Shown: positions 1 to 64,000 of the stretch, piece after piece
Position numbering within the stretch: position 1 is the stretch's first letter
Layout: each line of letters begins with the position of its first letter
Origin: a virus
Virus record (IMG/VR): IMGVR_UViG_3300042311_000577
Coordinates: 32,001 to 96,000 of that record
Length of the DNA: 64,000 nucleotides
Reading direction: 5' to 3' (one strand)
Translations under genes and position numbers: made by a program
Notes under the pieces: model-generated
What the model was told of the DNA's origin: nothing
What the model saw: the letters and a program-made list of their open reading frames with translations, nothing else
The model's database searches: none

Positions 1-624
1 TTTATCTCTACTATCGGAAACTTTCAGCAGTGCAGTACACCTGCACAGGTAGTTCAACCTATTAACACTGTTAGTGCACCTGTAGAAGATCCATTAGTAT
101 CTAATTATGGAGAACCTGAGAACCAAACAAATCTTCTTGTACAGATTGCTGAAGAAACAGGTGATGATTCTGTATTGCAAGCCCAATATCCTCTTACACC
201 AAATGATGCATTTCAACCGGTGCAAGAAGAGGTAGAAAATGAAGAGGTTTTGCACCAGTCTGAAGAAGTAGTTGAAGATGTTGTTGAAGACATAGAAGTT
301 CCATTTGATATTGATGAGGATGATGATGCTGTGTTAGATTCATTACTAGTTCCAATAGAAAAACCGGATACACATGAAGATGTTATGGAAATTAGTCCCG
401 AAAATTCTGAGGACATTTTTCCCCAAGATGAAACTGTAGTTTATACAGATCCTATTGGTAATGTATTTCAGGCTCCTGTTGTAATTGATACAATTGAACT
501 TAATGAAAATACTAAAATGGCAGTAGTTATTGAAGAAAATTCAAACAATTCATTTGATGATGATTTTGATTTGAATTTTGATGAAAATGAATCTGAAGAT
601 AATAATATTTCAGATTTCTTTTGA
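1..624 (+). CDS. Hypothetical protein, 5'-truncated, with a very acidic (D/E-rich) C-terminal tail
   Basis: Frame 1 is open from base 1 to TGA at 622-624, so the track start at 175 is internal; followed by a terminator. Confidence 0.75.
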   Translation, partial: FISTIGNFQQCSTPAQVVQPINTVSAPVEDPLVSNYGEPENQTNLLVQIAEETGDDSVLQAQYPLTPNDAFQPVQEEVENEEVLHQSEEVVEDVVEDIEVPFDIDEDDDAVLDSLLVPIEKPDTHEDVMEISPENSEDIFPQDETVVYTDPIGNVFQAPVVIDTIELNENTKMAVVIEENSNNSFDDDFDLNFDENESEDNNISDFF

Positions 625-661
625 TATCCTTAGCATAATAAGGATTATTGGTTAACAATTA

Positions 662-695
662 AGGGGGTAGCTTTCAGCTATCCCCTTTTTTTTTT
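662..695 (+). terminator. Rho-independent terminator
   Basis: Hairpin AGGGGGTAGCT-TTC-AGCTATCCCCT followed by a T run. Confidence 0.85.
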
Positions 696-705
696 AAATT
701 TGAAT

Positions 706-1113
706 ATGGAAAAACAATTAAAAGCAGTGGCAGAGTTCCACAAAGCATTTGGTCAAAAAGATGGTAAATGGCCACAATTATTATCTAATGCAGAGTATGA
801 TTTAAGACATACCCTAATGAAAGAAGAGAATGATGAATACCTTGAAGCATGTTATAATAAATCTTTAGTGGAGATTGCTGATGCTCTAGGTGATCAGTTG
901 TATATTCTATGTGGTACTATTCTTAAACATGGTATGCAACATATTATAGAAGATGTATTCAATGAAATACAATCTAGTAATATGAGTAAGTTAGGTGATG
1001 ATGGTAAACCTCTACTTAGAGAAGATGGAAAGATTCTTAAAGGGCCCGGATATTACCGTCCAGACATTAGTAAGTTTATTAAAGTTGACACAGATGCATC
1101 CAGTGACATTTAG
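706..1113 (+). CDS. MazG-like / PRA-PH family nucleoside triphosphate pyrophosphohydrolase
   Basis: Motifs VAEFHKAF, EENDEYLEA, EIADALGDQLYILCG and SNMSKL..DGKP..REDGKILKG are typical of this all-alpha NTP-PPase family; ATG at 706 preferred. Confidence 0.85.
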   Translation: MEKQLKAVAEFHKAFGQKDGKWPQLLSNAEYDLRHTLMKEENDEYLEACYNKSLVEIADALGDQLYILCGTILKHGMQHIIEDVFNEIQSSNMSKLGDDGKPLLREDGKILKGPGYYRPDISKFIKVDTDASSDI

Positions 1114-1279
1114 AAAGAAAATGATTGAAGCTTACATGGCCGGGGCTGAAGCTATGGCAAGTGGAGATATTGATGAACCAAATAAAAAAGATGCCAGAGA
1201 CTGGTATGATAATGAGTATGGTGTATTAGACACTGATGAGGTTTGTGACTGCTGTGAAGATGAAGATGGAGACTCTTAA
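1094..1279 (+). CDS. Small acidic hypothetical protein
   Basis: ORF 995..1279; ATG at 1094 (MHPVTFRKK) avoids the long overlap with the upstream gene. Confidence 0.55.
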   Translation: MHPVTFRKKMIEAYMAGAEAMASGDIDEPNKKDARDWYDNEYGVLDTDEVCDCCEDEDGDS

Positions 1280-1517
1280 GTGCTTTCAATGTGGTGTAGA
1301 TAAACCACTAGAAAAATATAAAGATAACACTAGAAAATATCAGATAAAAAACTACAAGGGTAAATGCATGGTTTGTAAAGCATGCTCTTTTCACAATGCA
1401 CTAGATAAACTATCTGCAGTAAGATTTGATTTTGAAGAGAATAAGTTTAAGGTAATAAACTTTAATAACAAGTATGAAGTCTTAGACTTCTTTGACAATG
1501 AAGGAGGTGAATTATGA
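1266..1517 (+). CDS. Small Zn-finger protein (CxxC...CxxC)
   Basis: KCFQC and CMVCKAC; probable start at ATG 1266. Confidence 0.6.
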   Translation: METLKCFQCGVDKPLEKYKDNTRKYQIKNYKGKCMVCKACSFHNALDKLSAVRFDFEENKFKVINFNNKYEVLDFFDNEGGEL

Positions 1518-1855
1518 TGTGGTATGTACTTGAAAATCAACATTGGAAAGATTCATTTGCAGAACAAGTAATAAAAAGAGGTTGGGGAAATGGGTATGTT
1601 GCAGTACCACCTAGCCATTGTCTATATGGAAAGGGTGAAAATTCTTATAGCATCAGTAGCAAAATAAAGGTTCATGGTGGATTAACTTATTCTCAACATG
1701 GAGATGGAGACTATGCACCAAAAGACTGGTGGGTATTTGGATTTGATACTTCTCATTTTGGAGACAACTTACAAAGATGGTCAAAAGAAGATGTAGAAGA
1801 AGAAACAAAGGAACTGTTTATACAGTTGTTAGAAGTAGAATGGGGAGAGCTATAA
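1514..1855 (+). CDS. Conserved phage hypothetical protein
   Basis: GWGNGYV..P..H, VHGGLTYS and WWVFGFDTSHFGD motifs of a widespread phage family; ATGA overlap with the previous gene. Confidence 0.75.
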   Translation: MMWYVLENQHWKDSFAEQVIKRGWGNGYVAVPPSHCLYGKGENSYSISSKIKVHGGLTYSQHGDGDYAPKDWWVFGFDTSHFGDNLQRWSKEDVEEETKELFIQLLEVEWGEL

Positions 1856-1874
1856 TGGCTCTCCCCTTTTTTTT
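1842..1874 (+). terminator. Rho-independent terminator at the convergence of the + and - modules
   Basis: GGGGAGAGC-TATAATG-GCTCTCCCC followed by T8. Confidence 0.85.
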
Positions 1875-2012
1875 CTATCTCCCTTGTGCTCTGTAACCTT
1901 TTTTGTAATTCCTTGACTTCTTAGATTTAGAAGTTTTGGTTTTAGCATGTATACCAGGTCTAGAAACCTTTGGTTTAATGTATGCTTTTACTGTTGTTGT
2001 TGCCTTTGCCAT
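1875..2012 (-). CDS. 45-aa highly basic protein (not in the ORF track)
   Basis: Manual translation MAKATTTVKAYIKPKVSRPGIHAKTKTSKSKKSRNYKKGYRAQGR*; fills the gap between the 2020-aa gene and the terminator; the YRxQGR end is typical of small basic phage proteins. Confidence 0.75.
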   Translation of the reverse strand: MAKATTTVKAYIKPKVSRPGIHAKTKTSKSKKSRNYKKGYRAQGR

Positions 2013-2020
2013 ATTATTTA

Positions 2021-5000
2021 TTATTTGATTTTACCTGCATTTTCTAGACCTTCTATAGCTTTATCTACCTGACCACTAGACCCTGTAACACCAACTGTTT
2101 TAAGTAAATGTCCTATAACTTTTGGTCTACCTTTTTGCTCCCACCAGTACTCACCTTCTTTTCTACTATAGAATGCTTTTTCACTTCCTACAAGTAATCT
2201 ACCAAGATCTTGATAGATTTTTGCATATAGGCTTATTGTATTTCCAAATGCTGAAGTAGTTGTACTTGCCATTTTGATATAATCATCACCACCAAGATTT
2301 ACTCCAGCAAGTGACGGTAATGGTACAAATGCTGAGGTTTCCATTTGAGTACCCAAAAGTAAAAGTAGTGTATGATTTTGTATAAAACCAAAAGTTTTAA
2401 AGTCATCTGTACCTAAAGCTCCTGATCTCTCTCTCATTTTTTCAAACCTATCTTTATCATCAGGATCATAACCAAATACCATTGATGCTAACAAAGCAAA
2501 AGTTATAATTGCTAATGATTCACTTAATGCTCTTATCATATCAGCTTTTTGCTGCTCATCCATATAGGCCCAGTATTTACCTTTACTAGTAACTAATTCT
2601 TTCATGCCGAGATATGCATTAAGATAAAAACCTATAGTAGGTTTACCGGTCATCCAATCATATCTTTTTTGAAATTTAGGTTTCCAAAACTTACCATTTT
2701 CAATTTCAACTCTAGCTCCCCATCTGTTAGTAAGCATAGGAATAAACCATTTTCTCATGAAAGTAAACATTCTAAATGGTAGATATAAGTTACCTTCTGC
2801 TTGAGCAAAGTCATCATAAGCACCATATAATCTATGAGAGACACCTTGAAATTTATTTCTAAATTGTTTGAATTTTTCTGATTTAGCAATTATAATTTCT
2901 TGACCTGCTTCAAATTCTATAGCATTAACTACTTTATTTCTAGTTTTTAATTCTTCAACAGTGACACCATAAGTCTTTGCTATATCTTCTAAAGTTTCAC
3001 CTTGGATGTAGGTATGATAGATTGTTTTATTACTCCATGCCGGATCTACACCCGGTAATAACTCAGCTATTCCAGTATCCTTATTAAGTTGCCAAGCATC
3101 TTTATAATTAATTGTAATTGTTTTACCATTAGAAAGTTTTTGCTCTACTTTTTGACCATTAAGAAAGCCTCCGAAAAGTTGTAGTGTTGCCTCCATTTCT
3201 AAGTTCTTTCTAACACTCATCATCCACTCACCATTCATCATGTCTTTTACAAAGTTTCTAGAAACAGATCTACCAAAATCATCTTTGAATTTAAATGCTG
3301 AGTCAAACATTTCAATCAATTGTGATGATAATGCAGGAACACCTTTAGTGTAAATACTATTAGCAGACCATTCAAGCATACTTTGTGCAGCCCATATTCT
3401 AGCTTTAGCTAAATCTTTTACTGATACATTTTCTCCACCGGCAGCTTCAATCATGTTCTGTACTATCTGTCCATATCTGTTTTTTAAGTCAGAAGGAATA
3501 TTTATAGCAAGAGATGCTCTTGATGATATCTTTTGTATTAGACCAACAAATTTATCTAGATAGACAGAACTACCTTGACCACTATACTGTACACCATGAT
3601 ATTCTCTATCTATTAAAGATCTAATCTGACCAGCTCTATTATTAGCGGCTCCTTTTAATACACTTTGTACAAGCTTACCATTTATTTTCTTAATGTTCTT
3701 ACTATATGTATTAGGGTTCTTAGGTGCATTCTTAGGATCTTCCAATGTTTCTAGTATAGAGTTAACTAGAGGTAAAGATTGTAATAACTGACTTTGATTC
3801 TCTAATGAAAGCAAATACTTAAACATACCTCTAATAATATCAGGATCTGTATTATTAATTTCCATATTATAAGTACCAGTTACTGGGATATATGATATCT
3901 CCTCAGCATTTAAATCAGTATTTACTAATCTGTATTCTTCAAGATTATTATCTCTCTGATAGTTATGTTCATTTTCTACCTCATCTACAGATTCTGCAAA
4001 AGTATCTTTTAAATATTGAACAAATCCCGCTCCTATTTGAGATACTCTTTCTTTTGAATTACCACCTCTTATTCTTGATAAAGTGTCTCTGAGAACATAT
4101 CTAGGAACATCAAGATATAATTTAGAATTATTAGACTTATCTTCTTGAAATGATAAATGTGCTTCTTTAAGAAATTCTAATAATTTAAATCTAGGATCAT
4201 TAGGTTGATTCATTAATCTCAAGTAGTCTTGATTCATGAATTTACCACTTTTAGCAGAATTTTTTGTTCCCGGTTCATACATTCTTGGTAAAAACTGACC
4301 CTTATTATCAATATGAGTTCCTACTTCCAGTACTACTTCTTCTGTTGATGGATTATAACCAGTTCTATACTTATCTTTTATTCTATATATAGAATGCCTT
4401 GCATTAGGAACACCATTAAAAGTTTCTGTTTTACCAGTCATTTCATTATAGAGTTCTACTGTTTTGTAATACTCCGGATTTTTAGGAACAGAAATTGAAT
4501 TTACCATAGATCTTTCCCATTTGATTTCCATCTTACGGGTCTTTCTATTTTTTACCTTTCTATATACATGATTATTTTTAAACCATTCAGAAATTTTTGC
4601 ATCTTCAGCTAATAGGTTCTTCATTTCAGAACTATTAATAAAATCTGTAACAGTATCTGCTGTAACCGGTGCAACATCCAATCTTTGTAAATGCTCATTA
4701 AGAGAATCCACATAGTATTCAGTTGGTATCTTTTGTGTTAATGAAGATAACTCTGCGTATATAGCTTGAATACTACTTATTTCACCTATTGATAATCCTG
4801 ACTTGGCCTGTTTTTCTAGAAGATCTACATATCTTGATTTCTGATCTTTAGTTAATCTAGTTGGATCTTTTTTAATAGCGGCCATATAGATGTTTAACTC
4901 TTCAGTTTCCTCGGTAGAGAGGCCGGTTCTGGTATCAAATTTAGCTTTATAATCAATTATTTTTTGATTAAGCTCTTTGATTGTTTTTATTTTGTCTTCT

Positions 5001-8000
5001 CCTAAGTTTTCAGGAATAGGTTGACCTTGTTCATCTTTGTATGCATACATTAAATTAAATATATCATTATATGCATTAGCCATATCAAACTCTTCACCAA
5101 TTACATTAGTTATTTTTCCTTGTAACTCTTTTAGCTGTTTAATAAGATTTGTTCTGGATTCATAAAACTTCTCATCATAAGCTGTTTTAATATTTTGTTT
5201 AACCCAATCTTTTTTAGCCTGTTCTAATTCATCTCCAGTAACATTATTAGCATCTTGTAAAGATAGAAACTCATTAAATGATGTTTGTAGGGACCCTGTT
5301 CTTGGTAAAAATTCATAGAAATCTTTAGTAGAATCTCTATATTCTAGTAAAATATTGGTAATGCTAAGATCATAGATACCATTTTCTGGATCATCAACTT
5401 TTGAAGAACCATCTGCATATTTTAATGAGTATAGATTTTTATAATCTTCCCACAAAGCTTGAAGAGTTGAGTATTTCTGATATCTTTCTAACTCATCTGT
5501 AAGTTCATTTACTTCATTATTATAAGCATCAAGAGCCATTTTTCTAGCAAGCCAAGCCATTTTACCTACCTCACCGTATTTATCAAAAACATTATCCTTT
5601 TCATATACCTCAGGTACATAATCATTATGCATGTAATCTTTTTGAAACTGTCTATACTCATCAACTGCTTTCCGTATATCATCTTTATTTTCAGAAGACC
5701 ATGCTTTCTCCAGATTATATTCTAATAAAGATTGCTCATATCTCCAACCATTACCAAATTTATCTAAGAAAGAATTCACTTTTCTTTCTTTAGCTTCTTT
5801 TGTTTTAGGATCTATATATAATACACTATCTTCAAAAGTCATCATTTTTAATAACTTTCTAGGATCTAGAGTACTATAACCTACACTTTCTAATAAAGGA
5901 ACAAGCTTCCTTCTGAACATGTATGATTTTTCTAGGGCCCTGTTATTAGCTTCTGTTCTTTGGTTATTAATGAATATAGCTAATCCACCTACTATAGGAT
6001 CATTACTAGAAGTATATGACTCAAAGAATCTATTAAACCAACTAACATCTTTTAGTTTTCCAGAAAGACCATCCGTAATCACATCTTGATTAAGTAGAAA
6101 GTTATTATACTCATCAATAAATTTCTTAACATATTTTGCTTCAATCCCCTTTTTTTGAAGATTGTTATATACTTCATTAGCTACTTTAGGATCTAGCATT
6201 TTTTGAGAAATTGCCTTATCATATAAGTCTTTAACTTCAGTATCTGAAAGTTTATTAGTTAAAGCATTTTTAAGATTTTTACCCAGTTCTTCAGCTAAGA
6301 AATCATTCATATAACCAGTTACCTCTACATAGAAATTAACTGCATTTTCTTTATATATATCTCGTATTTTTTTATCAGCTCTTAATAAATTATTTTTTAC
6401 ATCATTAACAAAAGTTACTAGATCATTTTCTTTATCTATATCAAAGTCTTCTTCACTTCGGAGTAGTTCATCAAAGGATTCAAAGGTATCATTCCATGAC
6501 CGGATGCTATTTCTATATAGAAATAAAAGTGCTATTGCATCTCTAGAGTCATAACTATTTGTCTTTTGCAAAGTATCTAAATCCTTATACATGTTTTTAG
6601 ATATGTTATTAATAACAGATAAAGTATTAATAAAACTTCTAGACTTATTAGTTAAGTCAGTAATTCTTCTTTCCTCAGCATCAATAACATTATCCAATAC
6701 CTCATCAACAGACATGTTTTTAGTATTGGTTACTGTTTGATAATCACTTAAGCTTCTTAAAACTCTTGGTAATAATTCATTAGACCCTTTTTGAAATAAT
6801 GCTTCTTTAAGCATTTTTTGATACATTGGTGATCTTGTTCTAAAGTTTCTAGCTTTTTCATTTATTAATCTACTTGCAGCAAAAACATTATTTAAAGATT
6901 CCTGTATTTTATCTCCTTGTACATCTTTAGTAAGTTGAACAGCCATTTGTTTATAGTCCCTGAGAAAACCTAGTAAGTCATCATTGGTTATTTTCCCATT
7001 TTCAAACTCAAAAGTTTCATCCAAAAACATATCAGCCAATTCATCAATAGTAGTATCTACATCTAGTTTGCTTAGTTTTTTTCCGCCAAATATTTTTTTA
7101 AGTATATCCTTTAAAGCCAATAATAATTTATTCATAAATGATTTAAAATCACTTGTTTCAAAATCATCAGTGACTTTAGTTACTGCTTTTGCTTGTAATG
7201 CATAAACAAGAGCTTCCTCTTTAAATAAATAATCACCTTCTGACAACTCAGGATATTCATTTATCAAATGATTTTTTATTATTTTCCCTTCTTCAGTAGT
7301 CATTAATAATGAATAAAGATTTTCAAATAAGTCTTTATTTTCATTATAAAGTGCTCTCAAAAATGGATGAGCAAACTCATGGAGTACAGTATCAAAATTG
7401 ACATTATCTCCAACAACATAAACAGTTTTTCCAAAATAAAACGCAGGTTCACCTCTATATTGTTTTTTTCTTATACTTAGTATTTTTGTAGCTTCATCAG
7501 CTGTAATATTTATAAAACCTACATTTAATTTTTCTGACATTTTTTTAGCAAGACCTATAGCAGCTTCTTTTGCTCTTGCATTTCTTATAGTAGCTTCATC
7601 AATATTTTTTTCTATTCTGCTACTATAATCCATCATTGGCTTTGTTGCACTATCTTGATTGATTGGTGATACATATCCAGATTGTCTCATAAACATAGGA
7701 TCCAAACTTTCATCTTCAGGAAATACTGAATCAGGTTCATTTAGAATATCATAGTCTTGTAATTCCTCCTTTATATCAGCCCGCATTCTTTCATCATCCA
7801 GTACTTCAAATAAAGCATCATTAGGTTGTATATATAATTTTGAAGCTACATCATCTCTCCAATATCTAGAAGAATAAGGATATGAAGTTTCAATTTCATA
7901 TGGTGTATCAAAAAAATAATCACCGGCTCCAAGTTTAATATTTGGATATGTCAATTCTATAAATCTTGTAAATTCTTTATTGAATTTATCAAACTCAGCT

Positions 8001-8083
8001 TTATCTAAGATCTCATTATATTGACCAATTATACCTTTTTTTCTTAAGTCTTCTAGTACAGTGGATTTAGATTCACAAAACAT
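2021..8083 (-). CDS. Giant virion cargo/ejection protein with N-terminal zincin (HEFAH), a LysM domain and C-terminal hydrophobic helices
   Basis: 2020 aa; HEFAH at 7367-7381; LysM-like GETLEDIAKTYGVTVEELKTRN at about 2890-3015; adjacent to the RNAP as in crAss-like phages. Confidence 0.75.
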   Translation of the reverse strand: MFCESKSTVLEDLRKKGIIGQYNEILDKAEFDKFNKEFTRFIELTYPNIKLGAGDYFFDTPYEIETSYPYSSRYWRDDVASKLYIQPNDALFEVLDDERMRADIKEELQDYDILNEPDSVFPEDESLDPMFMRQSGYVSPINQDSATKPMMDYSSRIEKNIDEATIRNARAKEAAIGLAKKMSEKLNVGFINITADEATKILSIRKKQYRGEPAFYFGKTVYVVGDNVNFDTVLHEFAHPFLRALYNENKDLFENLYSLLMTTEEGKIIKNHLINEYPELSEGDYLFKEEALVYALQAKAVTKVTDDFETSDFKSFMNKLLLALKDILKKIFGGKKLSKLDVDTTIDELADMFLDETFEFENGKITNDDLLGFLRDYKQMAVQLTKDVQGDKIQESLNNVFAASRLINEKARNFRTRSPMYQKMLKEALFQKGSNELLPRVLRSLSDYQTVTNTKNMSVDEVLDNVIDAEERRITDLTNKSRSFINTLSVINNISKNMYKDLDTLQKTNSYDSRDAIALLFLYRNSIRSWNDTFESFDELLRSEEDFDIDKENDLVTFVNDVKNNLLRADKKIRDIYKENAVNFYVEVTGYMNDFLAEELGKNLKNALTNKLSDTEVKDLYDKAISQKMLDPKVANEVYNNLQKKGIEAKYVKKFIDEYNNFLLNQDVITDGLSGKLKDVSWFNRFFESYTSSNDPIVGGLAIFINNQRTEANNRALEKSYMFRRKLVPLLESVGYSTLDPRKLLKMMTFEDSVLYIDPKTKEAKERKVNSFLDKFGNGWRYEQSLLEYNLEKAWSSENKDDIRKAVDEYRQFQKDYMHNDYVPEVYEKDNVFDKYGEVGKMAWLARKMALDAYNNEVNELTDELERYQKYSTLQALWEDYKNLYSLKYADGSSKVDDPENGIYDLSITNILLEYRDSTKDFYEFLPRTGSLQTSFNEFLSLQDANNVTGDELEQAKKDWVKQNIKTAYDEKFYESRTNLIKQLKELQGKITNVIGEEFDMANAYNDIFNLMYAYKDEQGQPIPENLGEDKIKTIKELNQKIIDYKAKFDTRTGLSTEETEELNIYMAAIKKDPTRLTKDQKSRYVDLLEKQAKSGLSIGEISSIQAIYAELSSLTQKIPTEYYVDSLNEHLQRLDVAPVTADTVTDFINSSEMKNLLAEDAKISEWFKNNHVYRKVKNRKTRKMEIKWERSMVNSISVPKNPEYYKTVELYNEMTGKTETFNGVPNARHSIYRIKDKYRTGYNPSTEEVVLEVGTHIDNKGQFLPRMYEPGTKNSAKSGKFMNQDYLRLMNQPNDPRFKLLEFLKEAHLSFQEDKSNNSKLYLDVPRYVLRDTLSRIRGGNSKERVSQIGAGFVQYLKDTFAESVDEVENEHNYQRDNNLEEYRLVNTDLNAEEISYIPVTGTYNMEINNTDPDIIRGMFKYLLSLENQSQLLQSLPLVNSILETLEDPKNAPKNPNTYSKNIKKINGKLVQSVLKGAANNRAGQIRSLIDREYHGVQYSGQGSSVYLDKFVGLIQKISSRASLAINIPSDLKNRYGQIVQNMIEAAGGENVSVKDLAKARIWAAQSMLEWSANSIYTKGVPALSSQLIEMFDSAFKFKDDFGRSVSRNFVKDMMNGEWMMSVRKNLEMEATLQLFGGFLNGQKVEQKLSNGKTITINYKDAWQLNKDTGIAELLPGVDPAWSNKTIYHTYIQGETLEDIAKTYGVTVEELKTRNKVVNAIEFEAGQEIIIAKSEKFKQFRNKFQGVSHRLYGAYDDFAQAEGNLYLPFRMFTFMRKWFIPMLTNRWGARVEIENGKFWKPKFQKRYDWMTGKPTIGFYLNAYLGMKELVTSKGKYWAYMDEQQKADMIRALSESLAIITFALLASMVFGYDPDDKDRFEKMRERSGALGTDDFKTFGFIQNHTLLLLLGTQMETSAFVPLPSLAGVNLGGDDYIKMASTTTSAFGNTISLYAKIYQDLGRLLVGSEKAFYSRKEGEYWWEQKGRPKVIGHLLKTVGVTGSSGQVDKAIEGLENAGKIK

Positions 8084-11000
8084 TATATACAGTTTAATGG
8101 GTTATTTTCTCCTTCAAATTTAGCTAAAATTTCCGCATCTGTAATTGGTTGATATTTAGCAACTTGAGAACTAACTTCTTTACTAAACTCTGAACCAGGA
8201 TTCAGATACTGAAATTCTTCAAATAATCTCTTACTTAAATATACAAATAATTCTTGAGGCATCAAAGAAGGATCACCATAACCATTAATAGAAAATGCAA
8301 CATTACCACCATCTTGAATAACTTGATTGATTTCAGCAATAGCTTTTTCAATCTCATTTTGTAGAGCTTTGTAGTATTTAGGATCTGTTTTACTAAAAGC
8401 ATCATCAATATTATTTTGACCAGTTATTATACCTATAGAAGCACTATTAGCAAGTTTTTTCAATTGTACTTGTCCAGTTAGTTTTTTAGAATTAAATTCT
8501 TTCTCTGTAAGTTTTTCAAAATTTTGTCTTTGCCCAAGACTAAATTGATATACAAAAGTTACATCCGGATTATTATCTACAATATACTTATATGCTTTTT
8601 CAGTTCCTGAAAGATCATTATAAACAAATACCTTTGGATTGATAGTAGAGATAAGATTTTTCCTTTCTACCAAGTTTTCTGAAGCTGGTTTAGAAAGTTC
8701 ATTTTGTTCTTCTGCTAATTGATAATAAATAAATGCCGGATCAGATTTAATACTACGGTTAATAGGATTTAGATTTATATAATCTTTTTGATCTTTTTCT
8801 CTTCGGAACCATCTTTCTTTATCATCTAAAGGTGATAAAGTAGATTTACCTCTGTAAATATCATTCCAAGAACTGAATATATTTATTATATTTTCATTTG
8901 GTTTTGAATTTTCATATGTGAAAAAGTCAACTGGTATTACAGTATCTGCTGTAATATCAACTTTATTTCCTTTTGAATCTTTTACTATAACAGCTCCTTT
9001 CAAAGCCCATCCTTGTTTATTTCTAGCAGTTACTTCTACAGTATATCCAGGTTTAGGTATATAATAAGCATAAGTTGTGTATGCAGTCTTTGACCAACCA
9101 AAATGTACTGGTACGGCATTTAATAAATTAAGAGCTTCTTCTAAATTTTCTAAATTTTGCTGATTTGTACCATCAACAATAAAATCAAGATCATGAATAG
9201 GCTCCTCGCTTGGTCTATATATAACTTCACCTTGACCTGCTATTGCTAATGAACCTACAAGAGGAAACTTAAGATCTTTAGCAAAAGTATCAATAATCTT
9301 TTTAGCTAGAGGGTTATTTTTAATAGCCTCGTCATAGTTTAATTTTGGTCTTTTTTCAGTTATATCTGCTATGTATTCTGTATTACCAGCAAGTACATTC
9401 AGTGCAATATGGTCTGCAATTCTTGCATTATAATTCATAGTTTGAAATAATGCAAAGTTTTTAAACATCTTAAGTATTAAATCTTCAATAGCTTTTATTA
9501 AAGTTTTAATAAGTGATTTGTCTAATCCAGCAGCTTCATAGTTTGATACAAGAGATTTGGATATTAATTTACCCATTGCTTCAATCTTAACTTGCTCTTC
9601 ATTTTTATATAAAGGCATATATTCTGCATATACAGAATCATACTCATCCCAAGTTGTAATATTTCTTGATAATTGTTTAATTGCCTTATGATTAGGGCCC
9701 ATTAACATCACAAGCATATGACCTACTTCTTCAGGTATAGTCTCTGCATTTCTATCTTTTGTATACCAGATAAGTTTATTAAGCACATCAGTTGCACCTA
9801 AAGCATCAACTCCTAATTTATCTTTTAGTGTTTCAAACTCTTTGCTTTGTACACCAAATTGTTTTACAAACTTCAATAAGTAATCATCTAATTCCTTAAT
9901 AGCTTTACTAGCATTTCTAGCATCTTTTAATTGGAACATTGGTTCTTCTAATTGATCACCTGTTTCATCAGATTCTGTTGGAGGTAATGGTAAAACTTCA
10001 TTTGAATTAAGACTCTTATCTACATTTAATCCAGTAAGATAATTTTTAAATCTGTATCTGTCTCTGTTTGCTTGACTATTAGTTTTTTCAAACTTATTTT
10101 TAAAATCAACTAGCAATTGAATCTTGTTAGGTGAAGTTAAAAACTTAGCAGTTTCCTGATTCATAATTTCTAAGAACTTATCAAAATCAGTTATGTTTAT
10201 CATGTTATACTTACTCTTATTTGTACCAGATTGCATCATTGCAACATAAGTAATATTAGAGAAGAAATCACTGATTCTATCATTCTCAGTTTTGTCTTTT
10301 ACTTTAATAACATTTCTATCTCCTAGATCCTTTAAGTTCTGTGTATAAGTGTTAGACTTAAAGGAGTTCATATCTTTGTCATCTAGGTAGAAATTAAACA
10401 TTGTTTTGTTGTTATTGATATCCGGGATCATTCTAGATAGTACAGGATAGTCACCTACAAAATCATTTTTATACATAGTTTTTATTCTATCAAGTCTTAT
10501 AGAATAAGCTTGATCATTATCATAGAATAAGTGATATGGATTTAATGTATTATCTAGGGCTCTTGAAGTTAAGATTTTCTCATAAGTATATCTTCTGTTT
10601 TTTGATTCATCTGATATAACACTAGTCTTTTTAGTATTTATAAGTTCTTTTTTGAATTCTTGACTTTTAACTATCTCAGCCATTGGCATAACATGTCTAA
10701 GATATTCTCTCTCAATTACAAACCGTAGATACTCTTCTTTATTTGATGGAGTATTTTTACCAAAATGTCCTGGTTTAAGTGGGAATAAACCACGAGACTC
10801 ATAGCTGTTTTGAGCTTCTGATCCTTCCAAGTAAGCTTTATCAAAGAATTCTTTTTCAATTTGTACTTTATCTACTACTACTGTAGGTACACCTTTTTCT
10901 TCAGTAACAAATGCACCAAACTTAAGACCTGCAGCAGGAGTTACTGAAATAGAATCTTTTAAATTATATGAACTATATTCTTTATCAAGACTATACTTTC

Positions 11001-14000
11001 TTACAGCATTTTGAAATAAATAACTTAAAATATCATTTCTAAATACTATAGGAAACTTTTCTCTATACATTTTACCAAATACAGTTTTTAAAGCTGCCGT
11101 ATTAGTAAAATCAGATAAATAATTTTGTATATAATCTTGTATGTCTTCATCATATCTAAACTTAAACAATGGTTTAGCTAAGCCTTTTACCATTTTTGTA
11201 TTAAAGAATGAACTAATGATAGAGTCATATAGCATTCCGGTTCTTAAATCCGGATCTATTTTTGTTTCTGCTGCTAATTCATCTATGTCAGATTCAGCTT
11301 GAATTACTTGACCTATATCAGTATCAAGAGCTGTATCTGGATTAGCTGCCATCTTAAGTCTGGTAATACCTTCAATTTGTTTTTCAATAGTAAGATAATG
11401 TAAGAACATTGTTCTAGATAGAGAGCTCATTGCTTTTTCAGGATTATCTTTACTATCCTTGATTAAGTTAAGCATTTCTTCTTCTGTAAAATGTCTATCA
11501 CCCCCTTCTCTCTCATTAGCATCAAAATAAATATTAAGCATTTTTTCACCAGCCGTATATCTAGATAAATCATCCGGAAGCATTTTATCAAAGTTTCTAG
11601 CTATAACATTTGTTGCTGCTTTGAAAGCTACACCAATGTCTTTTGCAGATTTTCTTAAAGGTTCAGCAAAAGTACTATTAATCAATCTTCTTTCTTTAAC
11701 ATACTGTCTTACAAGTGGTTGAGATACAAAATATATTGCTTCTTTTACAGGAACACCAGTCTTAAGTAAGTAAAGAAGTATAGGTGCAACTTCATAGTTA
11801 CCTTGAACAAAGAATACCCAAGCATCTTTTTCAACATCTACCCATCCATTCATTAATTGAGATATAATATCAGCTACTTTATTATTACCATCTACATCAT
11901 AAATGTTAGAAATAGATATAACATCTTCACCATTTTTAGTAGTTTTATGATGTCTTAATCCTAAGAATGATTTTCTAAATTCTTTTTCATTTGAATGCAT
12001 ATACACCGCTGGCATAACAGCACCCAATGAGTTAAAGATAACATTGAATGTATTTTCAATAGCTCCAAGTCCTAATGTTCTCTTACCAACTACATTTGAC
12101 TCATGTTTGTATAAGTTGTAGCCAGCCTCAAATATTCTTGTAGGACTAATAACTTCTTTTTGTTTACCATTTTTATCTGGAGCACTTAAATTTGGAGTAT
12201 CAGACATTATATTTTGTAAAGGATTATAATCCATTACATATTCAGCTAATTTATCTGCTATAGGTTTAACCAAGTAAGTACCATTAGGAGTAATAAGTGA
12301 AACAAAATTCTGTGGTAATTCAAGAATACTTCTAATATCATTAATAAGTTCATTCTCAAGACCTGCTTTTTGTGCAGCATATATCTCTTCTTTAGTCATA
12401 TCATACTTAGAAGGATCCTTTAATGCTTCATAAAAATCTTCAGATTTTTCAAACATTGATTTTTTGATATTACCCTCAGGATCAATACTTGTCATAAAGA
12501 TTGATAACTTATCAATATCAAAGTCAGCTCCGGACTTAGCAACAATTTCTGGTGGAGGAATAATAATATTACCAGCTTGTGGTGGAAGGAAGTGGTATAC
12601 TTCCATGAACTCCATAGAGTTAAGACCTTGTACTGGAATCCTAACACCGACCATTGTTATTGCCTTTCTATTACTAGCATCATTATCATTTAACCATTCA
12701 TCATCTTTTATAGCTTCATTTAGTCTATCCAAAGTAGAGATAGGTTCACCTTTATATTCTAGATTAAGCAAATTCTCATAATCTCCCTGAAGTGAAATAG
12801 CAACTTTCATTGCTGTTGTTTTACCATCAGCTCCTTTATGATATGTAGGTAAGAAGTTTGAACCCATGTACTTCTTGACAGCAGCATCTCTTGCTGCAGG
12901 ATTCATTTTATCAAGATCTAATTCTAAATTAATTAATCCATCATAGAATCCTGAAGACTTTTGCACTAAAGGTTCTCCTTTTACTTTTTGTTTAATGATT
13001 CTTTTATTAATAACTGATAATAAAAGTTTTTCAATTTTAGCAGCTTCAGGATGTAAAGACAAATCAAATCTTAATTCACCTTCTTCAGTTACATCAATAA
13101 TATCAATTAACTTATCACTATAAACATCATCTCTAGTGAGAGTGTCTCTGATCATTTTAGCTAATTTGGCAATACTATCTTTATCAACCGGAATGTATTC
13201 ACCAGCTTCATTAACTTTAAAACCAAGTTCATCCGTAAGTTCATTTTTAAGTAACTCAGTATATGCACTTACTCTATCTACATAATTATTAACAAGTGCT
13301 ATAACTTTAGGATCCTTAGATGTAATCTCACCATTTTCATATAACCCTTCTAAAATCATCTTTCTCATCTGAGTAGAGAATATTGATTTTTCTTTGTATT
13401 TTGAATTTACTTCAGTTTGGTTCTTTAAAAATTCCGCAAAGACTACATTCTTAGTAAATTCAACTGAAGTATCTATATTACCATTTTTATCAATAATCTC
13501 ATCACCGTTACCTATGTGTCCAACTTTTTCACCAGTTTCCATTAAAACATAATGTACATTTTGCTTAAGCATCATGTCATGTATCTGACCTAATTTAGTA
13601 TCAGCAGTATGTACTGTTGGGATTATTGGAGCTAATGAAAATTTATGAAAAGATACAACAGGAAGACCTTCTGTTTTTATATTACCATAGTACTGTAATT
13701 TATATGGTGGAAAGAATTGTTGAATATCTGATCCACTAATAATATCACCCTTTACAATTTTTCTATATAGATCTTCTTGTTGAGCTGACCAATTACCTTC
13801 TAAATTTTTAAGCATTCTATATGCTTCAAAGTTAATCCATCCTTGACCATCAGCAATTTTCATATTACTATAGTCTTTTAATACAGTTTCTGAAAGTTCT
13901 TTTGCTAATCTTGTAGCTTCTTTTTTAGATTTACCCGCTGCAATATATCTTTTTGTATAATCTTCAATTAAAGCTTCAGAATATTCCGGTTTATATTTTG

Positions 14001-17000
14001 ATTCTTTAATAACTTCTTCTTTAATAATAGCAGTATTTAAAGTACCATTGTAAGCTTCTAACTGATAACCTTGTTTAGCAGCATACATCTTTTCAAATAA
14101 AGGACTGTTTATATACATCCTTGCTCTTAAGTCAGCTCTAAAACTTCTACCTCCGGAACCTAAACCAGCATTTCTTTTATGGAACTCTTCTTTATCATGA
14201 TTATACTGTACTGTATCACCATATGCAAGAATAGTTGTTTCAAAGTTATGAATCCAAGAATTATATGTATAGGCTTTAACAAGCATCTTATCAATAAGAT
14301 CCTTACTTATTTGAGGATCTTTAACCATATCATAAAGACTTTGATCTACATATTTTGCATCTTCAAGTCTAGAATAATTTGCTTCTGATAAAGTATTAAA
14401 GTATCTAATAACATCAGCTTTTACTTTCTTTCTTAAATCAGGATTCTCATTTATAATTTCTTTTAAATTAAAGTCTTGAGTATTATAATATCCTGTATTT
14501 AAAGCTTCATTATTAACCTCCTCTATATTCTTATCTATTATATCATATAGTAAACCTTGAGTTTTTGGTGATAATACATCATCAAATGCAGTAAATGCTT
14601 CACCAGCCATCACAGTGTTACCTGTATCTTTCCTTACTACATCTCTGTTGTATGCAGTAAAGTTTTTAAAGTAATTAGGTGAAGATTTAAATCTGAAAAT
14701 TCTACCCGCTTCTGCAGCAATATAACCAAGAATGATATTAAAACTTTCAGTTTCTCCTTGATTATTATCAGCCACAGTATTTTTAGGACTAAAGGCCATT
14801 ACATCTACATAGAGATTACTTGATTTTTTACCTGCATATGTTTTAAGCTTTTTAGCTCTTATGTTCATTGCAGTTTGTTTAGAAGCATGTCTCATGAACT
14901 CTTGTACTCCAGACTGCAGCATTGTATGTAATTCTTGTAAAAACTTACTTGTTACATCAGTACTTGCTGTTGAAGTTCCAGTAGAATCATTTGTCTCTCT
15001 ATTTATAATTTGGGTACCGCCTATATTCTCTAGTAATAATTCTGCTCCTGGTAACTTTTCTCCATATGTTTCAGACATTTGATTTAAATCAAAGATTGAA
15101 TTTAATATCATAGAGAATGGAGATGCTGGATTATTTACTTCATTTAACCATTTCATATGCTGGAATCTACCATTTGGATCAGCACTATATGAGGTTAATT
15201 CTTGCCAGTTCTTAGCTTTCTTTATAGAGGTAACTACTCTTGTGATAGTGTTATCTACAAATTGTTCCCAAACTTTATTTTTCTCCGGTGTTAATACACT
15301 GAAGTTTGAATATCCATCAGAAAATCTGTTTTGTAATTCAGCTAATCTTGTTACTTTATTTTTTACATCTCTTGATTTATCACCAGCTGCTTTTTCAATT
15401 GCTGATGGAAGACCATTAAGTAAGTAATACATAGGGTCTTTCTTGAAATCATTTGCTGCAGCATTTAAAGATATATCATTTGACTTAGCTGATAAGTAAA
15501 CTAATCTAATATTGTTATATATGAAATCAATATTATATTTAGCAGCAAATGGTTTTTTCTTATCTCTAACAACAGCTCTAATTTCTGCACTTGTCATATC
15601 CATTTGAATACCTAAAGCAGCTAGAAAATCAACAGCTTTAGTTGGATCCAGTTGTTTATTTAATGAAAAATCATTTATAATTTTATCTACATCCAATATA
15701 TTAAATCCATACTTTTTATCTTTAACTATATATGGATTTGTTGCTGTGTCAGCAATATTAAAATTTGTAGTCCAATCATTTATAATCTTATATACATCAA
15801 AATTAGCAGCTGCCAATCTTGATTCAAATTTTGATTTTTCTGGTATTCTTTTACCGTCAACATACTTTTGTTTTTCTATTATAGTTTTGTTGATGTTTAA
15901 CTGTATGTAAGGTATGACAGGTTTTTTAAGATCTTGCCAGAAGTTTGTCTCAGACTGAAATTCTGTTTTATTATTATATGCACCAGGTCCCATAACATAT
16001 GGATTAGGAAGCATATTTAATATTTGTATAAATTCAGGATTATTTGGTATTCCTTGAGTTAGCCTATCATGCATGTCTTGATAGTCAAAAGAACCTTGTA
16101 AAGTTCTTGCAACTCTATTCCACATATCACTCATAGGCTCAAGAATTGGCAAACCAAACTCATCAGTATCATATACATAATTCTCAACACCATTGGCATC
16201 TTTCTCTAATAAGTAATCCTCATTATTTTTTCTTTTGAGTTTGAAAATACCAGACAACATCATAGTTGTATCATCTGTAGCTAACTGTTTGGCAGAAATA
16301 CTATTACCTTCTTTTGTTGAAAATAAAGTTGTTGTAGGATCTTCTGTTTCATCAACATAAGCATCTTTAAGGACACTAAATCTTGACCGTTTCATATGAA
16401 AAGCTACAACCCCTTTATCAGTTTTTTTACTTAATGCTTCACCTATCACACCGTAGTTCTGTACAATTTTAGTGAGCAAATTAAGTCTATCAAAATGTTT
16501 TTGTTCTAAGATATAATCTGGATCATTACTCAATACATTTTTTTGAGCAATTTCTCTAGTAACCTCATGTTGTTTTTCAAGTAAGGCTTTTACTTGTTTT
16601 TCAAGTGTTGTATATAACGATTGTCTGTTAGTAACATTACTCAATAACTTAACTGCACCACTCGTTGTATTATACCTAGTATTATATTGCTGAAATGTTC
16701 TAGCCATTAATACATCTAACAAATCAACAATTTTACTTGATTCACTATCTGTTATTTCATTATAACCAGCATAAGCATCATCTAATGGAGTTACTGTATT
16801 TTTTGCACTATTTAATCTTTCAAATCCAGGCATTAGATTATTTGCCGCATTCTCTGTGTCAATAGTAAAGTTACCGGTATGTAGCTTGTCATAATATTCT
16901 TTAACTAAAGGAATATCATATAGTCTAGTTATATCTCTGTTAGATGTTTTACCAAAGAAGAACTCAAGTATTTTTTTGAATTTATCATATACTCTTTGAA

Positions 17001-20000
17001 TAAAACCTTTTGCTTTTTTTCCATCTACAAGATACTCAATAAAACCTTCAGCTAATTCTTCCTCAACCTCTTTATAACTTAATGTTTCCCATTTAGGATA
17101 ATTACGTACTTCATCATAAAGCTTTGTTTTTTCTTCTCTGGTTAATACTAATTGAGAAAATGCATGCCATGATTCATGATACAATGTAATAGGTAATGCA
17201 TCTCCATATAATTCAATCTTAGCAAGAAAACCTTTTTTACGTGAAGGACTGATTACTTCTGATAATTTAGAAGCAGATGCTATAAATGTACCATAAGCAT
17301 CAGAGTTATAAATTAAAGATAATCTCTCTACAGAGACTTCATTCTTAAGTGGACTAGACTCCCACCACTTTAATACTTCATTCCATGATGCTTTATCACC
17401 ATATATCTGAGTCATTAAAGCAGTTTGTCTTTTATTTCTATCCAGAGTTACATCTGGAAAATCCATACTTAGATCAAGACCATCAAGTAGATTATCAATA
17501 TTCATTTTATTGATCTTAGCATCTACTACTTTTATTTCTTCTTTTGTTAACTTAGGTTTTACTACTTTAGCAATCTTTGTAGAGGTATCAACCGGTTTCT
17601 CAACCTTAGTTGTTTTTCTTTTAAACTCAGCTGACTTTTTATTATAAAATCTACTTAAGAATTTTGATTTAGTATTGGGTGAATTCTGATATCCTTTAGT
17701 TAAATAAGGAGCAGAAGTTTTTAATGCATAGTCTTTAAATGCAATTATGTCTACAGGAATACCTAGTTTTTTTGCAGCTTTGATTGACGCTTCAGCTATA
17801 CCAGTTTGACCATTACTAATGATTTTACTAATTGGGTATTTTTCTGAAACTTTACTTAATATGTTATAGATATATTTATCTACATCTTCTTGAGTATATC
17901 CTTTTTTATATAAGGCTGCAATATCATTACCTACAACATTTATTATGTTTCCACGGATTGCAGAAAGATTTTTTACAATTAAATCAATAGCCTCATCTGA
18001 AGGATTAAATCCTTTAGGTGCATCTTTCTTAGAACCAAGAATTACACTATGCCATTTTTTTTCTTTACTTGCTCTTTGTTGGATTATTTTTTCATCACCC
18101 ATTGTAAAGTCTGTACCTAGACCTAAAACAATATCAGCTTTATTCATATTTGAAACAAGCACTTTTCCATTAGGCAACTTACTTGCAAAAGCTGAAAGTT
18201 TAAATCCTTTTTCTTCTTCTTCTCCTTCTTCAGTTTCTTTTGCTTTTTTGATTGGTTTAGCATCAACTTCATCTAAGACTAAAGAATCATCATAAGGCAT
18301 TCCTAATTCAATAAAATCATCAGCTTGTGTAGTAAAATCATAAGGTACTGCAAATTGAAGATATGAATTCAAACCTGCAAAATAATTCATGTTAGGTTTT
18401 GAATAATCAACTTTCATATATGGTTTAATGAAATCAAAATAATCTTTCTCAACTTTTCTAATGATAGGATTACCAGATCTATTAGTTGTAAACTCATAAT
18501 CAGTAAAAGTTACTCCTTTTTGTATGGCTCCATCAACAGCAAACTTTCTCATGTAACTCATACTAGCAGGATACTGAGCTGTTATATTTCCTTGAGAATC
18601 AGTAAATTCTTTTACTTTCATCAAATGATTAAATATTTTATTCTCAGCATCTTCTGATTCTAAATCTATAGATTCAGATTGTTTTGTTTTTCTATCATAT
18701 AATGATACAGAAAGTTTATTCTGATTTAAAACTTGTATTAACTCAACAGTAATACCATTACCAGAAGTCTGATTAGATAAGAATGTTTCATAGTACTCTA
18801 ATTTTGCTTGAGGGCTCAAAGGCTCACCATCTGATAATAAATCAGTAGTTAGAATTTTTGCAATGTTTCTAGCAATTTTTTCATCTATGTCCATTCTTTG
18901 TAAATAGATTTTATTATCTATTGCTACTCCTGAACTAATTTTACTTGTCATAAAATAACTTACACCCTCCATACCAGTATCATGGATATAAATCATTTCT
19001 ACATCATCTTTAAAGTCAGTATTTGAAAGTAGTTCGGATTTTTTTTCTACAATACCATAACTACCACCAACAATAGGTAATAAAACATATGCATCTTTTT
19101 CAAGTTCTAAAGCTTCATTTAGTCTTTGAAGATCATTCATGTTTTGTGTCTGCATGTTTTTATAATCTGCATATGCAGCATCTCTTTCTTCTTGACTATA
19201 TATTTTACCGTTATCTAAAGCATTTTTAATATCTTGCTTAACTAAGTCTTGTGGAGAAATCAAACTATATAGATAGCCTGCTCTATTTCCTAGATAAAGT
19301 TTACTATTATAATTTACTACAGGTCTTATATATTGATAAACAATTCTTCCACCGGTTTCAGTTACATTACCAGCATCATCAAATCTTATAGGATTACCAG
19401 CTCTATCTGAAATAATACCAACATTTATATTGTAGGTTTTATTCTTTGTTAAGAATGTAGTATCATATTCTGTTAGATCTTCTTTGTCTAAACTTCTGAT
19501 AGACTGAGCTTTAAGCATTATAGGAGTATCTCCTAACATTACTTTATCTGTCTCAGTTTTATTTCTAGAAAGCCATATAACATTCTTAATGACTTTGTCA
19601 AACAAGACTTTCTCATTGTCAATCTCATTTCTTTCTTGTTCAGTCATTGTCTCTGGATTCTTTGCAACTGCAATTTGACCAGAGAGTTTTAATGGATTAT
19701 CTACTTTAGCTTTTTCCTGTACTGATGACCAAGGTACTATATCACCATTATCATTTTTTTGAGGAATTGCTTTAGATTCTCTATTACTTTGTTTGATTTT
19801 AGAATCAATTTGTTTTTTATTAGTTTTAATTCTTTTGGGTTGAACAAATTCTAATACCTTGTCAATATTATCCCATTCAACAGATAAATCATATACAGGA
19901 TCAAACTTAAAATCTACTGCTTTACTTTTTAAATAAGTTCTGACTTCTGGATCCTTAGCAACCTCTATTAAGATATCCGGAACAGCTTGCGCATACAGTA

Positions 20001-20169
20001 AACCATTTGGCTCATCTTTAAATTCTTTATATACTTCTTTTATGAATTTATTAAATTCAATATTATTAAATGGAGCAAGATCTGGATTATCCATCCGATC
20101 TTTTATTTCTCCATAGACAATACTATATAATGCTACTAAATCATTTTCAGCATACAGTTGACAGGCCAT
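8083..20169 (-). CDS. Virion-packaged single-chain DNA-dependent RNA polymerase (crAss-like, phi14:2 gp66 type) with accessory domains
   Basis: 4028 aa; catalytic GADFDIDK (DFDID at 12511-12525) preceded by RIPVQGLNSM; ADGQGWI; zincin HESWH at 17164-17178. Confidence 0.9.
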   Translation of the reverse strand: MACQLYAENDLVALYSIVYGEIKDRMDNPDLAPFNNIEFNKFIKEVYKEFKDEPNGLLYAQAVPDILIEVAKDPEVRTYLKSKAVDFKFDPVYDLSVEWDNIDKVLEFVQPKRIKTNKKQIDSKIKQSNRESKAIPQKNDNGDIVPWSSVQEKAKVDNPLKLSGQIAVAKNPETMTEQERNEIDNEKVLFDKVIKNVIWLSRNKTETDKVMLGDTPIMLKAQSIRSLDKEDLTEYDTTFLTKNKTYNINVGIISDRAGNPIRFDDAGNVTETGGRIVYQYIRPVVNYNSKLYLGNRAGYLYSLISPQDLVKQDIKNALDNGKIYSQEERDAAYADYKNMQTQNMNDLQRLNEALELEKDAYVLLPIVGGSYGIVEKKSELLSNTDFKDDVEMIYIHDTGMEGVSYFMTSKISSGVAIDNKIYLQRMDIDEKIARNIAKILTTDLLSDGEPLSPQAKLEYYETFLSNQTSGNGITVELIQVLNQNKLSVSLYDRKTKQSESIDLESEDAENKIFNHLMKVKEFTDSQGNITAQYPASMSYMRKFAVDGAIQKGVTFTDYEFTTNRSGNPIIRKVEKDYFDFIKPYMKVDYSKPNMNYFAGLNSYLQFAVPYDFTTQADDFIELGMPYDDSLVLDEVDAKPIKKAKETEEGEEEEKGFKLSAFASKLPNGKVLVSNMNKADIVLGLGTDFTMGDEKIIQQRASKEKKWHSVILGSKKDAPKGFNPSDEAIDLIVKNLSAIRGNIINVVGNDIAALYKKGYTQEDVDKYIYNILSKVSEKYPISKIISNGQTGIAEASIKAAKKLGIPVDIIAFKDYALKTSAPYLTKGYQNSPNTKSKFLSRFYNKKSAEFKRKTTKVEKPVDTSTKIAKVVKPKLTKEEIKVVDAKINKMNIDNLLDGLDLSMDFPDVTLDRNKRQTALMTQIYGDKASWNEVLKWWESSPLKNEVSVERLSLIYNSDAYGTFIASASKLSEVISPSRKKGFLAKIELYGDALPITLYHESWHAFSQLVLTREEKTKLYDEVRNYPKWETLSYKEVEEELAEGFIEYLVDGKKAKGFIQRVYDKFKKILEFFFGKTSNRDITRLYDIPLVKEYYDKLHTGNFTIDTENAANNLMPGFERLNSAKNTVTPLDDAYAGYNEITDSESSKIVDLLDVLMARTFQQYNTRYNTTSGAVKLLSNVTNRQSLYTTLEKQVKALLEKQHEVTREIAQKNVLSNDPDYILEQKHFDRLNLLTKIVQNYGVIGEALSKKTDKGVVAFHMKRSRFSVLKDAYVDETEDPTTTLFSTKEGNSISAKQLATDDTTMMLSGIFKLKRKNNEDYLLEKDANGVENYVYDTDEFGLPILEPMSDMWNRVARTLQGSFDYQDMHDRLTQGIPNNPEFIQILNMLPNPYVMGPGAYNNKTEFQSETNFWQDLKKPVIPYIQLNINKTIIEKQKYVDGKRIPEKSKFESRLAAANFDVYKIINDWTTNFNIADTATNPYIVKDKKYGFNILDVDKIINDFSLNKQLDPTKAVDFLAALGIQMDMTSAEIRAVVRDKKKPFAAKYNIDFIYNNIRLVYLSAKSNDISLNAAANDFKKDPMYYLLNGLPSAIEKAAGDKSRDVKNKVTRLAELQNRFSDGYSNFSVLTPEKNKVWEQFVDNTITRVVTSIKKAKNWQELTSYSADPNGRFQHMKWLNEVNNPASPFSMILNSIFDLNQMSETYGEKLPGAELLLENIGGTQIINRETNDSTGTSTASTDVTSKFLQELHTMLQSGVQEFMRHASKQTAMNIRAKKLKTYAGKKSSNLYVDVMAFSPKNTVADNNQGETESFNIILGYIAAEAGRIFRFKSSPNYFKNFTAYNRDVVRKDTGNTVMAGEAFTAFDDVLSPKTQGLLYDIIDKNIEEVNNEALNTGYYNTQDFNLKEIINENPDLRKKVKADVIRYFNTLSEANYSRLEDAKYVDQSLYDMVKDPQISKDLIDKMLVKAYTYNSWIHNFETTILAYGDTVQYNHDKEEFHKRNAGLGSGGRSFRADLRARMYINSPLFEKMYAAKQGYQLEAYNGTLNTAIIKEEVIKESKYKPEYSEALIEDYTKRYIAAGKSKKEATRLAKELSETVLKDYSNMKIADGQGWINFEAYRMLKNLEGNWSAQQEDLYRKIVKGDIISGSDIQQFFPPYKLQYYGNIKTEGLPVVSFHKFSLAPIIPTVHTADTKLGQIHDMMLKQNVHYVLMETGEKVGHIGNGDEIIDKNGNIDTSVEFTKNVVFAEFLKNQTEVNSKYKEKSIFSTQMRKMILEGLYENGEITSKDPKVIALVNNYVDRVSAYTELLKNELTDELGFKVNEAGEYIPVDKDSIAKLAKMIRDTLTRDDVYSDKLIDIIDVTEEGELRFDLSLHPEAAKIEKLLLSVINKRIIKQKVKGEPLVQKSSGFYDGLINLELDLDKMNPAARDAAVKKYMGSNFLPTYHKGADGKTTAMKVAISLQGDYENLLNLEYKGEPISTLDRLNEAIKDDEWLNDNDASNRKAITMVGVRIPVQGLNSMEFMEVYHFLPPQAGNIIIPPPEIVAKSGADFDIDKLSIFMTSIDPEGNIKKSMFEKSEDFYEALKDPSKYDMTKEEIYAAQKAGLENELINDIRSILELPQNFVSLITPNGTYLVKPIADKLAEYVMDYNPLQNIMSDTPNLSAPDKNGKQKEVISPTRIFEAGYNLYKHESNVVGKRTLGLGAIENTFNVIFNSLGAVMPAVYMHSNEKEFRKSFLGLRHHKTTKNGEDVISISNIYDVDGNNKVADIISQLMNGWVDVEKDAWVFFVQGNYEVAPILLYLLKTGVPVKEAIYFVSQPLVRQYVKERRLINSTFAEPLRKSAKDIGVAFKAATNVIARNFDKMLPDDLSRYTAGEKMLNIYFDANEREGGDRHFTEEEMLNLIKDSKDNPEKAMSSLSRTMFLHYLTIEKQIEGITRLKMAANPDTALDTDIGQVIQAESDIDELAAETKIDPDLRTGMLYDSIISSFFNTKMVKGLAKPLFKFRYDEDIQDYIQNYLSDFTNTAALKTVFGKMYREKFPIVFRNDILSYLFQNAVRKYSLDKEYSSYNLKDSISVTPAAGLKFGAFVTEEKGVPTVVVDKVQIEKEFFDKAYLEGSEAQNSYESRGLFPLKPGHFGKNTPSNKEEYLRFVIEREYLRHVMPMAEIVKSQEFKKELINTKKTSVISDESKNRRYTYEKILTSRALDNTLNPYHLFYDNDQAYSIRLDRIKTMYKNDFVGDYPVLSRMIPDINNNKTMFNFYLDDKDMNSFKSNTYTQNLKDLGDRNVIKVKDKTENDRISDFFSNITYVAMMQSGTNKSKYNMINITDFDKFLEIMNQETAKFLTSPNKIQLLVDFKNKFEKTNSQANRDRYRFKNYLTGLNVDKSLNSNEVLPLPPTESDETGDQLEEPMFQLKDARNASKAIKELDDYLLKFVKQFGVQSKEFETLKDKLGVDALGATDVLNKLIWYTKDRNAETIPEEVGHMLVMLMGPNHKAIKQLSRNITTWDEYDSVYAEYMPLYKNEEQVKIEAMGKLISKSLVSNYEAAGLDKSLIKTLIKAIEDLILKMFKNFALFQTMNYNARIADHIALNVLAGNTEYIADITEKRPKLNYDEAIKNNPLAKKIIDTFAKDLKFPLVGSLAIAGQGEVIYRPSEEPIHDLDFIVDGTNQQNLENLEEALNLLNAVPVHFGWSKTAYTTYAYYIPKPGYTVEVTARNKQGWALKGAVIVKDSKGNKVDITADTVIPVDFFTYENSKPNENIINIFSSWNDIYRGKSTLSPLDDKERWFRREKDQKDYINLNPINRSIKSDPAFIYYQLAEEQNELSKPASENLVERKNLISTINPKVFVYNDLSGTEKAYKYIVDNNPDVTFVYQFSLGQRQNFEKLTEKEFNSKKLTGQVQLKKLANSASIGIITGQNNIDDAFSKTDPKYYKALQNEIEKAIAEINQVIQDGGNVAFSINGYGDPSLMPQELFVYLSKRLFEEFQYLNPGSEFSKEVSSQVAKYQPITDAEILAKFEGENNPLNCI

Positions 20170-20179
20170 TTTTAATTAT

Positions 20180-23100
20180 TTAAGGAGTGGTACAATTATC
20201 AATATTATTATTTTTAATGATATTCTTTGCTGCAGCAAATCTACTCTTCTTATCACCGGCCGCTTGTTGTTTAGCAGCTTTTAAAAGTTCTTGATTTTGA
20301 GCTAAATTTTCAATACTACCTTTAGCTAAATCTGCAGTAGACTTATCTACATCTGAAACTATTGTTTTTTCTGTTTCTTGTTTAATGGCCTCTTCCGTAT
20401 TCTTAATAAAATCTGATTTTATTTTATCCTCTGTAATTGTTTTTACAGAAGCTTTCTTACCTTTAGTTCTATTAACAATTTGCTCAATAACAATCTTACC
20501 GTCTTTAACTTGTTTCACTTTTACAGGTTCATTATTTTCAATTCCAAAGATAGGATTTTTACTGATCAATGTGTCCCCTGGTTGTAAAATATCTTCAGAT
20601 ACACTAGTATTTAACTCTTGTTTTTTATTTTTATTAAGTCTTGTAATTACATCAGCAAATGCTAGATTTGGTTCTTCACTTATTAAGATAAGTCCATCCA
20701 TGTAAGCTTCTTTTAAATCTTCTAAGTTTGTAGCAGAGTTCATTTTTTTGATAATATTTTTAAACTCTTCTTTTGTAAATGTTTCTGCTTCAGTATTGAA
20801 TATAGCTGCAGATGTACCTTTTAATAAAGCATCTATCTCAGCATCAATATCAAATTTAACAGGAGGTGTTCCTTCTTTAACAGGAGTTCCTTCTAAAGTA
20901 GCAAGTTCATTTTCTAATTGTTCTAGCTTTTGATTTAATTTTTTAAGCTCTGGATTTTCTTGTATAGCTCCTTTTACAGTTGTATAAGCAGTTTTAGAAA
21001 CTTTCTCAATATTCTTTTTAAGTTTTGCAATATCAGTTTTTAACTTTTTAATTTTTGCAGCTACTTCTTTTTCATCTTTTTCTACTGGTTTTACAGGTTC
21101 TGATTTTGCTTTACCTTCTTGTTTTAATTCTTCAGGTAAATTTGGTTCAATCATTTCAATACCATACTTTGCAAGTACCTCTGGTGCTACTGGCTCTAAT
21201 GGTGCTAATACACTTTTCTTAAGATTTTTAAGTTCATTCTCAAGTGCAGTGATAGCTTTAGTATCTTTAGTTTTGGCTTTTTCAAGTGTAGACAACTTAG
21301 ATTGTAGATTTCTAATTAGAGGGGCATTTACCTGATTTGCAGCTGAGACAGCGTAACTTATATTACCGTCCATATCAGTTTTAGTTTCTACAGGAAGTAT
21401 AGATATAGTCTTAGCTAAGATACCAGTCATGTTATATAACAATGTTCTATAAATAGATAACTGAATCCTATAGTCTAATTTTTTACTATACTTATTATCT
21501 TCATCACTAAAGTTAGTCCAGTTCTTACTTGTTTTAACATCTATAATAACCAAGTCTCCAGTTTCTCTATTGAATGCTATTAAGTCCATGGCTCCTACTA
21601 ACCCCAATGAGTTAAGTAAAGTTTTATCAAATATTAAAACATCACTTGATAAGATTTTGTATTTACCGTCTATAACAGAATCTTGAAGCTCAGTAATTAT
21701 TCCATTATCACCAAATAGGTTATCATAAGATAATTGATTTATTTTAGAAGACTTTTCAGGCTTCATAAATTTACCATCAGGACCAATTCTAAATGACTCT
21801 CTAGTCATATCATCAACAGTATTACCTGCTATTGTAGACTCATCATATGCCACTTTTTGCACTGCTTCTTTCAAAGACTCTCTTGTAAGATTACTTGATA
21901 AAGCTCCTCTAATGATATCAAGTTTTCTTTGACTATTTAACTGAGCATAACTACCTCTTTTAATCTCATTCTCTAATGAGGTCATGAAATAATTTAATTT
22001 CTCTTCAGATTTTATCTCATCATTTTTAATAATTTCATCAAATAGATTTAAAAGTGTAGGTCCTTTTTTACTTGTTTTTTCATCTTCATTAACAGGATCA
22101 TAACCAGGAAATTCAGGTTCATTTTTTATATCACTCTTAATTCTAGATGTAATTTTTGTAACTCTTTCTGGTCTTTCCTCTTTATCAGTAAATTTATAAC
22201 CTATTACATTTTTACCATCCATTATTCTTTCAACTTCATTTTGTCTATTGACAACCATTTCATTGAAGATTGTGAAAGTAATAGCTTGATTATTTTTTTC
22301 TGTAATATAATTAGATCTTAAATATTTAATGTATTTATTTAATTCAGCTATATCATTTTTAATTGCAGTTCTAGTACTGTTATTTAATTTATTACCATCA
22401 CTGTCTTTGTTTGCATCAAGCATTTTTTCAAGTTGATCTCTTGTCATTTTTAATGATGTCAAACTATATTCAGTAATAGCTTTAGTTAACTCAATATATT
22501 TAAGATTAGGAAGAGCTGATTCAAAATCTACAGGTCTTTCATTGTACATTTTGATCCTATCACCTTTTGTTGCAAACCAACTATTTCTTAATTTCTCATA
22601 TTCAAATGAGTTAATATCTTTTAGATCAGCTCGTTTACCCAAACCTTCTGGTTCAGGGGCAGTTAAAAATATATCAAATTCTTCCTGTAATTCAGCTTTT
22701 AAATCATTTGGTAATTCATCCCAAGGTGTATCAATACTTACTTCAGATTCAGTTTGTTTTTTAGCAGCTGTCTTAGGTGTTCTAGGAGATTTACTAGGCT
22801 CTTTAATTTTATTCTCTACAGCCTCTATTAATCCTTCATATTTCTTCTCAGTGATTTCAATTTGTTTTTGATAATCTTCCCAAGATTTTGTTTTTTGAAC
22901 AGGCGGTGTTGGATCAAAGTCTGCAGCTGGAGTTTCATTTTGTAATTGCAATAACCTTCTATTGAGTAATATTGGTAATGCATATTTATTTTGAGCAGTA
23001 GTTAAAGAAATGTTTTGTGCTAGTCTTACTGACTCAAGATCATTTGGATCAGTATCACTTTCATTAAACAATTTTCTAGCATACTTCTTTAATTTTTTAC

Positions 23101-26100
23101 CTTCTACCGGATCAGCTAATATTTCATCTACAACAGAAAGATATTCTTCTTCTGTAAATAATGGTGGATCTAATTGTATATAGGCATCATATTTACCAAG
23201 AAGCTCATCATTTGAAATACTTTCTAAGTCATTGATTTCTTTTTTAAGATAATCAATTTCTTCAGCTATTTGTTCTTTGGTTCTACCTTCAGGTTTTTCT
23301 GGAGTTTTCTTTTCCCATTCCTCATAGGTTTGACCCGTTTCATTAACTAAGTTTTCTTCAAACTGAGCTTTTAAGTTGGCTAATTCTTTTTCTTTCTTTT
23401 TTAATAAAGCATTTACTGCAGTTTCAGTTTCTTGTTTTATAGCTTCATTATCAGTTTCTTTAGTGGTATCTTTAAGTTTTCTATGTTCAAAAAGTTTCAT
23501 TAAGTAATTATCATAGGCTAAACTTCCTTGAGGAATACCCATTTTCTTTTTTTCATCATAGAACTCTGTTGGCGGAATACCTTGATCTCTCCATAGAAGG
23601 AAATCATTTACACTCATATATATCCCCTGGTTGGCCAACCAGTTTAGTAAACCATTATCTTCAATGTCAGATAGTTCTTGCTGTACAATATCTTTATAAT
23701 ACTCTCCTCTTTTATTCCAGATATCAGTCATCCACTCTACATTTCTATTATAAACATCCATGAACCCTTGTGGATCATTGAGCATGTTTATTGCATCTAC
23801 TAAACCTCTAGACTCATCATTTAATTTATAGAAATCAAGAACAAGTTCAAATGCTTCATCAACTCTATCTGTAAATAAATAATCATCTGGTTTTCCAGAA
23901 ATAGTTTTTAATACATCATTGTAAGCTTTCTCTAAGTTTAATAAAACTTCTGCTTCAGTATCTTCATCTTTAGGTCCAAATGTTGCATCTAAATAGTCAT
24001 TAACTTCTTCATCTGTAACTTCTTGACCCTTCTGAGTCTGTAATTTATCTTTTGCTCTTGCAAAATATCTGTCTCTAGAATAATAATCTGCAAACTCACT
24101 ATAGGCAACATAATAATTTTCAAGAGCCTGAGCTTCTTTTAATTTTGCTTTAGCTAATTTTTTAGATTCAGGATCACCTACAGCTATAAGATTATCAGCT
24201 TCATTTTTTAATAATGATATTTCATTATACATGTCTTCTGGTCTAAGTATAAGATCAGATTGTCTTTTGGTCATTCCCTGTAATGGTCTTTCTTCATAAT
24301 GTTTATTCATTATGCCAACCATTCTTTCTCTAACATTATTAAATGTCTGGTTAAAGAAAACTGCAGATTTAATATTGTCATTCCATGCTTTATGCATAAT
24401 GTATGCATCATCATAAAATGGATCATCTTTACTATATCTAGATAGATCAATAGGGTTTGGAAATATCTTTTTATATGTATCTATTGATTTTTTAATTTCC
24501 CTTGATTCAGCAACTACCTCTCCTATTCTATTTTTGTAAGCTTCAATATCTTTATCACCTAGTTTTGGAAATGCTTCTCTAAACTCAGCATCAGTCATTT
24601 TTGTATAACTTTCAATTGCATTAAGATATGGATCAAGAACACCATATTCATTAAGCATCATCATATGACTTGCTAATGCTTCTGACTCAGCATCCATATT
24701 TTCTTTTTTATTCCCTGTCTCCTGTACTCTATTTAAAATATCTTGAGCACCTGCATTAAATAGTCTACTGTTAACCATTTCTTCTACACCAAATGCATTC
24801 ATTTGAGTTACAAGATCATCAACTATTTTACTTTTTTCAGTTTTGTATGATTCATAATTTGTTGGATCAAATATCTGATTGGCTTTCTCATATAGAAAAG
24901 TCATTGTTTTATTTAAACCACCAGCTAATGCCCCCATAAATAAACCAGATGCAAAAACTGAAAGACCTTCACCTGACATTTGTTGACCCAAACCTTTTTT
25001 ATAAAAAGTCCAAGGTGTTGTTCCTTCACCAAATGCAGCTTTAGAAATAAGATTTTGTCTTACCGGTTTAGTATAGAAAGTATCTTTATAATATTTTTCA
25101 TTAGCATATGCAATAGCTTCCTGTGAAACTTCCTGAGCACCTTCTAAAAGATTTCTTTTAAAATAACCAATTGTTCCCCAAGCAGACTTATGGAAAGGAT
25201 CAGTTTTCCAACCATTCCACCAAGTCTTAAATCCTTTCTCAGCAAACTTCCATTCATTTGCGGCAACATCAAATACTACATTACCAAGTTCTCCAAATCT
25301 TCCGCCTCCTACTGATTTCCAGTCTAATATTCTTTGTTGTAAAAATCCTTTGGCTCCAACTCGTGGATTAAGAATATTATCAAAACTTATTTTATTTGTA
25401 AGAAATATTAGACCTGAGTTCATTGCTGCTGTTTCATAACCAGCTTGTTTAGCTTGTGCAATAATATTTTTTAATTCTTCTTCACTTGGTGGGGCACCTG
25501 TTCTTGTAAAATGCTCTGAATATAACTCATTAAATAAATTATTATAAACCATACCAGCTTCTAATCTTCCTTCTGAAACTGCTAAGTTTATATTTCTTAA
25601 ATCTCTATAAGCAGCACCTGCTGTTCTTGCAATTTTATTTCCAGTTTTAAAAAATCCTGTAAAATCATCAGCGTTATTTAAAGTAGAATACCAAGCTTCA
25701 GTCATATTACTGAAAGGATTTAAAACTTGTCCTGCTTTTGATGTAAGAACTTTTTGCATTGTTCCTATACCATTAGTTTTTTCCCATACTTTTCTTACTT
25801 CATCTATATTTCCTAATTTATCAAGTAATTGACTATATGTGTTTATACCATCAACTGCTTCACCTGCTTTATAGGCATTCCATAATTCTTTAGCAGATCT
25901 AGGTGCAATTGTTTTAGCACCCATGAGTCCTCCTAATGCAGCACCAGCAATATTTTCAAACATAGCTGTAGAAATAATACCTGCTGTATAACCTAGGTTC
26001 ATGGTTAAATTATTTATAAATGAACCTATATTATCTTTACTAGAATGATATCTTGCTGTTATTCTATCATACTCTTCTGCTGTACGTTGGTCTTCACTAA

Positions 26101-26617
26101 AAAAATCCCAATCTGATATAAGTTTAGTTTGACTTGCATATACACTTTTAATACCATTCCATGCTAATGGAAGTACGGCACCTGTAGTTGTTCTATATAG
26201 ATCACCTAAAAATGAAGTATTATCATTTAACTTATTTTCATTATTAAGATATCTAGGATGAAATTCAGACTTACCCCACTGATTAAAGTCATGATATCTT
26301 TCAGCAAAAGTTCCTTTTGGTCCATCATCATATTGATAAACTTTTGCCCATTGGTTTTTATCTTCATTAGCCATTACCTGACTATCCCACATATCCTGTA
26401 AAGCTTGTTTTCTAGCTTGTGGATCAAACGTATTAGGTGGACCAGGGGGTCTTTGTGAAGGTAGTGGTCCAGGAAAAGAACCTGTTATTCTTTCCTTAAC
26501 TTGATAAGGATTAGGTAACTTGCCTGTTATAGATGATTGAGTTGGTTCATATAATGATGTTTTTCCTGAATATAAATCATCAACACTTTTTTCTAAACTG
26601 TTAGAGTTATTTTCCAT
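20180..26617 (-). CDS. Giant virion cargo protein with a PD-(D/E)xK (RecB-like) nuclease domain
   Basis: 2145 aa; GAMDLIAF...IIDVKT...QLSIYR motifs at about 21440-21600; Gly/Ala-rich hydrophobic segments in the N-terminal part. Confidence 0.75.
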   Translation of the reverse strand: MENNSNSLEKSVDDLYSGKTSLYEPTQSSITGKLPNPYQVKERITGSFPGPLPSQRPPGPPNTFDPQARKQALQDMWDSQVMANEDKNQWAKVYQYDDGPKGTFAERYHDFNQWGKSEFHPRYLNNENKLNDNTSFLGDLYRTTTGAVLPLAWNGIKSVYASQTKLISDWDFFSEDQRTAEEYDRITARYHSSKDNIGSFINNLTMNLGYTAGIISTAMFENIAGAALGGLMGAKTIAPRSAKELWNAYKAGEAVDGINTYSQLLDKLGNIDEVRKVWEKTNGIGTMQKVLTSKAGQVLNPFSNMTEAWYSTLNNADDFTGFFKTGNKIARTAGAAYRDLRNINLAVSEGRLEAGMVYNNLFNELYSEHFTRTGAPPSEEELKNIIAQAKQAGYETAAMNSGLIFLTNKISFDNILNPRVGAKGFLQQRILDWKSVGGGRFGELGNVVFDVAANEWKFAEKGFKTWWNGWKTDPFHKSAWGTIGYFKRNLLEGAQEVSQEAIAYANEKYYKDTFYTKPVRQNLISKAAFGEGTTPWTFYKKGLGQQMSGEGLSVFASGLFMGALAGGLNKTMTFLYEKANQIFDPTNYESYKTEKSKIVDDLVTQMNAFGVEEMVNSRLFNAGAQDILNRVQETGNKKENMDAESEALASHMMMLNEYGVLDPYLNAIESYTKMTDAEFREAFPKLGDKDIEAYKNRIGEVVAESREIKKSIDTYKKIFPNPIDLSRYSKDDPFYDDAYIMHKAWNDNIKSAVFFNQTFNNVRERMVGIMNKHYEERPLQGMTKRQSDLILRPEDMYNEISLLKNEADNLIAVGDPESKKLAKAKLKEAQALENYYVAYSEFADYYSRDRYFARAKDKLQTQKGQEVTDEEVNDYLDATFGPKDEDTEAEVLLNLEKAYNDVLKTISGKPDDYLFTDRVDEAFELVLDFYKLNDESRGLVDAINMLNDPQGFMDVYNRNVEWMTDIWNKRGEYYKDIVQQELSDIEDNGLLNWLANQGIYMSVNDFLLWRDQGIPPTEFYDEKKKMGIPQGSLAYDNYLMKLFEHRKLKDTTKETDNEAIKQETETAVNALLKKKEKELANLKAQFEENLVNETGQTYEEWEKKTPEKPEGRTKEQIAEEIDYLKKEINDLESISNDELLGKYDAYIQLDPPLFTEEEYLSVVDEILADPVEGKKLKKYARKLFNESDTDPNDLESVRLAQNISLTTAQNKYALPILLNRRLLQLQNETPAADFDPTPPVQKTKSWEDYQKQIEITEKKYEGLIEAVENKIKEPSKSPRTPKTAAKKQTESEVSIDTPWDELPNDLKAELQEEFDIFLTAPEPEGLGKRADLKDINSFEYEKLRNSWFATKGDRIKMYNERPVDFESALPNLKYIELTKAITEYSLTSLKMTRDQLEKMLDANKDSDGNKLNNSTRTAIKNDIAELNKYIKYLRSNYITEKNNQAITFTIFNEMVVNRQNEVERIMDGKNVIGYKFTDKEERPERVTKITSRIKSDIKNEPEFPGYDPVNEDEKTSKKGPTLLNLFDEIIKNDEIKSEEKLNYFMTSLENEIKRGSYAQLNSQRKLDIIRGALSSNLTRESLKEAVQKVAYDESTIAGNTVDDMTRESFRIGPDGKFMKPEKSSKINQLSYDNLFGDNGIITELQDSVIDGKYKILSSDVLIFDKTLLNSLGLVGAMDLIAFNRETGDLVIIDVKTSKNWTNFSDEDNKYSKKLDYRIQLSIYRTLLYNMTGILAKTISILPVETKTDMDGNISYAVSAANQVNAPLIRNLQSKLSTLEKAKTKDTKAITALENELKNLKKSVLAPLEPVAPEVLAKYGIEMIEPNLPEELKQEGKAKSEPVKPVEKDEKEVAAKIKKLKTDIAKLKKNIEKVSKTAYTTVKGAIQENPELKKLNQKLEQLENELATLEGTPVKEGTPPVKFDIDAEIDALLKGTSAAIFNTEAETFTKEEFKNIIKKMNSATNLEDLKEAYMDGLILISEEPNLAFADVITRLNKNKKQELNTSVSEDILQPGDTLISKNPIFGIENNEPVKVKQVKDGKIVIEQIVNRTKGKKASVKTITEDKIKSDFIKNTEEAIKQETEKTIVSDVDKSTADLAKGSIENLAQNQELLKAAKQQAAGDKKSRFAAAKNIIKNNNIDNCTTP

Positions 26618-29600
26618 ATTGTTTCATTAATTGTGTATTTTGAACCATGATACTACCGGCTGTAAGTTTTCCATCTGCAACCTCTGTACTAAAAAACTCA
26701 TCTCTAAATTTTCTAATATTTGTTCCTTGATTAGAAAGTGATTTTGTTAATGTCATCATTTCAGGTTCTTTACCAGGACCTACATATTCTGGCCATTGCG
26801 CTTGAACAGTCATTGTTGAAGGATCCATTTTATTTCTCATATATGTAAGACTAAAATTAGGAAATAATGGATCTTTATATTCTACACCTTTATCACCAGC
26901 AGCTTCAATTCTAATTTGTTCTACGGTTTTAAATGAGTTTTTATATAACTCAACATTCAATAAATTTTTAGCATCCGTAATTAAAGTAATACCATTCTTT
27001 AATACATTATTATAATCATCCTTGTCTTTCCAAATTTTATTATCATCACTTGTAGGTTCCCATTTTTTTAAATATTCTGCTGGTAATTTAAATGTAACAG
27101 ATGCTTTATCAGATCTACCACCACCAACTGATCCAACAGCTGTAATGAAAGATTTTAAATTCTCATCTATTTTACCTCCAGCTTTCATCATTAAATCAGA
27201 ATATATTGCTGCAAATGCTCTGTTATTTTCCTCTGCACCATCCTTAAGATCTGACCAAGGAGTATTTACACCTGAAAATGATACCCTATTGTTTTCAGTA
27301 TCTTTAAATGATAAATTATTTAAAGCACCTTTTACTTGTAAAAAATGTTCATATGATGGTGAATATACACCAGGTTCAATTTGAACAGCAGCCGCACCTT
27401 TATTCATTAAACCACCACCAGCTCCTCCAAATGCGCCTGTAACAGGAGTTTGTAAACTTTCAATAAGTTTAACTTTAGAATCTTTCATTGCATTAAACTC
27501 ATCTCCAAGATCCATTTCTTCACCAAATATACCTGTTTGAGCATTAACAAGACGCATAGTTTCAACAGGATTACTACTAAACATATTATAAATACCTTCT
27601 ATTCCTGAAGCTGCTAAGTATGTTCCTCCAGCTAATAATGCACCTACACCACCTGTAAATGCAGCACCTGGTCCTGTAGGAGCACCTACGGCTGCTCCTG
27701 TTCCAAAACCTAATAATGTTTCACTTGCTAATTGTGTAAAACTAAAACCATCATCACGTATTAAGGCATCAGGATTTTTTCTTGCAATATTTTTATAAAA
27801 TTGATCAGCATCTTGAATTGGATTATAATTATGATCATACATATATTCTGCATAGTTATAACCTTGTGCTTTTAATTTCTGAATAGTTTCTTCAGCAGCT
27901 TGTTTTTTATTTGCAATTATAGCGGCTTGTGCACCAGCATAATCATCTAAAGTTTTACTATAATTTCTTAATTGTTCAAAGCTTTTGCTATAATATACAT
28001 AAGGATTATCTCTTCTTTTTTCCATAACTAACATCATTCTTTTTGTCATGTCAGTAATTTTAGAAGGATCTGTTTTTCCAGGTTCTATTGTACTGCTATA
28101 ACCAGAAAGTTTTTCTTCTGCTGTAGGTATATTAAAAGTAGCTCTATATGGTTTTTTAGTAATAGGGTCTGTAAAAACTGTTTTAGATTGAATTTTATTT
28201 TGTCCATCTTTTGCAGTCTTTGAATAAGTACCTTCATTCCAATAAGCTTTATCTTCTTTTTCAAGAGAAGTTTCATATTGACCTTGATTTAATAAAGCTC
28301 CGATTTCTTGATCATTTAATGGTGTACCATCACTATGTTCTAGTGCATTATTAGTACCTTTTCCAAGTTGTGTTCTAGGATTACCTTTTATAAATTTAAT
28401 AAGTTCTGCTTTATTAGTTTTAAAGATATCAGCATTACCTACATTAGGAATTGTACCAGAATTAATAATATAATTTATATCATCATCACTTATAGTTTTT
28501 TCATTATAGAGATCTCTTAAAAGGTTAACAGCAAGATTTTTAGCATTAGAACCTTCTTGAGCATACATATCATCAATACTTTTTCTTACAACTTCAGGAT
28601 CTATTTTTACTCTATCCTTTTCTTCCATATTTGTAAAACCATCTAAGTCACCTAAATTAAAAACTTCAGTAAGTTCTTTTTTCTCTACTAAGTTTCCTTT
28701 ACCATCAGTTGTATATAATCCGGATTTTAATGCAGCTTGATACTGAATTTTTTCCATTGCTAACTGATGCTTGTATCCTGCTAATTCCATTTGACCAGCA
28801 TGTCTTTGTGAAATCAAGGCAGAATCATACTGATACTTTTGTCTTTGTACAGCAAATGGATTTGGATCATAACTTAATTCATAGTTATTAAATGCATGGG
28901 ATCTAATAGCAGCATCTAAATCAGTCTGTAATAATGATGAAGCCATAACAGCATCAACTCTACCTCTCATTTGATTTAAATCATCAAATGATAGTTTATC
29001 TCCACCTTCAGTTAATAATGTCTTATTTACATTATCAGTTATAAGTTTCTCATCACTTTCAGTTTGACTTAGCATCTCACCAATTTTTTCATTGGCATCT
29101 TTATATTTTTCTAATGCACTTTCAGCTGTATAATGAGCAGTACCATTTTTAATAGATTGCTCAATTGAAGATATCATATTATCATTAACTTTCTTTTGAT
29201 TTATTAAATCACTTTTAGTTAACTCAGTTTGTTTTTTTAATACATTCAAAGCTTCATTAAGATATGCTTTTTCAGCAAGATCAGCATTACCACCAAACTC
29301 TGGCCTATCTTTATTAGCCATTGCTTCATCTTTTCTTTTTAGATATGCTTTTGCTGCATATACTTCTTGTATCTTAGGATCTTTACCTAGGATAGAATAA
29401 AACAAACTCTGTAGAGGGGGAATGATTTGCTCCCCGTTTTGTTCAGTTATAATCCAGTCTCCTTGAGGTGTAGTCTTTTTAATTTTATAGTTTAATTGTT
29501 TTGCTAACTCTGCAGCTTTTTTATCCATATTAACATATGGTGTATACTTTACATCACCAAAACTTGTTAATTGCTCATATGGAGTATTCTTAAATTCTTG

Positions 29601-30047
29601 AATTTTATAATCAATTAATCTTAATCCATCTCCCCAATATTCATCATTTGTTTTTTCATCAGTTGAATATCTTTTACCCTCACCTATAGCTTTTTCATTT
29701 GAAGTATTTTTTGTCCATGCCATATCTTTCATAAGATTAGCATCTTCATAAAAAGGTCTAAAAAGCTGAGTTGCTTGTTGAACATTTTGATCTAATGAGA
29801 GATCCAAACCTGTAACTCTTTTTAAATTAAAATCAATTTTCTTAAATGTATTGTCTCTTTTTTTTACACTTTCATCATGTGTCAATGGAGCATTTAAAAT
29901 CTGACCATACATGTTATTAAGCTTACTCCAATTTTGATCATACTGACTTTGTTTTAATTGTAAAACATTTGTAGTAAAATTAAAATCAGGTTGGTAAGGT
30001 TGATAATCCGGTATAAAATCTGTTACTCCTAGTGGATACTGTGCCAT
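26607..30047 (-). CDS. Virion cargo/ejection protein
   Basis: 1146 aa, helical, with a glycine-zipper-like hydrophobic segment LLGFGTGAAVGAPTGPGAAFTGGVGALLAGG; immediately upstream of the RNAP block. Confidence 0.65.
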   Translation of the reverse strand: MAQYPLGVTDFIPDYQPYQPDFNFTTNVLQLKQSQYDQNWSKLNNMYGQILNAPLTHDESVKKRDNTFKKIDFNLKRVTGLDLSLDQNVQQATQLFRPFYEDANLMKDMAWTKNTSNEKAIGEGKRYSTDEKTNDEYWGDGLRLIDYKIQEFKNTPYEQLTSFGDVKYTPYVNMDKKAAELAKQLNYKIKKTTPQGDWIITEQNGEQIIPPLQSLFYSILGKDPKIQEVYAAKAYLKRKDEAMANKDRPEFGGNADLAEKAYLNEALNVLKKQTELTKSDLINQKKVNDNMISSIEQSIKNGTAHYTAESALEKYKDANEKIGEMLSQTESDEKLITDNVNKTLLTEGGDKLSFDDLNQMRGRVDAVMASSLLQTDLDAAIRSHAFNNYELSYDPNPFAVQRQKYQYDSALISQRHAGQMELAGYKHQLAMEKIQYQAALKSGLYTTDGKGNLVEKKELTEVFNLGDLDGFTNMEEKDRVKIDPEVVRKSIDDMYAQEGSNAKNLAVNLLRDLYNEKTISDDDINYIINSGTIPNVGNADIFKTNKAELIKFIKGNPRTQLGKGTNNALEHSDGTPLNDQEIGALLNQGQYETSLEKEDKAYWNEGTYSKTAKDGQNKIQSKTVFTDPITKKPYRATFNIPTAEEKLSGYSSTIEPGKTDPSKITDMTKRMMLVMEKRRDNPYVYYSKSFEQLRNYSKTLDDYAGAQAAIIANKKQAAEETIQKLKAQGYNYAEYMYDHNYNPIQDADQFYKNIARKNPDALIRDDGFSFTQLASETLLGFGTGAAVGAPTGPGAAFTGGVGALLAGGTYLAASGIEGIYNMFSSNPVETMRLVNAQTGIFGEEMDLGDEFNAMKDSKVKLIESLQTPVTGAFGGAGGGLMNKGAAAVQIEPGVYSPSYEHFLQVKGALNNLSFKDTENNRVSFSGVNTPWSDLKDGAEENNRAFAAIYSDLMMKAGGKIDENLKSFITAVGSVGGGRSDKASVTFKLPAEYLKKWEPTSDDNKIWKDKDDYNNVLKNGITLITDAKNLLNVELYKNSFKTVEQIRIEAAGDKGVEYKDPLFPNFSLTYMRNKMDPSTMTVQAQWPEYVGPGKEPEMMTLTKSLSNQGTNIRKFRDEFFSTEVADGKLTAGSIMVQNTQLMKQYGK

Positions 30048-30060
30048 AATTTTTTAATTA

Positions 30061-30105
30061 TAAAACTATTAAAATTTTTTAAGTTTACTAAACATAGAAA
30101 GTTTA
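30061..30105 (-). promoter_or_regulatory. Putative promoter TTTA-N20-TAGTTTTA with dyad TAAAC-N7-GTTTA
   Basis: Same 20-nt spacing as four other intergenic motifs; resembles the Bacteroidota -33 TTTG / -7 TAnnTTTG promoter. Confidence 0.5.
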
Positions 30106-32547
30106 CATGATAAAAGGATTCCATGAATCTACATAAACATAACCTCCATTTGCATAAAGCTGGCCTCCAAACTTACCTTTTAATTCTTTAAGTGCTAAGT
30201 AATTTGCCTTCTCATAAGTCATACCATTTCTCATATGTTCTCTAACTATATCTTCTTTGGTAGGACCAGTTGCTCCAGTCAATGGTTTTTCAACTCCAGT
30301 ATGATACATCATTCCATAATCATATTCTGTATTAAACTGTGGAGTAACTTGATTTCTATTATACACGTTAGCCATTTGATCATTAGCCTCCATTACAGCT
30401 CTTGTTGTATTAAAGTTTCTTTTAGTTTTAAGAGCACTACTTAAATTTTGGTCTCTAGCTTGATTTGCTAATCCTTGATTCAATATGTTAGTTCTAGCTT
30501 CATTTACAGCCATATCCATTTGTCCCTTTCTTGCATTGACTGAATTTTGAGTATTTACATTTCTTGCTTGTACATCAGCTACTGCACCTACTCCAGCATT
30601 TAATGCTTTATCTAGTAAGTCACCCATTTGTTTTTGTTTATCAGCTGTAGAACCTGCTTGTGAATACATGATTGCATTTTTCATATTATTAGCTGCTGAA
30701 TTTGCAGCATGTAATTTTGCATCAAATGATTCATAAGCACCAGATGTTTTTGCATCAGGAGGAAGAACAACATTTGTACGTGCTACACCTGTATTAGCTA
30801 AAGCGTTAGTTAAAACATTAAGTTTTGCATTAACACTCCAACGTGGTTTATCAGCAACTTGTCCTTGACTTCCATCTTGACAAACACACTGCTCTTCATT
30901 TTCAATAGGAAATTCTTTTACTTCTCCTGTTACAGGATCAGTACATCTACAAATAAGAGATTCTGTTTCTCCACCACATGATGGATCATCAGTTATACAG
31001 TTTCCATTTTCATCTTTTTTTGCAACTTTTGGTGTACCATCTTCATTGTTTATTGTATTTCCATTTTTATCTTTACAATAACATGGTTCATCATTAGGTT
31101 CATTAACTATATGTTCAGCAATTTGTGATTTACCTTTTACACCTTCAATACAATCTTTATATATACCACCAGCAGCAGGATCACTAATTATTGTGTTTAT
31201 TGCTTTTTGTTTTGCTTCTTCCCATTTTGGATTTGGATTACCGCTAGCATCAGTTGGTCTTTGACCATCTAAATGACCTGGGAAAACTCTTACTAACATA
31301 TCATCAATATCTAATGATGCTTGTATTTTTTTACAAACACCATTTGCAATAGCTACAGGATCACCTCCTCCACCGCCACCACCATGCCAAGTAACTGCTT
31401 GACCTTTAACAATTTTGTATTGACCTTTTGTTCCTATTGAAGATGTAGAAGGAATCCAATCTGAACCAGAAGAAAGTGAACTAACTTGTTTTGAACCAAT
31501 GTTATTTACAGTAACTTGACTATCTCCGGGACCACCAAACTTAGGCATACCACCGTAAGCCATTTGTTCAGGATGATAAGGAAAATCATATCCACCCATT
31601 TGCATTCCATAAGCCGCATATGGTATTCCTCCATAAGCCATCATACCAGGTTGTTGCATCATTTCTGGAGGAGGTATACTACCTTGCATTTGAGCCATTG
31701 ATTCTGGTGAAGCTACTGGAGCTCCACTAGGCATTTGTTGTGGTGCAGCCGGAGCTTGTTGTGCTCCTTGATTCATCATTGCTTGATCTGCTTCCATAGC
31801 TTGCATAGGATTAGTTTGTTGCATTTCTTCTGCTAACATTGGATTTTGTTCTTGCGGCATTTCAGGATTAACACCTTGATTCATTGATTGGGCTAATTGA
31901 TCAGCTTGTTCTTTTAACTCAGGCATTAAATCTTGTTCAGAAATTCCATTAACTTCCATATAAGGTTTAGACATAGCAGGAATACCTTGAGGAAAACCTT
32001 TCATTGATTCTTGAACTAAAGCTAAAGCACCTAACTTCATGATAAAGTTTTTGATCATTATAGTAGCAGTATCTCTTTCTAGTTTACCACTATCAGGATC
32101 TAATAATATAGACTTATATTTATTTATGTTATAAGGCTTTGCAAGTTCTGCTGGAGTATAACCACCTTTCTTAGGTGTTTTATTAAACATAGCAAGAACA
32201 TTTGCATCATTTATTTTTAATGAAGCTGTGTCACTAAAGATAAAAGTATCATCAGGAAGATTTAAAGGAACACCTCCTTCATGATGTCTTTTACCAATAA
32301 TCTTTAAATGATCAGGAATTGATTGACCACTTATAGGACCAAATGCAGTTTCCCCACCTTCAGCTTCTAGATTTGCTTTATCTCTTGGTACAGCACTTAG
32401 TGTATCTTTAACTCCTTCATAAGATCTACCATCTAATTTTCTATAATCAGCTCCACCGAAGGCACCTGGTTTTAAAGACAATGAACCATCAACCTGCTTT
32501 CCGTAAGCAGCCTTATCTAAAGGTAATTTTGTTATTTGAACTCTCAT
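30103..32547 (-). CDS. Virion cargo protein
   Basis: 814 aa; N-terminal NLEAEGGE...GKRHHEGGVPL...FIFSD block; Q/M/P-rich linker; repeated MAYGG motifs; Cys-rich insert. Confidence 0.65.
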   Translation of the reverse strand: MRVQITKLPLDKAAYGKQVDGSLSLKPGAFGGADYRKLDGRSYEGVKDTLSAVPRDKANLEAEGGETAFGPISGQSIPDHLKIIGKRHHEGGVPLNLPDDTFIFSDTASLKINDANVLAMFNKTPKKGGYTPAELAKPYNINKYKSILLDPDSGKLERDTATIMIKNFIMKLGALALVQESMKGFPQGIPAMSKPYMEVNGISEQDLMPELKEQADQLAQSMNQGVNPEMPQEQNPMLAEEMQQTNPMQAMEADQAMMNQGAQQAPAAPQQMPSGAPVASPESMAQMQGSIPPPEMMQQPGMMAYGGIPYAAYGMQMGGYDFPYHPEQMAYGGMPKFGGPGDSQVTVNNIGSKQVSSLSSGSDWIPSTSSIGTKGQYKIVKGQAVTWHGGGGGGGDPVAIANGVCKKIQASLDIDDMLVRVFPGHLDGQRPTDASGNPNPKWEEAKQKAINTIISDPAAGGIYKDCIEGVKGKSQIAEHIVNEPNDEPCYCKDKNGNTINNEDGTPKVAKKDENGNCITDDPSCGGETESLICRCTDPVTGEVKEFPIENEEQCVCQDGSQGQVADKPRWSVNAKLNVLTNALANTGVARTNVVLPPDAKTSGAYESFDAKLHAANSAANNMKNAIMYSQAGSTADKQKQMGDLLDKALNAGVGAVADVQARNVNTQNSVNARKGQMDMAVNEARTNILNQGLANQARDQNLSSALKTKRNFNTTRAVMEANDQMANVYNRNQVTPQFNTEYDYGMMYHTGVEKPLTGATGPTKEDIVREHMRNGMTYEKANYLALKELKGKFGGQLYANGGYVYVDSWNPFIM

Positions 32548-32551
32548 GTGT

Positions 32552-35500
32552 TTATATAAATTTTATTTGACCACCAGCAGCAAGTATTTTTCCTATCTCT
32601 TCTTGAGTAAGATCATATACTCCACCTTTCCTATATTGAGATTGCCCACCTCTTCTAAAAAATGCTGACTCACCTACATTACCAATAAAAGCAGTTGAAC
32701 CTTCACCAGCTCCTTTTGAACCTTCTTTACCTTGTTCTTCATACCCACCACCTACATCTGTTTGTGTAGGATTTACTCTATTATCAGAAGTAGTTAAATC
32801 ACCCATCCAATTTTGAGCATATTGATTTTTTCTTCTATTTCCTCCACCAATTAAAAGTCCTGATCCTAATTGTTTAAGATTACCAATTGCTTTTGGTCTA
32901 AGTGTTCTTGCAGTTTCAATTTCATACTTTGTAGTAAAATCTTGTGGTGTTCCTTGAACTTGTTTAGTATAATTTTCATTATAACATATATCACCCGGTC
33001 TTGCATTTAGCACTTGTTCTTCTGTACACGGACCAGCACCAATATTTGTAACACCACCTGCATTAGGATCAAAAGGTCCTGACCCACTAAATTGCCCACC
33101 TGGATCAAATGAAGGCATATAACCTCCATAAGCCATATAGGCTGGTACATAACCACCTTCTTTTTGTACAAGATTACTATAGCCTTTTTGTTTTGCCCAG
33201 TTATCAAATGACCCATATTGTTTTTTGTTAGGTTCATTTTCCCACATTTTATATACATTACCTGCAGCTACAAGTTCTCTATTTCCAAGATCCTTTGTAT
33301 TTTGTACTCTACCTGCAATTTCTTGTACACCTGCACCACTCATACCAAAACCATTACTGTTTCTTTGTTGCTGTAATTGTTGTTGTCTTTGAGCTTCAGC
33401 CATTCTTTGTTGTTCTGCAATTTTAGCTTGTTGAATATCATAAGCTTTTTTGTCAGCTACTTGTTTATCTCTATAAGAACCTTCTGACATACCATCCATA
33501 GTACCCATCAAATTCATATCATCATTGGTAGCTGCACCTTCCCAAGGATCAGAATATTCTTGAAAATTTCTTGCCATTTCTGGTTGCTGAGTAGGAATCT
33601 CTTGCATACCTCTTGCAGGTAAACTACCAGGATTTTCATACAAACCTTCTGTAAATCTTTTTAAGTCAGTTTGATTAGGATAAATACTATTATTACCTGT
33701 AGCCTGATTGAATTCATTTCCAACATTTTGATTCATTGCAGCATCAGGTGATGCCCCTGGTCTAGGTGCAATTTGACCTTGCTCTATTAAGTTTGTATTT
33801 TCTTTTGCAATTGCTTGTGGAGATCTATACCCTGGCATACCAGGAATACCTGCTAATAAATTTTCAGCTTCAGCAAATGTCATTTTATTTTGTGACGGAT
33901 TTGCATTTGATAAATCAGCAGTATTAGAAAAAGATTGCTGATTCTGCCAAAACTGAGAAGGTTGTAAATTAGTTTCTGAATTAGATGTTCCAGTTGCTGG
34001 ATTAGCATTAACAGCACCTTTATTTCCTGTTGTACCTTGTAAAGCATTATTACCAGCACCTACTGTTATTGGTCTTGTAGGAGCTGGAGTTTGATCTTCA
34101 ATTGCATTCATTGCATCAGTCTGATCTCTCCAACTCATGTTCTCCCATGTTTCTTGATCAAATCCGTATCTTTCTGCTTGTGTTTTTCTTGGTTGTTCTG
34201 GTGCTGTAGAACTAGTTGCACTTGCATCAGATGCGGTTGTTGCGGTATTAGTAGCTCCTTTATTTTCATCACCTGGTAATACCATTGGTGCATGCCAATT
34301 ACTTGTATTAGTATTAGTATTTGCTGTATTTGTATTTGCAGTATTAGTAGTTGTTGTTGCATTAGCATTTGGTTGCGTTGTTACAGTTGCATTAGGATTG
34401 TTAGGATCAAACCAACTATTTTTAACTGTTAATGTTTTTTTACCAGACCACCATGGACCTTTTTCATATTTCCATTCACTAGGCATATAACCTGGTGCAG
34501 GACCAGACGCTGTTGAACCTTGTCTTGGTTGTGGTTGACCTGATTGTCCTGGGATATATCCTCCAGGAACTTTAACTATATTTCCTTTAGCATCTCTAGG
34601 AAAATCAATTTGTCTTGCCCATCTAAAATCTTTTTTTATTGGGTTAAACATATCTAATAACTGTTGTCCAACAGATGGAGCAGTTGGATATGCATATGAT
34701 CCTCCACCTTGTGTAGTATTTTGTGTTTGAGTAGTAGTTTTATTTTGGTTATTTATTTCATTTTGTTTTTTAAGCCAGTCAGCTTCCCAAGTTTTCTTTT
34801 CTGTTTCAAGTCTTTTTTTATACTCATCTTCTGTAAGATCTTTCCAAGTAGTTGCTCCAGGATTAGTATTTGCTGTATTTACTTGACTATCATTAGGACC
34901 AGCAAATCTATATAAACCACCATTCCTAAAATAAGGATCCATTACATTTTTAGAGTCATCAGCATATGCATTGTCATATGCAACAATTGGAGATATCGGC
35001 ATTTCATTACCTCCATAGACAAACTTCTGAAGATTACCATAAGGATCCATCTGAGGATTAGCCACAGGTCCCCCAAATTCTTTACCTGAAATAAATCTTT
35101 GTTTAGCTTTATTCCAACTATCTAATGAGTATCCTAGTTTTAAATATTCTTCTTCAATACCAGGAGCATCCATCATAGCTGGATTATTTTTTATAAGTTC
35201 ATATAATACTTCTTCATCCGGATCAGGAAATCTAGATTTAAACTCAGAATTATAAACATTAGGATCAGTATTATCAGGAGAAGCAGCATTAGGATCTAAA
35301 GCATCAACTTGTGCATCTTGAGGTGTCCATAGACCTGTTAAATAATCTACTTGTTCTTCAGGAAATTCTCTAATTACTCCAGCATTTGGATCCGCAGTTG
35401 CATTAAATTCTCCAGGGTTAATTACAGAACCTTTCATCCATGGATACTGAGAAGTTTCAGCTTTTCTTCTTGCAGCTTCATCTGGTGAGATAGCTTCTAC

Positions 35501-36883
35501 TTCATTACCTTGTGCATCATAAACCATTTCTGTTCCAGCAGGAGCAGGATTTAATTCCATATAACCAGGATATGATTTAGTACTATTAGCATTATTATTA
35601 AGAGTAACATTATTATTTTTTGCAGGATCTGCTGCATTATTTATTACTCTAGATTTAGTTCTTATGATTTCACCAGGATAACTTCTTGATGTACTCCAAG
35701 ATGAACTATAACCACCCGGATAACTTCCCGGCATATAACCATAAGAAGGACTTCCAAACATACTCATAGGAACTCCTTTAGCAGTCCATTCTCTTTTTCC
35801 TGTCCACCATGGTCCTTTTTTATATGTTAAATCAATCAAAGGTCCTGTTTGACCTTGTGTTGTTTGACCTGTACCTTGACCAGATGCTTGAGGATTTTGT
35901 ATAATATTTGGACTAATAACTTGTAAATAGTTAGGCATTCCTGGGACACCGAAATAACCAGCAGCTACATCTCCAAACATATTTTGGAAATCTTTTTGAG
36001 CTCTTTTCATTTCTCTACCTCTTCTTGCTTCTGGTATATTTTCAAAACCAGCACCGTGTATTTGATTCATAGGTTGTTTAAATATATTTGATACTGTATC
36101 AGAATAAGCTTTAAGATGATGTTCACCCGCTTCAGGGTCTCCCGTTTGTACTTGCATACCATCTTGACCCATAGGTATTCCAGATTGTTGCTTTAAATTA
36201 TTCATTGTGGTAAATAATTTTTTAGCAATACCCTCATTTCCTAAATCTTTTACACCTCTTCTAAATGCATTAACAAATGCTTGTCTACCATCTATTGTGC
36301 TATCTAGAGTAGAGGATTGATTTGATTGATCTTGTTCAAGGCCTTCACTAGCTTTTCTTAAACCTTTTACAATATTTTTTACAAATTTTCTTTTATTCAC
36401 AGTTCCTCCTTTTTTTTCTTTATCTAACTCTTCATCCTCTGCAGTTACTTCCTCTTCAGTATCTTCAGCTTCTGTATCTTCATCTTCTTCTTCATAATCT
36501 GCATAAGGATCATTCTCACTTACCCAAGGTTCATTTATGTTATATAAAGGTTCTCTTTTTACAGGTTCTACTTCTTGATCTTCAGTTTCTTGATTGATTA
36601 TATTTTCACCAGTGTCAAGAGTTTGATCCATGATAAAACTTCTAACTTCTTCAATCTTATCTAAAGCTTCTAATGGATCTAAGTCATATTCATTTTGTAG
36701 AGTGTCAATAATATCTGAGTTGTCTTTATTAGCACCGAGCTCATTCATTATAGTTTCCTCAATGTCATACTCATTCATTTTCATCTGCATCCCATACCGT
36801 GCTTTTGGTAAACCAGTAAACTTGTTTAGTTTGCTAATAAACTTACCAGTACTTCCACCAGCTTTGTAAATTCTAACTTTCAT
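32552..36883 (-). CDS. Low-complexity virion cargo protein with many xxGG motifs
   Basis: 1443 aa, N/Q/T/G/P-rich and probably largely disordered; located in the cargo block. Confidence 0.6.
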   Translation of the reverse strand: MKVRIYKAGGSTGKFISKLNKFTGLPKARYGMQMKMNEYDIEETIMNELGANKDNSDIIDTLQNEYDLDPLEALDKIEEVRSFIMDQTLDTGENIINQETEDQEVEPVKREPLYNINEPWVSENDPYADYEEEDEDTEAEDTEEEVTAEDEELDKEKKGGTVNKRKFVKNIVKGLRKASEGLEQDQSNQSSTLDSTIDGRQAFVNAFRRGVKDLGNEGIAKKLFTTMNNLKQQSGIPMGQDGMQVQTGDPEAGEHHLKAYSDTVSNIFKQPMNQIHGAGFENIPEARRGREMKRAQKDFQNMFGDVAAGYFGVPGMPNYLQVISPNIIQNPQASGQGTGQTTQGQTGPLIDLTYKKGPWWTGKREWTAKGVPMSMFGSPSYGYMPGSYPGGYSSSWSTSRSYPGEIIRTKSRVINNAADPAKNNNVTLNNNANSTKSYPGYMELNPAPAGTEMVYDAQGNEVEAISPDEAARRKAETSQYPWMKGSVINPGEFNATADPNAGVIREFPEEQVDYLTGLWTPQDAQVDALDPNAASPDNTDPNVYNSEFKSRFPDPDEEVLYELIKNNPAMMDAPGIEEEYLKLGYSLDSWNKAKQRFISGKEFGGPVANPQMDPYGNLQKFVYGGNEMPISPIVAYDNAYADDSKNVMDPYFRNGGLYRFAGPNDSQVNTANTNPGATTWKDLTEDEYKKRLETEKKTWEADWLKKQNEINNQNKTTTQTQNTTQGGGSYAYPTAPSVGQQLLDMFNPIKKDFRWARQIDFPRDAKGNIVKVPGGYIPGQSGQPQPRQGSTASGPAPGYMPSEWKYEKGPWWSGKKTLTVKNSWFDPNNPNATVTTQPNANATTTTNTANTNTANTNTNTSNWHAPMVLPGDENKGATNTATTASDASATSSTAPEQPRKTQAERYGFDQETWENMSWRDQTDAMNAIEDQTPAPTRPITVGAGNNALQGTTGNKGAVNANPATGTSNSETNLQPSQFWQNQQSFSNTADLSNANPSQNKMTFAEAENLLAGIPGMPGYRSPQAIAKENTNLIEQGQIAPRPGASPDAAMNQNVGNEFNQATGNNSIYPNQTDLKRFTEGLYENPGSLPARGMQEIPTQQPEMARNFQEYSDPWEGAATNDDMNLMGTMDGMSEGSYRDKQVADKKAYDIQQAKIAEQQRMAEAQRQQQLQQQRNSNGFGMSGAGVQEIAGRVQNTKDLGNRELVAAGNVYKMWENEPNKKQYGSFDNWAKQKGYSNLVQKEGGYVPAYMAYGGYMPSFDPGGQFSGSGPFDPNAGGVTNIGAGPCTEEQVLNARPGDICYNENYTKQVQGTPQDFTTKYEIETARTLRPKAIGNLKQLGSGLLIGGGNRRKNQYAQNWMGDLTTSDNRVNPTQTDVGGGYEEQGKEGSKGAGEGSTAFIGNVGESAFFRRGGQSQYRKGGVYDLTQEEIGKILAAGGQIKFI

Positions 36884-36900
36884 AATAATGCATTATATAC

Positions 36901-36944
36901 TAATATACTAAATTTTAATTTAATTGATAAACTTACTAAGTTTA
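36901..36944 (-). promoter_or_regulatory. Putative promoter TTTA-N20-TATATTA with perfect dyad TAAACTTA-C-TAAGTTTA
   Basis: Intergenic; fixed 20-nt spacing; palindrome at 36928-36944. Confidence 0.55.
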
Positions 36945-39488
36945 ATCTAATTCTTCTACTATGTAACCTTGATCTATATATTCTTTTATTTTACTTTTAG
37001 GTATGTCAAGTTCTATATAGTTATTAGTTGATCCACCTTTCTTTTGTTGTGGTAAGCCATTAGAACCTTCAAATGGATTTGCTAACATAGTTGCAGTACC
37101 AATTATACCAGTTGTTGGAATTGCTATACTATATAATTTTTTTAAATAATCTTTTAATTCTTTTTGATTATATATTTGTCTAAGTTCAGCAATATCTTTT
37201 GGTATTTTACCTGCTCTATTTAATTCAATAACTTGATTATATGGCATATCCACTAAATCATCAATAGATATACCAGCTTCTTTAGAATATAAAATTGCAC
37301 TTATCCCTCTTTGTCTTGCCTCATCTGGACTACTATAATAGCTTATCAAATCATCATAAGCTTTATTTCCAGATTCTTTACCCCACTTAGTCCAATTTTT
37401 TAAAGTTTCCTCATCTAAACTTAATTTTGGTAAATTTTCTAAGAGCTTTCTATTTTTATCATCATATAAAGATGTATGCCCATATTCATGTGAAACAACA
37501 TATTTAGAATCCGGTCTACTCAATCCAGTACTTGAAAAATCTATACCTAATTTTGTACCAGAAGCATCTGCACCTGCAGAATACGCCATTGCATCACTTT
37601 CAAGAGTACCGGAATTTTTAGATTTAACATATCTAGGTTTTGTTTTATTTATAGCATTTATTAAATTATTTTGATAATTATGTGCATCCATAAAAGATAG
37701 TCCAGGTATTCCATTTTGAAGTCTTCTGTTATACTCACCAGAACTATAAAAATCTAATAGTTGTTGTTTACCTGCTTCAATGTTTGCTAATTGTTCTTGT
37801 GTTGGATTATAGGCTGAATTATATGTATCTTCTAAAGCTTTTCCATACTTATCAGGTTTTGCCTCTATAAATAATTCCCAATCTTCTTTTGATCTACCTG
37901 TTTTATTTAATATATCTTCATCAGGTAATTTTAAAATTTGTTCAAAATTTAAACTGTAACCCTTTTTACCAACATCATCTACAGAAGGAATAGCATTAGA
38001 AACTTCAACAGGTGCTTTTGGCTCTACTTGTACTAGTGATTCTTTATTATAACCTCTTTTACCAAAATCAAAATTACCTGTCTCAAGTCTTTTAAGTTCA
38101 TTAAATTGAGCTTCAGTAACCATACCATCTTGTTTTTTACCTGTCTCAATTAAACTGTTATAAAACTTTCTATCACTAATAGACATTTTTTTACCATCAT
38201 AACTATCTAATAGTTGCTTATAGTAATTCATGTTTTTCTTAACCATATTACCACTACTACCAGTAGGCATACCTAACATGAGTGGTCCAGGAGGTCTATC
38301 AAAAAATTGCTTTAATCTATTAGTTATAGATGTATTAGGAGAACCTGGTAATTCAGTTGGTACTTCTTTATATCCTTTTAACCAATGTTGTTTTAATAAT
38401 CTTCCTTCAGATACAGGTACTTCAGCCATGTCTGCTATCCATGGTGTATATTCACCAGATGCATTAGCTGGTGATACAAATGGCATACCTTCTTTATTTA
38501 CACCTGATGTTTCAAACATAACAGTTGGTCTACCATGTGCACCAGAACCAGTTTGTTCTAACATTGATATATCTTTACCTTCAACAAAATAAGGTCTTGG
38601 ATATGTTGCTTGGTCAGCACTTTTAATAACTCCTGTATTTAATGCATCTTCTAAACCTTTATTACCAATCTGTCTATAAAATTTGTTTGGATCTTCTTTA
38701 AATGCCCACGGATTTATTTTATAAGCATTTTTTATAGCTGCTCCTGCAAATGGTGCTGTTTGTAAAACATCCATTCCTATTTGTCCTGCACCACTCCAAG
38801 ATGGATCTTTAGCAAAATCATATACATCAGGAGCTAATCTTGCTGCACCTTCCATAGCTCCTATTGCCATTCCAACCGGAGTCATGTAAGCAGCAGCTTT
38901 AAATACTGGATTATTAACTACTGCAGCATTTCCTTCTATAGCAGCTTGATTGATTGCCTCTTGATTTATTCTATCAGCCTCTTCTTTGCTAGATGCATAT
39001 ATAGGTTCACCTGTAATTACATTAGTACCTTTAGCTTTACCAAAAGTTGCTGGATCAAATCCTGCATCTATAATTGATTGTCTATATGTATCTTCAGACT
39101 CCCATTTATTTCTCAGTGCTTCCTGTTGTTTTTTTTCTTTTTCTCTTGATGCTTTAGTTTTATCATCTAGTTTGGTTACTGATTGTGGTTGAATTTTATC
39201 TAGTCTAATTAAAGCTCCTGATTCTGGATCAAATCCCCATTTACCACTATATAATCTATCTTTTATTTGATCATTGTATTCTGGAGTTATTAAATTACGT
39301 ACTTCATTATTTGTAACATGCATGTCCCAAGCAGCTACACCATCAATATATTTTTTATCATTTTTTAATGTATATAACTTAGCACATTTAGTTCCGTTCC
39401 AATAAGTTCCAGTAGGACAACTTTTTTTATCACCCCCTTTTGCAAATTTATTTAATGATGGTATACTTGTTATTCTATACTTTTTCAT
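36942..39488 (-). CDS. Modular cargo protein with an ART-like module and a zincin (HEYGH)
   Basis: 848 aa; FYRQIG...PYF module at about 38360-38730; HEYGH at 37476-37490 with downstream YYSSPDEARQR. Confidence 0.6.
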   Translation of the reverse strand: MKKYRITSIPSLNKFAKGGDKKSCPTGTYWNGTKCAKLYTLKNDKKYIDGVAAWDMHVTNNEVRNLITPEYNDQIKDRLYSGKWGFDPESGALIRLDKIQPQSVTKLDDKTKASREKEKKQQEALRNKWESEDTYRQSIIDAGFDPATFGKAKGTNVITGEPIYASSKEEADRINQEAINQAAIEGNAAVVNNPVFKAAAYMTPVGMAIGAMEGAARLAPDVYDFAKDPSWSGAGQIGMDVLQTAPFAGAAIKNAYKINPWAFKEDPNKFYRQIGNKGLEDALNTGVIKSADQATYPRPYFVEGKDISMLEQTGSGAHGRPTVMFETSGVNKEGMPFVSPANASGEYTPWIADMAEVPVSEGRLLKQHWLKGYKEVPTELPGSPNTSITNRLKQFFDRPPGPLMLGMPTGSSGNMVKKNMNYYKQLLDSYDGKKMSISDRKFYNSLIETGKKQDGMVTEAQFNELKRLETGNFDFGKRGYNKESLVQVEPKAPVEVSNAIPSVDDVGKKGYSLNFEQILKLPDEDILNKTGRSKEDWELFIEAKPDKYGKALEDTYNSAYNPTQEQLANIEAGKQQLLDFYSSGEYNRRLQNGIPGLSFMDAHNYQNNLINAINKTKPRYVKSKNSGTLESDAMAYSAGADASGTKLGIDFSSTGLSRPDSKYVVSHEYGHTSLYDDKNRKLLENLPKLSLDEETLKNWTKWGKESGNKAYDDLISYYSSPDEARQRGISAILYSKEAGISIDDLVDMPYNQVIELNRAGKIPKDIAELRQIYNQKELKDYLKKLYSIAIPTTGIIGTATMLANPFEGSNGLPQQKKGGSTNNYIELDIPKSKIKEYIDQGYIVEELD

Positions 39489-39490
39489 AA

Positions 39491-42400
39491 TTAAATTTCT
39501 TCAAATGTATAACCTAAACTTTCTAAATAGTTTTTAGTAGCTTCATCTACTTGATCACCTAATTCATAATTTACTACACCGCCCTTTTTATAATCAGATA
39601 ATAGTTCATATGGATCTCTATCTGGATTTTCTTCCCATTCAGGTGTTTGATGATTATAAGCGGCATTATTTATATTTCCTATTTTAAACCATTCAGTATA
39701 ATACGGTGGTTTTTTTAGTATAGCATTATTAAAGACATAAAAAACTTCTTTATCATATAAGTTTTGTGATACCTTTTTAAAATGATTTTGCATTTCAGCA
39801 GGACTCATTAATAAGTCTATACTATTTGCAGATCTTAAATATACTGTATTTACATCACCTAATTTTCTTTTGTTAAGCATATTTGCTATATCATAATCAA
39901 ATGACATTGGTATAGATTCTACATCTAATGGTAATGCTGATTTCCCATGTTTCTTGAATGTTTTAATTTCTGATGGTATATCTGTAGCAATTACTTTAAT
40001 ATTTTTCTTTTTAATATTCGGATTACTTGCAAGTTCATATGTAGATACACCAGCTAAAGCAGGATTAGAGTTTCCTAAACCTGAACCAATATCAATAATT
40101 ACAGAGTTAGCTCCTGCATGATCTGCAAAGAATAATTCAGAGTCTCTGTTTCTTTTAACATCTGTTCTATTCATTATATCCTGACCTTTCTCTGGGAATA
40201 GTCTATATTTTGTATAATCATTGAGCTGTCTATTTAGAACATCTTTATCATTAACACCCTGCCCTTGAATATTTTTATAAGGATTTTCATTTAGTGATTC
40301 AGGATTAACTAAGTTATATACAGAAGGATTATCTGAACCTTTAGTAAAGTAATTTAATGATTGACCTAAATCAGTATCTTTCCAATCTTTTAATCTTACA
40401 TTTGATTTAGGTTCTACTATAGGTAGATTTAAATTTCCAGAACTGTTCATTCTATTTTGAGCTTGAACTTTTTCAATATTCTGACCTTGTGCAAATGTAC
40501 TTGCTGCATTATTTGATATAGGTTGAGAAGATGGTTTTCTAGTTATAGATGGTGCAGGTATATTAGACTGTTCATAAATGTTACCTTTCATCATATTAAC
40601 TAGCATAGGATTAAGATCACTTTTATTTGCTTTAGGTGCATTACTAGTTTGTACTACTGGTGCAGCAACATTATATGCTTTTGGATCAAATGACATTAAT
40701 TCTCCTGTTATAGGATTTTTTAAACCAAAAGTTGTTTCTTTTGGTTTTTGTTTTTTTGGTGTTTCTTTTTTAGGAGTTGTTTTTTGAGGCTTTGGTCTTT
40801 CATATGTTTTTGTATTCCAAATAGCTCCTGTCATTAAATTAGAAGATGAACTAGGTTTTTCAGGGCCGGCTGCATATTTTGCAGATAATCTTTTAGTAGG
40901 TTGACTAGGTTTGCTTTGACTTTTCTTATTTGCAAATAGTTCTGGAAATCTATAAATCAAACCTTCTCTGGTACCTATCCTTTCTCTAACTAGTTGGTCT
41001 AAACTGTAACCTTTATCAACTAGATCACCAACCATTTTATTATATCTCTTATCGTCATTCTCATCTTTAGCAACAGAAGTTTTTGGTTCACCAAATTCAC
41101 CAGCTAATAATCTTTTATGTAGTTCAATGTTTTTAGTATAACTACCATCTGTTAATCCTTTCTTTTTAGCTTGAGACCATGGAGTACCTGTAATGTTTTC
41201 CCATTGTTCAGAAATTGTACCACCTCCTGCAAATTTATTCAATGTAGATATAGCACCACCTACTTTAGAATACTGTGGTATATTCTCATCACCTTCTTGT
41301 TGAGGTTTATTTTTAGAAATATTTTGTAGCATCCAAAGAATCTCTTCATCATTGAAATCTCTTCTTAAATCATTAATTGGTTGCATTGGTTGCCAATTTT
41401 CAGAATCTCTTTCTTTGTTTATATAATTTTGAAATATTTCAGGAGTTATCTGTTCAGTAAATGGATCATATACACCTTCTTTTTTTGCAGTCATTCTAAT
41501 TTCACCAAGTCTTGCTCTAGTTTCATGAGGTGATGATACATAATCATGAGCAAAAGATTTCCAATTTTCTGGTGCTTTTTGCTTTCTAATTTTTGCATTT
41601 TTAGTATCCCAATCTACCCAGTCTTTTAATTTTGTATTAAATTCAGGATCTTCAGGATTTTCACCCATTTCAATCATTTGATTTTTCCAATACTCTTCAC
41701 CTTTTGGTAAATAGTTTCCTTTTTTTTGAGCTATTTTATAATCTTCATTATCTTTCCAATTAGAACCTCTATGTGTAGTAATATACATTGAATCAGAAGG
41801 TGGTATTACTCTATTATGCCATTCTGGAGAATCTTGCGGAAATCTTGGATCTTTATATAACATCCAATCTGGATAGTTTTGTATTGTATCATTATCATTA
41901 ACATACCAACTATTTTGTGTACCAGCAGCCATGTTAACAAGTTCAGGTGTTGCATTAGACAATTTTACACCCATATTATATGCAGGATGATCAGCTTTAA
42001 ATAACTCTCTTGGTCTATCTGATGAATGGATTAATTCATGTGTATATAAAGTTGGACCATATTCATATCCTCCTGGAAATACTTCAACTTGTCCTGTATC
42101 ACTAAAAGACCAGGCTGCTGGTTGTATTCCATCTGACTGTTCTTCTGATTCTTTTTCCATTATGTTTAATGGAGGTAAGTCAGCTAGATTTTTCTTTCTT
42201 AAACTTGTTAAGTAGTCTGCATTTTTTTGATTACCTTGAAAACTATTTAATACCATTTGATTATACATAGGTGAATCATGCCAGTCTTTAACAAACTGCA
42301 AACCTTCTTCATAATATTTAGGTTCATTTACCTTAGCAGTTTCAATTGCTTGTAATCTTTCTTGTTCTCTATTATATGCATCTATATCAGTTAATTCTTG

Positions 42401-43219
42401 ATCTGTAAGATCTTTAGTTGTAATAGGTTCATAATAAAGTTCTCCTGTTTCAGTTTTTGGTAAATCAAAAGGTTCTTCTGAAGGATTTAAAATTTCAATA
42501 GATTCATTTTGAGTTACTGGTTTTTCATTTTTATTTCTTCTTAATTTTTTAGATTTTTTATCTTTTGAACCACCGTCTATAAATCTATTTAAAGAAGGTA
42601 TAGAAGGATCATCTATCTCTTCAACTATATAACCACCTTCAACATATTTTCTTATTTGATCTTTAGTAAGTTCTGCTTCTATAAAACCTGGAGAAACATC
42701 TTTATAATGTTCTGCAAAATAAGCAGCATCTTCATCTGAATCAAATCTCATGGCTTCATTAGATTCTGGACCATAGTCACCTAACATTAACTGACCATTT
42801 TCATCTTGAATTTGAGGAACAGCATAGTTATCTATACTTGCCATATAGTGTGTACCTGTATTTCCATTTTCAAATTGATATGGATTATCAGGTAGGTTAA
42901 TCATTCTTTTTGCAGCAGGATTTCCAAACTCATTAGCATAAGCTAGTCTAGCTTTCATCATACCAGTCATACCATCCTTTTCACCACCATTATCAAAGTA
43001 CATGGATGTTGGATCATATATTTTCTTCTTGTAATTCTTTTTTTTAAGCAAAGGATTTTTTGCAAACAATCTATTTGTAGCTTGAAGATTACTAGAAAAC
43101 TTTTTACTACCTCCTTTTTTCATCTGAGGCTTATCTAAGTCTGAATCTTTTTTTTTAGCTTCTGGTTCCTTCTTGCCTAAATCATTAAGTGCTTGAAGAA
43201 AAAATTTTTTATTATACAT
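39491..43219 (-). CDS. Modular cargo protein with a zincin (HELIH) and a SAM-methyltransferase-like domain
   Basis: 1242 aa; HELIH at 42026-42040 with YVSSPHETRAR; VIIDIGSGLG...VIATDI near the C-terminus. Confidence 0.6.
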   Translation of the reverse strand: MYNKKFFLQALNDLGKKEPEAKKKDSDLDKPQMKKGGSKKFSSNLQATNRLFAKNPLLKKKNYKKKIYDPTSMYFDNGGEKDGMTGMMKARLAYANEFGNPAAKRMINLPDNPYQFENGNTGTHYMASIDNYAVPQIQDENGQLMLGDYGPESNEAMRFDSDEDAAYFAEHYKDVSPGFIEAELTKDQIRKYVEGGYIVEEIDDPSIPSLNRFIDGGSKDKKSKKLRRNKNEKPVTQNESIEILNPSEEPFDLPKTETGELYYEPITTKDLTDQELTDIDAYNREQERLQAIETAKVNEPKYYEEGLQFVKDWHDSPMYNQMVLNSFQGNQKNADYLTSLRKKNLADLPPLNIMEKESEEQSDGIQPAAWSFSDTGQVEVFPGGYEYGPTLYTHELIHSSDRPRELFKADHPAYNMGVKLSNATPELVNMAAGTQNSWYVNDNDTIQNYPDWMLYKDPRFPQDSPEWHNRVIPPSDSMYITTHRGSNWKDNEDYKIAQKKGNYLPKGEEYWKNQMIEMGENPEDPEFNTKLKDWVDWDTKNAKIRKQKAPENWKSFAHDYVSSPHETRARLGEIRMTAKKEGVYDPFTEQITPEIFQNYINKERDSENWQPMQPINDLRRDFNDEEILWMLQNISKNKPQQEGDENIPQYSKVGGAISTLNKFAGGGTISEQWENITGTPWSQAKKKGLTDGSYTKNIELHKRLLAGEFGEPKTSVAKDENDDKRYNKMVGDLVDKGYSLDQLVRERIGTREGLIYRFPELFANKKSQSKPSQPTKRLSAKYAAGPEKPSSSSNLMTGAIWNTKTYERPKPQKTTPKKETPKKQKPKETTFGLKNPITGELMSFDPKAYNVAAPVVQTSNAPKANKSDLNPMLVNMMKGNIYEQSNIPAPSITRKPSSQPISNNAASTFAQGQNIEKVQAQNRMNSSGNLNLPIVEPKSNVRLKDWKDTDLGQSLNYFTKGSDNPSVYNLVNPESLNENPYKNIQGQGVNDKDVLNRQLNDYTKYRLFPEKGQDIMNRTDVKRNRDSELFFADHAGANSVIIDIGSGLGNSNPALAGVSTYELASNPNIKKKNIKVIATDIPSEIKTFKKHGKSALPLDVESIPMSFDYDIANMLNKRKLGDVNTVYLRSANSIDLLMSPAEMQNHFKKVSQNLYDKEVFYVFNNAILKKPPYYTEWFKIGNINNAAYNHQTPEWEENPDRDPYELLSDYKKGGVVNYELGDQVDEATKNYLESLGYTFEEI

Positions 43220-46200
43220 TACCTTGGGGACATTTGAGTTTTAGTATTAACAATTTTCAAGATCATATTTGTATCTCTTGAATCATTTTTTATAAGCTTG
43301 ATGAAATTAATATAATGTCTAAATTTCTTTCTTTCTAATAAAGGTTTTGTATAATCTAAATTCAAAGGATTTAATATTTTTACATAACCATTAACTGATG
43401 TGACCCATATATTTTCATCTGAATAGTTTCCTAATAACACTGTAGATTCTGGAGCTGGTAAATAAGGACCTTGTCCAGGAGGATATCCTGATCCAATTGG
43501 AAACTCACCTCTATCTTTTGTTATATCCCAGAATTGATTTATTCTGTATTTGTTTTCCTCTTTAGAGTAAAGGATGTCATAACTTGCTTGATTAGTATTT
43601 AATCTTGGAAACTGTAATGATAATGGTATGTCATTTTTAGGATAAAGATTTAAGTTAAGGTATCCGGATGCTTGTTCAGAATTAAATACTATAGCTTGAT
43701 CAAAATTATAATCTAGTACATGATACTGATCCACACATATGTTACGGTCCCTTCTATATGCCTCTAAATAGTATTCTAAACTTTTAATAGTATTTACTAC
43801 TTGAGCAGTTACCACCGGTAACTCAACTTCAAAAGGATATTGCACCCCATAGAAATTACAGTAATCATTACAATTAACACTATGTTTCCAAATACTATTA
43901 TCTTTTATAGTAAAGAATGATCCTTTACTTGGCACATAAAAGTTAGGATGCCAATCATGAAATGATAACCAGTACTGCATTTTTGGATCATAACTAACTG
44001 TCCATGAAGCATCTTCAAAATATCTTTTATCACCAATCTTAGCTTTAAGAATTGTTGATACACCACCATTCTGAGTTTTAATTAAAAAGTTATCATTTAC
44101 ATTATCATAAGTTACTAATCCTTTATATTCATCTTTTAATTTATAATCTTTTTTAGAAAAGTATAAAATACTATTATCATTATCATAACTTGCTGAACAA
44201 CCAATACCAGCTACAGGATTATCTGTATGTGGGTATTTTGGAAAATCTTCAAGAAGTTTGAATGGTAAAAATTCACTAAACCACCATTTCATTCCTGTTT
44301 GAGATATTTCTTTTAAACCTTCAGCATATGAAAATATTTTACCTTGGTTCTGTGAGATATAAAAAAGTCCAGCCGGAGTTGATACTACACCATATTTATT
44401 TTGTGATGAACCATACTCATATGGTTTTTCAGCAACAACAACATTTTGAGGAGGTCTTGAAAATAAGTTTTGATCACCTACGGTAACTGCAGTACCACTT
44501 GTATCTAATTGTAAAGTATCAGTACCTTGAAAAACAAGAGGACTATCATTTTCAAATGTTATAAACATACCTGTCTTAGCAAAGTTTTTAACTGAGCTTA
44601 GAGTACTTTTAAAGTCTACTCTATTTAGAGGAAGGTATGTTAGCCATCCGTCTATAATCTGATTCTCTTGTTGTTTTAATGAATATATAATTCTATTTGG
44701 ATATGATGTATAACATAACTCTGCAACATTTGGATTATATGTTGTACCTTGTAAATAACCTTGTGTAAAGTATTGATTGAATATAAATCTTGATGCACTT
44801 AATGAATAATCATAAGCATAAAAATTACCTCTAGCTAGTATATCAGGATTTGAATCAAACAATGATGGTAGATCTGTATACTTATATTTACTATAAGGTC
44901 TTTGCCAAGTAAATGTACCAACATCTCTAAAATCTGTAATTACTTCAGACTCAACAAAGAAATCTCTAATACCATTTGCTGAAGTATAAAAGTATGAATT
45001 TTTAACAGCTAAAAATCCTGGATAACCTGGAAACCACGTATTAACATTATATGCATAATTTCTATTATCCATATCATAATAACTAGATGGTACTAAACCA
45101 TCTCCATAATCAGGGTTATTAGAAAACCAAGTTAGTAAATTATTTAAGGTAAAATCACTTATATCCCATGGTTGACTATTTACTTGAAACTTAGGTTCAG
45201 GAATCATTTGATTTATAAAATAATTCCATTCTGTTTCATCCGGAACATTGTAAAGCCAATCAAAAAAGAAGTTCATTATATTCTTTTCTGTAAATCTATT
45301 TACATAAGTATCTCCTCCAAAAAATACAGGTGATGATGTAGATTTCTGTGTAAAATCATTTACTCCACATAGAGTACCATAATTTGATGTGGCAATAGTA
45401 TTTGGTCCAGTTAGCGAAATAAAATCTAATTTTTGTTCACATGGTGTAGCTACAACTTGTTGTATTTGTTCTAGTTGACCATATTGATTTTCTTTTCTAT
45501 ATTTAATTGCAACATAGTGACTTGCAATTTTATTTATAAAGTTTCTTCCTTTTCCTTTTTCAGTCCAACTAACTTTTCCATTTCCTGTAAAAGTACTATT
45601 CATTGCTGCTGGATTATGCGTTCTAATAGCATAACCTAATGTCATAAGAGATTGATCAGTACTATAACCAGTAGACTCAAGTATAAAATGTGGTCCTTCA
45701 ATATCACCTGAACCATCCCATTTAGTAGTTCTTAATACAACTAACTTAGGTCTTTTAATATTATTTATTCTATATTTTACCGGAAGACCTGTTGCATTAT
45801 TAATATACTCAGGTAATATTTGAACTTGATCATCTACATATTGACCAGAAGCCATGACAAATCTTTTAGGTTTAGTAGCATCATGTGGATCAAATAAATA
45901 GTATTCACCATAACCAACTTGTTCTAAAGCATACTGTCTTTTCTTAGCAATTGCATACATTACATCAACAGCAGTTTGTGTACCTTTAATAAAGTAATAC
46001 CAAAGATCTCCTCCTACAACTAAAGTATTTAAAAAACCATTTATGATAGGACCAAGCATTTGCTTACCCGTATATGTTTTTTCATAAGTTGGTAATGTAA
46101 AAGTATTAGAACCCCCAGAAAGTGTTGATTGTGCTGTTTGAAAAAAACCTGCAAGTGTATCACCTGGTGTAAATAAATCAGCTATTGGTGAGTATGTAGC

Positions 46201-48630
46201 TAATGCTGCATCTAAACCAGTAGCTGCAGAATTAGCTGCAATAACACCTAAGTTGTTCATAGCTTGTCCAGTAGTTGAATTTCCGACAGCAGGGCTCCAG
46301 GTCCATGCTAAACCATAAGGTTGTGTAAAATTACCTGCTGGATAATTTATTTTTAATTCTCCTAATGCATTTAACAAAGCATCAATAATACCATTTGCTA
46401 AAGCAAATAAAATAATTTTATTTGTTAAGAATTTAAATCTAGGATGTTTACTTGGTTCAATAAAGAATTGTTCTGCTTCTCCTCTAAGTACACCATATAT
46501 TTTTAATTCTGTTGTATTCAAATAAGGATTAACAAAACTAGTATCTGGAGAATGAAATGAAATAATATCTTGAGGTATATTCTGATTTTCTTTTTGATTA
46601 TTATTATTTCTTTTAGTAATATAAGGATCATTATACAAATAGTCAAAACTACCTAAACCTGTTGCATTTGTAAGATTATTTAATTCTGGTACAATACAGT
46701 TGTAAGGATAATTTGCATATAAACCAATTACATCATTTTCAGCAGCACTTCCTCTAAGATTGTAATCTCTAAAATTATTTATAATACCTTTAGCAAGAAT
46801 AGTTTTATTACCATGTCTTGAACCTCTTAGTATTTCATAACCTACAATACCTGGTATATCATTTCCATCATTATCTTTTGGCAATATAATATTTGAAAAT
46901 TCAACTCCCATTAATCTTATATAATAACCAGAAGATTTTCTTATAAAGTGATTTGTAAGATAACTTGTATTTTGATCAGGAAACTTATGATGTCTAATTG
47001 ATTTACCACATAAATCATAATCTGGATTAGTAGTTAATGTCCAGCATTGAGAACTTGAGTTCCAAACATCAGATTGAAAATCTGGATATTTTTCAGAAGA
47101 CTGCCAGTAACCCATATCACCTCTTGCAATAACAACACCACCATCAGGTAATGTTTCAAGTCCATTTATTGAACCTGCGGTAACACTTGCTGTATTTATA
47201 CTTTCAAATAACATTGTATTACCCGGTAAAGTAATACCGGCTATATTTGAGAAAGGATCAATTTCATTATAAACTGTACCATTATATGTATAATTTCTAG
47301 GTGGTCTTCCTGGAATATGATATGATGCAGATTTGTCTCCAGTATCATAAACCCATCTGATAAAAAATGAATATACTTCATCTCTTAAATAAGATGTGTT
47401 TTTTCCTCCATCAACATAATAAGTTTCTGGATATTCTATTTCAACCCATTGAGTTCTTATTAAGTTTGCTAATGGTTGATAGTTAAAATCAAATTTAGAA
47501 GTAGGCCCTACTCTTAATAGATAATCCATTACTTCTGTCATTTGTCTTGACTTTTCTACAACCGGGCTTCTTAATAAAAGTTCTTTAGTACTTATAGCAG
47601 GAGTTGATTCACTTATCTGATCTAGTATAATGGTTTTTATTCTTGTAGAATAATAACCTACTATACGGGCACTAAAATTTTGATCAATAAATCTTATTAC
47701 AGCTAACTCAAATTCATCAAAGTTTTCTTCATCTGCTTCAACAGTTATTTCAAGAGAGCCCTTAAAGTTTATTGCATTTGATATTGGTTGTGTATATGTA
47801 CTAGAGAAATAATCAGTTACTCTATATCTATCTTTTGTATAAGCAATAGCAACAGCATATGAACCATTATCTATAGTACCAGGTTGATTAGATAAGTTAA
47901 TATCTAAACATGGTGTTTTAACTAGAGTAGCTAATCTGATTCTATTACAATCTAAAAAACCAGGTTTAACTGGAGTACATATTTTACAAACTGTTGGTCC
48001 AGATCCATCAACTTCACATTTTTCTTCCCATGGAATATTCGGCCAAAGAATTGTAACACCCGATTCATTTGAATATAAATTACCATTAGTTGTTGATGAT
48101 CCACCTATCCAAACATAATTATCTTCTGGCCATGTTTTTGGATCACCAATATTCATATATCTATCAGGATTTAAGTTATCTGCCCAATAGACTTGCCAAG
48201 TACAATCATTTAATAATTTAGAAGCTCCTGTTATTAAATGAAGTTTATTAAAGTTAAGACACCTATCTTGTACAATTGGTCTATACTTACAGATATCACC
48301 TTCAAATAAACCTATCTCAGACATTAAAGGTTTTGTATCTTGTATATCATAACCAACTGTATATATGATCCATTTATCACTAAATAAATGTATAGCACCT
48401 ATTATATACTTTTTGAAAGCATTCATTGTTTGTCCAGCAAGTCCACATAAAACATTAGATTCCTCGTTAGAGAGTGTGCCTAAGTCTCCCTCTGCTGTGT
48501 TGTTTACAGCATTCCGGGCATGTGTCCACATTCCTTCTTGTACAAATAAAGGATCAGAGTCTTTATTTAAACCCTTAATAAAGGAGTTTGTATTCTGTTG
48601 GGAAGTATCCTGTTGATTTCTCTTTGCCAT
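43219..48630 (-). CDS. Tail stabilization / muzzle protein (crAss Tstab)
   Basis: 1803 aa, beta-rich; KGLNKD, YLRDEVYSFFIRWVY, IRHHKFPD, FGGDTYVNRF and WLSFHDW; follows IHF-like and ring genes as in the Crassvirales gene order. Confidence 0.8.
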   Translation of the reverse strand: MAKRNQQDTSQQNTNSFIKGLNKDSDPLFVQEGMWTHARNAVNNTAEGDLGTLSNEESNVLCGLAGQTMNAFKKYIIGAIHLFSDKWIIYTVGYDIQDTKPLMSEIGLFEGDICKYRPIVQDRCLNFNKLHLITGASKLLNDCTWQVYWADNLNPDRYMNIGDPKTWPEDNYVWIGGSSTTNGNLYSNESGVTILWPNIPWEEKCEVDGSGPTVCKICTPVKPGFLDCNRIRLATLVKTPCLDINLSNQPGTIDNGSYAVAIAYTKDRYRVTDYFSSTYTQPISNAINFKGSLEITVEADEENFDEFELAVIRFIDQNFSARIVGYYSTRIKTIILDQISESTPAISTKELLLRSPVVEKSRQMTEVMDYLLRVGPTSKFDFNYQPLANLIRTQWVEIEYPETYYVDGGKNTSYLRDEVYSFFIRWVYDTGDKSASYHIPGRPPRNYTYNGTVYNEIDPFSNIAGITLPGNTMLFESINTASVTAGSINGLETLPDGGVVIARGDMGYWQSSEKYPDFQSDVWNSSSQCWTLTTNPDYDLCGKSIRHHKFPDQNTSYLTNHFIRKSSGYYIRLMGVEFSNIILPKDNDGNDIPGIVGYEILRGSRHGNKTILAKGIINNFRDYNLRGSAAENDVIGLYANYPYNCIVPELNNLTNATGLGSFDYLYNDPYITKRNNNNQKENQNIPQDIISFHSPDTSFVNPYLNTTELKIYGVLRGEAEQFFIEPSKHPRFKFLTNKIILFALANGIIDALLNALGELKINYPAGNFTQPYGLAWTWSPAVGNSTTGQAMNNLGVIAANSAATGLDAALATYSPIADLFTPGDTLAGFFQTAQSTLSGGSNTFTLPTYEKTYTGKQMLGPIINGFLNTLVVGGDLWYYFIKGTQTAVDVMYAIAKKRQYALEQVGYGEYYLFDPHDATKPKRFVMASGQYVDDQVQILPEYINNATGLPVKYRINNIKRPKLVVLRTTKWDGSGDIEGPHFILESTGYSTDQSLMTLGYAIRTHNPAAMNSTFTGNGKVSWTEKGKGRNFINKIASHYVAIKYRKENQYGQLEQIQQVVATPCEQKLDFISLTGPNTIATSNYGTLCGVNDFTQKSTSSPVFFGGDTYVNRFTEKNIMNFFFDWLYNVPDETEWNYFINQMIPEPKFQVNSQPWDISDFTLNNLLTWFSNNPDYGDGLVPSSYYDMDNRNYAYNVNTWFPGYPGFLAVKNSYFYTSANGIRDFFVESEVITDFRDVGTFTWQRPYSKYKYTDLPSLFDSNPDILARGNFYAYDYSLSASRFIFNQYFTQGYLQGTTYNPNVAELCYTSYPNRIIYSLKQQENQIIDGWLTYLPLNRVDFKSTLSSVKNFAKTGMFITFENDSPLVFQGTDTLQLDTSGTAVTVGDQNLFSRPPQNVVVAEKPYEYGSSQNKYGVVSTPAGLFYISQNQGKIFSYAEGLKEISQTGMKWWFSEFLPFKLLEDFPKYPHTDNPVAGIGCSASYDNDNSILYFSKKDYKLKDEYKGLVTYDNVNDNFLIKTQNGGVSTILKAKIGDKRYFEDASWTVSYDPKMQYWLSFHDWHPNFYVPSKGSFFTIKDNSIWKHSVNCNDYCNFYGVQYPFEVELPVVTAQVVNTIKSLEYYLEAYRRDRNICVDQYHVLDYNFDQAIVFNSEQASGYLNLNLYPKNDIPLSLQFPRLNTNQASYDILYSKEENKYRINQFWDITKDRGEFPIGSGYPPGQGPYLPAPESTVLLGNYSDENIWVTSVNGYVKILNPLNLDYTKPLLERKKFRHYINFIKLIKNDSRDTNMILKIVNTKTQMSPR

Positions 48631-49643
48631 TACAATACTCTTATATTATTACGGTTTCTATAGTAAACATTATTTGGTGAATAACTTTTAAACATATCAT
48701 AATACTTACCATATTGAGCTTTTCTATTAGCCATCCAAAGTTTTTCAAGTTCCTTGAAGTTAGGAGTATTAACTAAACTTAAAGCTTGGTTTCTAGCTGC
48801 TTTTAATTTAGAAGCAATATACTGAAGTTTCTGACCAACATCTTCTCCGTTCATTAATAAATTTTCAAGTATTCTTTCTTTTAATGCATACTCATAGTAT
48901 TCATTAAGAAGTTCATGATCAGGAACAAGTAAATTACCATTATCATCTTCTAAAGTAGATTGATAATTAAGATATACTTTACCTTCTTTAAAAGTTGTAT
49001 TTAAAAAACCATGTTTTATCCATCCTTCATTTACAGTATTATAATAAAGATTTGGACAATCACATTCAATTTCTTGACTTGTCTTCATCCTAAGTGGATA
49101 AAGATTTCTATAAACTCTTGTTGTAGAAGGATTTATGATTTGTATTAGTTCATATGCTTCACCTTTACAATTTAAAAATACTCTTGGTTTTATAGCAGTA
49201 TCACCATATGGTTGGCCAAGAGAATGAGTTACACATATACCTTCTTGTCCACTATAACAACAAGGTTGATTTACTGGAGCTTCACAAGAATTCAAATAAG
49301 TTTCACTTGGAAATTCTCTGTATGGTACTTCTTGAATATTAGTTCCTCCGGCAAAACCATCATAACCAACATAACCCACATTATTTTGGAAGTCCCCGCA
49401 AATTAATGCATAATTAAATGCATAAAAATTATCAGGCAGTTTAACTTTATTATGGGTGACATCAAGTATAATTTCCTTTTGTTGATTTATTCTCAACCCT
49501 AAATCATAATTAATTTTTCTAACTAGTTTGATTAACTGTTGAGGCTCAATCATATTTTCTAAAGCAAATGTGTACAAATCAATTGTAACATCTTCTAGAA
49601 GTTGATCAAAGGTTCTATATTTCAGAGTATAATTAAAATCCAT
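48630..49643 (-). CDS. Tail ring / tubular protein
   Basis: 337 aa; KVKLPDNF and GKVYLNY..TLEDDNGNLLVPDH; directly upstream of the muzzle gene. Confidence 0.6.
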   Translation of the reverse strand: MDFNYTLKYRTFDQLLEDVTIDLYTFALENMIEPQQLIKLVRKINYDLGLRINQQKEIILDVTHNKVKLPDNFYAFNYALICGDFQNNVGYVGYDGFAGGTNIQEVPYREFPSETYLNSCEAPVNQPCCYSGQEGICVTHSLGQPYGDTAIKPRVFLNCKGEAYELIQIINPSTTRVYRNLYPLRMKTSQEIECDCPNLYYNTVNEGWIKHGFLNTTFKEGKVYLNYQSTLEDDNGNLLVPDHELLNEYYEYALKERILENLLMNGEDVGQKLQYIASKLKAARNQALSLVNTPNFKELEKLWMANRKAQYGKYYDMFKSYSPNNVYYRNRNNIRVL

Positions 49644-50305
49644 TATCTTAAGATATTTTGACTGTCATCAGTTGGATCAACTGGTATTTGAGCAATCATG
49701 GTTAATTCTTTTAAAGCAAATTGTTCTATTTCAGAAAATAAATATTCTGGAATATTAAGTGGTTGATCTTGTATAAGTTCACAGTTATCTGAATCACATG
49801 TAGGAACATTATTTTCAAATATAGCTTCTATTCTAATTGCATCCCAATCTATATTAGGACAGTATATGTAACCATTAAGGTACCAGAAGTATGGTCTCTT
49901 ATTATATTTAAATGTTGTAGATTTAGTTATAGAAACCCAAGTACCTGGATCAGTTCTAAACATTTCTATACCGCCATCTATAGAAGATATAGTACGTATA
50001 ATAGGACCAAACATACCATCAAGAATTGTAGGTAACTTATCTTTAGATCTTTTAAAATAACATCCAGAATAAACTCCTACACAACCAGCCTCCACTTTAT
50101 CAACATCAATTAACTCTACATAGGGAAGAACTTTAAAGATCTGACTCATCTTCATTAATCTAAATTGATTGTCTTCTCTTTTTATAAGAGTTTTAGCATA
50201 CTTTGTAAGAACAAAATATATCTGTCTATCAGTAAGAAAAGAATCCTCCTTTACAGCTTTTAAAGCATTTCTTACTCTTGATATTGCTTCTCCAATATTT
50301 GTCAT
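49643..50305 (-). CDS. Tail ring / tubular protein
   Basis: 220 aa; LTDRQIYF and YFWYLNGYIY...IRIEAIFEN; crAss-like synteny. Confidence 0.6.
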   Translation of the reverse strand: MTNIGEAISRVRNALKAVKEDSFLTDRQIYFVLTKYAKTLIKREDNQFRLMKMSQIFKVLPYVELIDVDKVEAGCVGVYSGCYFKRSKDKLPTILDGMFGPIIRTISSIDGGIEMFRTDPGTWVSITKSTTFKYNKRPYFWYLNGYIYCPNIDWDAIRIEAIFENNVPTCDSDNCELIQDQPLNIPEYLFSEIEQFALKELTMIAQIPVDPTDDSQNILR

Positions 50306-50883
50306 ATGTCAAATTCATTATAGCTTTTTAAAGCTTTTTTTTCTTTATTAAGCGCAATACTTTTATGTATTGCTTTATCATATATTTTCCTAAGTTTAGT
50401 TGTAGCATTAACTACAACATACATATTCCAATTTTCTGAATAGTTTTTAGAAACACTTCTTTTAAATTCTCTGCATGCAACAAAACTCCAAAACTCTCTA
50501 TTTCTCATTTTATGTTTAGGAGCATGACTTGTAAAAAAGATTTTAGCTAACTTACCATCTGTATTAAAATTATTATTTGTTACTTTTAAACCATACTTAT
50601 TAGACTTTGCATAATCAATATTACTTTTCTTACTTGATTGACATGTCCCAATAAATAACCATCCAATTGTTTCAGGTAACTGAACTCCATCTCTTTTTTC
50701 AATTACTGTATTAAACAATAATTTATTAAAAGCTTTAATAACGGTTCTTAAATAATAATTATCATAGTTTTTATACTTACTATGTTTCTTTTTAAAACTA
50801 TCAAAGAACTTTTTGTTCAATACACTATACACTTCAGATCTATATCTTGGTGCTTTTAAATTTGGTTTGTTAAACTCCTTCAT
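50302..50883 (-). CDS. IHF/HU-like basic DNA-binding protein (crAss IHF-like gene)
   Basis: 193 aa, basic; helical N-terminal part followed by DGVQLPETIGWLFI; position next to the tail ring genes. Confidence 0.6.
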   Translation of the reverse strand: MKEFNKPNLKAPRYRSEVYSVLNKKFFDSFKKKHSKYKNYDNYYLRTVIKAFNKLLFNTVIEKRDGVQLPETIGWLFIGTCQSSKKSNIDYAKSNKYGLKVTNNNFNTDGKLAKIFFTSHAPKHKMRNREFWSFVACREFKRSVSKNYSENWNMYVVVNATTKLRKIYDKAIHKSIALNKEKKALKSYNEFDI

Positions 50884-50885
50884 AT

Positions 50886-50916
50886 TAATATACTAAAAAT
50901 AAATGATATTAGCAAA
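50886..50916 (-). promoter_or_regulatory. Putative promoter TTTG-N20-TATATTA
   Basis: Directly downstream of a terminator; motif shared with other intergenic regions; ends only 2 nt before the ATG. Confidence 0.55.
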
Positions 50917-50923
50917 TATACAT

Positions 50924-50952
50924 AAAAAACAAAACCCTCACTAGTGCGAGGG
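50924..50952 (-). terminator. Rho-independent terminator
   Basis: Minus strand CCCTCGC-ACTA-GTGAGGG followed by TTTTGTTTTTT. Confidence 0.75.
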
Positions 50953-50996
50953 CTTGCCTTGTTGTCACAGAAACCAACAACCTGTAACTTCTTTTT

Positions 50997-52199
50997 TTAT
51001 CCTATAACTGTTACTGAATAAGTACCTAATCCACCTGGTACAACTTCAACAATTGAAATATTATTACCATCATCAACAGTATATGTATAATCAGTACCAT
51101 GTATATATGTAACAAATGGTAAAGGTAATGATGCTGATTTTACAGAGATAATGACATTTGTTGTACCTAGATCATGATTTATTGTTTGATCACCGGTTAA
51201 TGCGGATGATGGAAATTTAGCCACATCAGCAGCAATTGTTACAGCAGTAGCAGAAGCACTTAAATTAATACCATTACCAGCAGTTAAACCTTTAGTTACT
51301 AAAGCAGGACCAGTTCCATCATTTACTAAAGTTTCTGTTCCACCAGCAGATGCTAATGATACAGGGCCTTCTGTATTTGTAATTGTAAAGTTTGGATAGG
51401 TTCCCGTAATATCAATACCAGCTCCTTCAGTTAATACTACTGTTTGATCAGGTGCAGAGTTAGTAATTCTAATTGCATCTGTACCAGGTACAGTACTTGC
51501 ATTAAGAGTGATGCCTGTTCCTGCTACAAAGTTTAATGTATCTCCAGGAGCTTCAGCAATTTGAATGTTTGTAGGATCATTAGCTGGTCCCCATACAAAT
51601 CCTGAATCAGGATTAATTTGAGCTCTGTCAAAATCATTTGGTGGAATAACACTACCTGGTACAACTGAGGCACCTGTAACATGACCAAAAGTATCAAATG
51701 TAAAAAAGACATCTTGGATAAAAGTATTACCAGAGTTATCACTATTTAAGTTAGCTACACTTGATGTATCTTGATGAGAAACAGTTACTGTTCCTGCAAT
51801 TGGATTTTGAGATATTAAAATACCAGGACCTGCAAGAATTGATGCAAGTATATCATTTTGAAATACTGTATCAAAATAAGCTTGTAAGGCAGGTATATCA
51901 ATAGATACAGTATATGTTGTTACATTACCTACTGTATTAGGAACTACATCTATATAAGTAGAACCTACAACCTGAGTTACTGGACCTACTGTATTACAAA
52001 TATAGTTTACTAATTTAGTAATTACTGTATCTAAATAATCATATCTTTTGATTACTGTGTCTGTATTACAAATTATATCAGTACCTGTATATACAATGCA
52101 CTGAGAATTAAATACCTCCGGGCATGCAGGAGGACACGGAGGAGTAACCGTATAGGTATTGTTACATCCGCAGTTTTGATTACATGTGTGAGTTGCCAT
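50997..52199 (-). CDS. Fibre-like virion protein with a Cys-rich N-terminus
   Basis: 400 aa; repeated AGPGILI / AGTGITL / EGAGIDIT / AGNGINL beta-turn units; C-terminal INHDLGT motif. Confidence 0.6.
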   Translation of the reverse strand: MATHTCNQNCGCNNTYTVTPPCPPACPEVFNSQCIVYTGTDIICNTDTVIKRYDYLDTVITKLVNYICNTVGPVTQVVGSTYIDVVPNTVGNVTTYTVSIDIPALQAYFDTVFQNDILASILAGPGILISQNPIAGTVTVSHQDTSSVANLNSDNSGNTFIQDVFFTFDTFGHVTGASVVPGSVIPPNDFDRAQINPDSGFVWGPANDPTNIQIAEAPGDTLNFVAGTGITLNASTVPGTDAIRITNSAPDQTVVLTEGAGIDITGTYPNFTITNTEGPVSLASAGGTETLVNDGTGPALVTKGLTAGNGINLSASATAVTIAADVAKFPSSALTGDQTINHDLGTTNVIISVKSASLPLPFVTYIHGTDYTYTVDDGNNISIVEVVPGGLGTYSVTVIG

Positions 52200-52263
52200 T
52201 TTTTTTATTTTAAATTAAACATATATACATATTCTTGAATTAAAATTAATTCATTTATTGGTT

Positions 52264-54762
52264 TTATAAATTTCTAAGTTTAACAAACCCAATTCTTATT
52301 GCATCACTTCCATTATATGCACCACCAGCATAATCTTCTCCTGTTAAATTTAACATTCTGAAAATTACTTCACTTCCAACATTTAGTGTAACTACACATT
52401 GAGCAGTAAGAATTATGTTACTATCCATATTTGCAACTATACTTTTTGAAGCTCCTGTAAATATATCTCCAGAATTTGTTCCTCCACTACATATACCTAT
52501 ATCAAATCGTCCATCAGAACCTGTTGTTTTCCAATATGCAGTATTGTCTCCATTAGCTTTTAAATAAGTAGACATTGTTAAAAGATACTCACCTTTTTGT
52601 GTTATTTCAAATATACCCGTAGTATTATCAACTGTTAAGAATGTAGAAGTTGGAGGAGCAGTTACTGGAAATGTTGCACCAATGTAATTAGTTCCTCCAT
52701 AAGGGGGGATAGTAACATTTACAACAGTTCCGTTAGAATCCATGTAGTTGTATTGAAGTACATCTTGTACTCTTTGACCAACAGGATAATTATTACCACC
52801 TTTACCAACCGTTTTTCCTGGTGCATTTACTACATTTGGTATTGTTGCAGGAGCAGTGTTACAATTGTTTGGTCCTCCAATAGTTACTTGAGCATAAAAA
52901 TAATCTAAACCATTATTTACAACTGGTGCTTCAATTGCAATACATCCTGTATCTCCTACTGATATATCTAATGTACAAGAAGTTAAAGATCTTAAAGCTA
53001 AAGTTTGTGTAACAGGATCCCATGAATCTATTAATGATACACAATCACAAGAACCAGTTCCTAATATATTATTTAAATCATCTTCAAATTCTTGTGCCGT
53101 AAAGTTAATAACACAACCTCCACCGGTTGTTGTTTTATTAAGTACAGGAGTCCAATTATAATCCCATATTCCTTTATTTGCTGTTACATATAAATTAGTA
53201 ATTGGATATGTTAATCCACTAAAAGTAGCATCAAAATTTGGACCTAATGCTGAAGATAAACCAGTTGAAGTTATTGGACCATTAGTTGTTGCGGCATATA
53301 CCTGCAATAAAAAATTTCTTGATGTAACATCAAATGTATTTGCAGGATATACTACACCTCTAAAAAAGTTCCAATGATTATTATAATCAAGTACAAACTC
53401 AGCATGATCATTTGTCCATCCAGATGTTGGTTGCAATTGATTTACAGTTAATGAAGGTGTACTATTATTTCCATGATAACTTTGAGAAATCTCACTATTA
53501 TTATTTGCTTCATTTACAAATGCTATATATATTAAACCTGTAGGTGCTATCCAACTTGGAGTATTCCAGTTAGGTGGGATTGTAGCTCCAACAGGAGTTG
53601 CTGTTGAAGGATTTAACCAATTAAAAAAAGTAGGTGCAGGTGATATACCTGTAAAATTACCATTTTTAATTATTCTTGGAAATTTTAAATATGTTTCAGG
53701 AGTTTGAACTTCAAAAATATATAAATTACCAGTATAACTTGGATTTGCTGTTTGGTAATTTGTATACCAGTCAGTAACGGCTGTACATAAAGTTTGTTTG
53801 TTTGTAAGATAAGTTGCACTACAATCTCCTCCTTCAGCATAAGGACCTGAAGAAATATCAATATGAACATATATGTCAGCATTATTTGTTATAGCTTCAC
53901 CACATGGACATGGTTCTTCAATTGTTAAAGTATCTCCAGGATTTAAAGTAGATACAAAGTTATATATATCACATAATGCAATCCAAATATTATTGATTGC
54001 ATCAGCTACTGTACTATAAGAAGCATTTTGTATCCAATTTGGATTAAAACTAAAAGGAGTACCTGTTGTTAATTGTAAATCTGTATCATCAATACATTTT
54101 GCATTTACTGCATTTATTAATTCAGATGTGGTACCTGTTGCTGTATAGAATGGACACCAAACATTATTTATAAATTCTTGTAATATTGTATTTATAAATT
54201 GAGTTGAACCTGTTGGTAAGGAACCAATAGGACAACTAGTTAGAGTAAAAGATGGTATAACATTCTCCGGAGCAGGAGTATTTTCTAATACTGTAACTCG
54301 TATATCTAAATTATTAATTTGACTTTGTAAGTCTCCTATTTGATCTATTAAGTCACAAACTTTTTGTGCAATCATTTGAACATAGTCAACTAACTGCATT
54401 GTTGTTTGATTGTTCTGAACAAAACAAGGTTTAACTGTAACTACACAATCAGGGCATCCTGAGTCAACTCTAGTTGTATCAGTAGGTATACCTTCAAGTT
54501 CACAAATCTTTTCAATAAGCAATTGAATTAAAGCTTGAAAATCCTTTGGACCACACGCTGTTATACCAAGACAAGATAAGTCATAATTAGTTACATTGGT
54601 TTGATCTAATAATGTACAAAGCTCTGTAGCCATTTTAGCTACTACATCGGATATAGTATCTCCAGTACATAGATTAATACAATCTAGTGTAGGTCCTTGC
54701 CATACCACACAATTTGATGATACTGGTGAACATGGTCTGTTATCTAAATTTAAAGGCTTCAT
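52264..54762 (-). CDS. Cys-rich fibre/spike-like protein with a coiled coil and a C1q-like C-terminus
   Basis: 832 aa; SSNCVVWQGP N-terminus; coiled coil LQSQINNLDIRVTVLE; TGIFEITQKGEYLLT C1q-like strand. Confidence 0.55.
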   Translation of the reverse strand: MKPLNLDNRPCSPVSSNCVVWQGPTLDCINLCTGDTISDVVAKMATELCTLLDQTNVTNYDLSCLGITACGPKDFQALIQLLIEKICELEGIPTDTTRVDSGCPDCVVTVKPCFVQNNQTTMQLVDYVQMIAQKVCDLIDQIGDLQSQINNLDIRVTVLENTPAPENVIPSFTLTSCPIGSLPTGSTQFINTILQEFINNVWCPFYTATGTTSELINAVNAKCIDDTDLQLTTGTPFSFNPNWIQNASYSTVADAINNIWIALCDIYNFVSTLNPGDTLTIEEPCPCGEAITNNADIYVHIDISSGPYAEGGDCSATYLTNKQTLCTAVTDWYTNYQTANPSYTGNLYIFEVQTPETYLKFPRIIKNGNFTGISPAPTFFNWLNPSTATPVGATIPPNWNTPSWIAPTGLIYIAFVNEANNNSEISQSYHGNNSTPSLTVNQLQPTSGWTNDHAEFVLDYNNHWNFFRGVVYPANTFDVTSRNFLLQVYAATTNGPITSTGLSSALGPNFDATFSGLTYPITNLYVTANKGIWDYNWTPVLNKTTTGGGCVINFTAQEFEDDLNNILGTGSCDCVSLIDSWDPVTQTLALRSLTSCTLDISVGDTGCIAIEAPVVNNGLDYFYAQVTIGGPNNCNTAPATIPNVVNAPGKTVGKGGNNYPVGQRVQDVLQYNYMDSNGTVVNVTIPPYGGTNYIGATFPVTAPPTSTFLTVDNTTGIFEITQKGEYLLTMSTYLKANGDNTAYWKTTGSDGRFDIGICSGGTNSGDIFTGASKSIVANMDSNIILTAQCVVTLNVGSEVIFRMLNLTGEDYAGGAYNGSDAIRIGFVKLRNL

Positions 54763-54777
54763 AGTTTATTCTATTTA

Positions 54778-54808
54778 TAATATACAAATTAATTTTTACA
54801 ATTGCAAG
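54778..54808 (-). promoter_or_regulatory. Putative promoter CTTG-N20-TATATTA
   Basis: Same spacing and -7-like box as the other copies. Confidence 0.5.
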
Positions 54809-57230
54809 TTTGACTTGTATTATTGTTGCATCCACAAGTACATTCTTTACACTTATAATTAGGATCTTTAAGAGCTTGTAAGTCTATTAGTTCTTTTTGT
54901 ATTAACCATCTATCATCTTCTTCAGGGCAACAGTTAGTTATACCATATCTTTTTTCAAGAGCTAGTTTATACATTATTTCTGCAAACCTACATGTAATAT
55001 TATCATATTTTTCTGGAGAACAAATTGGTGTATTATATCCAGGTTTTACAGTTCTATTGTTTTTGAATACAGGTTGTGGACAAACAAATGCTGTTGTATC
55101 AAGTTGTAAACAGTTACCAAAATATTCAGCATATAAAAATTGACCTTCTGGTAATTCTGGTAATATCCATTTCTTTAAACAAATCTTTTCAGAAGTTTCT
55201 CCTACCAGCAATGTTATTTCTTGTGTATTATTTTCACAATCAATATATTCTATAGTTTGTTCTGTTAGTGTAAGATTGGTAAGTTTAGAACATACACATG
55301 GTAAATCAACACCACATTCACGACAACCTTCAAATTGTTCTGCTACAACTACATTAGATAATGTTTCAAATGTTCTTGTTGTCTCAATTTCCCAACAGGT
55401 ATCACAGTTTTCAATTTTTATAACACTGCCTACATAGTCTGATAAATCTGTTGTAGTAACAATATCTCCCACTTCACCTGCACAATCTGTAAGTCTGTAA
55501 AATGTAGATAAACAGTCATTACATCTTTTAAAAACATTATCAATTACAACTAATGTTTCAGATGGCGGTACATAATTAATTTGTTGTACAGTAAAACATC
55601 CACAATCGGTTTCTACAACTTGATTTACATATGCTGATAAATTTTGAGTAGTATATTGTACTTCATATATCTTTTCACAATTCTGAAGTTTATAAGCTAT
55701 ATATGGTTCACAAGTTTCACAAGAACTGAACTCTTGAAGTACTGTTACATCTACAGGACAATCACATGGACCAGGACATTTTTCTGTTTGAACATTTATC
55801 CAAGGAACTTCTTGAATAACCCAACCTGTTAAATTACCATCACTAATTGTTTCTGGACAATCACCTTGAAATTTACTTTCTGCATAAGTAGTACCAGGAT
55901 TTGCACAACAGTCAATAATTGTGATAACCCAATTAGTAGAAGGATTAGTTGATGCATTCCAAATATAAAAGTCATCTGTACCAACTGTAAATTTCCATAC
56001 TCCCCAACCATTATAAGTTCCTATATTAAGTGCTGTATGTTCAGTTACTGATATAAGACCAGATTGTTCTCTAGCTTCTATAGTTACAGTTATACAATCA
56101 CAGCCACTTGATATACTTTCTTCTACTTCCCAACAACCTTCATAACCTAATAATGTAATTACAGAAGATGTATTTACATATTGAGATAAAGTTTGAAGAG
56201 TAGAATAAATTATTTCCTTTGTGTCACAATTTGTTAGTTTATAACATACTGCAGGACATAAACCATCAACACATTCTTCACCTTGAATAATCTGAAATTG
56301 ACCAGGTGTTCCTGAAAAAATAGGATATACTCTAGAGCAAAATTTAGTTATAGTTGCATCTTTAACTACTTCATTATCACAATTAACATACTGTAATGAT
56401 TTTAAAGTACCGGTTATTTCATAACAAAGGCATGGACATGGTTCAACTGTATCTAAAACAGTAACAGTAATTATAGCATTATCACATTTACCATCTTGTT
56501 CAATTACAAACCAGGTACCTGTCTTTTCTTCAATTTCTATATATTGCCCTACATATCCTGATAAATCAAACCATGTATTAAAATAAAGACCATCACAGTT
56601 TACTAAAGTATAACATTGAGGATCTTCACAAGTTGGACATTCTAATTTATATTCTTCACAAGTAGCTTTACCACTATAAGATAGTACAGTATATTGTGAT
56701 TGTAATGGTATTAATGGAAGTGTGTTATATTCTTCAGGTGTTATATTAGATATTACTGATATATCATAACAGAAATTTTCAAATCCATTAGCGGGAGTTC
56801 CTGTATAGTTAATTAATCCACCACTTAAAAAACCTCCTGGTAAAGGACCTTGTGTTTCTATTACACTTTGGCCACAACAACTTGTAAAGATTAATTTAGA
56901 TAAGTCTGGATTACAGTTTATACATTCCGCACAACCATTTTCTATATCAGTAGAACTTAATGTAAATTGAGCAAATTCACTTAAACTTATACCAGGATAA
57001 GGAACTCCTGCATTACCAGGATAAGTTATTAAATAACAACTATCTGGATTAAATATTATTTGACCAGTTACAAAACCAGGACCTGTAATAATATAAACAC
57101 CTTCTTGAAAAGTATTTGGATCAAATCCTTCAATATTGTATATACCTCTATCAGATGTATCACAACAATTGACTATCTCTACATAAGGTATTGCTACTGC
57201 TGATGATATACCGGTTCCTGGAACTGCCAT
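54789..57230 (-). CDS. Cys-rich repeat structural protein
   Basis: 813 aa with at least four Y-x-L-x-[ND]-C...LS-x-YV repeats. Confidence 0.65.
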   Translation of the reverse strand: MAVPGTGISSAVAIPYVEIVNCCDTSDRGIYNIEGFDPNTFQEGVYIITGPGFVTGQIIFNPDSCYLITYPGNAGVPYPGISLSEFAQFTLSSTDIENGCAECINCNPDLSKLIFTSCCGQSVIETQGPLPGGFLSGGLINYTGTPANGFENFCYDISVISNITPEEYNTLPLIPLQSQYTVLSYSGKATCEEYKLECPTCEDPQCYTLVNCDGLYFNTWFDLSGYVGQYIEIEEKTGTWFVIEQDGKCDNAIITVTVLDTVEPCPCLCYEITGTLKSLQYVNCDNEVVKDATITKFCSRVYPIFSGTPGQFQIIQGEECVDGLCPAVCYKLTNCDTKEIIYSTLQTLSQYVNTSSVITLLGYEGCWEVEESISSGCDCITVTIEAREQSGLISVTEHTALNIGTYNGWGVWKFTVGTDDFYIWNASTNPSTNWVITIIDCCANPGTTYAESKFQGDCPETISDGNLTGWVIQEVPWINVQTEKCPGPCDCPVDVTVLQEFSSCETCEPYIAYKLQNCEKIYEVQYTTQNLSAYVNQVVETDCGCFTVQQINYVPPSETLVVIDNVFKRCNDCLSTFYRLTDCAGEVGDIVTTTDLSDYVGSVIKIENCDTCWEIETTRTFETLSNVVVAEQFEGCRECGVDLPCVCSKLTNLTLTEQTIEYIDCENNTQEITLLVGETSEKICLKKWILPELPEGQFLYAEYFGNCLQLDTTAFVCPQPVFKNNRTVKPGYNTPICSPEKYDNITCRFAEIMYKLALEKRYGITNCCPEEDDRWLIQKELIDLQALKDPNYKCKECTCGCNNNTSQTCNCKN

Positions 57231-57433
57231 TATTTTACAAATTTCTGTAAGTTATTATACCTATCTTTTCCCCAAGTATCAACTTTAGGAGTTTCTTTTA
57301 CAGTTGGTTTTTGTGTTTTTAATGAAGATTCATATTGTGATACACAATTATTACAAACTGTTCTTCCATTAGATGCTGTCTTTCTTTGACATCCGCAAGA
57401 TAATTTTTTTCCACAATTTGGACATGCACTCAT
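57230..57433 (-). CDS. Small Cys-rich protein (possible Zn-binding)
   Basis: CPNC..SCGC...CNNC; overlaps the start of the downstream gene. Confidence 0.65.
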   Translation of the reverse strand: MSACPNCGKKLSCGCQRKTASNGRTVCNNCVSQYESSLKTQKPTVKETPKVDTWGKDRYNNLQKFVK

Positions 57434-57454
57434 AATTTGTTGGTTTTTAAGTGT

Positions 57455-57997
57455 TTAACAATTTTTACAATCTAATTTATTTAAAAGTTTAACTGCATAA
57501 TTAAATAATGTCATACCTTCTTGGTTTTCATGACAAGTTTCTACTTTAGCTTCTGCAGCTTCTAAAAACATTTTTATCATATGTAACTGTTTCAGCCTTT
57601 CTTTTACTTTAGCTGGTGGATCACAATCTGATATACTTATATTACAAAGAATTTTCTCATACTGATTAAGTGCACAAGTCATTCTTAAATGATTGTACTC
57701 TACATAGACTTTACATTCTGGGTCTATTGCGTACTTAATATTATATATACCATCTGGTAAATTTACAAAACTTGAATCACAATTTTCAGTCTGAAGTCCT
57801 AAATCACATGCCGTAAGTGTAGGAGTAGAGTCTGGTACAAATGCTACTTCAGCAGTATATTTAAATCCCGGTGCTACTATGTATAGTTTAGGATTAACTA
57901 TACCCACCAATGCAGAATACACACTTGTATCAAATATCTTCATTACACAAGCATTTGATACAGTAGGGATTTCTAAACTTAATACATGATTTGCCAT
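57455..57997 (-). CDS. Structural protein (Ig-like / tail hub candidate)
   Basis: 180 aa; LPDGIYNIKY motif; position in the structural module. Confidence 0.55.
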   Translation of the reverse strand: MANHVLSLEIPTVSNACVMKIFDTSVYSALVGIVNPKLYIVAPGFKYTAEVAFVPDSTPTLTACDLGLQTENCDSSFVNLPDGIYNIKYAIDPECKVYVEYNHLRMTCALNQYEKILCNISISDCDPPAKVKERLKQLHMIKMFLEAAEAKVETCHENQEGMTLFNYAVKLLNKLDCKNC

Positions 57998-58008
57998 AAG
58001 ATAATAAT

Positions 58009-58048
58009 AAAAAAAGGAGAGGAGAAATTATTATCTCACTCTCCTTTT
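58009..58048 (-). terminator. Rho-independent terminator
   Basis: Minus strand AAAAGGAGAGTGAGA...TCTCCTCTCC followed by T7. Confidence 0.75.
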
Positions 58049-58068
58049 GAGTTGTTTATAATTTAATA

Positions 58069-59454
58069 TTAATCTGCTACGGTATCACCTGGGAAAGGTA
58101 CAATTGGATCTGCACAGTTATTACCTGATACAGTTGGTTTTGCAGTACATGTAGTACATGTATCTAACCAATTATTTATTGCAGCCCATACACCAGTTGG
58201 ACTACTAATATCACCTTGTTTAACAATAAGTTCTACTAAGTATTGATCATTGTCAAATGTTCCAGATGGGTTATAGAAACGTGGTACATTATGTAGTAAA
58301 TAAATTCTATCATAAAGTTTATTTCTCTCAATAAAACCATTACATCCTACAATTGCATCTCCTTGAGTAATTTCACGAATCCTGAAGTCAGTTGCAAAGA
58401 AGTTTTGTCTGTAAGATTCTGACAAGATAAAATCTCTTGCTACGGTTTCCCCAACTCCGTTAGCCTGTAAACCATAACATTCAACACCTACACAAAGTGT
58501 TTGGAATTCACATGGTGCACCTGTTAAATCTACTTCAGATGCATAGATTCTTACTGGCTCTAATTCATAGAAGTCAGAAACTTGGAATGTACAATTACCA
58601 AATTTAGTTTCTTCATAAGCACCTGTTAAAGTAAATCCTGCACACATATCTGCTGTATATGCTTCTTCTGACCATGCAGAATAATTTTCATATGTTACAG
58701 TTAGTGGAGGTATTGGTAATGTACCTAAGTCAACATTATCTGGATAATAGTATGTCCAAGTAGCACCATTGTCATTAGAGAATGTTACAATTGGATATAC
58801 AAATGGATTGATGATTGGAGAATTCAAAATTTGATTTGCCCAAGCAAAATATACTTTACGTGGATCTACTGGTACTGGAGCAATAGCCGGATCATCTGGA
58901 GAATCTGGACAACATCCGGTATATCCCTCAAGAGTCAAGTATGCATTGTGATTTAAATATCTTAATGCTGGAGAACCTTTAACATCTAAACGTAGATAGT
59001 AAGTTTCACCACATAAAAATTCTTTACAACATGTCCCAGCAGTTTCACCTGGATTAGAACTTGATGGTGGATTAAGAACATTCCAAGGAGTGTATCCAAC
59101 ATTAGTTACATACTTAGAAGGTGTATTAGCCTCAACATACCAATACTTACTCACATACTGAGGTTTGATAGTTTTAGTTTTGTTAGACTCTTGGTATCCT
59201 CCATGAAACTTACCAATTTTATCTTTTGGATAAATTGAACCTGATGCAACAATAACACTACAACATGGATCAGTATCCGGTGCTGGCGCAACTTCAAAGT
59301 TGTCAGGATTAATAAATGTAATTTGAGCTGCTCCCAACTCATTATAAGTTGTAGCTCCTGGTGCAGTTGGAGTACCTAACTGAACACCATCTAAATCAGA
59401 AACCCCTCCTGTTGCCAAAAGGACTTTTCTAAAAGCGTGATTAAAATAAGCCAT
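58069..59454 (-). CDS. Abundant structural protein, probable auxiliary capsid protein
   Basis: 461 aa; flanked by its own putative promoter and terminator; lies downstream of MCP and a ring gene as in Crassvirales (inferred from synteny). Confidence 0.55.
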   Translation of the reverse strand: MAYFNHAFRKVLLATGGVSDLDGVQLGTPTAPGATTYNELGAAQITFINPDNFEVAPAPDTDPCCSVIVASGSIYPKDKIGKFHGGYQESNKTKTIKPQYVSKYWYVEANTPSKYVTNVGYTPWNVLNPPSSSNPGETAGTCCKEFLCGETYYLRLDVKGSPALRYLNHNAYLTLEGYTGCCPDSPDDPAIAPVPVDPRKVYFAWANQILNSPIINPFVYPIVTFSNDNGATWTYYYPDNVDLGTLPIPPLTVTYENYSAWSEEAYTADMCAGFTLTGAYEETKFGNCTFQVSDFYELEPVRIYASEVDLTGAPCEFQTLCVGVECYGLQANGVGETVARDFILSESYRQNFFATDFRIREITQGDAIVGCNGFIERNKLYDRIYLLHNVPRFYNPSGTFDNDQYLVELIVKQGDISSPTGVWAAINNWLDTCTTCTAKPTVSGNNCADPIVPFPGDTVAD

Positions 59455-59488
59455 TGTTTTTTGTTTTAGTTAATAAATATATATAGTA

Positions 59489-59519
59489 TAATATAATCAA
59501 AAGTTTTTAAATATCCAAA
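59489..59519 (-). promoter_or_regulatory. Putative promoter TTTG-N20-TATATTA
   Basis: Intergenic; exact match to the motif found upstream of 50883. Confidence 0.6.
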
Positions 59520-60038
59520 TTATTTTAAGAAAAGTAATTTATATTTAGTAGAATTAATTGAATCTTTTACTAAATCTAAGTTATTTACTATTTCTGAATA
59601 AGGTAACATACCTTGTAGTTTATTTACCATAGCATAAATATCTCTTAGGTAAGCCACACCATCTGCTACAGTATCTAAGGTTCTTGGAGAGACTTCAGAA
59701 TACTTTAATATTTTTTCTGCAGCTCCTTGATATCCTTCAATAAGACTATCAGCAAAATCTGGTAAAGCATCATATAATTTATTAAGAGCTTTGTGAGCTG
59801 CATAAGAACCATCACCTGTTACTTTAAGATGTAGCTTATGAAAACTTGTTCTTGCATTCATAAGTTCTGAAACACATGCAGATACCATAGTATCTAATGA
59901 ACTACCACCAACTCCTGTATCTGGAGTAGGTTGTGGTTTAGCTGGTTCTTCTTTTGGTTGAGTTACTATAACCTGTGGTCTGCTTATTGTTCTAGCAGGC
60001 TCAGGGTTTCTTTTTAAAAGTCTTGATTTTGTTTCCAT
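59520..60038 (-). CDS. Ferritin/Dps-like four-helix protein
   Basis: FHKLHL...SYAAHKALNKLYD...DSLIEGYQG...TKYKLLFL pattern of phage Dps-like proteins. Confidence 0.75.
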   Translation of the reverse strand: METKSRLLKRNPEPARTISRPQVIVTQPKEEPAKPQPTPDTGVGGSSLDTMVSACVSELMNARTSFHKLHLKVTGDGSYAAHKALNKLYDALPDFADSLIEGYQGAAEKILKYSEVSPRTLDTVADGVAYLRDIYAMVNKLQGMLPYSEIVNNLDLVKDSINSTKYKLLFLK

Positions 60039-60040
60039 AA

Positions 60041-60739
60041 TTAGTTATTTCTTTCAGCACCTTCTGTACCTCTAGAGAATTGATTACCTGATTCAATATC
60101 TCCAGCAATTATACTAGCTGCTTCATCTATTAATAATTCTATTATATCATCTTTAAATTCACATTCTATATTTGCTGTTGAAGCAAGATTGGTATAAGGA
60201 TCTACACAACCATCTATTTGTATCTTAATGGGCTGTCTATAGTAGATAAGCTCAGCTTCATCAATGTTAAATTCTCCGTTTGTGTAGATATTTACTTGAC
60301 CTCCTTTTAATGTTGCAAAAGTTTCTGCCCATTCAAAACTTGGTTGTTTTGCTTTATCTCTAAGAAGTTCTCTTAAGTTGCCTTCTTCAGCAAGATATAC
60401 CATCATAGGTCTTTTATCACAACAACCCTTTCTAGTTAGAACATCAACTCTTTTCCATTGCAAATAGTCATTAGGAAGAGAACTTGTATAATAATATTCT
60501 TTATCTGCTATAGTTAAATCAAATGTCTGAAGTAAAATTTGTAAATCATCCTTTCTTCTTGTTGAACCCTCATCACCTTCTTTAGTAATATTAATACCAT
60601 GAAGTTGTCTACGGGTCCATTCAACCTGAGCTTTATTAAAAGCCTCAACAATTTGCCAGCAAGTTATATTATCATAATCTTGACTGTCAAGCTTATTAAG
60701 TCTTTGTTTTATCTTTATAGTGATAGTACTATTAAGCAT
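60041..60739 (-). CDS. Head-tail ring protein (crAss gene74-like)
   Basis: 232 aa; LNKLDS...FNKAQ...RRKDDLQIL...YYRQP; downstream of the MCP. Confidence 0.6.
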   Translation of the reverse strand: MLNSTITIKIKQRLNKLDSQDYDNITCWQIVEAFNKAQVEWTRRQLHGINITKEGDEGSTRRKDDLQILLQTFDLTIADKEYYYTSSLPNDYLQWKRVDVLTRKGCCDKRPMMVYLAEEGNLRELLRDKAKQPSFEWAETFATLKGGQVNIYTNGEFNIDEAELIYYRQPIKIQIDGCVDPYTNLASTANIECEFKDDIIELLIDEAASIIAGDIESGNQFSRGTEGAERNN

Positions 60740-60742
60740 CTC

Positions 60743-60868
60743 TTATTTTTTTTTCTTTTTAAGAATTCTTGTAAGAACATCAGCTCTTGTAATTTTATTT
60801 TTAGGAGGTGCTACTGCAGCTAATTTAGCATTTTTAGTAGTACTTTTTGATGTGTTACTTTTTTTCAT
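60743..60868 (-). CDS. 41-aa Lys-rich protein
   Basis: MKKSNTSK...KITRADVLTRILKKKKK; ATG at 60868 follows the previous stop. Confidence 0.6.
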   Translation of the reverse strand: MKKSNTSKSTTKNAKLAAVAPPKNKITRADVLTRILKKKKK

Positions 60869-60869
60869 T

Positions 60870-61064
60870 TTATCCTCTTTTAATATTTTTCCACATTGCA
60901 GCGGCAGCAATTCTTTTACCTTTTTCACCACCACCTGCGGCAGCAGCTACATCAGCAAAACTTTTACCTTTCTTACCAATATCTTTTCCAGCTCTTGCTT
61001 TTTTAGCAACTGATGACTTTTCTTTTTTTGTTAGTCCAGCTGAAGGTTTCTTTTTAGTTGCCAT
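60870..61064 (-). CDS. 64-aa Lys/Ala-rich basic protein
   Basis: Tightly packed ORF with a basic composition. Confidence 0.7.
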   Translation of the reverse strand: MATKKKPSAGLTKKEKSSVAKKARAGKDIGKKGKSFADVAAAAGGGEKGKRIAAAAMWKNIKRG

Positions 61065-61066
61065 GA

Positions 61067-61294
61067 CTATCCTCCGTATAAAGGTCTTTCACCACACTTA
61101 CCATTAGATAGTCTTGCTAATCCAGGAGGGCATCCAGTTTTTACTGCTTCTACCATACTTGGTTTAGCTCCACCTTCTTTCATTTGCATTGGATTAGTAG
61201 TAGCATTATATCCAGGCATACCAACAATAGTTTGTCCACCATTTTTCATTTTTTTCATGGCACCACCACATTTAGCGCAACCTAACTTTTTCAT
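61067..61294 (-). CDS. 75-aa basic protein with MKxGG motifs
   Basis: KCGG, MKNGG, MKEGG and terminal LYGG. Confidence 0.65.
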   Translation of the reverse strand: MKKLGCAKCGGAMKKMKNGGQTIVGMPGYNATTNPMQMKEGGAKPSMVEAVKTGCPPGLARLSNGKCGERPLYGG

Positions 61295-61296
61295 AA

Positions 61297-61638
61297 TTAT
61301 TTCTTTTTAGATTTAACAACACCACCTCTTTTTTGAGTTTTTAATTTATTCTCAAGACCTTTTGTAAATTTTGCGGCAGGTGTATTTTGAGCAGCTTCTT
61401 CTGCTTTTTTAGCAGCAGCTTTTTCTGCAGATTTTTTTGAAGCATCCTTAAATAATTTATTACCTAATGCAGCAATACCTGTAGAAAGAAGTCTACCAGC
61501 CCATTTTGCACCACCACAATATACACAACCATGACTATTAGGATTACCATCAGGACAATAGTTTGGTGGACATTTTTTTGCACCACCTTCTTTCATTTTT
61601 GCAACTGACTTAACAGTTTTTTTATTTGTTGTTTTCAT
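61297..61638 (-). CDS. 113-aa basic protein with MKEGG and QKRGG motifs
   Basis: Tightly packed ORF; Cys cluster; K/A-rich. Confidence 0.65.
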   Translation of the reverse strand: MKTTNKKTVKSVAKMKEGGAKKCPPNYCPDGNPNSHGCVYCGGAKWAGRLLSTGIAALGNKLFKDASKKSAEKAAAKKAEEAAQNTPAAKFTKGLENKLKTQKRGGVVKSKKK

Positions 61639-61649
61639 TGTATATTAAA

Positions 61650-61931
61650 TTAACAGTTCCACTTTCTTAAAGACTTATTGATCCTTGAATCAGGATCATT
61701 AGCTGTCTTAGAGCTTGTTAGTTTTTTCTTCATCCCACTCATCCTAGCACAAAAAGATTTTCTTCTTTTAGCAGACTTACTATCTGGATCAAGTTTAGAA
61801 GGTTTTGTAGTTACAGCTGTCTTAAGTTTACTACCAGGATTAGCTGCTCTATAACTTGCCACTCCTTTAGCATTAAGACCTCCTTCTGAATTCTTACCTT
61901 CTTTTCTTTGCCATGCTGGAGACTTTGCCAT
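61650..61931 (-). CDS. Conserved basic phage protein (DUF6321-like)
   Basis: AWQRKEGKN..GGLNAKG...RRKSFCARMSG...SRINKSLRKWNC, a widespread phage family recognised from memory. Confidence 0.75.
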   Translation of the reverse strand: MAKSPAWQRKEGKNSEGGLNAKGVASYRAANPGSKLKTAVTTKPSKLDPDSKSAKRRKSFCARMSGMKKKLTSSKTANDPDSRINKSLRKWNC

Positions 61932-61933
61932 AA

Positions 61934-62161
61934 TTACTTACTGAAGTTTTTTAAAACATTCATTTGTTCTTTAGCAAGATTTTGCACATCTCTCATTCTT
62001 TTAGCATCCTGTCTAATTTCCTCTGCTCTTTTTAATGCATTCAAGTCAGATTCAATTTCCCATTTTCTCATTTCTGCCTTTGCAGGTCCTGAAATAGAAA
62101 TACCAAGTGAAGATGATTTCTTGGCTGGTGCTTTTTTAGTTGTTGTTTTTTTAATTGCCAT
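61934..62161 (-). CDS. 75-aa basic protein
   Basis: Tightly packed ORF with a K-rich N-terminus. Confidence 0.7.
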   Translation of the reverse strand: MAIKKTTTKKAPAKKSSSLGISISGPAKAEMRKWEIESDLNALKRAEEIRQDAKRMRDVQNLAKEQMNVLKNFSK

Positions 62162-62337
62162 TACTTTTTCTTTTTAGTAGTTGCTTTAATTTTCTTTTCC
62201 TGCTTAAGCATTTCATCAGTAGGTTTCTTACCAGATTTACCAGCAGCCTTATTTTTTTTAGCAGCATTACGGATGTTATCCCAGAGACCTCTCTGGGACA
62301 CACTACCGTCTTTTCTTTTTAGCATTTCTTTTGCCAT
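62161..62337 (-). CDS. 58-aa Lys-rich protein
   Basis: MAKEMLKRKDGS..RGLWDNIR; TAATG overlap with the upstream gene. Confidence 0.7.
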   Translation of the reverse strand: MAKEMLKRKDGSVSQRGLWDNIRNAAKKNKAAGKSGKKPTDEMLKQEKKIKATTKKKK

Positions 62338-63359
62338 TAAGTATTCCAATATTTTTCACAAGCTTGGTTAAGATCCTTTAAAAGATCCTCATGTAAAGGA
62401 TTTTTTAAGTGTTCTATAACATCAGATACATTTCTACCTAGTAAGCTATTTGACTTAGCATGGTAGATATATCCATCAGGCTTATTAATAATATACTTAA
62501 AAAAACTGGAATCACGTACAATTGATTTAATTTTTAGTGTTTCCATATCTAAATTAACTGCATCAATAAATGTTTTTGCTGCTCTTTCTTTGTTAGATTC
62601 AGCACCATCTCCTGAAATATATCTATCCATATTTTCATAGATAACATCCAATGGTGTTGATTTTCTATACTGTGTAGAGTTTGCATCAACTACTTTAGCA
62701 ATGTAAAATAATTTAGTACTGTTTTTATCATATAATTTTTGTAATTCTGAGTAAGCTTTGTTTCTGATTTTTTTGTATTCAGTTCTTACCATTACAGTTT
62801 CTTCTTCTTTATCTAAATAAAATTTAGGTGGAACAGCTTTAGATCTTGCATCATCATAACTTTTTGATATCATTGCAAATCCTCCTGCTTCAATAGCATG
62901 AAGTTTAATTCTATCAAATGGTTTAAGAGGATCAAGATATACTGGTTCATTACCACATGACATTTCTATTTTATTCCAAAATTCTGAATTGTCAGGTTTA
63001 AGTAATTTTACTTTGTTCCAAAAATCTTTATCATCAACATCAATAATATTTGCAGCTAACTCTTTTTCTAATTCAGCAATTGAAGTTCTAATTTCTCTTA
63101 TTCTTGCTTCTTTAAGTTCTGGATCTAAAAGTTTAATTTCAGGAGCAAATTCATTTAATCCTGTGATATATCTTATGACACCATTATTCTCTAAACAAGC
63201 AAGTTGCTCATTATGAGTTACTCCGTCAAAAAGACTCATACCATATTCTTCTAACCCCATGTTAGTAGCTTGTTTGTCAAAGTAAGGTCTAACAGCAATT
63301 GATGTTTTTTTGATGCTGCCTACTCCTACTTCAACCATTGTAAAATCTGTTGTTTCCAT
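62337..63359 (-). CDS. Conserved protein downstream of the MCP (crAss gene75-like)
   Basis: 340 aa; position immediately after the MCP terminator. Confidence 0.6.
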   Translation of the reverse strand: METTDFTMVEVGVGSIKKTSIAVRPYFDKQATNMGLEEYGMSLFDGVTHNEQLACLENNGVIRYITGLNEFAPEIKLLDPELKEARIREIRTSIAELEKELAANIIDVDDKDFWNKVKLLKPDNSEFWNKIEMSCGNEPVYLDPLKPFDRIKLHAIEAGGFAMISKSYDDARSKAVPPKFYLDKEEETVMVRTEYKKIRNKAYSELQKLYDKNSTKLFYIAKVVDANSTQYRKSTPLDVIYENMDRYISGDGAESNKERAAKTFIDAVNLDMETLKIKSIVRDSSFFKYIINKPDGYIYHAKSNSLLGRNVSDVIEHLKNPLHEDLLKDLNQACEKYWNT

Positions 63360-63397
63360 TTTGTTGGTTTTTATTTGTTGGTTATTAAATCTTAAGT

Positions 63398-63424
63398 AAA
63401 AAGGGAGGAGTTACCCCCTCCCTG
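63398..63424 (-). terminator. Rho-independent terminator after the MCP
   Basis: Minus strand AGGGAGGGG-GTAA-CTCCTCCCT followed by TTTT. Confidence 0.85.
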
Positions 63425-63443
63425 TTTTTTTATATAGAGTAGA

Positions 63444-64000
63444 TTAGAATGATCCTCCTGTAACAGGGTTTCTCATAACAATCTTAAGGACTTTAGTTGG
63501 ATCCTTAACCCAGATAGCTGGCATGGTTTGAGACATCATAACTCGGTACCCATTGAATTGTCCAGAAGACTGGAATCCTTGTGTACGTCCCATGTAGTCC
63601 ATAGTACCATTTTGATACCACCATTTCAATTGATTATCCCAAGACAATTTCAACAAGAAGATGTTGTCATTTGTATTGTCAGTGATATCAAAGATAATGA
63701 ATGAGTAAGAAGATAATGGGAAACCATCAATGATTGGGTTCTCAATATCATTTGTATGGATGTTGTCAAATGCAGGGTTCAATACAAACTTAACATTTGC
63801 CAAGAAAGGAATTACATATGAAGTGTAAGCAAATCCAAAGTTCAAGTCCATACCTTTACCAGTGATTGCACCAATATCAGCAGCCTGAATCAATAGACCA
63901 GAAGCAACAGCTTCTCTTTTGATAGCTTCATTTACCATTCTCATTCCACCCATACCAGTTTGAACTACTAGAGATCTTTTTGGATCTGGACCTTGGAATT
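63444..64000 (-). CDS. Major capsid protein, C-terminal part (5'-truncated)
   Basis: Frame is open to the window edge (..FQGPDPKRSLVVQTGMGG..); C-terminal GYRV...IWVKDPTK resembles crAss-like MCPs; followed by a strong terminator. Confidence 0.8.
   Translation of the reverse strand, partial: FQGPDPKRSLVVQTGMGGMRMVNEAIKREAVASGLLIQAADIGAITGKGMDLNFGFAYTSYVIPFLANVKFVLNPAFDNIHTNDIENPIIDGFPLSSYSFIIFDITDNTNDNIFLLKLSWDNQLKWWYQNGTMDYMGRTQGFQSSGQFNGYRVMMSQTMPAIWVKDPTKVLKIVMRNPVTGGSF

Follow-up and report, generated by a model that had tools for sequence, protein, structure and literature searches.

Polyvalent proteins of phages and conjugative elements, as presented in the accessible part of the article by Iyer, Burroughs, Anand, de Souza, and Aravind (2017, PMC5512222), include giant phage proteins in which enzymatic domains of unrelated kinds are strung together, frequently with a zincin-like metallopeptidase (MPTase) domain among them. 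They are encoded beside virion genes and are thought to be delivered with the DNA. In Bacteroides phage crAss001, the gene that follows the muzzle gene gp44 codes for the cargo protein gp45. According to the accessible text of Bayfield et al. (2023, PMC10172136), the cargo proteins C1 (gp45) and C2 (gp46), of 90.8 and 60.2 kDa, are stored in capsid and tail and are proposed to leave N-terminus first and partly unfolded, and the authors regard it as likely that the order of delivery is controlled by packing and by cargo–cargo interactions.

Here we describe a 64,000-nucleotide stretch of DNA (the window) that is part of a 122,794-bp crAss-like phage record with terminal repeats. The source is likely an uncultured, environmental crAss-like phage whose virion-cargo locus lies within the window. 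Homologues of the window proteins combine unrelated enzymatic domains in the manner of polyvalent proteins, and among them the Pfam family ART-PolyVal is found. The first cargo protein, P0001, contains an HExxH..D cassette that resembles the MPTase domain with structural Z scores under 8; the placement of the genes matches as well, and delivery with the DNA would follow by synteny. A conserved joint module, end variants of it, and fission at joints were not found in the accessible part of Iyer et al. (PMC5512222), in which the words "linker", "crAss", and "Cellulophaga" do not occur. Enzymatic domains are not described for gp45 and gp46 in the accessible text on crAss001 (PMC10172136), in contrast to the enzyme cassettes of this clade. 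Unlike polyvalent proteins with named domains, the cassettes in the window itself have no match in Pfam.

Polymorphic toxins provide a further comparison. In 2012, Zhang et al. reportedly described border motifs in these proteins, such as PxxxxDPxGL in Rhs proteins and VENN in CdiA. The locus is similar in that a short conserved peptide stands at the border of variable cassettes exchanged by recombination. It differs by having several joints per protein, a small fold instead of a linear motif, and a phage particle instead of a secretion system; no immunity genes were seen.

Results and Discussion

The genes P0001 (39491-43219), P0002 (36942-39488), and P0003 (32552-36883), all on the minus strand, adjoin the tail ring and muzzle genes on the downstream side, as judged by Pfam context. 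The stop of the muzzle gene and the start of P0001 share 1 nt, P0002 starts 2 nt after the stop of P0001, P0003 58 nt after that of P0002, and P0004 4 nt after that of P0003. The features are as follows.

48630..49643, minus strand: gene for tail ring protein 1 (Pfam CrAss_Ring_1, E 6.2e-10; context)
43219..48630, minus strand: gene for the muzzle protein, 1803 aa (Pfam crAss_MUZ, E 2.2e-34; homologues in 77 of 80 related loci)
42722..43219, minus strand: P0001 residues 1-166, N-terminal head of the first cargo protein, basic and conserved (MYNKK...; segment clustering)
42548..42721, minus strand: P0001 residues 167-224, complete internal joint, type A module followed by DPSIPSLNRFIDGG (63.0 bits, independent profile)
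41270..42547, minus strand: P0001 residues 225-650, predicted zincin-like cassette with invariant HExxH..D (homologues, AF2 model, structural neighbours)
41210..41266, minus strand: P0001 residues 652-670, half-joint KVGGAISTLNKFAGGGTIS (position and context)
39611..41209, minus strand: P0001 residues 671-1203, second cassette (Pfam search up to E = 5 negative)
39494..39610, minus strand: P0001 residues 1204-1242, type B terminal module, KKGG..YELGDQVDEATKNYLESLGYTFEEI (alignment of homologue C-termini)
39432..39488, minus strand: P0002 residues 1-19, basic strand MKKYRIT followed by half-joint SIPSLNKFAKGG (17.5 bits)
38025..39431, minus strand: P0002 residues 20-488, conserved body, cluster A/D (segment clustering)
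37047..38024, minus strand: P0002 residues 489-814, exchangeable cassette with HEYGH motif (blastn, BLASTP against the related locus L002)
36945..37046, minus strand: P0002 residues 815-848, type A terminal module (55.4 bits)
36782..36883, minus strand: P0003 residues 1-34, basic strand MKVRIYK and ISKLNKF (27.2 bits)
32555..32650, minus strand: P0003 residues 1412-1443, type C terminal module (41.1 bits)
32446..32547, minus strand: P0004 residues 1-34, basic strand MRVQITKLP (26.6 bits)

In 75 of the 77 related loci with a muzzle gene, the ORF directly after this gene bears the joint module. The length of the encoded protein varies from 322 to 2789 aa across loci, and the region is split into one to three genes. 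P0001 starts directly downstream of the muzzle gene, at the same place as cargo protein C1 of crAss001, and no sequence match to crAss_CARG1 (PF25725) was found at E ≤ 1 across the whole 122.8-kb genome. In Cellulophaga phage phi4:1, the annotation of the four genes that come after the muzzle homologue names them as virion proteins on the basis of MS/MS. By synteny with crAss001 and phi4:1, P0001–P0004 are probably carried as cargo in the particle. None of the four proteins has a PHROG match at E ≤ 0.001 or a credible Pfam match (one sub-threshold match of P0002 scores 18.3 bits against a cut-off of 24.5). P0001 and P0002 match no PDB sequence at E ≤ 1, and P0001, P0002, and P0004 gave no tblastn match to INPHARED phage records, which were matched by the muzzle protein alone (~25% identity).

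The joint is built around a conserved strand-helix-strand module of ~25 aa with Gly-Gly on both flanks. This module occurs within P0001 and also forms the C-terminal end of three proteins, P0001 (...KKGGVVNYELGD...LGYTFEEI), P0002 (...KKGGSTNNYIELDIP...QGYIVEELD), and P0003 (...RKGGVYDLTQEEIGKILAAGGQIKFI). An earlier sequence-only reading had pointed to these peptides, all of which were recovered in place on the minus strand. It had also proposed that the C-terminal modules resemble each other, that the following genes start with similar strands, and that both parts are fused inside the 1242-aa P0001. A type A profile built from homologues only, with the window and near-identical relatives left out, bears out the fusion with 63.0 bits for the internal unit (residues 167-224, 42548-42721) and gives 55.4 bits for the C-terminus and 17.5 bits for the N-terminus of P0002; the best score among 420 shuffled window proteins was 3.7 bits. 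The starts of the next two genes also read as described, with 27.2 bits for P0003 (profile built on 45 N-termini of other loci) and 26.6 bits for P0004, compared to at most 4.9 bits for shuffles in these independent profiles.

The C-terminal modules fall into several types. With the type A profile, the C-termini of P0001 (2.1 bits) and P0003 (5.3 bits) are inseparable from shuffled proteins; these ends are distinct subtypes of the module, B and C. Type B was found again in the alignment of homologue C-termini; for type C, a profile made from 29 C-termini of other loci gives 41.1 bits (shuffles ≤3.2). By profile–profile comparison (hhalign), type A is linked to type C with a probability of 92.8% (E 3.9e-7) and to type B with one of 74% (E 2.7e-5), whereas no link appears between B and C (7%). 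The peptide ISTLNKFAGGG, which the same reading had noted as a recurrence, lies at 41219-41251; it scores only 1.6–2.3 bits with the module profiles, and its context suggests a half-joint.

The module is a real and widespread family. The type A profile matches 928 protein-cluster representatives at E ≤ 1e-3, and 458 of them reach E ≤ 1e-10. Among the best 150 matches are 140 new proteins; 114 of these carry the module at the C-terminus, and 208 internal modules occur in the 140, with 2–4 per protein in 139. Most of these representatives, and related loci, also share the MYNKK-type head at the N-terminus. The position in the joint at which genes end is fixed and directly follows ..Y-I-V-E-E-x. 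For the terminal module of P0002, AF2 predicts with moderate confidence (pLDDT 55–69) a strand, a helix (831-839), and a second strand (844-847), and the flanks of the joint are predicted to be disordered. A Pfam search with 33 module sequences returned a best E value of 0.031, and all matches were far under the family cut-offs. In ESM Atlas, the best feature score for the joint was 0.75, which is under the level often reached by shuffled proteins. The module is absent from two named phages with a muzzle gene, Cellulophaga phi4:1 and Flavobacterium FPSV-S29 (all scores <0 bits). We found no description of it in the accessible literature, including PMC10172136 and PMC5512222.

What lies between the joints was assigned mainly in homologues. 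There, hmmscan confirmed SET, ART-PolyVal, VanY, CBM_14, GNAT, and phage lysozyme domains, and precomputed Pfam labels only indicate SLT and amidase domains. Such domains also occur as pairs in single homologues (SET with ART-PolyVal in P0063, VanY with CBM_14 in P0053). In the window, one single cassette could be assigned, that of P0001 residues 225-650, and the remaining ones match no family. This cassette has 45 homologous proteins, and H170, E171, H174, and D177 are invariant in 43 aligned cassette sequences. Its AF2 model (pLDDT 82.5, disordered flanks) has zinc peptidases or zincin-fold proteins as its best 13, and as at least 15 of its best 16, VIA structural neighbours, with Z values of 5.0–7.3 (i.e., under 8). 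This model-based comparison points to a zincin-like cassette. Foldseek returned nothing at E ≤ 0.001 for either this model or that of P0002. The HExxH of the P0002 cassette is kept in six of six proteins that cover the motif, a count that includes P0002 itself and the near-identical P0005. Residues 266-368 of P0002 are weakly Tpt1/KptA-like (VIA Z 5.0–5.5 to CC0527 and Tpt1/KptA-type chains), a likeness that we treat as a lead, not a finding.

The conserved HExxH..D cassette in P0001 and the second conserved HExxH in P0002 could mean that the joints are cutting sites of a polyprotein, at which the zincin-like cassette or another peptidase frees single enzymes; separately encoded forms would then mimic cleavage products. 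Autoproteolysis by such domains was indeed proposed for polyvalent proteins in the accessible part of Iyer et al. (2017, PMC5512222), and a cutting site would also agree with the disorder predicted at the joint flanks and with gene ends that match one fixed point of the joint. We nevertheless consider this processing quite unlikely. The zincin-like cassette occurs in 45 proteins versus 928 module-bearing representatives and is therefore not a general processing enzyme. Prohead proteases of the three families searched (Peptidase_S78, Peptidase_S77, and CLP_protease) gave no match at E ≤ 1 in the genome, and neither "cleav" nor "proteoly" was found in the accessible text of the crAss001 paper (PMC10172136). 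Cutting at the joints would also leave the type B module and the basic strands at the gene ends unexplained.

The module sits at cassette borders, and whole cassettes have been exchanged at it between closely related genomes. One such relative, L002, is 98.4–99.2% identical to the window outside positions 37046-38025 (blastn blocks). In its counterpart of P0002, the 326-aa cassette is replaced by unrelated sequence (BLASTP), and the right border of this swap coincides with the first residues of the C-terminal module. In the architecture map, the same P0002-like body is connected via the module with six or more different N-terminal segments and also occurs with no such segment. Among the 45 proteins with the zincin-like cassette, Gly-Gly precedes it in many rows and follows it in most, and the same place after the cassette is taken by a full module, a type B end, a Zn-ribbon-like piece, or a WLDKY peptide. 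Borders of recent replacements lie within 15 aa of a module in 17 of 38 cases (8.0 expected, P about 0.0004), and 71 of 550 breakpoint clusters fall inside the module (25.8 expected). A first test that used all BLAST end points gave just 2.5-fold enrichment, and the stricter versions were retained. The earlier proposal that the modules mark fusion and fission points between shufflable cassettes is thus upheld by the L002 swap, the bodies with at least six heads, the 17 borders near modules, and a domain content between modules that varies across relatives. It does not extend to the majority of homology breaks, which lie away from modules (479 of 550 breakpoint clusters, 21 of 38 recent borders). 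Since gene stops and starts fall at the module, the locus consists of one, two, or three genes depending on the phage.

The enrichment of swap borders at modules could be explained by a passive spacer that is inert in trans and kept since recombination at this site yields viable chimaeras, with C-terminal copies as relics of fission. The variety of joints that can occupy the same place (half-joint, WLDKY, Zn-ribbon-like) would be in line with such a spacer. However, 114 of 140 proteins end exactly in the module, dedicated end-only variants exist, and one would expect decay of a relic once it stands at a free end. Furthermore, because module copies within the window vary at many third-codon positions and share only short exact runs, selection acts on the peptide and not on the DNA, and conservation at the peptide level speaks against an inert element. 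We regard the spacer explanation as very improbable. A DNA recombination box within the genome was also considered as the main reason for conservation and was rejected on the basis of the same short exact runs and third-codon differences.

Free ends carry end-specific versions that are absent inside proteins, namely a type B or C module at C-termini and a basic strand at N-termini. Among 531 unique proteins, all 21 occurrences of type B are C-terminal, and three strand motifs are N-terminal in 19/19 (AKY[KR]ITxxP, the P0002-type start), 29/29, and 20/20 occurrences. The basic strand follows the pattern [KR]-[VY]-[KR]-I-x-K-x-P at the starts of the second, third, and fourth cargo genes. The sequence-only reading had taken these paired ends for C-to-N connectors. 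Its idea may be phrased as docking: the acidic C-terminal module would bind the basic N-terminal strand of the next cargo protein, which would give a noncovalent chain that enters or leaves the particle in gene order. The matched connectors would link separate cargo proteins head to tail, and the effector set would be threaded through the tail as an ordered chain. The principle would be that of modular polyketide and nonribosomal peptide synthetases (PKS/NRPS), which use C- and N-terminal docking domains to set polypeptide order, and these are dispensable when modules are fused.

Several observations agree with docking. Module and strand are paired at three consecutive junctions in the window. 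In relatives, the pair occurs at 84 of the 138 distinct junctions that lie downstream of the muzzle gene and at 0 of 226 upstream, with patterns that were written after seeing the data and counts that mirror conserved gene order in one clade and are not independent events. The charges are opposite, with means of −3.47 for the last 25 aa and +3.56 for the first 10 aa of the next protein (control genes: +0.49 and +0.47), and the end-specific elements are never internal. All 10 classified type B ends are followed by a MAKY[KR]IT start, with gaps between −14 and +2 nt (median 2), and so are the type-B-like ends of L028 and L051, which the pattern had missed. In one clade, a type C variant that lacks the last strand (..LIKLAGLNKK) is followed by an altered basic strand (KKLKKLP). 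The one natural fusion of genes 3 and 4, in L051 (1769 aa), has neither a type C module nor a basic strand where the two parts meet. This loss parallels the dispensability of PKS/NRPS docking domains upon fusion; those domains have no sequence or fold relation to the joint and act in another context.

Other observations argue against docking. The strand is kept at 11 of 138 junctions with no canonical module upstream, five of these with unrelated C-termini, and internal type A modules have no partner strand. Because gene order is conserved in one clade, the pairing may reflect few evolutionary events. Lys-rich protein starts are also common in AT-rich genes. Co-folding of the C-terminal module of P0001 (43 aa) with the N-terminus of P0002 (40 aa) gave 0.25 and 0.24 against a mark of 0.32, and counts neither way. 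On this sequence evidence, both binding of the strand by the module and an ordered chain of linked cargo proteins seem rather doubtful. If the connectors were true, fusion or fission of genes would merely trade a covalent for a noncovalent link.

The explanation that we favor, and consider fairly probable, is a polyvalent cargo of swappable cassettes in which the joint serves as in-frame crossover and hinge and the ends serve as terminal signals. What directly follows the muzzle gene, be it one gene or several (here P0001 and P0002), would encode a polyvalent protein made of independently folding cassettes, mostly enzymes. Each joint would consist of a Gly-Gly hinge, the acidic strand-helix-strand of ~25 aa, an S-I-P-x-L-N-x-F peptide, and a second Gly-Gly hinge. 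At the level of DNA and reading frame, it may act as a portable in-frame crossover point, such that swaps leave the neighbours intact. In the particle, the hinged mini-fold could keep the cassettes separate and thereby allow unfolding and one-by-one threading through the tail. By analogy, the end-specific versions would be terminal signals, with the acidic C-terminal module as a handle by which the protein is loaded into the particle or held there and the basic N-terminal strand as a leader for exit. Short terminal parts decide loading and exit in other packaged phage proteins, as with the capsid targeting sequence of T4 and, in the virion RNA polymerase of N4, the N- and C-terminal domains; the T4 signal is removed by a prohead protease. 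As in these packaged proteins, terminal parts and not the enzyme core would act as signals here; unlike in T4, none of the three prohead protease families searched was found, and there is no sequence relation.

The internal type A modules in fused proteins fit the idea of terminal signals only as relics or extra anchors.

Conclusions

These observations bear on how podoviruses choose, load, and deliver internal proteins in order. The clade offers a readable code for this process: a joint that delimits cassettes, dedicated C- and N-terminal elements at free ends, and natural junctions that are either fused or split. By exchange of whole cassettes between nearly identical genomes, a phage can vary the set of enzymes that it injects, and in laboratory strains the joints could be natural splice points for placing foreign proteins into phage particles.

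Genomic context

The source record comprises 122,794 bp with direct terminal repeats; the window corresponds to its bases 32001–96000 and carries all large genes on the minus strand. Pfam identifies a tail ring protein and a muzzle protein, and downstream of the latter lie four consecutive genes (P0001–P0004).

48630–49643, minus strand, crassvirus tail ring protein gene (Pfam)
43219–48630, minus strand, muzzle protein gene (Pfam)
39491–43219, minus strand, P0001, 1242 aa, downstream of the muzzle gene
36942–39488, minus strand, P0002, 848 aa, downstream of the muzzle gene
32552–36883, minus strand, P0003, 1443 aa, downstream of the muzzle gene
30103–32547, minus strand, P0004, 814 aa, downstream of the muzzle gene

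At best, named muzzle proteins reach about 25% identity (those of Leptolyngbya phage Lbo-JY46, Cellulophaga phages phi4:1 and phi17:2 and Flavobacterium FPSV phages), and therefore we assign this phage to an uncultured crAss-like clade. P0001–P0004 have no PHROG match at E ≤ 0.001 and no credible Pfam match; P0002 gives a single sub-threshold Pfam match (18.3 bits, cut-off 24.5). In crAss001 the muzzle gene gp44 is followed, according to passages of PMC10172136, by genes for gp45 and gp46, cargo proteins kept in the capsid and the tail, so that cargo genes occupy the same genomic place as the genes described here. Likewise, the four genes after the muzzle homologue of Cellulophaga phage phi4:1 carry MS/MS-based annotations as virion proteins. 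Because their position matches these genes, P0001–P0004 are probably cargo genes. This system shows no sequence match to crAss_CARG1.

Three giant ORFs follow the cargo genes (4028, 2145 and 2020 aa; window 8083–20169, 20180–26617 and 2021–8083). Of these, the 2145-aa protein weakly matches an exonuclease PHROG, and a LysM domain is present in the 2020-aa protein; judged by position, the three may be a virion RNA polymerase set.

A family of joint modules

The sequence-only reading had pointed to similar peptides at the ends of three consecutive genes and at the starts of those that follow, and every peptide it quoted is present where it was placed. The recurring element is a module of about 25 aa, a strand-helix-strand peptide flanked by Gly-Gly; together with a SIPxLNxF-type peptide it forms what we call a joint. 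In the 105 homologues of P0002 the C-terminal-type and N-terminal-type pieces are contiguous as one unit, in the order Gly-Gly, strand, helix (..T-x-E-E-I-x-x-Y-x-x-G-G), strand (Y-I-V-E-E-x), (N-D-)P-S-I-P-x-L-N-x-F-x-x and Gly-Gly. An AF2 model of the terminal module of P0002 shows a strand, a helix (831–839) and a strand (844–847) at moderate confidence (pLDDT 55–69), preceded by a disordered region (residues 790–823). Many third-codon positions differ between the copies in the window, so the peptide is the level that is conserved.

The proposed similarity of the modules proved significant. A profile built from homologues only scores the internal unit of P0001 (residues 167–224), the C-terminus of P0002 and the N-terminus of P0002 with 63.0, 55.4 and 17.5 bits, compared to at best 3.7 bits among 420 shuffled window proteins. 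The C-termini of P0001 and P0003 fail this profile (2.1 and 5.3 bits) and represent separate subtypes, B and C, next to type A. Type B (Y-x-L-G-D-x-V-D-E-x-T-x-x-x-L-x-x-L-G-Y-T-F-E-E-I) recurs at the C-termini of homologues, and type C scores 41.1 bits against a profile of 29 C-termini from other loci. In profile–profile comparison, A matches C (92.8%, E 3.9e-7) and B (74%, E 2.7e-5), and there is no link between B and C. The alleged likeness of the gene starts also held: with independent profiles, the start of P0003 reaches 27.2 bits and that of P0004 26.6 bits. The joint module has no corresponding family in Pfam, and the literature text accessible to our searches contained no description of it.

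Distribution and gene order

A profile from 33 joints matched the representatives of 928 clusters (50% identity) at E ≤ 1e-3, and of 458 clusters at E ≤ 1e-10. Among the top 150 are 140 new proteins, of which 139 carry two to four modules each and one carries none; they contain 208 internal modules, and in 114 of them the module is exactly the protein end. We then compared 80 loci, 78 from a module scan of viral contigs and two found separately. A muzzle homologue is present in 77 and a ring protein in 72; the three without a muzzle gene are cut by the contig end. The ORF directly after the muzzle gene bears modules in 75 of the 77 loci, the exceptions being L035, where an 88-aa fragment of the same gene intervenes, and L003, which uses another joint type. 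The module-bearing part comprises 322 to 2789 aa in one to three genes.

Gene order is common to the loci. Gene 1 starts with MYNKK.. and overlaps the muzzle stop. Where the polyvalent part is divided between genes, the first of them terminates in type B and the next starts with M-A-K-Y-[KR]-I-T-x-x-P, usually at a distance of 2, -1 or -4 nt. After a gap of about 58 nt, gene 3 starts with ..K-V-R-I-Y-K-A-P-D-G..; its C-terminus is of type C. Gene 4, with the start ..K-V-R-I-K-K-L-P-Q-A-R-T-G-Y.., follows 3–10 nt later. The window matches this order with gaps of -1, 2, 58 and 4 nt.

The spacer before gene 3 measures 46–60 nt (median 58, 45 distinct junctions; window 36884–36941) and that before gene 5 about 60 nt (window 30048–30102), while all other junctions span at most 10 nt; a promoter or some other signal may lie in the longer spacers. 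Four loci contain small additional ORFs directly before gene 5. Those of L035 and L036 begin with the same residues as gene 5 (MATY.Q) and continue with GIY..YIG-like sequence; L048 and L054 have an ORF of 164–165 aa with ..YYWLSQWNW.. and ..AAxAYD.. motifs. Both kinds of ORF may be homing endonuclease insertions.

A second joint flavour, G-G-W-L-x-K-Y, occurs at N- and C-termini of cargo proteins from another crAss-like lineage (L003 9299–10915; P0068, P0103, P0090, P0098, P0074 and P0289–P0291), for example in a 538-aa protein that starts with MKWLNKYQDGG and ends with NGGWLSKYN. A C-terminal variant, ..D-I-T-x-x-E-Y-K-R-I-L-N-Y-M-K-x-x-G-[YI]-[KN], is found in L013, P0111, P0122, P0194, P0237 and P0246 and looks like a module cut just before the last strand; in L013 the following gene starts with MKVRIYK.

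Cassette exchange at the joints

Splitting 109 proteins at the modules and clustering the fragments shows that the P0002-like body occurs behind no fewer than six unrelated N-terminal segments, as well as without any, and that VanY segments are appended behind an additional module. A recent exchange is visible between the window and the related locus L002, whose identity is 98.4% over 11.5 kb and 99.2% over 9.1 kb. L002 contains unrelated DNA in place of window 37046–38025. On the right, this swap is bounded by P0002 residue 815, where the terminal module begins; on the left it is bounded by ..GNFDFGKRGYNKESL, after which shorter homologues pass directly into a module.

Taken together, the loci show 38 borders of recent replacements, of which 17 are no more than 15 aa away from a module in either genome (8.0 expected; 0.04% of 5000 position shuffles reach 17, with some events sharing a genome). 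Both borders are at modules in four pairs (L016/L017, L023/L069, L056/L061 and L015/window). Distant homologues gave 550 breakpoint clusters, 71 of them inside a module, compared to 25.8 expected and a maximum of 44 in 1000 shuffles. This enrichment, about 2- to 2.7-fold, is real; the majority of homology breaks lie away from modules. Cassettes are exchanged, and genes split and fused, at the module. Segment shuffling, the L002 swap, the border enrichment and the one-to-three-gene splits all support the earlier suggestion of polymorphic cassettes with fusion and fission points at these elements.

Content of the cassettes

Homologue cassettes confirmed by hmmscan include SET, ART-PolyVal, VanY, CBM_14, GNAT and phage lysozyme; SLT and amidase carry precomputed Pfam labels only. 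This domain make-up is that of the polyvalent proteins described by Iyer et al. 2017 (PMC5512222); a search of that text finds neither "linker" nor "crAss".

P0001 residues 225–650 form a cassette present in 45 proteins, in which both His, the Glu and the Asp of HExxH..D are invariant. Its model (pLDDT 82.5) is disordered on both flanks. In a structure search, the 13 best rows, and 15 or more of the 16 best, are zinc peptidases or zincin-fold proteins, with Z of 5.0–7.3, below the safe level of the tool; Foldseek with the same model gave nothing significant. Gly-Gly precedes this cassette in many of the 45 proteins and follows it in most. The joint behind it varies between a full type A, a type B end, the half-joint ..ISTLNKFAGGG (P0001), a Zn-ribbon-like piece and, in some proteins, a WLDKY peptide of the second joint flavour. 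Gly-Gly is the border common to these joint types. A conserved, hinged mini-module sits at the cassette borders.

The zincin-like cassette raises the question of cleavage. Since P0001 brings its own putative peptidase, it is possible that the joints are cutting sites. However, this cassette occurs in 45 proteins, compared to 928 module-bearing representatives, S78, S77 and ClpP proteases are not encoded, and cutting would leave the end-specific elements described below unexplained.

A second HExxH in P0002 (residues 489–814) is kept in 6 of 6 proteins that cover the motif, including P0002 itself and the near-identical P0005. P0002 residues 266–368 (window 38385–38690) show weak structural likeness to CC0527 and Tpt1/KptA-type tRNA 2'-phosphotransferases (Z 5.0–5.5), which we regard as a lead only; in P0002 homologues ART-PolyVal is located elsewhere in the chain. 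The C-terminal part of the second P0001 cassette (window 39611–40000) contains a glycine-rich ..VIIDIGSGLGN.., which is reminiscent of motif I of SAM-dependent methyltransferases; Pfam gives nothing for this cassette up to E = 5. P0003 has a high content of N, Q, T, G and P and contains K-G-P-W-W-[TS]-G-K twice, P0003 and P0004 share a ..F-[AG]-G-P-x-D-S-Q-V.. stretch (direct repeat D7), and P0004 has one Met/Gln/Pro-rich and one Cys-rich region.

Gene ends and the possible role of the joint

Free protein ends bear dedicated module variants. In a set of 531 unique proteins, all 21 occurrences of type B are at the C-terminus, and each of the three strand motifs is confined to the N-terminus (19 of 19, 29 of 29 and 20 of 20). 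In P0107/P0109 a MAKYKII strand is found in cis, five residues ahead of a type A module. Downstream of the muzzle gene, 84 of 138 distinct junctions combine a C-terminal module with an N-terminal strand and 41 have neither, while none of 226 upstream junctions has both; these counts are descriptive and not a test, as the patterns were written after the data were seen and the junctions share ancestry. Two junctions have a module without a pattern match to the strand, although by eye both are strands. The remaining 11 have a strand without a canonical module: five with a ..LNKF-type half-joint or similar, one pattern miss and five unrelated ends.

The sequence-only reading took these elements as connectors by which the C-terminal module of one protein binds the N-terminal strand of the next. 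The end-only distribution favours such docking, as do the opposite mean charges of the last 25 aa (-3.47) and the first 10 aa of the next protein (+3.56; control genes +0.49 and +0.47). So does L051, where genes 3 and 4 are fused (1769 aa) and the junction contains neither the type C module nor the basic strand. Nevertheless, we consider pairwise docking rather unlikely, though a serious alternative. Independent terminal signals appear somewhat more likely, because the strand persists where the upstream protein lacks the module. As independent signals, a C-terminal handle would serve loading and an N-terminal leader exit; the N4 virion RNA polymerase provides an example of this arrangement.

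The system works in like manner to polyvalent proteins. The joint may serve as a portable in-frame crossover point and as a spacer that would let cassettes fold, unfold and traverse the tail singly, with the end variants acting as terminal signals.
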